Shown here: positions 1-64,000 of the stretch, piece after piece
How the letters are laid out: each line of letters starts with the position of its first letter
Position numbering within the stretch: the stretch's first letter is position 1
NCBI GenBank assembly: GCA_047495785.1
Contig: JBLDXI010000046.1
Coordinates: 1,364,001-1,428,000 of the forward strand
Origin: Lepidodermella squamata
Lineage: Eukaryota > Animalia > Gastrotricha
Reading direction: 5' to 3'
DNA: 64,000 nt
The notes under the pieces: model-generated
The model's input: the letters and a program-made list of their open reading frames with translations, nothing else
What the model was told of the DNA's origin: nothing
Databases searched by the model: none
Position numbers and translations under genes: made by a program

Positions 1-1663
1 GCGTTGTCAGAAATGCGATGAAGTCTAATAGATTGATCAAAGCTGTTCGGTAATACGTTGAAACTTCAACAATTCTCCCGTAAATTTCGCATCGCTCGCT
101 GATCATGCGGCATGAGAAAAGTGTCCACACGGTGACAGCGACGGAAACTGCGTTGTGAACTTCGTAGTAGATGATTATGTACATAACTTCAGATGTTTGC
201 GGGATCGAGCCCATTATCGCGGATTGTAGAAAGATAAAAGCGAGAAATACTGTTACGGTGAAGCTAGCCCTATCCGGCATTTCCGCCGGCATGGCGAATA
301 CACTCATTATCAGAATTTCTAACAGAACAGTTGGAGCTATGAACTGGCTGACAAAATAGGCCGAGTTGCGTTTGAAGGCGAATCGAAATTTGATAGAATT
401 ATACATGCTCATGACTTCGACTTGATCTTTGACTGGAATCTCCTGCCAGATATCAACTTCGTTCACTAGTTTCAATCCTTCGAGGCGCAACTGGCTGGAT
501 TTGTCGCTGAAGCTAACTTTGGGGAAACAGTCGTCGTAGCATTCATAGGCATTTATCACGACTTCGCAGGTTTGAATGTCGAAAGGATACCTGTAAAATT
601 AACATAGGAATGATAGGGTAGATAAGATTTAAGGCGGAACTTTACTTGACAAAGGATAGTTTGCAGCCTACATCGTATTTATTCGAATAACTCAGGACAG
701 CAAAGCCTTCCTTCTTCACCAGAACCCTGCCTTCTCTGAAAATCAAAATAAATTATTAAATTATTAAAATATTATAAAAAAATTAAAATTCGTGACGAGG
801 AAAGTTTGACAAAATCCATGTTAAAAAACTAAAACTAATTAAATTTCAGAATTTGAAATTTTTTAAATTTCAAACTTCGAAAATCATAATTTCAAAAATT
901 CTGAAATTTCAACCAGCATTTGGCTGGTTGATCCCTGATTCTCCAGCGAATTTACAGAATTTTTCCAGTTTTACATAATTCTTGATTTTTTGCTGACATT
1001 GGATAGCTGTAGGTTAATTAGGACGCTCATTTGCATAAGCGACGGCATTGTGAGTTCCAACAATATTCACCCTCAAATTTGGGTCAAATTTTGAAGAAAA
1101 TTAATTAGCTATTTTTGTTCGGCAAATCACTTGCAAACCAAATGATATAGTCCTCGATATAGTCAACATTACAAATTATTAATTATTAAGCTAAATTAAT
1201 CAAAATTTTCATTGAACTCTTACTGCTGAAAGGGGGTATAAATGTCTCCCACTCCGTTCCAGATTGCCAAACTAGGTCGCCAGATTCTATGAGTCGAATA
1301 CCAGCATTCCGATATCAGATGCGAATACGTTAAGCTGTCGTTCCACCTGGCACATGGCGGAAGTTGCCATTGAAATTCAAACGTCGCCTGTAAGCTCAAT
1401 TTCTGCTGCAGATCATCGAGAGTTACAAAGTCGAACGGAATCATCGAAACTGTCACTTCAACTTTAGTCGACTCATTCGGAGCCGGGCGGGCTGTGTGGC
1501 TGTTCAAATACGGGCATGTCGTAGCCAGGTTGTTGCAGAACAAGTCGGAAAACGCCTGCTGACCGATCGGGTATGTTCGGCTGTTGTAGAACGGGTCGCC
1601 GATTGTCGAACAGACGACCCATTTGATCATCACAAATCGAATTATTTCAGAAAAAATTCGCAT
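1..1663 (-). CDS. Cys-loop ligand-gated ion channel subunit (divergent, non-alpha), 3' end runs off the window
   Basis: Exons 1663-1224, 735-646 and 590-<1 join in frame at GT-AG sites. Motifs: RP near the N-terminus, IWRPSL, Cys-loop CKLSFVKYPFDIQTC (C-x13-C), pre-M1 FKRNSAYF, M1-M3 (PTVLLEILIMSVFAMP; DRASFTVTVFLAFIFLQ; IPQTS) and the start of M4 (LLDFIAFL). Confidence 0.9.
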
Positions 1664-2034
1664 TTTTAGTAGGTAAATTTCAATAATATTGCCAACGTCA
1701 GATATAATTTGATTAAATAAAATGTCAGGGTTTGTTTGTTTTTAATACAGAAAATTTCTCGAGGGATATGGAACGCGATCGCTTTCCTGCGCCGGAACAA
1801 GGTTATTGTGTTTGTTTTATAATTCATTAAAAATTGGGTAATAAAATCAGCGCCAGGCCTATACAGCAATTTTCAATAAAAAATTGATGAAAACGAAAAA
1901 CGAAATAAAATTGCAATAAAATTGCAGACGTCAGATAATAAATCGATTTTATTGTCAACATGGACTTGGGAAATCAGGATAACGAAAATCCAGATCCAGC
2001 TGAATTTTTTTATTAAGAAATTTTTCTTTTATTG

Positions 2035-2307
2035 CTAGCCGCGATCCTTTCGACGGTCGCAATCTTTCCCTCGTTTGCCAGCTGGTGGGATCGGAATTTT
2101 CGGTTTTTCTGAGGTAGATATCTGAGGCCTCGTTGACGTAATGACTGCCGTAGTCGAGATCATCGTAGTGGTTTTGGCTGTTACTTTATCCGGCCTAGTG
2201 GCATCTTCTAAAGGTGACGGTTGCTTTGTGACGGGCGCCGCTGATATAATTGTGAAGAAAATTAAGCTCCAAAATGAGAAAATGGCGAAATTCAGCGAAA
2301 ATTCCAT
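2035..2307 (-). CDS. Small secreted Thr/Pro-rich protein or peptide precursor (90 aa)
   Basis: Hydrophobic signal-like N-terminus (FAIFSFWSLIFFTIISA-AP), Thr-rich middle, C-terminal GKR and RR basic sites; AATAAA immediately downstream on the minus strand. Confidence 0.55.
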   Translation of the reverse strand: MEFSLNFAIFSFWSLIFFTIISAAPVTKQPSPLEDATRPDKVTAKTTTMISTTAVITSTRPQISTSEKPKIPIPPAGKRGKDCDRRKDRG

Positions 2308-2553
2308 TATTTCGAGAGATAAAATTGGATAAAATTTCGGGCTTTAAATGGCTGTAAAAACGTGATTCAGGGGTTGTGTTCATCAGATGACTCAACTTCA
2401 TACCCACGCATGTTGCTACAACCCCACATCATGCATTTATTCTTGATAAAAAGCCGGAATAAAATTTAAAAAAATTGAGAATCGCATCATTAAAGCAGAA
2501 AATATAATTTCAATTCAACTTTCAGTTGACAACATTAATTCGAGTTAAATTTT

Positions 2554-3146
2554 TTAGAAAATTCGAAGCGGCTGCTTGATAAGCAGGTGTTGAACACGTT
2601 CCATGTCGCATTTTTGCGCCGAATAGCCTCGATAGCCTTGCAAATTTTTCTGATTAGCCGTGATGTCGCCGTGAAATTTTTTCAACTGCGACTTGAACCC
2701 AGAGTTCGGCGAGGCGATTTGCCGCGATCTTTTAATTGCCTTCAAACACTCGGAGGGTGAAAGACCTGTTATCGCTATCAGATAAGCAGCGACCAGGCTA
2801 ACACTCCTCGAAATTCCATATTGGCTGAAAAAATGAGAAAAATATTAAACAAAAATTTTTTAAAGTAGAATTAAATCAACCAATGAACTAGGACGCATTC
2901 GTTTTTGAGCCTCGCCATGTGGATAAATTGAACAACATCCGGGAAGTATTGCATTAAATTCGAACTCGGCAAGTCGTACAGCGCGATGTCGTAGTAGTTG
3001 ATGTCGCGGAATCGAATTTTCGTATCTTGTTCATCGAGAACCGAAACGATGTGTTTGACATTCAACGTTAACAACTGGCTTGGATCTTGCGCAGCATACG
3101 CGTTGCTCAGGTAGAGATTGTCTAAAATTTTAGAAACTGGCTCCAT
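2554..3146 (-). CDS. Atypical dual-specificity phosphatase (DUSP22/DUSP15-like), paralog A
   Basis: Exons 3146-2881 and 2824-2554. Spliced active site VLVHCQYGISRS, general acid in LYDLP, AYL and PNSGFKSQL motifs. Confidence 0.92.
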
Positions 3147-3664
3147 TTTATAAATTGTCTGTGATGCAAATCCGCTTTTGCCAGGGCGAATTTATACGAC
3201 AAACGGTGAGCGCGATAAAAATTGTCTCGCATTAACCGGCTAAAAATAGTTGAAATTTTAATGACTATATAACCTGATTCTTTTCTGCCAAGAAAAAAAG
3301 CTTTTGACGAAAATACGCAGTTCGTACTTTTAGAATGCAAGTTCGTCCAGGTACGTGTGATGACGTGGGCAAAAAATCGGTGTTTTATATAATATGATAC
3401 CTGTGTGTAGAGGACGAAAAAAATCGGCGACGCAGCAGTTTGATCCATTAATGATAAAAGAAAAAACACGTGCTCATTATGCAAGCGTGTTAAATATAAC
3501 ACGCCATCGATACGCATTAATGACAGCCTATAATATAAATGTATGCAAAGAAATGTCCGGTAAATAAAGTTGCGCAGTTTTATTTTTATAGAAAAAATCT
3601 ATATATCAGCGACTAATTATCATATTTTCAAGCACGTGAAATTCTAAAATATAACACGAAGCGG

Positions 3665-4649
3665 CTATTTCGGTCCGGCGAAAGCTGGAAAATAGGAGAA
3701 ACGTGAGATAATATAAACAGGCGGTAAATAACGAAATTAAACTCACGTTTAGCTGATACTGGCATCAAGCGTTCCAACATTTTTAAATCTTCACCCCGAT
3801 TCGGGTAGTTGATATATTTCGCTATAGAGGAGTCGCTTTTACCCGCTTGCTGAAAAATAAAAAAGAAATCATTATATTATCGATTAAATTTTAAAATTTG
3901 AAATTTGTAATTAAAATTTTAAAATTCCGTGGTTCAATCAAAAAAATTATAAATTAATTATAAATTTTTTAAATTTGAATATTCAGATATGTAATTATAA
4001 AAAATGTAATATTTTAATATTTAAATCTATTTATTTAAATAAAAATAAAAAATTTAATATTTTACCCTGATCGATTTTTCATAGGCTTGTAGTTGAGTTC
4101 GGAAGCCGAAATTCGGGTTGGCGATGCGTCGCACGGTTTGAACACCGTTTAGACACCGTTGCCATGGCAACCGAGAAATAGTAATCAAATACGCAACTGT
4201 GATCGTCACGCTACGAGACACGCCTTGAGCACTAAACATGGGATTTAAATTTTAATTAGGCTGATTTTTTTGGCTCATACCAATGAACTAGAACTCCGTG
4301 GCCGTTTTGCCTCGCCTGGTGAATAAATTCCACCGCGGCTGGGAAGTGCTTTGAAATATTGCTTGTTGGACTGTCCGGCAATTTAATCATAAAATATTCG
4401 AGATCCTAATATAAGAAATATCTTGGCTAAATATATTTGGCTTCGTCTCGGTTATTTTACCTTGAAATGGCGGCGACATTGGTCTAAAATCGTCACGATA
4501 TGAGTTATACCGGCGCTGTTGAGGAGAGGCCGATTTATTGAGCTGAGATAGTCGCCCAAATACAGCTTGTCGATTATCTAGAAAAAGCCGGAAAACTTAT
4601 TTTGCCTGAAAACAAGAGGCACAGATATTCAAACCTTTGTCATGGACAT
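3665..4649 (-). CDS. Atypical dual-specificity phosphatase (DUSP22/DUSP15-like), paralog B
   Basis: About 6 exons: MSMTK | IIDKLYLGD...HFK | DLEYFMIKLPDSP...VLVHC | AQGVSRS...PNFGFRTQL...; the last exons are inferred. Confidence 0.88.
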
Positions 4650-6262
4650 TTTGATGTATTGTCTCGCGGCGATTTATAAACTGGGTCAAAATTCGGATCT
4701 AAATTTAAAATGTTTAAAGCACCTGCAAATGAAAGCTAGGAAAGTAGAACGGTGCCTTGAATAGCGGCACTGGTGAATTATTTTTGAAAAATGATGGCTA
4801 TTATACGCGTCCGCCTTACTATAAAAAGTTGGCAGAAAAATAGCAGTTATAAATCGCCTCTCTTAGCAAGTACCTATAGTGGCGCCAACATGCATTCAGC
4901 AGTAGCCGACCGGCGGTTGCTGCTTTCTACCTTCATAGCGCGCCTTACATGCATGCAGTTGTTGCCTGAGAACGGGTTAAATATTATTATATTATGCGAT
5001 TATTAAGTATATAGTTGCATTATTTATTCAATATTATCGAGTGCATAGGTATAGCTACTGGTGTATACCTTTCGCGCGTTTTTTACGTGTGAGGGACGAG
5101 CGCGCGCAACAAAATAAGGGCGGCTATCGATACATTTATTTTATTGATATGAAAAATGGCATCATTTCAACTAGTTTTTCATTGTCGAAGCATGAATCAG
5201 CAGCAACAAAACCGAAGCCTCGAGTCTAAACAAATAAAAATTCCTCAAAAAATCCGCGTTCCCGCGGATCGCCCTAGTAACTTTTTCCAATACTCACAAG
5301 CAGTTTCGGCGCGTCATAGCAGCTAGGCTATATAATATCTGAGAGGGGCTTCAAATTCTTGGAAACAAGGCTAAAATAAACTCGGGCTATACGTATCTCA
5401 TATAGGCTATTTCTGCTAATGATTTTTTTATAGAATTGCGTTGCGCAGTTTAATCGGGGTCATAGATGATTGAATTCAATCGTAAAGTCATCCATCCGTG
5501 GTTCCATCAGTTTTATTGCTCAGTTTTTGCTTATAGTCTCTTATAGATTACGCCCAGTTTCAACAGCATCATGGAAATTCTACGCGAAAGCAGCGGAATT
5601 TGAAGTTTTGTTCAAGTTAAAATCCACCCTAAAACGCCTGCTCTTGGGTCAATGTGCGAGGTTCCAGGTTCCAGGTTATAAAGCGAAGTTCAAAAAATCA
5701 ATTGACAAAAATAGCGATCAATTCTATTGCCATATTCGTTCCAATAGTAGCCGAGGGTTGAGGATTCAAGCCGGTTCGAAACCATCGGACAATGAACGAT
5801 TCAACACAAATTAATACCTAATCGAATTTTTCGAAATTTCGAGGCTTTGAAATTTTAGTAGCCCGGCTTGTTATAGGTTCAAATTGATCGGGGCTAGATT
5901 AAGTAGAATCCCATAGTTATAATTGCAGCTCGCTCCCCCATGAGATCCCGAAATTTATTCTATCGGCTGGCACAATTCGGCTCGGGACTTCAATAATTAT
6001 TCCGCTCTAGAAATTACACTCGTCTGAGGACAATATATCTTGAAACCTGAATCGAGGAGAACGAATAAATAATATTGCCGATAATTTATTGTGTTTTATT
6101 CTCAGCGGTCGTTGCGTATTGACGTCACGTCTCAATCGAACTCGAAAAAAACTGAGATGCGTGACTCGCCGTTTTCTTGAATAACAAATAATATTCATTA
6201 ACATAAAAACTGAGACATTTTTTTCGATCACAACAATATGGTGAAAAAGGACATTTCATATT

Positions 6263-7061
6263 TCATGTCATCAATATTGGGTCTTCTAAATCGGGTCGCA
6301 GAAAATAGCTTTTTATAGACGGCCAAATATCCTCGATTTCCTCTGACGGCGATTCTCTAAAAAAATTAATTAATTAATTTTTTTAATTATTTTATTTTTA
6401 ATTTACCGCTTCAATTTTTTCGATTTAAGTTTCAAGCTATTGGTTTCTCTGGGTTTCCAAAAAAAATAAAAGCATTGAAAAATTTGAGAAATATGAAATT
6501 TACCTGTCAGCCTGAACCTTGAGTTGAACAAAAGTTCGCATATCCGCGATGTGGTCGTTGTAAATTCGCATTTTGAAGTAATCATTTCGGTGAATTTGAT
6601 AAAATTCATCGAGCTGCCGCCTGAAGCCGACATTCGGCGATGCAACCTCTCGAGCATTCCGAATGGCCCTTAGAACATCGACAGCTGGATTTGCAGTAAT
6701 AGCGATGAGGTAAGCAGCTACCAACGTGACGCTCCTCGAAATTCCGAAAGCACTAAAAATAGCAATTAAAAGGTTGGATAAAGCCGGTTCGATTCAATAA
6801 TTACCAATGGACTAGAACAGCTTCATTTTCCAACCTTGCCTTGTGAATGAATCTGATGACTTTGTCGAAATGTCGCGAAATGTTAGCACTCGGGTGATCG
6901 ACCAAGTCTAGATTCAGGTATTCGATATTTTCGAAGCGCTGCCTTTCGTAATGGCTATCAAGTATGCACACGATGTGCTTGATTTGTATTTCGTGCAAAT
7001 ATTCCTCGTTACACGCATCGTTGTAGCTTCCAAGGTACAAATTTTTCAAAATTAGCGACAT
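6263..7061 (-). CDS. Atypical dual-specificity phosphatase (DUSP22/DUSP15-like), paralog C
   Basis: Spliced VLVHCAFGISRS, AYL and PNVGFRRQL; two short 3' exons inferred, ending at TGA 6263-6265. Confidence 0.9.
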
Positions 7062-7644
7062 TTTTCTACAAAAAAATCAGGGATTTTGTAAGAAAAAAAA
7101 TGTAACAAATAATGACACTCCAGCTTAATTGTATTTTGGTACCTCTCCAGAGGCTTATCATCGCCATATTTAGATTGCATTCATCGTGTTAAATTAGGGG
7201 TAAAATGCTATCTCGAGAGCGTCACCTCGCTACTGCTGATAAAATCCGAGTTTTAGGCATTTGGCAAAAAATGCCGGCATTAGTGTATGTAGCACTATTG
7301 TGTTTGTAGTAAATATTTAATTGTACATAACCATGCCGCTGCTGCTGTAATACTTTTCTCATTCGTGAATAATAATAATAATAATAATGAAAAATTTGCT
7401 TAGCATGCGTGACGGCTACTTTTGACAAGGCTCCTTTTCTAATATTGCGTGCCGCTCATAGTCGATTGTTTTAATACCTGGCGCGATGACTCATTGCCTA
7501 GTTTTTTTATGCAAATTAATTAAAAATTTAAATTAAAAATTGGAAATTTTTAAATTTCATTTTATATTCGCAATTTCAAAATAAAATCAGAAAAAATGGA
7601 AAAGGTGCTAATAAGACAGGACAAGTAAGACCAGGACATAGAAA

Positions 7645-7690
7645 CTAACCCTAACCCTAACCCTAACCCTAACCCTAATCCTAACCCCAA
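7645..7690. repeat. Interstitial telomere-like (CCCTAA)n tract
   Basis: About 7 tandem CTAACC units with minor variants. Confidence 0.9.
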
Positions 7691-7895
7691 TTTTTTGTTT
7701 ACTTTTTATTTTTCCCGTACTATATTTCATTGTCTTGATTGTCAATTCCCATAATTCCCACGTTTTTATCGTTCGGTGTTGCAGAGGTTATTGTCCAAGG
7801 TTACACTGCGTTTCGTCATAAAGTCCATCGTAATTAATTTATTTTATTTTAATTTTTATTGATTGAGGAAATTATAATTAGTTAGCCACGCCTCA

Positions 7896-8864
7896 TTATA
7901 CAGCCTCAACAGGACATAGGGCTATACTGCTCTGATTGCTAAGCGACCCTGGTTTTTTCCATTTCACAACCACAGAAGGGTCAAGTTGTTGGCTGAGTCG
8001 TGCTGCAACTAAATCACGCCGGCTATAAACCGTTAACAAATTATCATTATGGGGGATTTGTTCGAAAAGTGGCGACATATCCGAGTCGATAGTAGTTGCT
8101 GGCTGAGGCGGCGGCGAGTCGGGGTTGCCGTAGCGCAGCTCGACCTGCGTCGTGCTCGCCGAGCGTGACCGTGACCGGCGCCGAACTAATGTCACGAGGC
8201 GATGGCCGCATTTCACGAAGATAACGATACAGGCGACAAAGGCGAGCATTAACACGGCTCCAATTAGCACACCGCCGCCGACGAGATGGTCACGCAAATT
8301 CCAGATTTGACACGCCTCGCCGATCGCAGCTATTTTACTTCGAAGCTTTGAAAAAATCGAAAAAATAAGGATTAGTTAAAATTTTAAACAGCATACCTTG
8401 AATATTTGAACAGCTCTAATATTGTCCGGAAATTCTTCGTCGCAAACTTCAAAAGATCTCGTGTTCCAACAATTTAGAATATCTTCTGTTGAACTAAAAA
8501 TCGAAAATATTTCGTGAAAATTGAGAATTTTACAAAAATTTACCGGCACATGACGGAGATTTCCTGAACTACTTGCAGGAGGCCTGAAAGACTGTAGGAA
8601 GCACTTGTGTTGTGGAGAAATCGATTTATCGTTTGTTGGACCTCGATGGCGCCCTGCGGGCTTGGGCATGGCTTGAAAACGTCGAAATCACAATCGAAAG
8701 CTAGGGTCAAATCCGGTGGCCACATGCTTAAAGTTTCGAAAATATTGCTTGGTTTTTTGGCACTGATGATGCACGGTGCGTACAAAATCTGGACGGGAAA
8801 TAGAATTGACCCAAAACTTGATTTTAGGCACTTGCTGCGGAAATAGAATCACAGTAGCAAGCAT
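7896..8864 (-). CDS. Orphan single-pass (type I-like) membrane protein with Cys-containing ectodomain
   Basis: About 4 exons join in frame (...SVMCR | SSTEDILNCW...IFK | LRSKIAAIGEAC...); TM segment GVLIGAVLMLAFVACIVIFV followed by a basic stop-transfer stretch. The start codon is uncertain. Confidence 0.65.
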
Positions 8865-9220
8865 TAAACCTGCTCATACATGATGCTCCGGTTATGTGAT
8901 GCGTGTGAAAAAATCAATTGGTGTGTTCAGCGGACTATAAATTAACAGACATGCACTAGCCTTTTTCGGACACCCTTAGTGCGCAGCGCACTTCGGTGTG
9001 GCGAAATTATGATATACAACGCATAATTCTATTCACCGCTGTATTTATCAGGTCAACTTTATAGCCATTAAAATCCCAAGGGCTGCCACCAGTGCGATCA
9101 ACTCCGCACCATAAACAAATCTCAATAAACATTTACGTATGGTTGCCGGCTTTTTCCAGTTCGGAGAACGAAATCGACTACAACATAAAATGTCCCCATA
9201 TGAATATCATTCAAGACTCA

Positions 9221-10030
9221 TCATGAACACGGAACCCGGATATCCTGGGAGTTAAGATGGTACATTTTCGAGTGATTGCACGTATTCGTCGATAAAACGG
9301 ACACTAGCAGCCTAAAATTCGAAGTTTGTTTTTGAGAATTTGAATGATGTTTTCATTGGTGAGGTAGTCTTTGCCAGCCGAATCCACTGAGTGCAAGATT
9401 TCCTTTTCCCGAAAGATCGGTATCAATTCAGAGGAGTAGTTGCGATATTCTTCCAGCCTGTTCGAAAAATGTCAAATTTTCTCGCTAAATCAATGGCAGT
9501 TTCAACCTTTTTCGAAGCTTCGCTGGGGTATCTTCATCGGGCCGTCCTCTTGCGATGCATCGGGCCATGCAAACATCATCAGGGCACTTCAACACTATCA
9601 CAGCGGTTAGTTGAATTTTGCCGACCATAGCTTCCTCCCAAGCTTCCAGTTTTTCTCTACTTCTTGGGTAGCCGTCGATCAGCACCAAAGGAATCTTTGT
9701 TGTAGCGAGGACCTTCGCAACTTCTGCCTCAAGGATTGAAGTCATGAGATCTGCTGGCATAACGCCATTTCCTGTTCGAAGCTCCTGTAGGGTCTTGCTA
9801 TGAAACGGAGATGAAGGGTCGCTCTTAACCCTTCGAACAAGTTCTCCGGCAGAAATATGACCGCATCCGATTTCCTGTGTCACAGTAATTCATTTTATAT
9901 AAACGATTTGAAATTAAAAACGAACCTTAACGAGAAGAGAACATTGCCTGTGTTTTCCTGAACCTGGCGGGCCTAAAACGAAAATTACTTTTGGTAGTTG
10001 CGGCTCCATCGAAATGAGAATGCGAAGCAT
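9221..10030 (-). CDS. Divergent UMP-CMP kinase / adenylate kinase family protein
   Basis: Exon 1 encodes PKVIFVLGPPGSGKHRQC; exon 2 encodes HISAGELVR, LIDGYPRS and RGRPDED. TATA-like element at ~10069-10076. The 3' end is uncertain. Confidence 0.85.
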
Positions 10031-10289
10031 CTGCTAGCTTCATCGATGATAAGCCGGCAGAAAATCCATATATAAGGTGACTCATACATGAATTATTAAG
10101 CCAATCGATTCTCATTCAGGTCTCCTGTAATGCGATGAATCATTCTGTGAGCTGGTTCCCCCTAGGGTGTGGGTGTCTAACAGTAGCTCATAGGTTATCA
10201 AGCCGGCTTGATAAAAAAATGAGCGAAGATAACGTCCGTGCCGTGGTAGGTTAAATAGGTTTCCATCTCTTAATTTTTGACATAAAACA

Positions 10290-11501
10290 ATGACCATGTT
10301 TGTTGCCTATTTGATCACAGCCTTCTTACTAGCCGTTTCCAGCGCAGATTGGACCGGCTTCGGTGGAAGCTCCGATGAGCACACCGGCTACGTCGCCACA
10401 AGCCTGGGAACAAATTTCACCCTATCCAGCAAATGGAGCATAAAAACATCGGACAACGGCGCGTTCACAGGGTTCGCCTTTAAGAACAACACGCTGTTCA
10501 CAACAACGACCGGCGGCAATTTCTACGCCATCAGCGCTGACATGGGTACACCACTTAACAACTTGTACTACACTAACGTGCAACAAATGCAGCCGGTGAT
10601 CATCGCTGCGGATGGCAACGGGTATTTCGCCTACGTCAACTTCAACAACGAATCAAGTACCATTGTTTCAATCGATGGTGACATGCGGGCTGAGAAATGG
10701 CGGGAACTCGCCGAATGGTATGGCGGAAACTTCCCTTACGGCGCTGCAACTGGCAATGCTACCAGCAAACTGGTGTATTTCTGTGGCGGTAACCGAAACG
10801 GAGAAATCCTGCTCTACAACACGACTGGGGAGCTTTGGAAGGATACCACGATTTCGGAGCAGGGTGGCGCGAACTACTGGGGAATGACCAACTGGAAGGG
10901 CAATGTCTTCTTCTCGCAGAGTGTTGGATTCTCGGCCAGGCCGTTGATTGGGCTCATGGACGGCGCGACTGGTAAAGTCGTCTGGACCTTCGTCCTACCA
11001 AGCACTAGCACCCTTCAAATCGCGAACTGGGTGCCGATTGTCGGCCATATCGACAATTCCGATATTTTAGCCGCGATTGCCACGCACAGCCACTACGTTC
11101 AGATTGCTGCTTTTGACATAAGTGATAATGTCAACGCCCCACCTACAAAGCCGAAGTGGATCTCGAAAATTCCCTGTTTGTGGTCACATAAGGATGACAC
11201 AACTCCGGCTGTAGACGGCAGTCACTTCTACCTCACTTGCGATGACGGCGTTCGCTCTTACGGAATGAAGAACGGTTTACCAGACAAGACTTTCAAATGC
11301 AAAAATTGCTTCGGCCAGCCGATAGTCACCGATGATGCTGTGTTCGTTATGTCGAAAACTGGTGTGATTGCGTTTGATAAATCAAGCGGCAAGGTTATCA
11401 CGCAAACGAGTGAGCATGTCAATCTGATAGCTCTGCAAAACCAAATGTTGTTTGGTACTAATGGTTCGAATATACTTGCCTACAACATCGTGAAGAACTA
11501 A
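10290..11501 (+). CDS. Secreted PQQ-like (BamB-type) beta-propeller protein, intronless
   Basis: 403-aa single ORF with a signal peptide. N-terminal DWTGFGG..EHTG and blade motifs YAISADMG, DGATGKVVW and AFDKSSGKV. TTAAATAG ~35 nt upstream and AATAAA at ~11540. Confidence 0.75.
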   Translation: MTMFVAYLITAFLLAVSSADWTGFGGSSDEHTGYVATSLGTNFTLSSKWSIKTSDNGAFTGFAFKNNTLFTTTTGGNFYAISADMGTPLNNLYYTNVQQMQPVIIAADGNGYFAYVNFNNESSTIVSIDGDMRAEKWRELAEWYGGNFPYGAATGNATSKLVYFCGGNRNGEILLYNTTGELWKDTTISEQGGANYWGMTNWKGNVFFSQSVGFSARPLIGLMDGATGKVVWTFVLPSTSTLQIANWVPIVGHIDNSDILAAIATHSHYVQIAAFDISDNVNAPPTKPKWISKIPCLWSHKDDTTPAVDGSHFYLTCDDGVRSYGMKNGLPDKTFKCKNCFGQPIVTDDAVFVMSKTGVIAFDKSSGKVITQTSEHVNLIALQNQMLFGTNGSNILAYNIVKN

Positions 11502-11817
11502 AACTGGCTTATTGAAGATCGCACCGCTACGGACAGTCTAATAAAACATCAGTGATCATAATTCTGGGTCCAATTTTTTCCATGGTAAATTTTGAAATAA
11601 AGAGATGAGAAGGCGATTCAGAGAAACAAGGTTAGCAAACTCAACGAAAAGGCTCGAATGAAATTTATTTCATTGATAATGATTGATAATATATCCAGGA
11701 CGGCCTTTACAATGATATGTGGAGCCCACTGCCACAAATGAACATGGCCTTGATGTAAGCTTCTTGACCAATTCGCTACTGATATGAGATAGGCCGATAT
11801 GATAGATGGTATTACGA

Positions 11818-14800
11818 TCATAAACCAGACGAGTCTTCAGGGATAGCCGCAGCAGGCTGTACAACCGTGACATCAGCTGTTACGACATGTGTTTCGTTCC
11901 TCTCCATCATAATCGGATGGACGGAATTTGTGACCGTCGAAGTTCCAGTTGAGCTCACCACAAAACGAATCACCTGAAGCATGAGGCCAGCACTTGTGTT
12001 TGAAATATTTGAAGCATTGCCAGGAGGCTGCTGAAATATTGCCGATGCTGTAACTGTTGAAGTAGATTGCCGCCTTAATTAAACTTGAAAATTAATGTCT
12101 CGATTTCTCAAAGGAATTTTTTTTTACCTGATAACCGTAGTTGTCATGGTTGCAGTTGCATCAGCAGCGCCGTAATTTTCCATCCGTTGATCCAAACAAC
12201 CACTGAAAAAGTTGACAAGTGTCATGATGATCGAAATGAAGATGCATGTGAACGCGATGAGAATTTGCCGCTGGATCTCATGTTGAATCAAAAAATGAAG
12301 CAGCAATGCCGCAACAAGGGTCGAGACGATCATCAGATTAACGATGTAAATAGTCGCCAGTTCGTGGTACCGTCTCATCGATGGGGTTAAATAATACAGT
12401 TTCCTCGACAAATAACAGCCAAGCAAAAGAAGAATGAGAGCAGAAACTCCGAACAACGAAGACCAAATGATTTGGCCAGACGATGAACAAGAAATGTGGT
12501 AAATTTCTGTCATTACATCCTCTTCATAGTTATAAATCGGCTTCTCAGTCTGTAATATAGATCGGCAGGTTATTGGGTCCCATAGAAACCAGTTCATTAT
12601 GAACGCATTTGAAAGCACGAAGATTGAAACTATAGTTAAAACGCTTCGTTTTTCAAGTTTTTTCACGAACTCTGACGTGAAGAATGGGCTGTAATCGATC
12701 AAAACCTTCGAAGCGTCTGTATTTCGAAAGAATTGGCGCTGATGATTCACGATTTGCTTGTTGACACCTCTCACAGCAAGATGTACTGCGACTGCTCTAG
12801 AAAACGATGATCCAATAACCATTGAAGCTCCGAATAGAGATGCAACGACTCGAACTTCCCACATTACTCTAGGATTGTGCTGGCTTTCCATTGTGAACAA
12901 CACCGCAGCGATATTCAAGATAACGCAGCCTAGATACCCGACGCATTTACTCAAAGGCAATACGTGCATGGCTAGGTCGTTTCCGATCTTAAGCCAGGCG
13001 AAAAGCGTTGTCAAAATAACGAAGGCTTGAATCACGATCAGAAATACCGCAACTCCGATTACAGCGTAATAAACGCCCAAGTTAACCTCAGCAATCAGTC
13101 TTCTATCAATCCACTTGTCTCGTGGCGGCTTATTGTCTGGAGTAGTCCATTTTACATCTGAGACGTTTTGAACCCAGTAATGAGTGTATTCGTAGCCCGA
13201 CGTATTGTCGAACTGTCGGACTAAATTGACATAGCGTAGAGATGTTTCTGGTGACCATTGCCCGATCATTTGTAGATCTGCATCAACTTCACCACGTGAG
13301 TTGTACTTCATGCGGCCCATTCTCAGTCCGATGTAGTCTATGCCGATGGCAGATTGGTTAGCGACATCCATGACAAGATGCGGTTGATCTTCGTAATCGG
13401 CAAGTGAAAGGTTGAACTTTCGCAGTGTCATATCAGTATTGTGAAGGATAATTAGTCCTTGCATCGCTGTGTCCTGACAAAAATATTCGACCAGTTAAAT
13501 AAATGTTGGTGAAATATTGGCAGATGTCCTCTTGCCAGTTGAAGGATTATGGCGTAATTCAAGTAGGGCCTTGTCATTTAAATATAACCTCATAGCTCAA
13601 TTTAATTAATATGGAAAAGAATCGTCCCAGTTTAAGACATCAATGGGTCATTGAGACTATGAACTAAAAAGAGTCTCCAATATTGAAGCTTCTCATGGAA
13701 ATTTGGGAAATTTTAATCTCCGACCAATAGTCGATAAACAAATGCTGTCGAAGGAGAAATCTGGTTAAGAGTCTCTCACCTCAAAATCCATCACATTTTC
13801 AGCCCAAGAAAGGGGCCGCTGAAAAACTGTCTTGGCAGCCTAACAATTCTTTCTCTACAAATACCTTAGACTTGCTTGAAGGTATCGCAGAATCTAGAAT
13901 CAAATCCCTCTAATGAGTTAAGGAACTACATTAGCAATGGGACAACTTCCCCATTTTCCAAACCCGCTCGAATGTACGAAAAACTTGGATCATAGGAATC
14001 TGTCTCTTTATGTTGGTTCGTTATGTCTCTTATGCTTAGCGAACTTATTTTGTTGGTAAAAAATGGTGAATAATAGAACTCACATGGCACAGGAACCTTG
14101 AGTCGTAGTCTAGCGGCAAGGTATTATTCGCATACTTATTAAACCGTTCATCGAATTCGAAGCTGTCATAACCAAGCCGAGTTTTCAGAGTCGGTACATC
14201 CGTGAACATCACTGGCGATGTGATGAAAGTAAAGCGCAACTGTTCGATGATAATATCAAGGGAGCAGCCAAAGAGCGCCGGTTCCGGCAGATTCCTCGGA
14301 TCGGAAAATTGGATGCCGAGAATGATGAAAACGTAACGAGATCCAGTTACGCCTCGCTTGTAAGATTCGCATAGAAACTTCCAGATCATCCGGGCAATGG
14401 AGCAAAAGTAGACGATGACCCGCACGTCGTTATGCTTGACCTCATTCAACAAGTCTTCATTGACATCGATAAAATATTCGAACATGGCGACCTTCACATG
14501 GTTTTCGCTCGCAAGCCTCTGGAGGAATGTAGCCGAGACGTAGTCGAAAATATTTTCTGCGAAGATGAGAATTCCGATTCGCTGCCATCTGCCAACTTCT
14601 TTGATGAAATGCATTTGAGCATGGGACAGAACGCGACCCGTTGATCGCATGAGATATAAGTTAGGGTACAGCTTCCGATTGCTGAGAAAAGGAGCCGCGC
14701 ATCCTATGTTCACATCGACTAGGTTTAGGTGGTCCAAAATCGGGCCAACAGCTTTGCAGCCGCTGGAAAACATCGGGCCGACCACAACCGGAGACTTGAT

Positions 14801-15109
14801 TAACGAAGCGTTCGAAGCAGTCGATTGATTGAAATCTCGAATGAATTCGACAACTAAACGGGTTTCGTTCGAACCACCCCCGTCGTCCCGGAAAATAGGA
14901 GTGACCTTGTAGTCCTTCAGAAAGTCTGACCTTTCGTTTGCAGCGTCGAAAGCGATTTGCATGGCGATTTTACACGCTGTTCCGTTGAACGGACTGTTAC
15001 CAGTGAATGACATCATCGTTAAAACGGCCAGCTCGTATCGTTGATACGCTGAAACTAGATCGGCCAGTGCAATCATGTAAGCGACGAGTTCAAAGCGCAT
15101 GTGATTCAT
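11818..15109 (-). CDS. Class C GPCR, GABA-B-like (Venus flytrap + 7TM), paralog 1, ~875 aa
   Basis: Exons 15109-14084, 13473-12128 and 12073-11818 are in frame. ANF-receptor-type domain (VVGPMFSSGC, SNRKLYPNLY, DVRVIV), PPRD linker, seven hydrophobic helices, WFLWDP; no Cys-rich domain. Confidence 0.85.
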
Positions 15110-15819
15110 TTTTTTCAACGAAGCGTGTTTTCTAGATTTTATTCTGTGAAAAATTCCACGCGGTGACAAGTAACAGATCACTAATCAGCGACATTTTTTT
15201 TACCCGCACCTGTAAGAGTTGTCATTTTCGTTCTAAATCACAGGGGCAAATTAATGCTTGTCACCTTATTGATCCGACGTTTCACAACCATAAGCATTTA
15301 TGTCAAAATAGACGCAGCAGTTCCTCGATAGCTGTAGTAATACTTTTCACACTGTAAGTAGCAAGTCCTGTCCAGATGACGCCACCCCCAGGGTGAAGAT
15401 GAGGGAGGATCCGGTCTAGTGGAGAATCTTTCAGAAATAATCGAGTAATATTTGTCCAAATGCGAGGGATGTGTTTCCTAGGGTTTTTCCTATCTGACTG
15501 TATTAATAAAGCCGTTATGGCTCACGCCCTGGAAGAAGTTAAGACAAACTCCCCAATATTGATCGAATTTCGACAACGATATTCTGAGCAAAAATCTTGT
15601 TACAACATGAGCACTTTCCTATCACGAAACGTTATCTTTAGAAGTTCTCTTTCTACAGGCCTCAAATGCCAGGACAAATTCCAGGGGCTCAGTTCTTCGT
15701 TCTTTTGATCTGAAAAACAAATGTAGAAACAGTGAAAGATTTAACCATTTATTGTATCAGTAGGAGGATTAGTATTTTATAGTCTTTAGTCGTCATTGAG
15801 CGACATCGAGTTGCGCACA

Positions 15820-18529
15820 TCACGAACTAGGTTGAATAACTGACACATCAGCTGTGATAATATGAGTTTCAGATTCCAGGTGCTGCTGGCCTCCCGCAAT
15901 AGGGTGAACTGAATTGTTCGCCGTTGAATTTCCCGTTGAGCTTACCACCAATCGAATGACGTGCAGCATCAGCCCAGCACTAGTATTCGAGTTGTTATTA
16001 CCAACACTCGGCGGCTGCTGGAAAATGGCTGACGCAGTGAGAGTGGAGGAGCCTCGTCTTCTAGATAAATGCAAAAATCATATTCCCCGCCGGAAATTTC
16101 AGTGAAATAAGTTTACCTGACAACTGTCGTTGTTACAGTCGCTGTTGCGTCGTTATTTGGGGCGAAAGTTTTCTGCCGATGATCGATGCAGCCGCTGAAA
16201 GAATTGACGACTGTCATCATCACAGAAACGAGAACACAGCCAAATGCAATAACAATTCGCTGCCTCGTCTCGTCTTCAATCAAAAAATGCAGGAGTAGTT
16301 CGGCGACGAAAGTCGAAATTATCATCAGGCTAACGATGTAAATCGTCCCTAGTTCGTGATATTTTCGCATTGAATACGTTAGGTAATAAAGCTTTCTTGA
16401 CATGTAACAGCTCACTATTAACAAGATAAGCCCAGATGCGCCTGAAATTGATGACCAAATAACTAGGCCCGACGAGGAACATTTCACAGAATGCATTATT
16501 GTAGAAGTGTCCTCTTCATAGTTGTAAATAGGATCTTCGTCAATAACTTCAAATTTGCAGAAGATCGGGTCCCATAAGAACCAGTTCATGATAAAGGTGT
16601 TAGATAGAAAAAATATAGAGGCAGCCGTGAGCACACTGCGTTTCTCAAGTTTCCTAACCATGTCCGAGGTGAAAAACGGTCCGTAGTCAATGACGAATTT
16701 CGACGGATCCAAGTTTCGAAAATGCTTGCGTTGATGCGATTGAACCTGTTTGTTGAAGCTGAGAACAGCTTGGTAGATGACGACAACCCTTGAAAAAGAC
16801 GACCCTATAACCATCGCACAGCCGACTAAAGCCGCTACAACGCGAACTTCCCAAATCACGCGGGGATGTTGCTGAGTTTCCATGGTGAATAAGATTGCAG
16901 AGATGTTCAAAATTATGCATCCTAGATACCCGATACATTTGGTAAGTGGCAAGACATGCATTGCTAGATCGTTCCCAATCTTGAGCCAGGCGAAAACTGT
17001 TGTAAGAATCACGAAAATCTGGATAAGGATCAGAAAAGCCGCAACGCCAATTGCCGAGTAATAGAAAGGAATCGGCACCTCACGCGCCATTCGCTTTTCG
17101 ATAACTCTATCCCGCGGGGGTTTGTTGTTTGCAGTTGCCCATCTTGCTTCAGACGTGTTCTGAACCCAGTAATTCTCGTAGTCATACCCTGAAGTGTTGT
17201 CATATTGGCGGACTAAGTTGACGTAATTCAGTGAGGTTTCAGGCGACCATCGACCAATCATTTGAAGATCGGCTTCAACCTCCCCGCGCGAGTTGTACCT
17301 CATCCGCCCCATTCTTAAACCGATATAATCGACACTGATTGCTGACTTATTGACAACACCCATGACAAGTCGTGGATAGTCCTTATAACTGGCCAGGGAA
17401 AGGTTTTGCTTCTTCAACTCCCGGTCCGCATTGTCTAATACGATCAAACTCTGCATTACTGTATCCTATGATAGTATATTTATGAATTAGAGTGAGCTCA
17501 GTGATTTGCGTAACTTACGTGGCACAGAAAACGAAATTCATAATCAAGCGGCTGTTTGTTTTTCGTCAAGACATTGAATCGTCTTTCAAACTCGAGACTA
17601 TCATAGCCGAAATGGTTCTTCAACGTCGGAATATCGTTGAACATTACCGGACCAGTTAGATAGGTGTACCTCAACTGCTCAACAATAATGTCTCGCGAAC
17701 ATCCAAACAAAGTTTCATCAGGTATATTCCTCGGATCGGTGAATTGAATGACAAGAATTATGAAGACGTAACGTGGGCCAGTAATGCCCCTCTTATAAGA
17801 CTCGCAGAAAAACTTCCAGATTAGTCGAGCCATCGAACAGAAGTAGACAATGACTCGAACGTCGTTTCGCTTGATTTCTGTAAACATTTCCTCGGTAACG
17901 TCGAGGAAGTAGTCGAAAATAGTTATCTGAGCTGCATTTTCATTCGCAAGCTTCTGTAGTAACGTAGCCGTGACGTAGTCGAAAATGTTCTCGACGTAGA
18001 TCAAAATTCCGATTCGCTGCCATCTCCCGACGTCTTTGATGAAATGCATCTGAGCAATCGTGAGAGCTCGCCCCGTCGATCGCATCATGTACAGATTGCG
18101 ATAGATCCGACGATCTGTAAGGAAAGGCGCCCCGCAGCCCTGACTTACCTCGACGAGATTCTCATGGTGAAGCATTGGCGCGATGGCTTTACAGCCGCTA
18201 GAAAACATTGCCCCAACAACCAGAGGCGACATGATCACGCTTGAGTTATCGCATTGGTCAAAATGGCGGATGAATTGAACGAGAGCTCGAGCAGCCTTAT
18301 TGCCAGCTCCGTCGTCTTTGTATATCACCTTAAGGTTGTAATCCCCCAATATGTCAGGGCGGCTATTGGCCGCATCAAATGCGATTTGCATGCCAGTTTT
18401 GCAGGCCGTTCCATCGAATGGGTCGTTGCCCGTGAAGGTGGTCATCACGAGGATAGACAGCTCATACTTGGCAAAAGCTGCCAAGTCGATTCGAAAGAGA
18501 ACTAAGAACGATAAGAATACGACTTTCAT
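15820..18529 (-). CDS. Class C GPCR, GABA-B-like (Venus flytrap + 7TM), paralog 2, ~866 aa
   Basis: Exons 18529-17519, 17465-16117 and 16060-15820; same intron positions as paralog 1 and clearly homologous throughout. Confidence 0.85.
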
Positions 18530-19921
18530 TATTTTCTTGCACTGAAAAGTGTCATAACGACTCTTACCTACCCAAGTATAAGCCTTTCTATTAGCACTAC
18601 GTCAAAAACGATTTCATTCAGCAACGCTCTGTCATAATACCTGATTTTTGTTGACCGCAAAACCTTTTTTCGAGGAAAATAACACTTGTTTCCTAATTTG
18701 TGCACTGAACGAAAACAGATGACCACGTGACTGGAACTTTGTTCCTATTCTCAGTCCCAGAACGTGATGCCAGAGAGTTGCAGTTGAATCAATTTAACAT
18801 TTGGTTCCACCTTGTTAGGGCGTCAAAAACTGGGCAGTCGCGGACAAAAACGAAACAAGCGCAAATTGATAATCAATTCAAAAGCGACATTTAACCAGCG
18901 ATAAATGAGAAGAGAGAAGACCTATTATAATAATTGTTTGTTTTTTGTTCTAAAAGGATTAAAAGCTGGAAACTTTTTTTAATGCATAAATTATTTCATT
19001 TTGCTCTTTTGTCGCTTTGTTCACGTTTTTCTGTAGCACTTTGAGCCCAACCAAGTATTTTTATGAGGCTGATTTTATTATAGATCATATTATTTTTATT
19101 ATTCATTATTTTTGCGCTATAAAACCGATAAAACTCCCAATTTATTGCTATATGGCACGTGATTGATAATCGGAAGAAAGAGGATGATGAATAAATGTAT
19201 TGCCTATATTGCATTCCGTTTGCCCAATTTGCCATAATAATGTGTCAAATAAGCTTTTAGTAATTGTCTCGCTCGGCTTTGCGTTTTGATAAGAAAGCGC
19301 ACGACCTTGAATTTTTCGTGTCCAATTTTCGAGTCGCGCGACCTAATGAGTGTAAGCACGTGGACTATAAGGGCGTCACTCTGCTACTACAGTAATCACG
19401 GCGACTCTGTTTTTCTCGTATTTTTACGTATTTTGGCTATACAACTACCAGACAAACAGGCCGGTGATAATGACCGGGCGCAGACTGATCAATTTTTATA
19501 AAAATCAAATCTGCATAGCCGCGGGCGTCAGGAATTTGTGATAGCCTGTAAAATAGGTACACGACGCCTAGTTTTTTCACGCTAAATTTCACCGATAATT
19601 CAGCTCGTGTTTATATACAGTGATGATAGGAGCATCGAGTGGTCACTGTGTAGTGCGATTGCGATTGCGCACTCTGCGCTGTTTTCCGCTCGTTTTTTTT
19701 GCACCGAGTGCGTGTTATTTTTCGGTTGAAATAAATCTGAGACGCAACTTCCTCGTGGGCAAGATCTACGCGTATTAGTCACTCACTGCGTAAAACGTAG
19801 GTGTGCAGAATGACCATCATTAGCAGTTTATATATTTCCCACCTTGCCTACATTTCAATTTTAGATTGATTTCAACGCCTAGATTTTAGTAGTTTCAGGT
19901 TTTTTTCTAATTTTCAACTGG

Positions 19922-22900
19922 ATGGAGCCGAATTTTTCGCGGCTTGGGCCGATCGATTTTACCGATTGCCTTATCGATAGCCCGTATTTTCGCGAAAATT
20001 TATGCCGGCAAGAGCGAAAGATTAGAAAAACAAAACAAGCCATCGGACTCATTATCGAAAATTGCCGCAATATTATAAAATGCACAAAAGGTTTGACTCA
20101 TTTTTTTAAATATGAAAAATTTAGAAAAATCATAGTAATTAGGAAAAAAATTGTTTCGACTATAATCTGGCTCAGCATATTTTTTAAAAATTTCAAAAAA
20201 ATTTTTAAATTATTTTGAATTTTTGGTCAAGATTTGTGAATTTTTAAACTCGATTTTTTTAGCTCTATCGGAGGCGTATCGAGCATTTGCAGTATCTCTG
20301 TTCCGGTTCGGTCAAAGTGATTGCGACGGTGACGAGGAAGGCGGGGATTTTATCAAAAGCATTGCCGCTCTTATTATGAAAGTCGAAGGCGAACGGGACG
20401 ACATTCCTGGTCAGATAGAGGAAGCTTTTATCAAACCACTCAACCGTGCATTCTCATCGGTCGATTTTCAGGTATGCTAAAAACGGAAAATTCCTACATT
20501 TTTTGTGAAACTTGAGTCGGCAAAATGTCCAGCATGAGCGAAAACTAGTCGAAATCGAAAGCAACAGATTTCAATCCGTTCTCGATACGTATCAATCGAA
20601 CCCAGATCACTTACCTGTGAGAAATTCATAAATACACAAGAATTGAAATATTATTTAATTTTTTCTTTTTAGATTCAGGCTGACCAAAGCGCTTTCATCG
20701 AACAATCCTTGAATTACTATCATCAAGTGCAATCTTTCCAGCTATTTAAACGTTACGAATTCGTTGATAGCGTAAATTTCCAATTTTTTATTAATTTTAT
20801 TAAATTTTTATTTTTCTCTATTTCAGCTCGCCTGTTTTGTTAATCATCAAATGAATTTTTATCACCTCAGCTATGAAATGTTGAATAGCTCAAAGCCGCT
20901 GCGGCAAATTAACGCTCAACTCCAAGAGGTGCTTAGCATTATATCAATCACGTTGCACTTCACCTGCTTTTTTTTTATCATCCAAGATGCACGCTGAAGT
21001 CGATCGATCGGCAATTATGACAGAAACTAGAAAAGACCTTGTGTTATCGGTGAGATCAGACACAAATCGCAATCACGTGCTTATATATCGATTTTTTTGA
21101 TTCTATAATTTCAGAACCCTGTCGAATATTTACGCCATTCACTTCACAAATCGCCCGTCATGCTAAGCTATTTGCTGCTGATGCGAAGTAGGGAAAAAAT
21201 TCCAATTTAATTAATTAATTAATTAAATTTTTCAGAATCAATTTTCGGCAATGTCTGGGTCGAATGCTTCTGCGAATTTCAGAGAGATGACGGAATTTTA
21301 CAAATCAGTCCCTCCAGCCCTTATACAAATTTTTCAGCTATTTTTGAGGTAATTCTTCATCAGTCAAATAAATCGGATTTTTTTATTAATTTTTTTGTAT
21401 AGGCTGAAATAATTTCGAATAATTCAGTGACATTTCTTGTAAGGCGTTGTTGGCCATGCGACGATGCCGCTGATTGGACGGGGCGGCCTTATTGCTTCAA
21501 GGTCACGCTTGATCACGTGCCAGATCGCAGCCCTGCTGTTAAGCAGCCCCATCAGGACGTTGTTTTAGTCTTTCAAGCTCAGGACGCCGCTGAGAGGCGG
21601 ATATGGCTCGAGGCGCTCGGCTTCATCTACCCACACTTGGTTGGCTATTTAATCAAAAAATAATAATTTCGAATTATTTTCTATTCATTGAACAGGACTT
21701 TTGTCCAGATCTCGTTGTTAATCAAAGCGGTAAATTGAATTACTAATTAAATTTAAATCGATTGACCTGGAATTTTTTTAACAGCGTTGTTGATCGATTC
21801 TGGCCTCAAATTTTTGACGACTTGTTGCGAGGCGATTGAAACTAACAGCATCGATTGTTCAGGGCTGTACCGAATTCCGGGTGCCAAGCCGCGAGTCTCC
21901 GATCTCCTGAGGCATGCAATGAGTGAGTGAATAATTTATTCCAAATATTTTGAATAATTTTGCTTTTATTATAGGAAGCGATATCGCGTTTGATGACGCG
22001 AAATTGAAGGAATATCTTTGGAACGAGGCCAGGGACGATGTCAATACGGTGACAAGTGCGGTATTAGCCTTTGTCGGGGGTTTTACTGAACCCTTGACAA
22101 CTTACGATCTCTACGACCATTTCATCTACGCGTCATGTAAGAATTTTAATTTTTCAATTTTTTTGAAATTTTTGAAAAACAAAATTTTATTTTTTAATTA
22201 ATCTTAATTTTGATATTTTCTTAATTTTTAGCTTTGGACGATGATGTCAAGCTGATAAGGTCTACCCACTACCTAATTCACAGGCTACCGGCAAATAATT
22301 TCAAATTGTTGAAGGTGCTATTCAAACATCTCGCCAAGTTTGTGCCAGCACCCTTAAAAATTTCGATCAATTTTATTTTTATTTTTTTTGTCTCGCAGGG
22401 TGGCTAATAACAGTGACGTCAATAAAATGACGACATACAATCTCGCTGTCTGCTTCGGTCCAGCTATTCTCCGCCACCGCAGCCAGTCATGCACGGTTGA
22501 CGGCGTGAAACAGGGCAACAAAGTCGTCCTTGTTCTCATCGAACACTACGCCAAGGTGAAAAAAATCTCGATTTTCCAATTCTTGTCAACCGACAATTTT
22601 ATTTTTAGATTTTCGAAACTCGCCCACCTGTCGCGGATATTGAGGCCTTGCGAAGAACGTGGCGGTCTAATGTCGCCAAACCCGCATCCCCGACCCGGCC
22701 AGCTTTCCATCAAAGCATCAGTCTATTCTTCACGAATTTATCCGGAAAAGCAAGGTTCGGGACATCGTCGAATCGCCGGGCAGATTCGCCTACAAACACG
22801 CCAGACCAAAGCCGGCATAGCAATAATTCGAATAACAGCGAGCATTTAATGACGACGTCTTCATTGGATAACGATGACAATCGAACGAGGAATATGACGT

Positions 22901-23052
22901 CGATACTCAGCGAATCGTCGAACCGGACGGCGGGGTTTGATAGTCCGAAGAGTTCGGCGCGAAATCGATCGCCAACTTCTGGGTCGATAAACACGAATCT
23001 TGACACGTTGAGTGAAATCGATGTGGCTCCGCAGCCTAGCAATTTAGTTTGA
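19922..23052 (+). CDS. BAR-PH-RhoGAP protein (GRAF/oligophrenin family), no C-terminal SH3
   Basis: N-terminal IDFTDCLIDSPYFRENL is the GRAF/OPHN1-type BAR start. PH end VFQAQDAAERRIWLEAL; arginine finger GLYRIPG; EPLTTYDLY; NKMTTYNLAVCFGPAIL; Ser-rich tail; many short introns. Confidence 0.9.
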
Positions 23053-23211
23053 ATTTTTACCTTTTTTCTTATGCATCGAGATATAATGTATACTTTGAAC
23101 GAAAATAAAATAAAAAAATTTGTAAAAAATCAGAAAAATCGGGAATCACCTTGCCCGCAAAAATCGATTTTTATTTCAATTTTATTGTATAATATTTTAA
23201 AAGTTCGAATT

Positions 23212-26200
23212 TTAGTTCTGGCCAACAGATGGTTTCTGCTTTCGCAAACCACGCCGCCGAGTTGTAGGAATTATTCTGCCATTATTTGCCGGCGTTGTAT
23301 TCAAGAACGTTTGCTCTATCATTCTTATAATGTCAACGGCACCCGCTGCCTTCGCCACATCTAGCGGCGTTTGGCCTTTCAAGTTGGTCGCGAACATGAG
23401 TTGCGGGCATTTCGATCGTAGATACCGCCCGACTGGGAGATGGTTGTATGTCGCGACGAGATGCATAGCATTATCGCCGTTGAACTCGGCATCGGTTGTC
23501 GCATTCGTGTCCGCGCCTCGTTCGACGAGGTATTGAACGGCTAGCAGACGGCCGTTGCCTGCGGCTCGCAGAAATGGTGTTGTCCCGTGGTAGCCTCGAT
23601 TTTCCAGACTAGCGTTCCTTGCGTCAAGCAAGTAGGCTATTATATTGGTGTGACCCCCTGTCATGGAAAAAAGACATTAATGAGCAAGTAATTATTCACA
23701 ATTCACATAATTATTTTAGCCAGAGCCAAATTTCAAGGACTGTTATTTAATTGGCACCCAATCTTTTACTCACTCTCCTTTGACTAAGGCTAAAAGAAGA
23801 GCGTGTCTCATAAGTTGCACAACCACATTTAATTTTAATTTTGAATTTAATTATTCAATTTATATGATTTTTTTGAAATTGAACCAACCGGGAGAATCTT
23901 CGGCAGACCGTCATAACAGCAAATACCCAAAACAGCAAACGCGACAAAACGGCAACTTTTTAAACTTGCGACATAACAGCAGAAACACGATGCATCTTTT
24001 ACATAGTAAGTTTTGTCGCGAAATAAAAAATTTGCTGTTTTGTCGCCGTACTGAATCTTCCTTCCTTTATACGCCATTTTACCGAAGAATTTAAAAAGTT
24101 AGCCGAAGAAACCCGCAAAACTCTAACTGGTTCGGTAATTTATGGTATTTTACTCGGTTGGACTAAATTTTTGCAGATTTTTTATTCCCATTGAATTTTT
24201 CCAAGATTTTCTGATGATGACATATATGGCTTCATTCCAGAGTTTCTGATCGGTTTTCAGTTCATTTTCTTTTTTTTCTGATTTTGTTGGCTGAACCATA
24301 AATGTTGGAAAACATTTAGCTTGAGCTAAATAGTTAGTTCAAGCTAAATTTAGGCAGGACATATGCTTAATTGAGACATCCACCCATCTTCATCCATTTT
24401 CTCTTGTCCAACTGGCCTCATTGTCTGCAGTTATCCGTTGCTTTAAAGCAATAATCTTGTTATATTCCTCCCTCGTACTTAAAGGGCTCGTCTCGCTTTG
24501 GATAATTTTTAATTGATTCTGACCTTCTTTTTGAGCTCGTTAATTAACTCATAATTAATTGAGTATGATTGATATAATGAGCTCAAGACAAACCCATCGT
24601 GATTCGTGTAACCTATTTTCTGAAAATGAGGGGTCCCGCAACCGCATGGTGCATTGAAAAAAGTGCGAAGCTAGTCGCTCAACTGAATAGCTGATATTGG
24701 CTGACTCAGATCTTCAATTCAACCCTAACCCAAGCCCTAGACTTAGGCCTCCCTAATCCTAACCCTAACCCTAACCCTAGCTCCAACCTCCAACCCTAAC
24801 CCTAACATCTAAAACATATATGCGAACAGCCATTTTCCGTTGTTAAAAATTCAAAATTGAAGCCAAAGATCACAAAAATAACAGCAGAATCCTGGAATAA
24901 TGCTAAGGTGGATTTGAAGCTTAACTGATACCTACCGGAAGCAGCAGCATTCAATGCCGTGTCATTGAGATAAGTCCGCTCTTCCAGCAACTCGGGATGC
25001 ATTTCTAACAGAAACTTGAGCACAGGTAACTGCCCAAAAGCCGCGGCTAAATGATGCGCCATGTTACCCCTCGGTTCATCGACCGCAGTTACAGAAGCAT
25101 TCCGCGACAAGAAATACCGGCAAAGCCCGAGCTCGCCCCTCGAAGCTGCGTACATCAACGGGGTTCGATACAGATTACTCGCTCGAGTTTCAATATCAGC
25201 AGATCGGTTTTCTAACAGATAAGCCACCATGAACATGTTAGCGGCTATTGTCGCTCGGACGAGCACTGTTTCGTTATTGTCATTCTTCATTTCGATCAAA
25301 TCGGGAAACTTGTCCAGCAAATACGACGTGATAAGTGTTCGATTGAACTCGACCGCTAAATGGATGGCTGAGTTGCCCTGGGCGTAATCTCTAGCTCTAA
25401 CATCAGCCCCATGTTCGACTAGGACCTTCACAACACCAAGAGATTGTTCCTCGGGTAGGGCCTGAATCGTCAAAGCGTTGAGTAAGGGTGTCCGTCCAAG
25501 ATTCCCGGCACCCCGATTTTCGAGATTCGCAGATTTGTTCAGGGCGAGAAACTCAACGACCGAAACTTGGCCTTTCAACGCGGCTCGATTCAGAGGGGTA
25601 TCGTTGAGTGAAGTCCTGACTTCGGTTAGATTGCCATCGTAGTTCAGCAGGTAGTCCAAAACCCTTAACTGGCCATTCTCCGCAGCGAGATGGACAACAT
25701 TCCCACGGCCTTTGTCGCTTTCAGCAGCTGATAGAGACGCGTTTGCTACTTCAACGAGGAATTTAACAACCTCAACATTGCCAGCCATTGCTGCTTTCAT
25801 TAGCGGGGTTCTGTAACCCTCCCCGCGGACTTCGATCTTAGCGGAGAAGTTTTGAACAAGTAGTTGGACAACACTCAGCTGGTTTTCTTCCGCAGCGATC
25901 AGTAATGGTGTATTCGAGGCATTGTTACGAGCTTCCACTGTATCAGGAGCTGCATGGGCTAGAAAAGCGACTACTTCAGGCAAGTCATTCTCCGCAGCTA
26001 GATGGATTGCCAGTGAGTTTTTAGACATATCCCTAGCTCTGATATCAGCACTCATGTTATTGACGAGGTACTTCACGATGCTAAGCTGACCCTCTGCAGC
26101 TGCTTCCATCAAAGGTGTCCGGCCGTAGTTGTTTTCGTTCCGGTTTTCAACCAGGTCTTTACGCTCTTCAGCTATTTTAACCTGCCGTTCGAGCATTTCT

Positions 26201-26702
26201 ACAAGGATTGACAGGTCGCCTGAAGCAGCGGCTTGGTGAACTCTCCACGCCTCTGCTTTCACGTCTAGAAACAGAAGGTTTAGGGTTTTGGATTTCAGAA
26301 CTGAGACGCATACCCATGACACATTTTCCGATAGGAGGCCACCAATGCTCGCGTGTGACGCAAACACTGATTTCGTCACCTTGCACGTGGAAACCAGCCC
26401 AGCAGCGCAATGTGACAACGGTTTTTGCAGGGACAACGGTATTATTCTCAATCTCAGTCTCGTTTGCTACTAAATCGCCCAGGTCGATCACCGGAACAGT
26501 GCACTATAAGACATGGATAACGCGAGGATTACTGAAGCTGGAAGAACTAACATTTTCGAATTCTCCATTTTCCGACGGGAGAAGGTCGACCAAGTCAGAA
26601 TCCTAGAAAGAGGTTTCTAAATAAGTCATGACAGCAGGTTCAACTAACCGCAATTCCATTTGTTATAGAAATTGTCAAAATAAGAGAAATCCACAGAGAC
26701 AT
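23212..26702 (-). CDS. Secreted signal peptide + sushi/CCP + ~16 ankyrin-repeat glycoprotein, ~689 aa
   Basis: Exons 26702-26649, 26602-26552, 26503-26314, 26264-24936 and 23657-23212 are all phase-compatible. Signal MSLWISLILTISITNGIA; sushi C...RCWAGF...C...W.PPIGKC; TPL..AA..G repeats; no TM segment. Confidence 0.85.
24719..24806. repeat. Degenerate interstitial (CCCTAA)n tract inside the last intron of the ankyrin gene
   Basis: Repeated aaccct units with variants (aagccct, aatcct, aacctcc). Confidence 0.85.
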
Positions 26703-27009
26703 GATGCGATTTGTATTTGACTTTGATCTGAGCTTAAGTAGAAGTAAAACTAGAATTCTGGGTGCCAATTCAACGCCGCCAGTGCAGCACTTGCGTAAAT
26801 GTTGCCATATTAATAGATTGAAACTAAGACGACGCTGCGTCGTATTTTTCCTTATGGCTCGATTTTCATTGATGCTCTGCCTTTCACCCTGGCCCCTACT
26901 ACGTCAATGCATTCGGATGCGTGACCTTGATAAAAGACATAAACACCACCACAGAAAACGTCCCTGTATTTGTTTTCAAGAAGAAGTAACACAGCAAAGC
27001 AAAAGATGG

Positions 27010-28903
27010 TCATATTAATTGATGATAAGTTGAAGTTCTATTCCGTTTTCGTGTGGCTGATCGAACTGCGGTTACTAGGCCTCTAAAATTATTCAAAGTA
27101 TCATTATGTGAGCATTCTTTTCGATGACTCACCGTTGTTAGACTTTCGTGAATCTTGTTTATTGGCAAATTCATAGGGTAAACCTTGCCGAGAGCAAAGC
27201 TAGCTCGTCGGATAGTAGTTGGATGCATAGGCCTCTTCTCATCAAACTTCTGTGCGATAGGCTCGAATGGAACCGGCTTGATCACTTCAGAAATCTCCAG
27301 GGTCAACTCGTGCTCGTAAAGGCAAACCAGAACGAAAAGTACCATGCATTCGAACCCGGAGATGAGAAAGAAGTACCCAGAGATACCAGCACGCCACATG
27401 CCCTGTTGGTTACAATTGTAAGTCGTGTAAAGCAAGGCGAAATCGTCGAATGCCGCGACTCCGCTAAACAGCGCCAGAACCATTGACGCCATGAGCATGT
27501 AGGAAAATTTGCGGAAATAATCGTTGATTGCTCTCATATCAGTTTTGATAAACTCTCTATCACGGCGGAAGAATCGTAACCGTACTGCCAACATGACTAG
27601 AACGACGAAATTTAAAGCCGCGGCTAAGAAGCTCAAAACGTATAAGCATTGAAGAACGGAAGCTTTCAACGGCGCCATAGCTCCCAGAGTTACGTAACCG
27701 ATCACAGCCGGCTTAGCCATGGAACTGCCGTTGATAACGTCGTTTCCAAACGCAATGAACTTCGTGGCATCCACCGTCATGCCAACTGAAAATGTGTCGT
27801 TTAGCTGTAGAATTTCGCAGGTATTAGAGCTATTCGTTGATAAGTCGCTGCATAAATTCCCATCGCTAGCTACAACATCCAGGGCAACCAAAGCTGCGGA
27901 CTGATTCGAGTCGTAGTGAATTCCGACGAAATCACCCTGGTAAATCGCTATCCTATCATCGACATTAATTACAAAGGCTTGAAGGCCAGGGTCGGTGATT
28001 TGAAGTTGATTCGAGTCGACCAGAGTAAGCTTCGAACGATTCGCTACAAAACGCCATACGTCGATGTTTATCGTTCCCGTAGTTGAGGCGACTATGTCCC
28101 ATTGGCGCAGATCGCCCGAACATTGGAACTGCATCTTCGGGAAAAGGTAGGAGCCGAAAGGGGGTAGAGTGACATTGGTCGAGGAAATACCGACACCAGG
28201 ACTCTCCTGAGCTATTGCTTCTTCATAAACAAACCTACTGTCCCCCGTCGTGCAAATATCGGAGTTTGCATCGCCACCGGGTAAACACTGGTCTGGAAAA
28301 TGAATCATTTTAACTTATAGAAGGAAGAAAATGACCAGTCTCACCATCTGGTCGGCAAGTAGGAGCTTGGGACCATACACATCCTGATGAATTGCAGGTA
28401 CAAAAAACGTCAGAAGCGTATCGCATCGTCGATAGATATCCCTCCTGGCAAGTGTATCTTACATGGACAGCGCCATACTGAGTGTCATTCACGTAAGTTG
28501 CGCCTTGAACGTAAGGCGCCTGACTCGGGTCACACGTGTCGAAAACTCCGGCAGTACGGCGGCTCGTCAGATTTTTGCCTAAGCCATCTTTCGGCAGATA
28601 TTTCACCTTCGCCGCAGATATGAAGTTCATGTTGAAATCTCCCAGCGGGGCGCAGAAAATTGTTTCGAAATCTGTAGCAGCCAGGGCTTGTTCAATGTCG
28701 AAGATGCCATTTGTACTCGTTGCGTTGTGCCGCGCTAGACAGGCATCCCATAGACCGACTTGCACGCGGTCAACTTCGCCGTCATTCTCGCTAAAGTAGA
28801 CGTACTGCAGGCGTCGTGGGACTAAAATAACGCCGAGCAGGCAAATTATGATAGTTGCTGATAGAACTATACACACACGAGAGAGAAAGGTAACCCGCTT
28901 CAT
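27010..28903 (-). CDS. Claudin/PMP22-like four-TM protein with a sushi domain and a second beta-rich domain inserted in extracellular loop 1, ~613 aa
   Basis: Exons 28903-28345 and 28292-27010. TM1 is followed by GLWDAC...FC (claudin-superfamily signature), a sushi domain (CDP...YTCQEGY...FC...W..APTC), a FQCSG..W...VWR...GDFVGI domain, then three further TM helices. Confidence 0.75.
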
Positions 28904-29123
28904 GGCGATATAGAGCGAAGAATGAAGGAATTATAATCGAGCTTACAAGCAACATAATACTGCTGCCAATCATTTAGAATCAGCTAATATTTCTCACCTT
29001 GAAGGAATATTTAAGGCAGATAACGATTTATTTTCATCACTCTGTCATGTCAGAAGACGATTTTGATTTCGCCGGGTTAGCGGCGAAAGAGAAGCACCAA
29101 TCAATATCATAAATGTCCTATTA

Positions 29124-30344
29124 TTAGTTATCACCACGGCGCGGAGGGCGTCGAGCTCCTTCACGTTGGAATGGAGTTTGGCCAAAAACGTTATTCGCAA
29201 CTCCGCCATTCGTAGCTCCTGCAGCCACGGTTGCGTTACCTAAACAGTAGGTCTGGGTTTCGTAGACAGTTGGAGAGTTGACTTGCGTCTCGCCGGTTGG
29301 GCAGGTCTTAGATGCCAGCGTAGGCCTGCAGAAATACTTGTTCTTGTCAGTGTTCTTACATATAATGTAGGAGAGCTGAAAAATCGAACTTTTCAACGAA
29401 ATTCCAATGATTCGAAATATTTATTTACCGTATTAAGGTAGCTCAAGCAATCGAAACGGGTGCTGTTCAGGGTGTTTAGAACGTCGGCAGCGGCAGAAGA
29501 CGGGGCTGTTGCTGAGAAGACCTGGTCGCTGAGAGGAGCCATATTGAATGGGCAGAATGTGAAATCAGGGAAGCAGTCGGGTCTCCAGGCAGTTTCGTTG
29601 TAGCAGGGAATAAACGCGTAGTAAAAGGCAGCGGCTTTAGCCGAGGCGAAAGTTTTGGTTGAAACCTTTTCCTCGCCAGTAAAACAGCCCGGTGTTTCAA
29701 GGCGGAGCTTGGGGAAAACTAGCTTTCCTGGTCCTCTTCGCTCGCGATTCTTGCCAGGGCCGAAGTTTTGGCGGATGGTGCAGCGAAGGTAAGTCTTGCT
29801 AATGTCGCTACAGGAATCAGTCCAGAAACGCATGATTTCGTTGGTTGGCTGGCTCAAGCGGTAAACCAAGTTGTTCTGAAAAAACAGAAAAATGAAACTC
29901 AAGGATACAGGCTGGCTATTTCAAACATACTGTAGCATCAACGGTTCCGTTCGGGCAAGTTTCGTCTCCTTTCGGCGAATAAGCTCCACATTTGAATAGA
30001 AGCTTAGTTCCGTTTCGCTGGAAGCAGACGGACTGATCAAGAGGCTGGCTGCTATTTAGGGGTTCAGCTCCAAAGTCTACTCGGCCATCGCGACGAATTG
30101 TGCGATTGAAATCCTTGTTTTCTTCTGGCATTTCGATTTCAGCAGAATCTGTGTAGGCAGCCGAACTGTTGCTCTGGCCAGGAGCAGCTGGGACATCTCC
30201 ACCAATGCCTTTCGTTTTTGCTTTGTCATTCGCCTTGTCCTGAGCAGCGATTGTTTCCAATTGAGCAGACCTGTCGGTTGATGTGCAGGCCTCCACAACG
30301 CTGCTACACAGCAGGATAGATAGAATAAATTGCTTGAAAAACAT
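29124..30344 (-). CDS. Unknown secreted Cys-rich protein, family member A
   Basis: Exons 30344-29931, 29875-29429 and 29375-29124; signal peptide followed by Cys; homologous to members B, C and D. Confidence 0.85.
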
Positions 30345-31109
30345 TTCTTCAATAAAAAACTAGGTGGGCAAAAATGAAGCTATGCAAATATTTTGAGCCC
30401 TTTTTATTGCCTGTAAACAGCTACGGTATATGTATAACTATACTGTTTCCTGTTACAGATGAGTGCCACGATTTTATTATATACAAATGTGATATACATT
30501 TGTCATTACTCATACGAGAACGCTTGCGTCAATTAAATGTTAAGCGTGTAGCCTATTAAGATGCTGTCATCTTAATAATATAATCAGCCTGTTTCTTTCA
30601 TGACTTCCACGGCGAGCTTTCTCGACTTCCCAGCCCCCACTTTGGCACTCATTCGCTGCGCCGTTTTCATAAAAAAATGACAAAATGACCCAGGGTAGTT
30701 TTTTTTATGAACAAGGTGCCGCAGGTCAGCTTTCCAGGTGTGGAAAATCGCACAATAAAGTCCGAATGTTTAGGCCCATATTTTGTCTATTTAGGAATTC
30801 AAATTTGTTGGCTCAAGCTTGGTTTTTGTCTAGGGCGCTACGTTAATTTTCCTATTATTTCTCTTATTCGGTAAAGAGTGGCTGCGCTATGAAGAAATAT
30901 CGTATGGTATTTTAGCCGTGTTCGAAGTTCGAACAACATTTTGGAAACGCTCAAAATGTGTTACTTTCGTTGGCGGCGAAAATAACGAAAATAACAGTTC
31001 CGTGAAGTTTTATAAGTAGCCCACATTTTATTTCATCTGGTTGTTCTAAGAAAATGATAACTGTCGCTTAGCACCATTTTACATTCTACTGGTTTTTCTG
31101 GTTTTCGCT

Positions 31110-32313
31110 TCATTTGAAACCGTTTCTTGGGCGTTGAGCTGCGAATCGTTGAAAGGAGGTTGGCCCAACAACACTGCTGCTTCCCCCTGCAGTGGTTGCC
31201 GCAGTGAAGCAAGCTGTCTGTGTTTCGTAGACAGTTGGCGCATTAACCTGAGTCTCGTCAGTTGAACACGTCGCGGACACTAGTGTTGGTCTGCAGTAAT
31301 ACTTGCTCTGCGAGTTCTTGCACAAGACATACGAGAGCTGAAAAGAAACCATGGCGTAAAATTCTGTTAAACGCTATCTGTGAAATGTAATTACGGAATT
31401 AAGGTAAGCCATGCAATCCGCTCGAGTGCTATTCATAGTAGTAAGAACATCGGCTGAAGATGCAGCAGTTGCTTCAAACACTTTATCGCTAAGAGGTGCC
31501 ATATTTTGCGGGCAGAATGTGAAGTCTGGGAAGCAATCGGGGCGCCAAGCTGTAGTGTTGTAGCAGGGAATAAATGCGTAGTAAAAAGCAGCGGCTTTCG
31601 CCGAAGCGAATGTCTTGGTAGAAACTTTCTCTTCGCCAGTGAAGCAGCCTGGAGATTCGAGGCGAAGTTTCGGGAAAACCAACCCACTCGGTCCCCCGCC
31701 TCGAGGCTTCCCAGGGCCGAAATTCCGTCGAATAATGCAGCGAATATAGCTTTTAGAAACATCGCTACATAAATCGGTGTAGAAGCGCATGATTTCGTTT
31801 GTCGGCTGGCTCAATCGGTACAGGAGACCACTCTGTATCAGAGGCAATTTAAAAAGGGCTATGAGGACTCGAATTTCAAATTACTGATGCATCGGTAGTG
31901 CCGTTTGGACATGATTCATCACCTTTTGGGGAGTAAGCTGCGCATTTAAACAGCAACTGGGTTCCGTTTCGCTGGAAGCAGACGGACTGATCAAGAGGTT
32001 GGCTGCTGTTCAGAGGCTCAGCCCCGAAATCCGTTCGCCCATCGCGACGAATCGATCTATCGAAATCTTGGCCTTCGCCTGGCATCATAATCTCAGATGA
32101 GTTGGAATAAGCGGCGGAGGAGTTAGTTTGTCCAGGTGCGGCCGGGATGTCCTGGCCGATTCCTCTCACCTTCGATTTGTCATTGGCCTTATCAGAGGCT
32201 GAGATCGCCGCGAGTTGGGCCGATTTGTCGGTTGTTGTGCAGGCTGAGACTAAACTCCATCCTAAAATAGCGGCAAAGAAGGCGCAGAAAACTAATTTTC
32301 TGAGATAATACAT
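31110..32313 (-). CDS. Unknown secreted Cys-rich protein, family member B
   Basis: Exons 32313-31885, 31832-31395 and 31337-31110; close paralog of A with identical intron positions. Confidence 0.85.
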
Positions 32314-33127
32314 GTTTCTTCTTCTTGAGGGAGAGTTCTGAGCGATTCTCGCATCTCATTCTCCGACGCTTAAATAGCATTGGCTGCTGGTCATCTAGAG
32401 GTACGCTTTCCTGTTTGAAAAAACTAGGTTATTTAAAGTGTATACCGCCACAGTATAATACGTTATCATTGCGTAATTGTACTTCATTTCACATCTGTCC
32501 ATTTTGCCCTTTTGGCATGATTTATTACTACTCATAGCGTTTTGCAATTATTAATTCAATTTCTTGGTATATTTTTGTATTAATATATGGAATACTAGCT
32601 TTCCTGTTATTTCGTTAACTCGTTCGCTCGCGTAATTGTTTTGGACCGAGGCGTCAGCTTTGCATGCGCTGTTGGTATTCTGTTAGTAAAAACGTGTTTT
32701 TTGCCGGCATACCTATATTTTTATTAGTTACAAAGTGTCAATTTAATTTCTGGAACTGTTCCAAGCATAAGCCTCTTATAGTATAAGTTTTCCCCGTTAT
32801 ATTAAAGGATCTGCTATTTAATTGCTTATAACTTGAACCTAAATCAAATTCCAGTTGAACCCTATGATTTCTGTTAATGAGATCAGCTTTTGCCTTTTAC
32901 GTTGAACATTTTGCCAGAGGTTAGAAGCTCAATAAAGAAACATACAGAACTTAAGCCTGCTGTTTTCACTGTTATCCACGATCGTCTCGTAAAACGAGTC
33001 ATACCAGATGGACAAAGAGTTGACCTGGGAGCTGGGAGTATTCCGAGAAGCGGTTGTAAAGGGGCTCCTATTCTCAAAATCTGTAAGCTGTCTTTACTTG
33101 AGCTTACTAATGGAGTTTTATTCCTAA

Positions 33128-33972
33128 TGGTGCGTCCACAAACTAACTTCGGAGAGGGTGACTTCGGAGACCGAACTTGAAACTTCGGAACACTCAAGCG
33201 AAACTTCGGTGACGTTATCAGTGGCAATTTCCGCGCGCGCGCGGCATGAGTCGTCCGAAGTTTCTATTGTTTGCGGGCCGAAGATTTCGAGTGCGCGCGC
33301 ATGAGTGCGAGCGCGCTCAAACTAGAGAAGGGGCCGCAGGGTAGACACAAATTTTTTTCAATTCCACTTAAATTCTCAAAATTCCTAAAAAATAAGACGC
33401 GAAATGCGACGACGATAACAAAAAGCTAAATTTCGACGCGAAATTCACCATTTTTCAGAATAAATCAAAAATTAAATTTTTTTCAGCGCGCGCTATAAGC
33501 TATTTTTAAAAGCACCCGATAATTTCTATACTGAAATTGTTTTTGTGAAAACAAGGATTTGACTGCGCGCGTTTCATATACTTGAAATTTACGTCATTTT
33601 CGTCATTTATAGTCAATAATACGAATTAAAGATGCCACAGGAACAGTTAATTTATGTCGTCGCCCTACCTCGCGCGGTCAAGTGGCCGCGCGCGCGTGCG
33701 TACGTAGTAACTTCGGACACGCACAAACTTCGGTTCGGAGGCGCTTCGGAGAGCAGTTGTGGGCCTCTCCGAACCGAAGTTTGCGCGCGTCCTTTGTCCA
33801 GTGCGTGCGCGCCGCCCATTGTTCTCCCTTCGGGCGCGCAGTCCGAAGTGCGCGCGTTTGTGAACGAAAATCTCAAACTTCGGTCAGCGATTACGCAACT
33901 TCGGAGAGCGATTACGAAACTTCGGAGGCTAAAACTTCGGACGCGTCTCCGAAGCAGTTTGTGAACGTAACA
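33128..33972. mobile_element. PIF/Harbinger-type (Tourist-like) MITE
   Basis: Imperfect TIR TGGTGCGTCCACAAACT / TGTTACGTTCACAAACT, TAA on both flanks, and many subterminal AACTTCGG repeats. Confidence 0.8.
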
Positions 33973-34036
33973 TAAGGTCGAAATTACCTCATTTTATAGC
34001 CCTTTTAGTTTTCCAATCCACAGTACTTTCCTGTTA

Positions 34037-34854
34037 AGCTAGGTTCACGGACTCGGCGACTGCGCGACAACGCGACTGTCGCGGGTGTGTCGCACCAAAA
34101 CAGCGACGCGACACACACAGATAGTCACGCTTGAAAATTCTGTCGCGCGCGACAAACTGTTGTTGTGGCTCAACTGGGTTCCGTCCGACCCCAAACGTCG
34201 GTCGCGCAATTACGGGTAAAAGCGAAATAAATTATAATTTTCAAAATATTATTGGCCGCGCGCATGTCAAAGGGCTACTTTACAATTTCACGGCGGTTTT
34301 TGTTCTGAAATAAAATCTTCAAAATTCGTTATTGAATGAATACAGGTTTCTCGCGCGAAAAAAATAAAATTAAAGCCTATACACCTTGTATCGAGTCCGA
34401 ATAAACCTGAGTTTTGCGTGGTTGGCATTTCATCTTGTGCGAGCGGGCGGTTTATTGTTATTATTATTATTATTACTATGGCATTTGATCTTTGCGGGCG
34501 GGCGGTTTATCGTTATTATTATTACTATTATTATTGCCTACTTGCCTCCAACTTGTCGCGTTGTCGCGTTTTCGCGCCCAATACAGGCTATTTTCCCCTT
34601 CGCGACGCGACAAGCGACAAAATCCATTGTTCTTTCTGTCGCTCGCTGTTACGCAACGGCCGTCCATCCCTATTGTTCGCGCGCCTGTCGCGTCGCTGAC
34701 TCCGTGAACACCCGAGCGTTTTGTCGCGCGCAGCATTGATGCGACACCCGCGACACGCGCGACACCGCCGAGTCCGTGAACAAGTGCGCGACACCGGATT
34801 TGTCGCGCCGCTCAGTTGTCGCGCGCGACAAATCGCGAGTCCGTGAACCCAGCT
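34037..34854. mobile_element. PIF/Harbinger-type MITE (second family)
   Basis: TIR AGCT(A/G)GGTTCACGGACTCG at both ends, TTA target duplication (34034-36 and 34855-57), subterminal GCGACA/TGTCGC repeats. Confidence 0.85.
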
Positions 34855-35102
34855 TTAGAAAACGTAATGAAATCAAGTCGTTCGAACAAGTAACACCGCC
34901 ATATCGCCATTTATACTTAATTTATTAGCATAAGTATCTCAATACAGAAGTTGACCAAGCAAGATGTTGGAGTTATAGCTTTATTTGTATTGAATTGATG
35001 ATCAAACTTGTTCATTAGCTCGTCTATAAGAAACCAGCTAAACCTTATTAATCAAAGCACATCATTCTACATTCTGCCGTTGTTCAGCAGTAATGAAAGA
35101 AA

Positions 35103-36266
35103 TTAGCGGCCAGCAGCCAGAGTGGTTGAACCAACAATTTGAGAACAGCCGTTAGAATTACCAGCAGTTTGGCAGGCGGCCAAGCTGCTCCATGGAGTGG
35201 TACCGCCGTTATAAATGGGGCCCTCGCTACCCAAGCAGTTCGGAGTAATTTCCGAAACACGACAACCGCACTTTGTATTGACAGGGTCCTTGCACAGAAC
35301 GAAGGATTTCTACAAAGGGTTAAAGCTCTTTATACTGCAAATAGCAGCACTGATATTCCTTACGTTTGCCAAAGCAGACTTGCATGTGTTGCGCGCAGTT
35401 TCAACGGCAGCTGTGACGTTGGTCGTGGATGAGTCGACTGATGCTTTGAACGGGTCAAGGGAGGTGATGCGCGTCATGCCAGGCGGGCACGTTGTGAAGT
35501 CAGGGAAGCAGTCCGCTTTCAGAGCATTCGTGTTGTTCGGGGCGCAGGCGATGAATGCGTAATATTGAGAGCATGCGCTCAGTGAGTTAAAGCTAGTGGT
35601 GCCAACGGCGATCTCCTGCTCTTTGCCGTCCGAGTTTGTATCGCAGGAGGTACGGCAACGAGGCAGAGCCATCTTGCCTGGTGGCGGCAGATTGGTGGTA
35701 ACCGCCGCAACTGGAGGTGGGGGACTGGGAACGCAGCGCTTGAACGTCCTCGGAACATCACCACACTGCTTGACCCAGAAACGACAAAGCTCGCTGGTCG
35801 GTTGGCTCCACAGGTAGCGCATGCCGAACATGTTGTTGGTGTTGTTCGGGCAGGTTTCCGATCCGAGGTTCGAGTAGGCGCCGCACTTGAAGTTGATCGT
35901 TGAGTAGTTGCGATTGAAGCAGATCAGCTCGTTTTTAGCAATTGTCTGGCGAGGGTAGGGCCGCTCAGCACCAAAATCATTGACACCATCTCGCACTGGG
36001 TTTTTCGGGTCGCTGCCGTCTGTTCCAGCGCCGTAGCCTGTGTCGTTGAGGTACTGGTCGTTGTCCTGGCCTGGAAGAGCCGGAATATCCATCCCGAGTG
36101 GGCGATGGGAAGCCAAGTCGTTGTCGCTCTCTGGTGGGAGCGTGGCGCCCGGAGCTAAAGCCTTGTATCGCCGGTCATTTGTCGTTGTGCAAGACAGGAC
36201 AGCTTGACCGAAGAGGGCAATAGATGCTAGACTGAGAACAAAGTTCTGGATCATGTTGATGCTCAA
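35103..36266 (-). CDS. Unknown secreted Cys-rich protein, family member C
   Basis: Exon 1 36266-35364, exon 2 from ~35309 to TAA at 35103; TATA box at ~36309-36316; ends STTLAAGR. Confidence 0.85.
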
Positions 36267-38196
36267 AAAACAAAAAGTTGAATGATTCTGAAATTGAACT
36301 GGTTTAGCTTATATAAAGGTGTTTGCGTAGGCGCGTGAGGCGAATTGCTCCCCCAATTAAGCTATTAATCTTCCGTTTTTATTGCTTGGGCGTAAAGAGG
36401 TGCCCAGTGCTGCTTAAGGTGTCAAGGCGCCTACTTGACGCCAGTTAGCGGCTCAGAACAATAGCGGTTCGTTCACTGTAATCCGATTATCCTCACTGCG
36501 TGACACAGCCGTTGTGTTTCGCTGTTGGAGATCATTGCACCTGTATATCTATATCAGCTGATAGGATTTCGCATCTCTTGAAACAGGATTCCGTGAAATA
36601 CAACCAAGTAGAAATACGCAAGTGGGTGTGAAAGCTGAAATGATCGTATTCAGTACTGACATTACAGCTTAAGATCCAAATAAAGCCACACTTTAAGAAA
36701 ACACCAATGCCAACTAGCACTTGGTCAGGTGATTATTTATAGGCTGCTTTGATTTGGTGAAACAGAACTTTTCGGGCAAAGAATGACAACAAATTTGCAG
36801 AATTTTTTTGAATTTCTTTCCGTTTTATCCTAAGCTATTCCGTACTGTTATTCATTCGTGACGATAGGTACTGCAAATATTTTTCGATGAAGGAATTACT
36901 GCTGCCGCTAGTTACCCGTAGCAAACTGGGCCCGGTAACTCCTTCTCGTGTTGCAGAACGGTTGAATTCGAAATGAAACCATGTTATATGTAATTAATAG
37001 TTTCTAAGCATGAGCCTAATGACATGTTGTTGTTTATTAAGCTGGATTTATTAATGACTGTTGCGTAAAACTTGTGCTGAAGTTGGGCGCGCTTAGGCGA
37101 CGAGGGCAAAGCGAGAGAATAGTAGGGTTCTGCGCGAACGATAGAACTTCGGATGGCGCTGCTACGGTAGAATAAACTGTCGAATCCGAGTAGCTGAGTA
37201 GTAAAATCACAAGCGCTACAAGCGCCTAGCGAAACAAGGTTTTAGCGGGCTTATTAATGACATCAATTTTTGAAATTAGGATATACTATTTTTGCGTGCG
37301 CCTAAGTCAAGAGAAGGCAATTAGTCAATTGTGATACGAATTTATTGGGCTGCCGCTTGTTTCGTGTTTAAACAAGAAATAGTACGCTCAGTAGCTACAA
37401 AAACCGCTGGGGTGTGGGTATCTACAAAACACCCCGCAAAAGTTGCAGCTGAATTTTCAGTAAGAATTAAATGCAAATGTTCCCGCCGATAATTTGAAAG
37501 TCGTTTATCACAAGATAACTGGGCCGCTTTCCTCTAGTTAAATAGCTGGAGCACGTCGACCCAGCGCTGGTACCTCAAGCTCGAGTCGCATAGTTCGGCC
37601 ACCTTCGGCCAGGAAAATTATCAGCGCATTATATGGAGCTCGCCTCACTTAGGAGCTGATGTAGCTTCCGGAATTTTCTAACGCGCAAGCTCTGAAGTAC
37701 ATAATATAAGTCCGAACCGTAGCGCTTATAAATCTACCCGCTGTTTCAGTTTTCATCAGTGGTTCGCAAATACCTTTCACCACGTGCACAAGAGTGGCGC
37801 ATGCGGCCGGTCCTGCGTGCGCCACTGATTTATTCTTATGCATTCTCCTCAACTAACCAATTAAAAGGATATAATTTTCAGATTTTTTCAAAAATTATTT
37901 GGTTTTCCGCGAATTGTACCAAGTTGGACGTGGACCTTCATATGTCATAGGTCTAAATGGGTACATTCGAAACAAAAATCGGTCTATCACGCCTTTTAAT
38001 TATATATTGATTTGACTACAGGGTTGAATCATATATGTATATAACTGCGAGTTCCAGCCTTTGAATGCAAAACGTCGGGGCTTTATGATCAAAACTTTCT
38101 GTACCTCATGAGACTTTGTTATAGACCCAGGACTTATTCAGGGAAGCAAGAAATACCCTACATTGTGGAACCACTGGTAAGTTGAACCTTGGCGCG

Positions 38197-38463
38197 CACG
38201 CTGATTGGTCAATCGATCGTTGCTAATGACTCCGGAATGAAACATTTCCGTCGTGCGATCCACTAATAAATTATTTTACATTTATGTAAAAAATTACCTT
38301 GCCACGCCCTCTGCCCGGTTTCCATTGACCACGAGCGTAAACTCCATATTAAACGTGGTAAATTGCTGCGGCAAAAAACACTTGTTGGAAAAATTCTAAT
38401 GGATCGCACGACAGAACGTTTCATCCGGGAGTCATAGCAACGATCGATTGACCAATCAGCGTG
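38197..38463. mobile_element. Foldback / MITE-like inverted repeat
   Basis: ~65-bp arm CACGCTGATTGGTCAATCGATCGTTGCTA...CGTGCGATCCA and its reverse complement at ~38400-38463. Confidence 0.7.
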
Positions 38464-39305
38464 AGCATTGGATTGGACTTTCAAGTGTTCACACAATGTA
38501 GAATCAGACAGAAAGCACTTCACGAAGTCAAACCATAGAAAAACATTGTAAATGCATAAGTAATTAGTGACAGGAAATAAAACAGTCGAGCGAAGCGAGC
38601 AAAAAGTTTTGCTATTTGCTCTCTGAAAAAGCCGAAAATAAAAACCCTCTAACCTATGAAACTACTATCAAGTGGGGAAATGGCCTTTCAGACTGAGTTA
38701 GCTCAAAGACCTCGCGTGTGCCAATGCGCATGCGTGTGAAACCGATCTTCCGAAATGCGCCAATGCGCACGGGTGCGCCAGCGAACCGCTGGTTTTCATG
38801 GCTTTTAAGATCAACTGCCCTTTTTATGTTTATCTGCATCTATTTTTAACGAAATTGGGTTCAACTCAATCTCAATCTTACGTTGATTTCACCCAATTTT
38901 ATATGTTACTATCTTTTTCTATATCAATGTTCCGGGGAGACGCATGTGAGTTTACCTATGAAGTATGAAGGCAGTGCCATCGAATCTATAAAAGGCTTCA
39001 ACGCAACAGCTAAAAGCTTTACAACTATTTTATTTGTTTTCAGAAAACTCTGGGGCTATTCAACTAATTACTATTATTAGCTTAATCTCACACCAGCGGA
39101 TGCGAGTGCTCAATAACTTTTATCACCTTAAAATTCGAGGGCATAAATTATAATGAATAATCGAAATTTTCAGCATGTAAGCTTTATTAGCATTGCATTG
39201 TTGATCAAACTTGTTCATTAGCTCGTCTATAGGAAATCAGCTTAACCTTATTAATCAAAGCACATTATCCTGCATTCTGCCGTTGTTCAGCAGTAATGAA
39301 AGAAA

Positions 39306-40463
39306 TTAGCGACCAGCAGCCGCGGTGGTTGAACCAACCATCTTAGTACAGCTGTTAGCAGCGTCGGCACCAGCAGCTTGGCAGGCGGCCAAGTTGGTCC
39401 ATGCATTGCCACCGTTAAGAATGGTAGACTCACCAGTCAAGCAGGTCGAAGTAACTGCCGATACGCGGCAACCGCAGTTGCTGGTGGTGGTATCCTTGCA
39501 GAGAATGTATTGTTGCTAAAAAATGAAAAAAGCTGTTACAACTGCAAATGATGAGCTGTTAATCTTCCTTACAGCAGCCAAGTCAGTCCTGCATGATTGG
39601 TATGCAGTTGCAACGGCGGCTGTGACGTTACTCGTTGAAAAGTCGACTGATGCTTTGTACGGGCCGAGAGTGGTTATGCGCGTCATGCCGCCCGGGCACT
39701 GGGTAAAGTCAGGGAAGCAGTCCGCTTTCTTAGCGTTTATGTTGTTCGGGGCACAGGCAATGTATGCGTAGTAGAATGCACAGTCGCTAAGCTTGCTGAA
39801 GGTGGACGTGCCGAGTGTAACCTGCTGCTCCTTACCGTCAGAGTTTGCATCGCAGGAAACGCGACAGCGGGGCAGGAACATTTTGCCGGCTGGCGGCAGA
39901 CTGCTGCTCGCCCCGGCAACTGTAGGAGGCGTGGGAACGCAGCGCATGAACGTCTTGGTCGTAATATCCCCACACTGCTTGATCCAGAAACGGAGAGCCT
40001 CGCTGGTCGGCTGGCTCCACAGGTAACGCAAGCCGAACAGGCTGTTGGTGTTGTTAGGGCAGGTCTCTGATCCGAGGTTCGAGTAGGCGCCGCATTTGAA
40101 GTTTATTGTTGAGTAATTGCGACTGAAGCAAACCATCTCGTTTTTAGCAACTGTCTGGCGAGGATATGGCCGCTCACATCCAAAGTCGTTGATGCCATCT
40201 CGTACTGGGTTTTTCGGATCGCTGCCGTCTGTTCCAGCGCCGTAGCCAGTGTCGTTGAGATACTGGTCGTTGTCCTGGCCTGGAATAGCAGGAATGTCTT
40301 GTCCAAGCGGGCGATGGGAAGCCAAGTCGTTGTCAGTTTCTGGCGGGAGAGTAGCACCTGGCGCCAGAGCCTTGTAGCTTCGTTCGGGTGATGTGCTGCA
40401 CGAGAGGACGCACTGGCCGAAAAGTGCGATCGCAGCAGCAGTCGGGACCAATAGCTTGAACAT
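39306..40463 (-). CDS. Unknown secreted Cys-rich protein, family member D
   Basis: Exons 40463-39573 and 39515-39306; TATA box (CTATATAAA) at ~40511-40519; close paralog of C; ends STTAAAGR. Confidence 0.85.
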
Positions 40464-41893
40464 CTTTGTAAATTTATTGAATGAGAATACTGTTCGTTAA
40501 AGTTTTCTGGTTTATATAGGCGATGCCCGCATGCGTAGGCTTTTGAGATTTTGTTGGATCAGCATTCAAGTTAGCTTTCCTTTTTGGCGCCTTTCTCAAT
40601 AGGCTAGGCAACAATCATAACAATCATAACAGCGAGTAACAAAAACAATGAGCACGCCGCCCACTGATCTGCTTTCAGCATCATTGTTTGCTAGTTCACC
40701 ACTCGAGCTAGAAGCAATAATTAAGCATCATGAGAAAATTATTCCCAGGTTTTTTACTCGGATTCAATAGAGAACATGAGACGATTAATCTCATGTTATC
40801 CCCCTCGTTGGCGTTACACCATGCAATCGGCTTGCGAAGAAAAGCCGCTTTTCCTCCGAAGTTTTTTGCCTGCGAACAATAGCGAAACTCGAACAAGCAA
40901 CGCGTGTACTGCGTCCTGCGCACTTAACGCCCTCGACCCGCCTCAGAGAATTTACTAAAACCACTGATCTTCAGTAATCATATCACATACAATATCATGG
41001 TCATTGTCGTAGGCAATTTTGGCATTCGCGACACCGTTGTTGTTGTACTGGTTAACGCCCCCAGTTCACGAGTTTTTTAGCTAGGTGTTTTCTTACTAAA
41101 AGCTTGGCATGACCTTATTCTCTTGTGACGCCTGCGGATTAATATAGCTGGTATAGCTGAGTTTGTTTTCCGTTTTCACTTCAAGCCAAAACACGTGATG
41201 TCCGCCTCGAATATCTCACCTTCAGTCGTTAGATCAGCTTAGGATCCGTTTTTTCACAGCCTCGCTAACCTTCTCGCAAACATGAGCGATCTCAGAACCG
41301 GGCCGCCGAGACGCCCGTGCGCGAAAGGATTACTTCAATCCGATTGCTTTCTCTTAAATTCTCAAGATTATTTATTAAAAACAAAGCACCATAGCAGTAA
41401 GTTTGGCCAAATTACTGGGGCATTAGGGTTTTGCAATAATAGCTGACACCCACTGCACAAAACGTCATTCTAATTGTAATTTTTCACACAGCCTGATGAG
41501 AGGTGTTTTCGCATTTTTAAGCTTTTTGTTAAGGCTGCGATCTAGAAAAGGCTTTTTCATTGTTGTTTTTCATTGTTATTATTCAGCACCGGCAGCTTTA
41601 TACTGAATTGCACCCACGCTTAAAAAAAGGTTTTACGTTACCCGCTAATACATGTCAAAATTTCAAAAAGTCAAAACTAGTTACCGAAAATTCCAGCAAA
41701 GGGTTTACCTGTGCAATAAGAAATGAAATAAGTATCTAACAAATAATATGAACAATTTGTCGTATAATTCCACGATGCGACGAGCTTATTGGCTTATCGG
41801 GAATTACTGTGAAAAATATTGGTATTTTGCCGTCAGTTTATTATTCGTCCAATCAGTCCTATGAAAATATCGAACTTCTAAGATTGATTGAAT

Positions 41894-44641
41894 TTAAAAT
41901 GAAGTGGTTTTCTGTGTTTCATTTCCTTCCACGATTTCTGCAGGTTCATCGGCGGGAGTTAGTTCAAGGCGAGTTGCAACCTCGTGAATCTGCTTGGGAG
42001 CTTTCGCGTCGTTCTGTTGGTCCGATTTGCAACCGCAGTAATTTCGAACAGCTTCAGTCCACCGTAAGCACCGAGCATTAACAATACCTGGTTTGAACCG
42101 TTTCGGATCATCGCATCCTAAAACAACAATTTTGCAGTGGAAAATTCATTTTGATTTGCCTCAACAAACCGAAGATTGGAGTAAGAAGCAATGCTACAAT
42201 TATGGTTCCCAGTAGTCCTGTCACGCTGTAGTACATGTAGCTTACGCTGTAAAATCGCTCCCAGTCGTCCCTGCGATTCATTTCTACACGTAAACTAAAA
42301 TTAGACTAAGTATTTTCAAAATTTACATGGCATCGAAGTCAACAGGTTTCGTTGGGGAAAATGTTCGGTTTACAGGGTCAATATTCTGGCACCCTTCAGT
42401 TGATTTCTGCAGCGCATTGTAATTTTGAGGAGCGACAAATATGTTTCCGAGAGTTAGCCATATGTTTAGACCCAAGCTAACAAGAACTCCGACCATGGCG
42501 GACTGGAAATTAGGATTTCATAATCGGGCCAGCTATAACCTTATCAAACAAACCTGCCACTTTATGAACGGTAGATAGATTCCAGCTACGAAAACGCCGA
42601 AAACCGGGCCTCCAAACGCGGAAGTCAACCCAAGGGCTGCATCAAGTATTCCTGGTACTTGTTGAACAATCAGAATGAGGAGTATCGTTATAACACCGAA
42701 AAATAGAGCTGTTAATATGTGAATTTGTGCAAGTCTTAGTTTCTGAAGATGAAAAAATTGTTACTAAATAGTCGCGTCCATCTGGCTTGCGCTTTTTCGG
42801 TAACGCGGTACTTATCGAACCATAAGTCTTGCGCGAAATCTCTGACTGTGACTGCCCCAAGCCCATTAAGCCCTGAACTGATGGTTGAGAGTGCTCCAGA
42901 AAATAGCATAGCAACAAATAAGCCAGGGAACCCGGGCAGGTCCTCTGATAGTACGTCCATCACGTAAAGAGGCATCAACTGATCCCGTTTCACAATTCGA
43001 TCGCTCACTATCGGATCACAGTGCTGATATCTCGCATACAAAACGATCCCGCACAACCCAGGCAGTAGCATGAACAATAGAAGGCCGGGAATGTTGAGCC
43101 AATACGACCTTGAAATTATCAATTATTAAAATTATTGTTGATTAAAAGATGAATCCATACAGTTGAGCCTGCTTTAGCGTTCTAGCAGATAGGGCGCGTT
43201 GAATCTGAGCTTGGTTTATGCAGTACGTGAAACCCCAGTTGACAGTTCCGCCAAGGACTAATGCCCAGAATGTATGCCGCTTGAGGGGATTAATGTCGAA
43301 ATCCCAAAACTCGATTCGTTCGCCCCGCTCAGCGATAGTCCAAGCCCGCTCGAATAATCCACCTTCGCGAATGGATCCTTGAATTAGAACTGCAAGCAAT
43401 CCTGCCACCATCAGAAACACCTGGAAGACGTCAGTCCACACAGCCGATCTTAAACCTCCCTGTAAAAAAGTAATGCGAGCTTGGGTAATTATTTTTGTGA
43501 TATATCGAACCAATGAAGTGTAAAGGATACAAATCGCAGAGCTAGCTACAGCGCTTATCCACATATTCAGCCCAGTGACCGCTTCCAAAGCAATTGATGG
43601 GGCGTATACCACCATGGCCATATAAATCGTCATGTGTATGATGTAGATAACTGCGCTGACTCTGCGCAAAGAAATCGAAAACCGAGCCTCCAAATACTCA
43701 TAAACGCTGGTAACTCCAAGATTGTAGAAGAAGGGCATGAAGACATGAGCAGCAAATGGCATAAGCAAGAAGTATGATAATCTTCAAAAGTTATGACGTA
43801 ATCAAATGCTAATTAACGCTGAAATGTTTCACGTACCCAACAATCAAATATTGCGTTCCTAATAAAATATGAACAATTAAGCCTTGGTTAGATACATTTA
43901 GCAAACTTACCGTGCGTGTAGATTTCAGATGGAGTTCCAATTAGAGTGATGGCTGACATGAAGCTAGAAATAAGTGACAGCGTCAACGGCGCAACGTGCA
44001 TGGAGCGGCTGGCAAGCAAAAAATCAGCCGTTGTTGGATCTGTGTGGACTCTACGTTGCTTGAACCACGCGAAAGCGGCAAAGCCCACTCCAATTATACA
44101 TGAAATAGCAAGAAACAAGGCAAATATCGCATAATCGATTTCAGAAAAAGTTTTCTGGCCCAGCACTGTGCAAAATTTATTTATTAACTATTGTTATAAA
44201 TAAATTCTCGTACCTGTCTCGACCAAATTGAAAACTGTGTTCACCGTTTGACTTGTTCCGCTACATTTCGCTGAGAATGTATATGAGATAAAGTGTTGGG
44301 GCTGTGTGCTATCGACAGAAAACGTCAGCGCGGTAGAATTGGCCTATGCATGTTTCATCAGCGCTTTCAACTTTCGAATATAATCTTGCATACATAAAAA
44401 TGGGTTTGATCATAAACGTCTCCAGAAGACAGCGATCTTGCTTTAGGATTCACCGCTACATCATCGAAATAAAGCAGCGGATCAACCAACTCAGCACCCG
44501 CAGTGGCGCAGGATGTCGTGAATCTTTTGTTCCTGGCCGTATAATAAAATCGGCCACAGTCGATTGAGCAAGCTGCAAAAAAATATTCGTCAGACAACAA
44601 TTTCTATGTTTGACCGGTGACAGATTCTAACCTGCTGTCAT
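41894..44641 (-). CDS. Sodium:solute symporter, SLC5A (SMCT/SMVT/NIS-like)
   Basis: Motifs DFLLASR, SFMSAITLIGTPSEIYTHG, TSVYEYLEARF, GGLRSAVWTDVFQ, NQAQIQR, DQLMPLYV and SGALSTISSGLN; C-terminal TTSF (class I PDZ-ligand-like). The 5' exons upstream of 44168 are inferred. Confidence 0.9.
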
Positions 44642-46722
44642 TTCTGAACAAAACTTTCATATAGTTCCACCTCGATTCTGAGAGACTGGGCAGTGCAGCT
44701 GAGTTGACACTTGACTTATTATCGCCACAACGTTATCGCGTAACAGAAAGCGGTATTCTTTGCGGAGAGTTTTTTTATCATTTCTTTGTATCGCCGACAG
44801 TGACTTTAGCATACTGATGCTTATCACCACTATGAATCAATGAATCGCGTTATACTATCAATCGCTTCCTTCATGATCAATGATACCACAACCTAATGAT
44901 ACTGATTTCTGAGATCACATAAAAACCAAGTAATGTTGCTAGTCCCAACTTGAATTACAGTCTGTTTGATGCGATGTGCAACTATCTTCGGTTTTAATAT
45001 TTTCCCAAAAACAGGCAGCGGTGGTTTGAGACATTTACAAGATTAACATCGCATATAAACCCGCCTATATCGTACATTGGATATTTCTTAAGAATCGATT
45101 GGATATTTCTTAAAAATAAATAATTTTCTGCCCACAAAAATGTCGGCTGACAACTCTTTCGCGTTGAAGTCATCCAAACTTTGCGCGTTTCGCATGGATC
45201 GGAGACTGCAGGCGTTTCTTTGTGATCTTTTACTGGGCATTTTCGTGGCTTTGAAGAGCAACCTTCATCCAGCCCCAGTTTCGGTCGAATCCAGAACAAA
45301 TGAGCATCAACTCGATTTCCGCTTCATCTACAAAAGCATATTTCTGACGAACGATATTGACTCATTGCTGTTATAATGATGGAAAAAACAGCAGCTAATA
45401 GAGAGGATCGAGCATAATAAAGAGGAAACCGGTGAAAATTTTCCGTTGCCGAAATCAATGCTGGTCAGTAACTAACAAAGCAGCAAGGGACACGGCACAC
45501 GAAGGTCGAACAGCCAGATTGCAAAATAATAACCTGCAGCGATTGTTGTGCATTAATGTCATAAATATTATCGATTAATTTTATTTCATGAATTTAATTT
45601 TCGGTTTTATTTTTATAATAAATATGTTAAATATTTTCACAAGTTTTTCTAAATTATTTTCGGATTATTTACCGATCAAAAAAGCCAAAACGATAAGAAA
45701 AGTGACTGTTACTTTTACAGGTAAACGGGTTGGCTCCCATTTGGCACCGTCTACCGTTTGGCCCAACACTCTGCTGGACATCTTCCCGTCGCTAAACCTA
45801 GTTGAATCTCGAGTCCTAATATGTGTATCCTAATAAATCTTGCTAGAATCATGTATCATGTTGTTTAATATACTTTATACTTATCCATATCCCAGAGGCG
45901 TGATTAACTCAACGGTTCATGGTATGTAATATGCTGAACGTAGAATCCATATAATTTGATGACAGAAAGGTGTGAGTGCATCGCTGCTCCAACTTACAAC
46001 CCACAGTTCACAGTTCAGTTCTACAACTTCTGAGCGCTTAGGGGTCACTAATTCAAATCTTGGAAGTGCTTAATGATTAACAAGTAAAGCGCGTGAGATA
46101 TTTTTTACAAGCAGGATATAAGATCAGCTTGGGCAGTTTTGCCTAGCAGTTCTTTGCAATAAGTATGCAATTCGTGACTGGTGCTTTTAATTCACCCTGG
46201 GCTTTTCGGTGGCGAATTCAATCTGACCTTGGTTGGCTTTAACTCATAACCGTGCTTCTTAGCCATACTTGAATGCTAAATGCTATAAGTAACATATCAC
46301 ATATCACCGAGGATGACATTTTATCCATCATTTCATTATGCATTATTCAGTTAGGAAATGACGCGATCCTCCATCCTCCTTTAATCTTAACCTGAATTTC
46401 TAGCTACCAATATCCAAGGTCAAGAATTCTATCTTGTCTCTGAAAATCAATTATTTTGGAAGTGCAGTTTTTGGTGTGCTGAATTTAGAGTAAAGCGTTT
46501 GTTAGTCATACCTGCTTGATTTTCAATTTTGTAGTGGATTCTTGTATCATGAGGATGGCGAATCTTCAAGGTCATATGCAGCTCTTGCATACCTAGTTTT
46601 CTGTTTGTTTGTAACACGTTTTCACGCATTGATATATCAGCAGCTTCGAAAAACACCAATTTATTAACGAAGTCATGTTTTAGATAGATATATTTAAACA
46701 ATGAGATATTGACATAATTGTG

Positions 46723-49700
46723 ATGAGTCGTGATTCAGGAGAGCTGCCGCGCAATAGCGACAGTATCAGCAACAGTCTTGATGACATTCCGAATGCTGGC
46801 GGCGGGGTTGTTGTTTCAGAGAAGGTTCAATACTTCGCCAATGCAATTTATGGCCAGCTAGAAAAGATAGTCAAGGCGTATGATGAAAACGCTGTTAAAG
46901 ATTTGATGCCTCATGTAATATCACTGCTTGAGAACCTTGATCAACTAGCGAATGAGAAACGCCAGCTCGAGGTGGATATCGAGTTGATCAAGGAGGACAA
47001 CTCTCAGTTACTGACTCAATATGAGCGAGAGAAAACAATGCGACGTGCAATTGAACAAAAATGTCTGGAGATCGAGGACTTGGCCGAGGAAGAGCGACAA
47101 GGTCTAAACGATAAAATACAGTCAATGGAGTCGATAGTCAGGATGCTGGAGCTCAAGTCGAAGAATTCAGCTGATCACGGTAAGTGTTGTGCCGGAAATG
47201 CACTGCTTTTTGAAGCACGTGTTTTCAACAGTTGCCAGGCTCGAAGAAAAGGAGTCGGAAATGAAAAAGGACTACTCGAAGCTTTACCAGAAGTATCAAG
47301 AGGTCAGTTTTCGTGTTGATTTATCGTCGTTGAGAAATCGATTTTTCACTCGCTGAGGTATTTTGTTTTGTTTACAGCTCATGCGGTCTCATATCGACAT
47401 CATGGAGCGCCGGGCGTATAACGAGTCAACTGCCGATGCAAGTCAGCCAGCCCGTTTCGACCAAACTATGCTGCGTAGGACGTCGGATGACATGTAAGTT
47501 GTGACTCGATATGATTTAAGGTGGATTGTTACATGTTTTTTTTGCGGTTTAGGAAGAGCGATGGCGATTCGCTGCCGACGGTAGACAAGGCCAACCAAAG
47601 GGTAGATCAGTATAACCCGGTTGGGTTGCATGACTTTAACAGCAACCGCAACCGTGCTTACTCTCGTGGTGGTCAACATGTTGTGTCGTTCGGTGGTGGT
47701 GGCGGGGACTATGAGCGTGACGAGAACGACGACGAGACTGACTCCTCGTCGTCGCGCCGCGCCCACCCGCCGGGATCTCACAGAGTGGCTTCTTCTTCTT
47801 CTCATAACTTTGTTCGTGATTCTACTACTTCCACTTATTACGGTGATCGCCATCAGTCTGCGGCGTTTGCTTTCATGCCTTCGTCTAATGTACGCCCACT
47901 TACTTCTCGCTTGCTTGCTTTCCACTGTAGCAAAATTAACTTTGAATGTGACCTATCAGAGTTTACTCGAAATCCAAAAAGTAGCAAAATTATCATTTGT
48001 TTCACCACCAACAAATATTTTGCATTTTTTCGACTTTTGAGGGACATATTGGCTTGAGTTTCAGGGAAAATTGCCGCAAATTTTTTATAATTTATGTGGA
48101 AGTTGGAAAATACTTTAAAATTTGTTGATTAAGGAGGATTTTTCGATATTTCCGTAATTATTTTGCCTGAATTTTTCGAGTTTTTTGCCTCTGGTTGGTC
48201 ATATCTTCGAAGCTTGTTGTTTTAAATGTCGTAAAACTCGCGATAAATTGTCCTTTTTCAACGAATTTTTATCTGTTTTCAAGGTTGCTGCGGATATGGT
48301 GTCGAAAGGCGACGGTGATGCTGGCGACGAGGTGCTACCTAGCCGGTTCGAAGAGGAGCTCAGCTTCCAGGAAGAAGACCTGTTGAACACGCCGCACCGG
48401 CGCGGCGCCGGGCGAAAAGTCGGCGACGGCGAGCAAGGTTAGTCACGTTCCCCTTTGATTGCATTCGTATTATTTGCGTCTTGGCATGCGCGTGAGTCAA
48501 TAATTACTCGAGTAGTGACCACTACTACTACCTAAGATCGCGCGGTTTGCTCAGCTTTGCGCGTGTTTTTGTTTTTGTTGTTGCATGTTTTGTTTAACCT
48601 GACGTTCGTGTTTGTTTTGTTGCCGCTACTACGAATGGATCGCGCCACTTGTTGTGTGTATCCTCCCTGCCATCATCATCACCACCATGCCTTGGATCGA
48701 CAAATTCGAAACAGACAGCAGCGAGGAGGACGGCGAAGGTGAACAAGACGATACGCTCGGTTCCACCCCGCTTGGTCTATCGCTTGGTACGTTGCCCTCT
48801 CCATTAACCAGCCACTCCTACCATTTCGTAACACTCGAGACGTGTAATAATGAAAACCGGGCTTGCATGCTCTTATCAAGTAGCGCTTTTCTATTATTAC
48901 AACTGTAGCTTATTAAATCCAGCTTATAACAAATTAGTGGCATGGCCTATTTGCATATTTGAGAGACATGAATATTTTTCAACATGTTTTTTGCTGTTTT
49001 GTTTCTTCTTTCATCATCGTCTTTCGTGGCACTACCTAATCCGCACCATCTGTGATGCCTTCTACCTACTACTACTACTACTACCACTATCAATAACCCG
49101 CCTACTAAAGGTGTCGCCGATTTCAACGCTGCAGGACGCCAGTCGACTTTCAGTAAGCTTTCCGGCCTATTTCTACACGTTATTAATCATTATTAACTTC
49201 CACCTTAATTTTTCTGATCATCTGTTGTGCTTCGATGTTTTTTGCGTTGAATGCAAATTAATTTTATTATTATTATTTCAGCTCTGTAAACTAACGTTTA
49301 CTCAACACTTTTCTTGAGCTATCGTTTGATGTGTTTTCCTGCTAAATAATATTGCTTTTCCTTGCGATTTTTCTAGGCGTTGGACGGGAATTCGACAAAC
49401 TTTTGCGGGAGAATGCAGAGCTGCTCGAAACTAAAAACGCGCTCAATGTCGTGAAAGATGACTTGATATTCCAAGTGGATGGCCTTAACAAGTAATTTTT
49501 CTTCGTATTTCATTACTGGAAGAACTTTTTTGTGAAAAAATGGAAACTTGAAATTTTTTAATTCTACTGCCTGGTATCTTTAGCTAGGTAGAAGTATTTT
49601 CACTTCTGGCTTCTGCTGGTATCGCAAAAATCACCGATTTGTAAAATCGATAATTTTTTAGCGTTGCAGGCTAAATTGTAAATTATTACCCAATAACCCA

Positions 49701-52700
49701 AAATAAACCCAAATTAAAGGAAGATTTAGGGCTAGAACTCGAAATTTAGGGTGTCCTATTGACCAACCAAATTAAATTTACGAATTAATTTTTTTTAATT
49801 ATTAAAACCGCTTGAATTTTCACAATTTAAATTTAAACTTAGATTTGTCAACGTTTTTACATGTCCAATGATAATTTTTTCAGTGAATTACGAATTTTCC
49901 GAGAACGTATCGCGTCTTTGGAAGAAATTCGCGAACACCTGCAGCACAAAGTCAGCCATTTGGAGGATGAAAATCGAAAAATGCGCGAAGAACTCGAAGA
50001 GACAAAGCATCGCCTATCGCACACGTCCGGCAGTACCGGCAACGGTGAGGACGAAAGTGCGGGTCAGGACGGCGTGTCGACGGGTGCCGAGGGCGCGACG
50101 ACGCAACGGCGCCGGTTCACGCGCATGGAAATGGCGCGCGTGTTGATGGAGAGAAACGTGTATAAAGAGCGGCTCATTGAGCTACAAGAAACAGTTCGAT
50201 GGGTTGAGTCATTACGCGCCTCTCGAGAACACCCTGAGCAAAACCAGCAGCAACAGGACCAACGGAAAAAATCGTCATCGATTTGGAATTTGTAAGATTT
50301 TTTTTCATGAATTTAAATCGAATTTTTTCAAGGTTAAAGAAAGTGAATAAAATATTGTTTGTTGTACAGTATGTTCGGTGGAAAGCCATGACCTGGTTCT
50401 GCGGTTTCGCTCATAAATGAAAAATCAATAGACATTTTGCTGTGATTTCCGTGTGTGATTTTACGGGCTATTTTTAGTAGTATTAGATGAAAATATGAAT
50501 TCATATTTACGCAATAAAAATGCAAATTTTATTGATAATTACTGGAGACATGCGTCGCATTATTTGCTAGTTCAGCTGCCTGCGCTTCATTTTGCATTAG
50601 AGCCGCTTTTAGCGCGAAAATTTGCAACTTTTTGTAGGGGAAATTATTATTTTAGCAATTTAGTGTTGATCGGAAATGGTGCTCAATCTGGAATTTCTGG
50701 CGCGGTTATGGATAATGGACTCGATTTTTCTGAATCAGGTCATGGCTTTTCTTGTATAGAATTAGCTTTATTGGTGAAAGAGTGATAAAATGAGGATTTC
50801 ATAAAAAAAATATTGCAAAATTATCATAGCTTCAACGGCCTCACCAGCGAGCTATCAAACAGCCTGAACACGAGCATTACGAACCTCGAAAGTCTGAAAA
50901 GTGGCTCGCAAATGTAAAATTGAGGAGTTGTACTAGAAACCGCACGTCGATTGCATTTTTAACCATCTAACGCTGCCGTCACAACACTAATTTCTAATAT
51001 TATTACTACCGTGTCCCATAAGTTGCGCAACGCGTGAAAAGGAGGTCGTAAATTTAAAATCGTAAGAGGAAAAATATGGTACTTCTCAGTAAAAAAGAAA
51101 CAAAATCAGGAAAAATACCGATTTTTCGGATTTTTCTGGAAAGTTTAAAATGTTGGGATTTTTTGTTTAATTTTGAGAAATCTGAAAGTGTTGCGCAACT
51201 TATGGGTCACGCCGTGCTACTAAATTCGGTATATTTTTTACCTATTTGGGAAAATTGTTCATTATTAAAATTTCCGCTAGATTAATAGCATGACACTTTT
51301 TTGAAAAATCCACCTTAATAATCGTTCTTCTTTTTTTCATTTTATTTTTTTAGCTTTGGTGGTTTATTCGGAAATTCTGGTTCGCCGAAGTCGAAACATG
51401 TTTCCCCGGCTCAGTTGCCACCACCGCCGCCTATGCCGGCCGGGTTACTCGATGTCTCCCTGGGCGTCTCCCGGCTACCTGGTGACATCACCTCTGACCG
51501 GCAACAACAACGCCGGTCGTTCATGCAACAATCAGGCGGCGCTCAGGGCCGAGTTGAAGCGTATGGCTGGAGCATCCCGGCCTCGACCGCCTTCCCGCAG
51601 CATCAAACCGCCGGTATGGCGAGGAGCCGCGCGGCTACCCGTGTCGCCGGGGTGCCGGCTGTAGTCACCCCGAAACCGGAAGTTCCAATCCCGATTCCGG
51701 TTTGTTGTCAACCGCTGCCCGGCTCGTTGAATGGTATGAAAATCTGGGCGGCTGCCGTTGCCTTCTCGTCATTCGGCGTGCACCCGGATGGCAGCCGGCT
51801 ATTCGAGCGGTCCGTATTCTACGGCAGCCCTCGAACCCCGTCCGCCCTAACCGAAACCCCGGCGCCGCAAGACGTCGTCAGCGCCGATGTTGCCGAGTTG
51901 GAGGAGGAAGTCTCGTTGGAGCAGCATCGAGTTAAGGCGAGTCGAGGCCAGTTAGCCGAGCTGTCAACCGTCGCCTGGCTGACGTGCTCGTCGAACAACG
52001 TCAACACACACGTATTCCTCGTCGATTTACGCCAGCCGTCCGTCCTGCTGGCCGGATTCACCCTGGACGCGCCTTACGTGTCGCAGGTCTGTGCTGTGCC
52101 CGGCGCGAAGCCGACTGATATAACGTGGCAGCCGATGCCGGCGAGTGACCACCATTCGATTAAGCTGGACTCGGAGCATCGCGATGAAGATTGCGTCGAG
52201 CTGTCACGAGACGTCGAAAAGCAACGTGCTAGTGACGCGGCAAATGCGGCTGGCTGGTCGCTCCAGGTGACTGAAAACGTGAAGACGAAAGTTATCATGA
52301 TCAGGCCGACGCCTGCTGTTGTTGCGGAGAGTAAGCCGCCGCCAGCAACTGTTGACGGGGAGAAGGAGGAAAATCAGGACGAAGACGGGCGGCCGTTGAT
52401 TGATAACACCAAGTCGCTGCTGATGCCGACGATGTGGTTCGGCGCCCAGGACGGGTCGTTGTTCCTGTACTCGGCGGCTGCGGCTGTGCAACCGGCGGTT
52501 GATGATTCGCCGCAGCAGTTGCCGGCTATTCTGAGCCGTGTGCAATTACAATCGGCTGCTACGGCGATAGGGCACGTTGCGGGGCGTGTTTTCGTCGCGT
52601 TGTCAACGTCTGAATTGGCCATGTTCCACCGTAATCCTGAAACTAAAGAATGGGTTACAGGTTCGTTCCTTTTCTACTTTGCGTATTACGTATTTAGTTG

Positions 52701-55700
52701 AAATGAATTGAAAGCCGAAACCCTTGATGGTTGTGGAAATAATCACAACTTGAATCAGGAATATTGTAAAGGTCCTAGCCTGAATTTTTCCTGAATTTTG
52801 ATAGCTAGGAAATTGATAGGATAAAATTAATTGAATCACATTTATAGTTGACCTATATTTTTTGGCTTTAATATTTCGACCGAATTTTACTCGGGGATTT
52901 AGGATCCTAGGAGCCTCCTATTTAGCCTAAAATTTTAAATTAAAGCTTCTAATTACCAAAAAATGAAAATCGGGGCGATAAATATAAAGTTTTAGGTAAA
53001 AAGTGTAAAATGGCTAGTTTTCTTAGTCATCTATTTTTGAACACCCTAAACCCCATTTTTGCCCTATAACCGGCCATGCTAAATAGCGATTTTTTTAGAG
53101 TATTGTTTTTTCAAAAAAAAATAGGGAACCGGCCGCCATGAAAGGGCCTTTAGACACCGTTTTATAGGTATATTATGGAATTTCTAAATGTCGATAATTT
53201 CTTAATCATTATTCCTGGATAATTATTTGTTCTAATAGTCCTCATTTATCTTCGGCTTCAATAATTTGACTCGAGCTTTTTTATGGGTGCATATTTCATT
53301 CATTGTAAGATGCTTTAAACGGAGAAAAAAATTCAAATTTTATCCGGGGTTTGTGTCTGAAATTATGGATTTTCGTCAAATCTTGATGGTTTGGTGAAAC
53401 ATTGAAAGGTTTTTCTGATAGAAATTCGAAACCATTATTTATGGCGACATACTTGCTGAATGTTTTATATCACCCTATCAAATCATCGTTTGGGACTTCG
53501 TTTTAGCAAAACAAGTAGGATTTGGGATGTAAACTCTCGCATCTCTTTTCCATTATTTGATGAAAATAACTGTATGGGATGCTTGAATTTTGTAATTCGC
53601 GCCTATCGATTTCCATATTTTCAATCAACGAATTCAGCTTCCCCCAAGTTGTTAATTCATCATTGCAGCCAGCTTAATAACACATTTTAAGCCTTAATTA
53701 ATTGGGGCGGGGCGTGGCAGCGGCGGGACATCTGTCGTTGCATAAAAGCGGCTCGCAGATCGTATATTATTTGTAACTAGGCCGTGTGATGAGCTTACGC
53801 CCTTGTTCATCATTATTCTTATTTGTTTTGCGGTTGTTGTTGTTGTTATTGTTACTTACTGACTTATTGTTTTGTATATATTTATAGACGAGTGCAGCCT
53901 AATTGAATTCAAGCGCGACGTGACAGCAGCGACGCCTGGTGGAGAGGCGGCGGCGACGGACGACCCGTTGGCGCGAACGGCGAGCCCATCCGTCAGCAGC
54001 CAGGCAGTGCCGGCCGCGCGCTGCCTCGTCGCCGTGGCGAACCGTTATCTGTGGGTGGGCATCGGCCGCGAAGTGCTTGTCGTCGAGCCCGCCGCGCTGC
54101 GCATCGAGTCGTCGTTCGTGTGCCACCCGCGCGCCGACGCGCAGCTGCGCCACGCCGTCTCGGTCGGAGATGGTGTGTGGCTGGCGGTGCGCATCGACTC
54201 GGTGCTGCGCCTCTTCCACGCCTTCACGCACCAGCATCTGCAAGACCTCGACCTGCAACCGGCTATCCATTCGTTCCTTTTCGGTAAGATATGCAAATTT
54301 TATCCTATTTTCAAGTTTTCGAAAGTCGAATAATAAAAAGATGAGTAGAAAATGAGAAGAAAATGAAAAAAAAGTAAATCAGGCGTTTTAAGGGACATAC
54401 AGGTATACAATGTAAACACCAAATTTTATGATAATTTGAAATGTGGAGTTGACGGTATAGTTTCGGGTACATTTGTAGCTTACCTGAGTCTGGTGTCGCT
54501 GTTTCTGTTGTTGAGCCCCTGCCGCACCTGTTGATGCTGCGTCATATATTCCGGATTTTCCCAGTTGGAAATTTCTCGGGGCCCTCGGCAATCTCCATCT
54601 TCGGGGGCCCCTAACCCCTATAGTTGGTTGTTGCAATTGAGAACGTGATCTATTAACCTACATGTATATGATTGAATTGCATCTAAAGCCTGCAAAACAT
54701 CAGCGATAGTCGTGGGAGATGATACCGGCTCATCGAATTCGCCGTCGTCTTCTTCTTATTCGCGAGATAGGCTTGCGGCGGGGCGATATCAACATCGTCA
54801 TCGCACCGAAAGAACTCTTCAACATCGGTTCCATATTCGTCGCGAATAGCGGCCCAGATCGCCTGGTCTACTCCAGAAAAAGGGGGAATGTTGTATGGGA
54901 ATCATCGTCTCACCGCTTTCCTCTGATAATTTTAGTATCAGTTTCGGTCGGAGCTCGATCCTAAATTAAAGAAATTTACAAAGCTCTAAGAATGGAAAAA
55001 AATAACGATAACGTTTCGCTCGTTGGAAAGGGAATGTTCGCGAATTCTCCGTCGGGATACGGGGCTTGTCAGGATTTTATCTGTCAACACCAAAAAGAAT
55101 TTTGTAAACAAAAGGAAAGCCCTGAATTTTAAATAATTGAAAATTTCCGCTTTTTATTTGTTTCAGTACATAATTTCTTTCTTGCTTTTAACAATTTATT
55201 TATTTATTTTAGGCGATGTGACACCCGCCGCTGGAACAGCGCTATCTCCAATGCGAGTCTCGGCGATGGTGGCCGGTGGCGGGCGGCTGTGGATCGGCAC
55301 GCACACGGGTCTCGTCGTCTCGGTGCCATTCGCGTCCGCCGAACAGCAAATCATGGTGCGAACGGGTTCCACCGGCTCGCCGCAAAACTCGGCCGGCGGC
55401 GGCACGTCGTCGACATCACCCGTCACCCGGCAACCGGCTGCCTCGACCACGACACCCCAGGGCCCGGGCGCCATCGTCCAGGTGTTCGCATCACCCCGCT
55501 CGCACACGCTGACCCCCGGCACCAACCTGGTACCGTACTGCTGGGTAGGCGGGGCGCAAATCTCGTGTCACGGCCACACGGATTCGGTGAAAGCGATTGT
55601 CTGCTCGCCGGTCCAGGCCGGTACAACCGGGAACCTGCAGACCGAACAATCGGTCGACCAGCCGAAACCGAACAACACGGGAATTCCGAGCCTGGCGGTA

Positions 55701-55937
55701 ATGTCGGTTGGCGAGGGCTACCGCGACTGCCGGTCGCCTAGTGCAATTCAAGCAGCGGCTGCTAGCGAACAGGCCGGGCTGTCGGCGATCCTGCCGCCGC
55801 CCGGCCAGTCGGGTACGGTGACGCCGTCGGGCCAGATGAGCCCGCGGCCTGCGCTAACCGCCTCGCCGTCCCCGCCCGGCGAGGAGCGCATCCACATGAT
55901 CGTCTGGCAACTTGCTCTATCAGGCGGTGGAAATTGA
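46723..55937 (+). CDS. unc-16: JNK-interacting protein 3/4 (JIP3/SPAG9; unc-16/Sunday driver-like)
   Basis: RH1 domain ([33 protein letters not shown]), leucine zipper II ([20 protein letters not shown]), RH2 ([21 protein letters not shown]), and WD40-like C-terminus ([55 protein letters not shown]). Confidence 0.93.
50381..50751. mobile_element. Intronic MITE-like element
   Basis: Terminal inverted repeats GAAAGCCATGACCTGGTTC / GAAAAGCCATGACCTGATTC. Confidence 0.6.
51009..51212. mobile_element. Intronic Tc1/mariner-like MITE
   Basis: TIR CGTG(T/A)CCCATAAGTTGCGCAAC at both ends; left end preceded by TA. Confidence 0.65.
54620..54960 (-). pseudogene. Possible decayed pogo/Tigger-type transposase C-terminal remnant, antisense in a JIP3 intron
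   Basis: Frameshifted minus-strand fragments [17 protein letters not shown] and [30 protein letters not shown] resemble the acidic C-terminus of Tigger-like transposases. Confidence 0.35.
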
Positions 55938-57696
55938 TGCAAAATTAATAATCGTCTTCCTTAAAAATTGAAATGGTTTTAATTTCGTGAGAGCGGACAA
56001 CAAATCTGCTGTGGATTGTGAAAAAAATTACCTGACTGCTTTCTAATCTGGTCGCGATTTGTGAGAAATACACCAACACGCTCATCACACCTCTCTGTCT
56101 CTCTACTGATATTGTTTTGATTTATATTAAAAAAAATATGATGTAGTATTATATAACACGATTTTTTTCCTCGGGACTTTTTTTTGCTGTCGCTTCTTCC
56201 TAAATTTCCGCCCTCTGAGAAACAAACAATTTCGCTATTATGTGATAAATGTGTTTTTTGTACCTTTTTTCCTTCGATTGACGGCGTGGCGTATATATCG
56301 ATCAGCGCCTTGTAAATATCAAAAGCAACACAAATAATTGAATTCAATACAGTGCAAATTTGTGGGGTCTCGCAACTAAAAAGTTCTTCAACTGCCTTTT
56401 CAAAGCGCATATCATCATCTCTCTTATTGCTCTTTTGTGCATTCGTGTTGTTAGTTTATTTTTTGTTACGTCGCATTACTGTAAAATCAACAGTTGATGA
56501 TCCTGAAAATATTCGATTAATTTATTGGGAAATAATTTGATATCGATTCTTCTTTTCCTTTCCGCCTTCTTGCTCTCTTTATCTTCGCCAGTCAATCTTT
56601 TCCGTTATTTCTTTTAACGTCGTAGTAGAAATTCGCCTATATATTTGTTATACCTGTTTGATTTATACTGCGTTTTTTCGGCACTATTTGCTGGGACACT
56701 ACAATATAGAGTGCAAATAATATTTTGAACAAAAAAATTCAATCAATATATACGTCGTCGTGTCTGAGGTTTTTCGTCTGATTCTTTTTGTCTCGCTGCG
56801 GTAACGGACGTGGTTTTCTATCGACCTAGCGACTCGAACAACTTGACTCTACTGGAAAAAAATTGATTGGGTGTTATCATACCTATTGTTTAGAGCTGTG
56901 TGATGTGATATTTAACAACAAAAATCGCTATATATATACATATTATGAAATTGATAATTCTATAATATTGCTATAATATGACTCTGTACGGCTAACAAAA
57001 AGTAACGGAATTTCGGAATGAATAAAAGTGGAAAATATACGCTAAAACTGATGTTTTTTAACGCATATCTACTCGCCAAAGCAGAACTGTGCCTACCACT
57101 GATTAAAAAGAAGCAAAATATCTTTAGCGGAACCAAATTTCGAAAACCAAACGCAAAATAGTAAAAAGCGAAATAGTTTCGAATAATTTCGCAATTACGC
57201 CGGATTCTCAGAGTAATGATCACTGAGAGTAGCGCAAAATTTAGCCATAATTCATTGGAATTTTTCCAAATTATAATTATGAAGTTCGCAAACAGTTAAC
57301 GAAGACATTTTTAGGGGAATAATTAAAAATTAGATTCCGCGTCCAGTCGAATTCGGCTCCGCGAAGAGTAAGACAAGAAATTAAATAAATCAAACGTTTT
57401 TCTGGTGGTAAATAATGCTGGAGAAAGGTGGAAATTTGTTGTAAAAGTGATTTTTTCAAATAAAGATGATAAATTTTTTCAGGAATGGGGTGCGGAACTG
57501 TGGAAAACCCGACGTTAGTTTTAATTAGTGAAGAAAGCAATCGCTTTTCAACGAATCGAAATTTGCGGGAAATCTTGGGGTTCGAAAAATCCGCTTTTAT
57601 ACACTTTTTTAACCTGGTTGGAACCCGCTTTCTCTAGGTAAAATGTCTTGCAATCCTCATGAAATTCATTTATATATCGAATTTCGGCTCCAATTC

Positions 57697-59045
57697 GAGC
57701 TAGGCTTGAAAATCAGCATTAGTAAAACACAATACATGGTGATCGGTGAGGATAGAAACTACCAACTTGAATTAGACGGCAAACTTTTGGAAAAAGTGAC
57801 GTCTTTCAAATATTTAGGAAGCATCATCACTTCTGAAGGGAAAATGGACGGGTGAGACTTTTTTCATCCGACAAATGACTTCTTTTATCCGACACATGTC
57901 TTATTTCATCCGAAATCCAAAAATGTGACTAAACACGTCCGACATGCTTTTTTCATATTTTCGAAAAAGTTACAGTAAAAAAGTGACTACTCTAATCGCC
58001 ATAAATCTTTTACCATAAAATTCTTCCGGTTCAGGGGCCAAAATGAGGTGCATAAAATAGGCATGCCCCTACGGTAAAATAAAATCGAATCCGGGAAAAT
58101 CGAGAAAATCGATATTTTCATGTCGGATGATTTTAGTCACATTTTTGGAATTCGGATAAAAGAAGATATGTGTCGGATAAAATTAGTCATTTTGTCGGAT
58201 GAAAAAGTTTTCCCCAAATGGACGAGGAGATCAAGGCTCGCATAGCGAAAGCTGGCGGCTGCTTTGGTGCCCTCAATAAACTTATGTGTAATAGAAAACA
58301 CGTGAGCTTAGCTACGAAATTGAAAGTCCTTAAATGCGTTGTTATTCCTACCGTCACCTATGCCTGCGAAACCTGGAACCTGACCACCCAACAAGAGCAA
58401 AGGTTAAATGTCACCTTTATGCGATGGCTTAGAACAATTATGGGTCTGTTTAGGACAGATTATATTCCTAATGTTGATATTAGACTGATCTGCGACGTAA
58501 TGGAATTGAGTAAATTGATTGAAAAATTTCGTCTGAAATATTTTGGCCATATAATTCGACAGGACGAATATGACCCTGAAAGTCTCACGAGTATTATGTA
58601 TTATTGGAAAGCAGTCGACCCGAGTTGGTACTTGCCTCGCGGCAGGCCGCCAACCCGATGGTCTGACTGCCTCCGAAGAAGCCTTCTAAAAATTGGAAAT
58701 TTTTATATACATGAAAAACGTATCAGGGATCCTAATGAACCTAAAAAACGAGGGCGATCCCGTAAATCAACCTTATTGATGCGACGCATCGAAATTCACA
58801 AAATTGCGGATTTAGAATTGGCGGAAGTAACAGCTAGAGACCGGGAAGAATGGCAGCTACTATGTAACAGTATAGAAAATTATGAATTCATGGGAAAAAG
58901 CAGATTGTTCGCGACTGTTCCTGAAGCTGATCTCTCGTCGTCAGCCGTCCCCTAAACCCTCACGGGTAAGGCTTGTATATATATTACCATCACTTTTAGC
59001 CGAAGGTGGACGTAAAATAAAACATTTTCATTTGTTCATTTGTTC
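57697..59045 (+). mobile_element. 5'-truncated non-LTR retrotransposon (RTE/CR1-like LINE), RT C-terminal part
   Basis: GLKISISKTQYM, FKYLGSII, EEIKARIAKA, TYACETW, LKYFGHIIR, RGRPPTRWSD and DREEW; (CATTTGTT)n tail; 16-bp TSD ATTTCGGCTCCAATTC at 57681-57696 and 59046-59061. Confidence 0.92.
57851..58215. mobile_element. Mutator (MULE)-like MITE nested in the LINE
   Basis: ~95-bp TIRs (GG..A.ACTTTTT.CATCCGACAAA...); 9-bp TSD AAATGGACG at 57842-57850 and 58216-58224. Confidence 0.9.
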
Positions 59046-60440
59046 ATTTCGGCTCCAATTCTGTATATAGTCTTGAGATCCAAAATTAGCCCAGGTGGAA
59101 CCCGTTTCCTATTTCTAACTGTTAAAGTCAAAGAAAATACCGCGTTTTTTATTCAACGTTTTTTAACGAATTTGATCGCGAATTTGATTGGGGAAAGCCT
59201 GGAGCTATTGGACTCGAAAGACTAGTTCAGATTTTCCCTAATCAAACTGTTGGCCTGAAATTGAGCCGAATAGGTAATTTACTGGCTTTCAATTTATAGC
59301 CCAATTTCCTGATGAATAGTCATGACATTTTTTCAAGTCACAAAAGCGATGTCATTTTAGTAAATCCGAACAAGCTGATCATATAAGCGATTGTCTTGAA
59401 CAAAAACAACACAATATAAAAAACATGTTCGATTGTAGCAGCACGTGCCAGACAAAAATCGAAACATGTTTCACACGGCTCTCCGAAAAGTAGCTCACTC
59501 TTTCTTTCTTTTCGCATTTTATATTTTTATTTGAGTGATCGGAGGATAGATTTTGCAATTATTACTTTCATCTGATCGATTCAGTCGATTTAGGTCACGA
59601 AAGCGAGGTCATTACGCGTGCCGCCACGCACGTCTGGCCGACGCAGCAAAAAACTCGGCCGTGCCTCCTTTTTTTACTACTGCAGTTCATTATATAGATC
59701 AAGTACTACTGTGTAGACCGCATGGTAAGTTTCTTCGCAAGCCGCTGAATGAGAACAGCTAGAGGAAAAAACCAGCCTCCTAAAAAAACTAAACATAATT
59801 TTATTACCACTCCACGTGCTAAAAATGTGTATAATAATTATTTTCCATCATTTCATCTTTCTCTGCGTATGCTGGCTGTATGATGTGTTGATTTCTCTGA
59901 ATGAAATTGTTGTTGTGATTTGTTGCCGGAATGATCCTAGAATTTGACCCGTGTCATCTATTTTTATGACGTCAGAAGACACGCGTGTTGCGCAACGGGA
60001 TGAGCACGTGCGGCCTCGTTAGCTGAAGCAACAATCGCACGCGACACCAGTTGACGCCGCCCATTCACACATCTTTCGCAAACTGGCTGGACGCGCCAAT
60101 TCATTCGTTGTTTTACATCAGTCATCGAACACAAACACAATTTTATTCCCTCCAATTTCGACTAGCGTTCGACTTTTAAAACATCATTTTATCGACAACG
60201 ACTTGACAAACAGCGCGTCGACGTTTTTGATACTACTACTACCGCTTGTTTTTTTATAATTTTTTACCCGCGGACCTTCATCATCATCACCGTAACGAGT
60301 CGGCCTCTTTGTTACTTTCAACGGATTTTGTTTCAAACGACACAACGCAAAACAACCAGGTTAGTGCCTCGGCGTTTACAACCGCCTCGTCTGAGCCGAT
60401 TTCTTAGCAACGATTTTTGCCCCTTTTTTAGTTTTTGAAA

Positions 60441-63400
60441 ATGGCAAGCTTATCTGAGCAACAACACTACGAGCAGCTGAAGAAGAAGCCAGAGATCCTG
60501 GTCGGCGGCGAACAGCCCGGCGATCTGAGTCAATTGTCGCTGAACGACGAGAATGATGACGTCGTTCTTGGGCAAACTCGCGAGCTGATCGGCGACGATG
60601 ACGATGACACCCTGAAGGCTCAAAACCAGTCATCGCGATCTTTCGCCACCCCATCCGGCCAATTGGGTTCGAATTTGTTGCCGGCCGGCGTGCTGACCCC
60701 GAGCCCGTCCACCGCCTCGGGCCGCGTCACCGCCTCGCCGCACCGAGTCAGCGCCTCCCAGGTCACGTGCTCGACCTGCCTGAAGCAGTTCGACCGTCGC
60801 GAACGCCGCCCGAAGCTTCTCGACTGCGTTCACACCGTGTGCTCGGTGTGCCTCGAAGATTACAACCACCGCAACCCGGCGCCGCCGCTGCCCGGCTCGA
60901 TCGGCGGCGCGCAGCTCCAGCAAACGACGTGCCCGCTCTGCCAGCGCCACACACCGGCGCCGGTCGACAAATTGCCGCTGGATGTTGTCACTCTGGCGAT
61001 GAGCGAGAACTTGACCCTGTTTTCGCGACACAACTGCGTCTCATGCGACGCCTCTTCAGAGCAGATCGGCGACCAAGAACCCGTCCTCCTTCACTGGGAT
61101 GCCGCATGTGGTATCCTCATTTGCGAGGTTTGTGATTTTTCAGTCTGGGTCACACATTTTCTAGGTCAGGTCATCGCATTATTATTACTTCGAGCCTGTA
61201 TTATTGCATCGAATGTGGCTGTTTTATTGCTTTGTTTTCCTTCCAACAAATTTTTCATCCATTTATTTTAGTTGCCTGATTATTTTAATTTTCTTATTCT
61301 TTAGCCATGTTACGAAAGTCACGTTCGTGAATGTGCGCCGAATTCGCACAGGCCAGGTTCGCTGATCGCTGTGCCGTCGCGCATCTCGGACGAGTTCTAC
61401 CGTCAGATCCGCGACATGCGAAACGCGCCCTGCCCGCTCCACAACACCGAAATGCTGAACCAGTACTGCTTTGAGTGCAACGCCTTCGTGTGCCCCGATT
61501 GCGTCGCCTCCCACCAGCGCCATCACCTCGTTCGCGAGCAGCTCGACTTCGCCGCGCAGTTCGGCGTCGAGTCTGACTTCTACCGAATCTACATCGAAAA
61601 CCTGAAGCCATTCCTGCGCAATCTCGACCAAATGTGGCCGATCCTGCAAGACCGCGCCGGTCAACTCGACCGCTTTGTCGAAGGCTACGAACATCAGGCG
61701 AAAGACTTGTTCAATCACATTCTCGAGCGCCTTAATCAGTACAAACAAGTAAAATAATTTATTCTTTATTAAGGCGGATTTTTTATTATTTTTTCGAATA
61801 GCAAACTATTGAGGCTGTTCAACGCATTCGTGAGGAACGCGAGGCACAGTTGCGTCAAGATGAAGAACGCCTCGCCGCTTTGATCCTGACGGGCGATCGC
61901 CTCATTCAGTGGATGATGCAGTCGATCGACTTCTGCAACACAGTCGAACTTGCCGCCGCTCGTCAATTCGTCACAAATGCCTACCAGCAGCTGTTCGCTG
62001 GCCTCGACGGCTTCTCGCGAACTTCAACCATGCCTGTCGATGTCGTGCAACTGCCGCGACTTGAGCTGTTCGAATCTGCTGTTTTGAACATTCTAGCATC
62101 AGCCGAGAACGCGATTGCGCCGTACCAGGTCGTTTCGAACGCGACAGCTTCTGCTGCTGCCAACGTCATGGCTGGCCTGTCATCGCCTCGTATGGACCAT
62201 GATATCGAGAGTCAGCAGCAGCAATCGCGACGAGGTGCGATGAATAACGGAACTCCGGTGATTTCTGTCTTGCAGTCGAACCGATCGATGCATCACCACC
62301 AGCATCAACAACAGCAGCAGGCCATGTCGATGCAGAACCATGCGGGACTCGTTCCGTATTCGCATCAGCAATTCGGAGGCAACGGCTTTTTCGGCGGTGC
62401 GGCTAATCTCTCGACGCCGTCAGCGGCTGGTTCGACGATCGCGTCGTCGCCGAGCCCTATGAACCACCCTGCCTCGGCTCTGTCTGTTCCGCTCACACCA
62501 TCTGGACCTAGCTCGAACATGGGTTCGAACAACGTCTCCTTCCTTCAAGGTTTGATTGAGCTGTTCTTTCGAGAAAATTATGTTTATTGAGAAGATTGTT
62601 TAGGCATGATTATCCCGTCGCCGAACAACCAGGCGCCGATGTTGTTGCGCGAGCCATCAGCCGCCCAGCGCATCCCCCGCCAGCGCATGATCTACCACTT
62701 GAAGTTCGGAGAATTCGGCGTTATGGAGGGTCAGTTCACTGAACCGAGCGGCATCGCCTGCAACGCGCAGAACGACATCATCGTCGCCGATACGAACAAC
62801 CACCGCGTTCAGATCTTCGACTCCGAGGGTCGTTTCAAGTTCACGTACGGCGAGTGCGGCAAGCGCGACGCCCAGCTGCTGTACCCGAACCGCGTCGCTG
62901 TCTGCAAGGCGACGGGCGACATTGTTGTCACTGAGCGATCGCCGTCGCACCAGGTCCAGATCTACGACCAGTACGGCATTTTCGTGCGCCGATTCGGCCA
63001 AGACTGCCTGAAGCACCCGCGCGGCGTGTTCGTCGACTCGCGCGGCCGCATTCTAGTCGTCGAGTGCAAGGTGATGCGCGTCACCATCTTCTCGATGGAA
63101 GGCCGCGTTCTGCGCTCGTTCACCTGCCGGTCGTACCTCGAGTTCCCGAACGGCATCTGCGCGACTGACAACCCGGAGGAGATCTACATCTCGGACAACC
63201 GCGCCCACTGCGTCTGGGTCTTCAACTACGACGGCATTTTCCTGCGCCGTATTGGTGGCGAGGGCATCACCAACTACCCAATTGGTGTCGGCATCAATCA
63301 GGTACATTTTATTTTTATCATTCATCATTTGACCTTATTTTATTGCCTGACACACAAAGCCGCTTTTATTTGCCACTCATTAACCTTGAAACAGCAATTG

Positions 63401-63699
63401 AGGTCATCGAAATAATAATTATAGCAAAAACTTGTGTGTGGGAATTTATTAAGGTGGACTTTTTTTAATAGCTTGGAGAAATTATTGTCGCGGACAATCA
63501 CAACAACTTCAATTTGACGGCGTTCACGCCCGAAGGCCAAGTGTTGTACGGACTCGAGTCGAAGGTGAAACACGCGCAAGTGTTCGATGCGACCCTGATG
63601 AACGACGGCTGCGTCGCTATCGCGTGCAAGGACTACCGCGTTTACGTTTACCGCTACATGTCAGCGTCGACGCGCCACCTCGGGCTCAACATTCGCTAA
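60441..63699 (+). CDS. brat: TRIM-NHL protein, Brat/NCL-1 orthologue (RING, B-boxes, coiled coil, NHL)
   Basis: Exons 60441-61127, 61305-61748, 61802-62549, 62604-63301 and 63472-63699. The NHL region QRMIYHLKFGEFGVMEGQFTEPSG...EGITNYPIGVGIN...ESKVKHAQVFD...KDYRVYVYRY closely matches the Brat/NCL-1 NHL domain as I recall it. Confidence 0.93.
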
Positions 63700-63908
63700 A
63701 CACTACTACTGAAATCTGACATTATATCAAAGCTTATTATTCCAGAAATTAATATCTATTGTTGCCTAATTATTATTCGTAAAAAAAGACTGTTTTAACC
63801 CACCTAAAAATGATGATGATGACGACTATTAATGCATGTGATGTGTGGCCCTGAGTGATACAAACGATGAAATGACTATTGTTTTTTTGTGCCCACAGAC
63901 CTACGCGT

Positions 63909-63916
63909 TGTAAATA
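63909..63916 (+). promoter_or_regulatory. Pumilio response element (UGUAAAUA) in the putative brat 3' UTR
   Basis: Exact match to UGUANAUA about 210 nt after the stop codon. Confidence 0.45.
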
Positions 63917-64000
63917 GGTTTTATCATATTATACATCTATATACGCAAAGCTAAAACACTCTTTCGTTTGGTTTACTCTCTTTTGTTTATATAAATGCGT

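Follow-up and report, generated by a model that had tools for sequence, protein, structure and literature searches.

The minus strand of the 64,000-nucleotide stretch of DNA analysed here (hereinafter, the window) carries a five-exon spliced gene, whose 689-amino acid product combines a signal-peptide-like segment, a sushi domain, and an array of ankyrin (ANK) repeats. In animals, recognition outside cells relies on immunoglobulin, leucine-rich repeat, and lectin folds, whereas ANK repeats are kept almost wholly inside. We regard it as probable that an ANK array, likely cytosolic, was recruited behind a secretion cassette, so that the protein now would be a secreted, glycan-coated extracellular binding scaffold. 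The predicted routing to the secretory pathway is well supported by the protein anatomy, given the signal-peptide-like exon, the four-cysteine sushi domain, the observed splicing, the excess of N-glycosylation sequons, and the existence of relatives with extracellular hallmarks.

The spliced gene is real. Joined together, the exons (Table 1) form an uninterrupted open reading frame of 689 codons; introns 1–3 are 46, 48, and 49 nt long, respectively, and all four introns have GT–AG boundaries. Position 26702 carries the first ATG that is in frame, and two ATGs upstream of it are both out of frame. Two other possible boundaries between exons 4 and 5 were rejected, as they break the frame.

Table 1. 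Structure of the gene in the window (positions are those of the window).
Feature	Position	Strand	Content and basis
Exon 1	26649..26702	-	Residues 1–18, signal-peptide-like segment; sequence, hydropathy, junction in X1
Exon 2	26552..26602	-	Residues 19–35, short acidic linker; in X1 contig
Exon 3	26314..26503	-	Residues 36–98, sushi/CCP domain; Pfam PF00084
Exon 4	24936..26264	-	Residues 99–541, ANK repeats 1–13 (13 in part), 12 sequons; Pfam Ank/Ank_2
Intron 4	23658..24935	-	1278 nt; includes a repeat of high copy number as well as a CCCTAA array
Exon 5	23212..23657	-	Residues 542–689, ANK repeats 13 (rest)–16, 3 sequons, basic tail, stop
Polyadenylation region	23151..23186	-	Two AATAAA (starts 23186, 23175); poly(A) site near 23151

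Two public sequencing runs cover the stretch, namely, X1, a probable RNA run, and X2, the splice evidence coming from one study, X1. In X1 contigs, all four introns are skipped exactly at the modelled positions (CT..AC ends), and one contig has a poly-T loose end at 23151, just beyond the two AATAAA signals; X2 contigs read unspliced through introns 1–3. One X1 contig runs from exon 1 through exon 2 into exon 3, of which it contains 20 letters, the short side of junction 2; a second one joins exon 3 (47 letters, again the short side) to exon 4. As X1 contigs leave a hole at approximately 26361–26483 and no single contig spans the region from the signal peptide to the ANK repeats, we infer this continuity from overlapping junctions in one study. 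The two short 5′-exons that the original prediction placed before the sushi domain are borne out by both the open 689-codon frame and the X1 junctions; the three junctions named there (26649/26602, 26552/26503, and 26314/26264) are all seen spliced in X1 contigs, and the sushi domain is indeed spliced straight onto the ANK repeats.

Base differences observed in X2 contigs allow us to assess the constraint on the reading frame. In the region 25900–26950, there are 28 such differences, 18 coding and 10 non-coding. Fourteen of the 18 coding differences are silent, and the remaining four sites produce three amino acid changes: I13V (two sites in one codon), E50D, and I129T. All four indels of the region fall within introns 1–3 or 5′ of the ATG. 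Among 40 of the 277 rows of differences, there are 10 further ones in exon 4, and these 10 are all silent. The prevalence of silent differences, together with the non-coding location of indels, indicates purifying selection on the frame, with the three small 5′-exons included.

The ANK array is preceded by 98 residues, comprising the signal-like segment, the linker, and the sushi domain. Residues 1–18 contain a hydrophobic core of 11 residues and small residues at positions −3 and −1, with cleavage predicted where exon 1 joins exon 2. The core and the small residues fit the putative signal peptide of the original prediction, and the junction is present in X1, but the n-region has no basic residue, which speaks against the assignment. 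The sushi domain (PF00084, 26.3 bits at the Pfam cut-off of 20.7, E = 1e-5) features Cys36, Cys69, Cys83, Cys96, and a Trp residue, and its best PDB matches are the complement receptors CR1, CR2, DAF, and MCP. Exon 4 matches the ANK families PF12796 (223 bits) and PF00023 (164 bits), and ANK families match exon 5 as well. Hand counting yields 16 repeats at residues 105–660, in agreement with the predicted number of about 16. Both fold and sequence searches with the ANK part retrieve ankyrins, NompC, and DARPins; the single-sequence fold of exon 4 is poor (pLDDT 62). The absence of a hydrophobic transmembrane segment downstream of the sushi domain, also noted originally, holds: the hydropathy maximum over 19 residues is 1.66 and lies within an ANK helix, and the minus strand down to 21500, including intron 4, contains no frame coding for a transmembrane segment. 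A transmembrane isoform formed via read-through of intron 4 was considered and rejected, as no 19-residue window of the resulting tail exceeds 1.6.

No named orthologue has been found among the hits, the best named matches being 24–29% identical. The closest relative, P0175, was identified by the full HMMER scan; it is an unnamed ENA record of 783 amino acids from a cluster of three. It is 48% identical to the 689-aa protein and colinear with it over approximately 550 residues, and as the alignment begins at the exon 4 start, P0175 probably is an open reading frame call lacking the upstream exons. It has no intron at the place corresponding to intron 4. P0175 contains 12 sequons in its ANK part, and of the 14 aligned sequons of the 689-aa protein, six have an exact counterpart and 10, a counterpart within three columns. 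The 213-residue tail of P0175 is mucin-like (44% Ser/Thr), carries seven further sequons, and is predicted to be disordered. On the phylogenetic tree, P0175 is the sister of the 689-aa protein (support 99/98), and the sister group of this pair (91/92, not starred) is formed by P0005, P0325, P0029, and P0008. These four are unnamed, short, 32–38% identical, without visible export signals, and presumed to be cytosolic; a hydrophobic stretch at the start of the P0005 ORF may represent either read-through or a real signal. The unusual first ANK repeat of the 689-aa protein is common to three of the four short paralogs.

Another relative, P0007, has a sushi-like module with four Cys and a Trp, followed by a sequon-rich linker and then an ANK array. 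This module scores 18.3 bits, below the Pfam cut-off of 20.7 (E = 0.003), and is 25% identical to the sushi domain of the 689-aa protein over the whole length (shuffle p = 0.0003). The ANK part of P0007 groups on the tree with P0004, away from the 689-aa protein. The third search, with alignment A1, yielded P0325 as the sole additional near relative; metagenome contigs gave one generic match at 25% (L001); the Atlas search with P0175 retrieved generic ANK clusters only; and a tblastn search of the window detected no further ANK gene.

Two other readings also let the protein enter the secretory pathway. The first one, which we consider unlikely, is that the protein is a secreted effector delivered into a host or prey, where its ANK array would bind host proteins, possibly within host cells. 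There are precedents among phylloxera candidate effectors, which are rich in ANK repeats (PMC7376646, PMC7601026), oomycete effectors (PMC11139960), and latrotoxins (PMC8630228), and the basic tail could act as an uptake or nuclear signal. However, Pfam search of the whole protein gives sushi and ANK only, with no toxin or enzyme domain, and hits to latrotoxins are limited to their ANK region. Moreover, the disulfide module, the glycan sites, and the mucin-like tail of P0175 fit a protein remaining outside cells, and the listed base differences are mostly silent.

The second reading, to which we assign a small probability, is that the protein works inside the secretory pathway, being a luminal scaffold or a sorting partner held there by another protein. 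A parallel is provided by RON9, a protein with a signal peptide, ANK repeats, and a sushi domain, which depends on RON10 to exit the endoplasmic reticulum (ER) and was not observed in host cells (PMC3299665); besides, the sequence evidence presented here indicates luminal entry only. On the other hand, there is no transmembrane segment, and the C-terminus is basic, with neither a KDEL-type retention motif nor a GPI-type end visible. A long mucin-like tail, such as that of P0175, is more characteristic of proteins that are secreted or exposed on the surface.

The ANK part of the protein contains 15 N-x-S/T sequons in 590 amino acids (2.54 per 100 aa), exactly those listed in the original prediction, and three more sequons, absent from that list, lie in the sushi domain or at its beginning (residues 35, 49, and 55). 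Proline at position +3 is present in two out of 15 ANK sequons and absent from 13. Shuffling of the ANK part yields 4.9 ± 2.0 sequons, and 15 are reached in one out of 20,000 cases; look-alike control motifs occur two to seven times in the same part. The excess over the composition shuffle corresponds to z = 5.1, against a control maximum of 3.35. The mean density in 39 other ANK hits is 0.51 per 100 aa, with the maximum of 2.01 observed in P0007. Within the window, the presumed cytosolic ORF pieces (n = 8) have 10 sequons in 2128 aa (0.47 per 100 aa, with one piece at 1.91), and the presumed extracellular pieces (n = 7) have 36 in 2450 aa (1.47). The density of the 689-aa protein thus exceeds that of presumed cytosolic sequences of the same window. 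Densities of 2.0 or higher are seen in 10 out of 200 aligned ANK segments, three of which are P0175 alleles, and two segments exceed the 689-aa protein; both of the latter are arrays rich in Asn in which no signal peptide is evident.

To characterize the location of sequons, we counted them relative to repeat anchors and defined the outer-helix end zone as offsets 19–23 from the anchor, where the outer helix ends and the next loop follows. Anchored counting replaced the repeat-level HMM, which fragmented repeats and scored just four of those in the 689-aa protein. Zone sequons are present in nine out of 16 repeats of this protein (one of the nine sits after the last repeat), six out of 16 in P0175, none out of 28 in the four short paralogs, and 166 out of 3208 anchors in generic ANK proteins (217 proteins); as the zone was defined after seeing the 689-aa protein and repeats are non-independent, p-values for these comparisons are optimistic. 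Among generic proteins with at least eight anchors, two out of 157 equal or beat the 689-aa protein in the zone fraction. In the AlphaFold model of P0175, confident at approximately residues 10–570, eight out of 12 ANK sequons lie at or just past the outer-helix ends. Based on the geometry of ANK repeats and the secondary structure of this model, we take the zone to be on the back of the solenoid, presumably opposite the usual binding face. Nearer to the binding face, four sequons of the 689-aa protein are in the hairpin region, and one is between the two helices. The recognition site of ANK proteins usually comprises the hairpin and the short helix (PMC7826745).

When the 689-aa protein is compared with P0175, seven out of 14 sequon asparagines and 16 out of 32 other asparagines are conserved (Fisher p = 1.0). 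The density and the zone are thus preserved between the two proteins, with shifts of single sites. The suggestion that sequons have been selected for glycosylation is thus retained in part: the density and position are common to both proteins, but the sequon asparagines are conserved no better than the others, and two of the 200 segments are denser.

These data also bear on the possibility that the product is cytosolic or nuclear, due to a weak signal peptide or a major ANK-only isoform, and that its sequons stem from the Asn-rich composition and repeat copying. We find this quite improbable. Asparagine indeed accounts for 8.6% of the ANK part, sequon-rich generic ANK proteins occur, site-level conservation of sequons is not raised, and exons 1 and 4 are not linked by any X1 contig. 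Nevertheless, X1 contains the sushi-to-ANK junction, the excess of sequons both survives composition shuffling and exceeds that of control motifs, the three 5′-exons are open, with mostly silent differences in X2, and P0175 and P0007 each show separate extracellular hallmarks. Horizontal transfer of the ANK exons from a bacterium or phage (Wolbachia-like), followed by domestication behind an animal signal peptide, is very hard to credit: the ANK exon is long and intron-poor, and five Wolbachia phage records match it at 27–30%, but these matches do not rise above the generic ANK level, a search of prokaryote genomes gave no relative (none in 120 candidate stretches), and the closest relatives belong to an unnamed ANK family.

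Taking all this into account, a glycan-coated extracellular binder could be produced as follows. Exon 1 would act as a cleaved signal peptide directing the protein into the ER, where the Cys residues of the sushi domain would pair into two disulfides. N-glycosylation at the outer-helix ends would cover the ANK solenoid on its back, and the concave face formed by the hairpins and inner helices would stay largely accessible for gripping a protein outside the cell, similarly to a natural DARPin. The sushi domain and the basic tail may provide a second contact or a tether to the surface coat or matrix, and the product would be released as a soluble binder outside the cell. As for the origin, two features, the phase-1 intron that precedes the ANK array and the low sequon content of the sister genes, suggest that a secretion cassette captured an array that already existed; the array of a lineage-specific family would have been joined via this intron to the signal peptide and sushi cassette, with sequons gained later.

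A broader and only tentative reading is that a cytosolic ankyrin family has been turned into an extracellular recognition repertoire of glycosylated natural DARPins, in which glycans would re-surface the back of the ANK array and leave the binding face open. The capture could have occurred perhaps twice, the putative events being represented by the 689-aa gene with P0175 and by P0007 with P0004, and resulting in soluble or mucin-stalked forms. In any case, the signal–sushi–ANK gene and its sequon-poor sisters constitute a compact natural experiment, in which a cytosolic fold appears to be refitted for the secretory pathway.

This candidate scaffold can be compared with several known ANK proteins. 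Natural canonical ANK scaffolds bind intracellular partners (PMC7826745). The original prediction, that of an extracellular ANK binding scaffold, referred to latrotoxins as a well-known extracellular exception. The predicted secretory layout (exon 1, sushi, sequon excess) is consistent with such a scaffold, and latrotoxins are indeed secreted animal ANK proteins (PMC8630228); however, they are not the sole precedent, as RON9 combines a signal peptide, ANK repeats, and a sushi domain. Full-text literature searches, with subscription papers mostly outside their range and with supplements (e.g., phylloxera effector tables) that may hold some cases, yielded no animal signal–sushi–ANK protein, and none appears in the available parts of PMC6278862, PMC3315490, and PMC8242945. 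As secretory ANK proteins in general are already known, the new part is the animal layout, which offers a testable case and introduces no new principle.

Similar in its domain types is Toxoplasma gondii RON9, with its predicted signal peptide, ANK repeats, one sushi domain, and passage through the ER; it has five or six ANK repeats, the sushi domain in the C-terminal part, N-terminal PEST repeats, and a transmembrane segment predicted at the C-terminus (PMC3299665). In contrast, the 689-aa protein has the sushi domain first, 16 ANK repeats, and no transmembrane segment. RON9, as described there, is an apicomplexan rhoptry protein, whereas the window carries animal genes, e.g., brat/NCL-1. The source animal is a bilaterian invertebrate with a long branch, to which the brat NHL tree assigns no definite phylum. 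Latrotoxins of widow spiders are similar in being animal, secreted, and endowed with a long extracellular ANK solenoid, and an N-terminal signal peptide has been described for them; they also have pore-forming N-terminal domains (connector, helical-bundle, and plug) and a mature size of approximately 130 kDa (PMC8630228). The 689-aa protein lacks the pore-forming N-terminal domains and has a sushi domain in their stead. The ANK effectors of oomycetes (PMC11139960) and grape phylloxera (PMC7376646, PMC7601026) share the signal peptide and ANK array and are eukaryotic, and one oomycete effector required its signal peptide for action, possibly in the apoplast (PMC11139960); the available portions of these papers link them to plant parasitism and describe neither a sushi domain nor a glycan pattern. 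The uncharacterised protein Cvel_12347 (P0267) of Chromera velia has a hydrophobic N-terminus, more than 20 ANK repeats, and N-A-S sequons that occupy the same position within the repeat, but features C-terminal transmembrane segments, has no sushi domain, and groups apart from the 689-aa protein. Finally, ankyrin-R/B, NompC, and designed DARPins have the same fold, with no orthology at the sequence level (24–29% identity for top named hits); here, the sequon positions hint where ANK scaffolds tolerate glycans, which may be relevant to the design of secreted DARPins.

The 3′ ends of the ankyrin-repeat (ANK) gene and of the RhoGAP gene almost touch at positions 23050–23150. Intron 4 of the ANK gene, located between exons 4 and 5, contains a very high-copy repeat (positions 23720–24130; depth in X2, one of two public sequencing runs, exceeding 13000 vs. 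~100) and a degenerate array of nine CCCTAA copies (positions 24751–24806). At positions 26714–26823, directly upstream of the ANK gene ATG, a low-depth contig from X1, the other run and a probable RNA sample, flips strand, which is probably an artefact. An out-of-frame ORF of 12 codons, beginning at position 26808, is also observed upstream of this ATG.

Genes and fragments around the ANK gene
Feature	Positions	Strand	Remarks
Single-ORF protein, ~400 aa	10281–11501	plus	signal-peptide-like start; PQQ_2/BamB-type propeller match
Divergent class C (GABA-B-like) receptor genes, tandem pair	12124–18601	minus	
RhoGAP gene	21400–23150	plus	convergent with the ANK gene
Gene likely encoding a four-TM, claudin-like protein	27010–28930	minus	two long exons; upstream neighbour of the ANK gene
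Four related Cys-rich protein genes, arranged as two pairs	29393–32355, 35310–36308, 39516–40496	minus	
JIP3-like gene	46705–55937	plus	RH1 domain
Reverse-transcriptase-like fragment	58203–58955	plus	putative, identified by eye
brat/NCL-1	60432–63415	plus	RING, NHL

The first outer loop of the likely claudin-like protein is very large and contains a sushi-like module, whose Pfam sushi match (E 0.51) falls under the cut-off; the Pfam scan of this gene yielded nothing else, and none of the X1 contigs lies over it. The Cys-rich proteins have signal-peptide-like starts, and the three pieces of their genes that were scanned had no Pfam match; the region 29429–30132 is spliced in X1.

In the class C receptor pair, the one ectodomain scanned matched ANF_receptor, and the one TM-region piece scanned was unrecognised by Pfam. 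The single-ORF protein, whose propeller match has an E-value of 7e-8, may be bacterial in type. The JIP3-like gene, the reverse-transcriptase-like fragment, and brat/NCL-1 were used as controls in this analysis.

Among the protein-search matches, the uncharacterised Cvel_12347 from Chromera velia (P0267; 2070 aa) has a hydrophobic N-terminus, more than 20 ANK repeats and C-terminal TM segments; its N-A-S sites occupy the same repeat position as the sequons of the 689-aa ANK protein. It is a further candidate ANK receptor of the extracellular kind, distinct from that protein.

Follow-up and report, generated by a model that had tools for sequence, protein, structure and literature searches.

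Small tetraspan proteins of the claudin type are regarded as strands of cell junctions or as channel helpers with short loops. Their fold combines an outside sheet, made of four strands from loop 1 and one from loop 2, with a left-handed four-helix bundle over which this sheet lies, and their signature (W-GLW-C-C) is found in loop 1, where its two cysteines, 8-10 residues apart, sit on neighbouring strands. The first loops of known members of the claudin superfamily measure roughly 50-100 residues. This superfamily typically has a large first loop that contains strands and a Cys pair, unlike MARVEL proteins, MS4A proteins, which have short loops, and tetraspanins, whose large loop is the second one and carries a CCG motif.

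We analyzed a gene on the minus strand of a 64-kb stretch of eukaryotic DNA (hereafter the window, ~44% GC, with short introns and in which no tRNAs were found). Its product would be a glycoprotein of ~612 residues with four predicted membrane spans and a first outside loop of ~365 residues. The order of its parts is TM1, a stub holding GLWDAC and a second conserved Cys, a sushi/CCP module, a jelly-roll domain of ~200 residues, TM2 to TM4, and a tail of ~100 residues (Table 1). The elements listed in a preliminary description of this locus (TM1, GLW..C, sushi, a beta-rich domain, TM2-TM4 and the tail) are all present in the sequence where they had been placed. That description also mentioned an enlarged first loop with two domains, which stands, but its length of ~330 residues has to be revised upwards. 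The layout, a tetraspan with a sushi module and a lectin-like jelly-roll in its first loop, seems to be undescribed.

The window contains two abutting ORFs on the minus strand (28903-28310 and 28308-27010), which we read as two exons separated by a short intron. In the DNA this intron begins with GTGAG at 28344 (GT at 28344-28343) and finishes with TTTTCCAG ending at 28293 (AG at 28294-28293). The splice 28345/28292 is in frame and splits an Asp codon (G|AC). Paralogue L002, from the same genome, has an intron of ~53 nt at the same position and in the same phase that splits G|AT, also Asp, and homologues P0002 (614 aa) and P0003 (583 aa), each a single ORF on a metagenome contig, run uninterrupted across the junction, where ...CRPVDKCIQPGESDVDIC... 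in the homologues aligns with ...CRPD/D/QCLPGGDANSDIC... in the window gene. Because L002 splits the same Asp codon and the ORFs of the two homologues cross the junction, exons 1 and 2 belong together, as the preliminary description had proposed, and the comparison indicates that this two-exon gene is real and is a single gene. The presence of two paralogues in the same genome and of three clusters of homologues elsewhere argues against a chance ORF. Exon 1 can be aligned over its full length both with its counterpart in the two paralogues (L002, L003) and with the N-terminal portions of P0002 and P0003. The exons of the window gene were searched separately, and the single-ORF homologues P0002 and P0003 served for examining the complete architecture. 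A candidate optional intron also lies in the region coding for the tail, and its removal would turn the last ~40 residues into a different, shorter end of 14 residues.

Table 1. Coordinates of the gene, of the parts of its product, and of related loci (window positions unless a contig is given).
Feature	Position	Strand	Remarks
Exon 1	28345..28903	-	ATG at 28903; TM1, membrane-proximal stub and sushi module; ends in phase 1
TM1	28817..28879	-	Residues 9-29; hydropathy peak 3.1
Membrane-proximal stub of loop 1	28535..28816	-	Residues 30-123
GLWDAC	28739-28756	-	In stub, within VGLWDAC, residues 49-55
Second conserved Cys (C84)	28652-28654	-	In stub; followed by P-L-x-[DE]-F-N
Divergent sushi/CCP module	28355..28534	-	C124 to C183; six Cys; W177
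Intron	28293..28344	-	52 nt, GT-AG, phase 1; exactly between sushi module and jelly-roll domain
Exon 2	27010..28292	-	Jelly-roll, TM2-TM4 and cytoplasmic tail; stop codon 27010-27012
Lectin-like jelly-roll beta-sandwich	27676..28290	-	Exon-2 residues 1-205
TM2	27583..27657	-	Exon-2 residues 212-236; from hydropathy and model
TM3	27439..27507	-	Exon-2 residues 262-284; from hydropathy and model
Second outside loop	27391..27438	-	~16 residues; family-invariant C-N and invariant Trp
TM4	27316..27390	-	Exon-2 residues 301-325; from hydropathy and model
Cytoplasmic tail	27013..27315	-	~100 residues; low confidence in model, mostly disordered
RRAS site in tail	27199-27210	-	Alignment A1 columns ~680-690
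Candidate optional intron in tail	27083..27132	-	50 nt, GT-AG; seen in sequence only
Jelly-roll arrays, contig C19	~744-875 kb, 2.48-2.83 Mb, 3.24-3.44 Mb
Jelly-roll array, contig C15	4.98-5.04 Mb
Jelly-roll arrays, contig C55	100-150 kb, 515-530 kb
Ankyrin gene near C48 paralogue	L033:1217-3310 = G000:C48:670616-672709	-	Within ~1-2 kb, convergent
Ankyrin gene near metagenome homologue	L012:5622-6721	-	Within ~1-2 kb, convergent

The family to which this gene belongs has few members, three genes and three metagenome clusters, and is restricted, so far, to a single lineage. The genome that was searched (121.2 Mb, 151 contigs) contains exactly three members, namely the window gene, a copy on contig C32 (41% identity) and a copy on contig C48 (38%), the paralogues being matched at E=1e-57 and 2e-33. 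Both paralogues have a further phase-0 intron between the jelly-roll and TM2, which makes the jelly-roll an exon of its own. A HMMER search of 1.84 billion representatives returned three full-length or nearly full-length clusters (E=3e-40, 1e-37 and 1e-30), all from ENA metagenome contigs, together with 64 further clusters having the beta domain only. Word-index protein searches with exon 2 and with family alignment A1 found nothing new, a scan of JGI metagenomes with alignment A2 gave no relatives, and NCBIfam gave no matches.

Concerning topology, hydropathy, the distribution of sequons and two models (of P0003 and of exon 2 of the window gene) together predict four TM helices, with both N- and C-termini inside and the first loop being the larger one. 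The helices have pLDDT values of 70-80 in these models, and the stretch from TM1 to TM2 contains ten of the 12 N-x-S/T sequons, in keeping with an extracellular position of this stretch. The four spans put forward in the preliminary description are therefore recovered by prediction. The lead-in of exon 2 holds cysteines (QCLPGG...DIC), the beta domain ends with PAVIGYVT, and the inner loop between TM2 and TM3 is basic and ~25 residues long. The second outside loop contains a YNCN motif (27409-27420), and its C104, N105 and W110 are invariant in alignment A9. The tail has no C-terminal PDZ-type -YV. It carries an RRAS site in the window gene, RRAT in P0003, RKRSS in P0002, and RRRMS, KRRSS and VRRMT in L002; this RRxS/T element looks like a conserved site of basophilic-kinase type, and may be of 14-3-3 type.

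The cysteine-rich block at the end of exon 1 is a real but divergent CCP module, as indicated by profile comparison and modelling. HMMER comparison with Pfam Sushi (PF00084), which the preliminary description had suggested as a check, gave no match at E<=1 in any of the family sequences tested (exon 1, L002, P0002 and P0003). A family profile searched against PDB retrieved the CCP modules of DAF/CD55 (DAF CCP3/4) at E=8e-6, as well as IL-2R alpha, CR1 and CD46, and in the alignment with DAF the Y-x-C-x-x-GY core, the Trp and the last Cys are all in register. The sushi part of the AlphaFold model of P0003 has pLDDT >80 and matches the sushi modules of IL-15R alpha and DAF with a Foldseek probability of 1.0 (TM 0.57-0.65), and the sushi assignment of the preliminary description can be kept on these grounds. 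The module has the Cys framework and the Y-x-C-x-x-G-Y core of those of complement regulators (DAF/CD55, CR1, CD46) and of IL-2R alpha/IL-15R alpha, together with their Trp that precedes the last Cys. However, it differs from them by having six Cys, one pair more, and by falling below the Pfam threshold, and it stands as a single module inside the loop of a membrane protein, whereas complement regulators carry strings of modules in type I or secreted proteins.

The second domain of the loop, recognizable in the window gene by the landmarks FQCSGDLRQW ... IDVWRF ... GDFVGIHY, has no Pfam match. A model of exon 2, computed with an alignment of 37 sequences, has pLDDT 82-95 over the core of the domain. 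Foldseek matched this model to a cyanophage capsid protein (E=6e-4), to the lectin-like domain of Cwp84 (probability 0.98) and to phage fibre proteins, while the P0003 model also matched APC10/Doc1 and CBM6. Based on these matches we assign the domain to the lectin-like sandwiches, so that the folded beta domain announced in the preliminary description takes the form of a jelly-roll. Although its fold is like that of Clostridioides difficile Cwp84 (PF18560), phage tail-tip and capsid-decoration proteins, APC10/Doc1 and CBM6, identity with these is only 11-13%, and, unlike them, the domain is an extracellular module of animals that carries motifs of its own (F-x-C-x-G ... VWR ... GDxxGxHY). ESM Atlas returned only unnamed clusters at 0.89 and a look-alike of PF18560 at 0.84; the domain has no sequence membership of PF18560-type lectin-like families, and no known sugar- or metal-binding site was identified in it. 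Near-invariance is limited to columns of glycine, suggesting that the domain is a binding scaffold and not an enzyme.

This jelly-roll is widespread, with at least 78 matches in the same genome, including tandem arrays on contigs C15, C19 and C55. The long ORFs of the arrays (loci L009 and L010) alternate jelly-rolls with Sushi repeats that Pfam recognizes. In other animals the domain is found beside Kringle (Owenia fusiformis, P0011), PAN, astacin-ApeC-CUB-C-type lectin, EB and Sushi, and its association with Sushi, Kringle, PAN, astacin, CUB and C-type lectin domains is the reason for considering it an extracellular module. The window gene has the same jelly-roll (27-39% identity) as the secreted multi-domain proteins of the own-genome arrays and of other animals, such as O. 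fusiformis P0011, in which it usually adjoins a sushi; however, these proteins are long secreted repeats devoid of a tetraspan base, whereas in the window gene a single sushi and a single jelly-roll are part of the loop of a membrane protein. The jelly-roll is a candidate new domain family, large and without a Pfam model, and is worth defining as such given its many copies here and its presence in annelid and other animal proteins.

The tetraspan base resembles claudin/PMP22/EMP/TARP proteins in having four spans, both ends predicted inside, a larger first loop and a short second one, and a GLWxxC motif shortly after TM1 followed by a second conserved Cys, in a stub with strands and a short helix in the homologue model. 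Differences concern the lack of any HMM match and of detectable similarity in TM2-TM4, an invariant Cys in loop 2, the absence of a C-terminal PDZ-binding motif, the Cys spacing, which is 28 in the window gene versus 8-10 in classic claudins, and the size of loop 1, which owes its ~365 residues, against roughly 50-100 in known claudin-superfamily members, to the two folded domains between the stub and TM2. Across the family the stub follows the pattern [GSR][LI][WFI]xxC, and the second conserved Cys comes 13-50 residues later.

The Pfam models PMP22_Claudin (PF00822) and Claudin_2 (PF13903) have no match at E<=1 in either exon of the window gene, L002, P0002 or P0003, and a genome-wide scan with both models at E<=10 detected ~10 loci, all of them different from the three loci of the family. 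Three family-profile searches of PDB returned no claudin-family chain, nor did we find a sequence match to any tetraspan family in Pfam, NCBIfam and PDB. Using hhalign, the N-terminal part of the family aligns with the Claudin_2 genes of the same genome with TM1 and GLWxxC in register (probability 69%, P=4e-5), whereas the TM2-TM4 part gives a probability below 1% against the same profiles (P=0.1-0.3); a deeper claudin profile gained only 7 extra sequences and left this result unchanged. In the P0003 model, the stub has four strands and a short helix (pLDDT 55-66), its two conserved Cys fall on adjacent strands, and loop 2 is not predicted to contribute a fifth one. In fold comparison, claudin-15, TARPs and Cav gamma1 do not score higher than sarcospan, CD20-type proteins and soluble helix bundles, and an ESM Atlas search with the TM2-TM4 part returned nothing usable. 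Wntless ranked first in Foldseek but was rejected as a fold relative (probability 0.21, TM 0.08). Tetraspanin (PF00335), MS4A/CD20 and sarcospan families have no Pfam match in the window gene; its large loop is the first, its loop 2 has ~16 residues and a single Cys, and fold matches to these three families stay at the helix-bundle background level. The claudin-superfamily membership that the preliminary description had assumed is therefore not sustained by the claudin models or PDB profiles, the alignment being restricted to TM1 and GLWxxC. Weighing the N-terminal hhalign match and the topology against the missing HMM and PDB matches and the unmatched TM2-TM4, we conclude that the base may, at roughly even odds, be a very divergent member of the claudin/PMP22 superfamily. 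It is plausible that it works like a claudin-type tetraspan.

An explanation that has to be taken seriously is that the base belongs to a new tetraspan family unrelated to claudins, its GLWxxC motif and topology being convergent, in which case the architecture and the likely receptor role would be unchanged. The lack of a claudin HMM or PDB sequence match even at E=10 speaks in its favour, as do the failure of hhalign on TM2-TM4 and the absence of intermediates, since profiles of the N-terminal and C-terminal parts of the family found no member lacking the insert in the same genome. However, the P value of the N-terminal match is 3-4 orders of magnitude better than the background given by the C-terminal TM-only part, and the strands and Cys pair of the large first loop are what one would expect from a claudin-superfamily protein. 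We regard this unrelated origin as possible, though we would not bet on it. A different objection concerns TM1, which might be a cleaved signal peptide, leaving a mature three-span protein with a free N-terminal ectodomain. The hydrophobic segment does lie at the extreme N-terminus, after a basic MKR, and the topology of the remaining protein would be unchanged, but its hydrophobic run is 19-21 residues long in all family members and leads into PRR (as in the window gene) or PK, with no small-residue cleavage motif after it, and AlphaFold packs the equivalent segment of P0003 (residues 2-38) with TM2-TM4 as a four-helix bundle. Cleavage is thus improbable in our view, and TM1 is probably an uncleaved signal anchor.

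The protein might also be an auxiliary subunit of an ion channel or receptor, similarly to TARPs, Cav gamma or GSG1L, which belong to the claudin superfamily, with the enlarged loop contacting the ectodomain of its partner. Cav gamma1 and TARPs are indeed among the best structural matches within the claudin superfamily, and genes of class C GPCR type lie 9-13 kb away in the window. Nevertheless, the protein has no sequence similarity to TARPs, there is no conserved linkage to a channel gene, and the modules of the head are generic binding modules, all of which make an auxiliary role very unlikely.

Several observations were made on neighbouring and related loci. A gene coding for a sushi-ankyrin protein starts ~300 nt downstream of the tetraspan gene, on the same strand, in agreement with the adjacency noted in the preliminary description. 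The C48 paralogue and the homologue of contig L012 also have an ankyrin gene nearby. However, a specific pairing with the sushi-ankyrin neighbour was rejected, as the ankyrin gene of L012 best matches a place elsewhere in the genome of the window gene, on contig C1, and the C32 paralogue has no ankyrin gene among the long ORFs within 10 kb. The ankyrin genes on C48 and L012 are not each other's closest relatives, and ankyrin repeats have ~2,000 candidate places in the genome. Elsewhere in the window, minus-strand ORFs with ANF_receptor and 7tm_3 domains (14045-18529) resemble exons that belong to one or two genes of class C GPCR type, and contig L013 has a gene with ANF_receptor and kinase domains beside a homologue of the tetraspan gene. 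Among other tetraspan candidates of the genome, locus L025 (G000:C20:900225-901367, plus strand) is an ORF of 381 residues that contains a GIWVFC motif and matches Claudin_2 weakly (25 bits, which is below the cut-off); its apparent second outside loop is ~150 residues long, and it may likewise be a tetraspan in which one loop is enlarged. Two Claudin_2-type loci (G000:C33:914228-914785 and G000:C58:345240-345797) have identical lengths and scores (31.3 bits, E=1e-5 each), and may be haplotype copies retained in the assembly.

Our reading of the whole is that of a single gene whose product would have TM1 as a signal anchor and TM2-TM4 closing a four-helix base, with loop 1 running from a short Cys-bridged membrane-proximal stub to the divergent sushi and then to the jelly-roll, which would lead directly into TM2, and with a role as a cell-surface binding or adhesion receptor. 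We lean slightly towards this complete picture. The receptor or adhesion role, already suggested in the preliminary description, appears reasonable. The sushi and jelly-roll head would bind an extracellular protein or glycan, while the four-helix base would anchor this head at the membrane, perhaps as cis-oligomers, and the tail would possibly be regulated by a basophilic kinase. The invariant Cys of loop 2 may tie the head to the base, as suggested by the even number of outside cysteines (14).

The sushi and jelly-roll pair is a two-module cassette that the same genome also employs in dozens of secreted proteins. Exon shuffling probably brought this pair into the loop of a tetraspan gene, an origin indicated by the phase-1 intron between the two modules and by the jelly-roll being a separate exon in both paralogues. 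In a bolder version, which we consider rather doubtful, the protein would be a divergent claudin with an exon-shuffled receptor head, and would represent the membrane-anchored member of a large lineage-specific sushi/jelly-roll recognition system. If this were true, the head of a claudin-superfamily protein would sense or dock the same ligands as the secreted arrays, a recognition role that is so far unknown for claudin-type scaffolds. Be it a member of the claudin superfamily or a look-alike, such a protein with two folded binding domains in loop 1 would show that the scaffold can be converted into a receptor.
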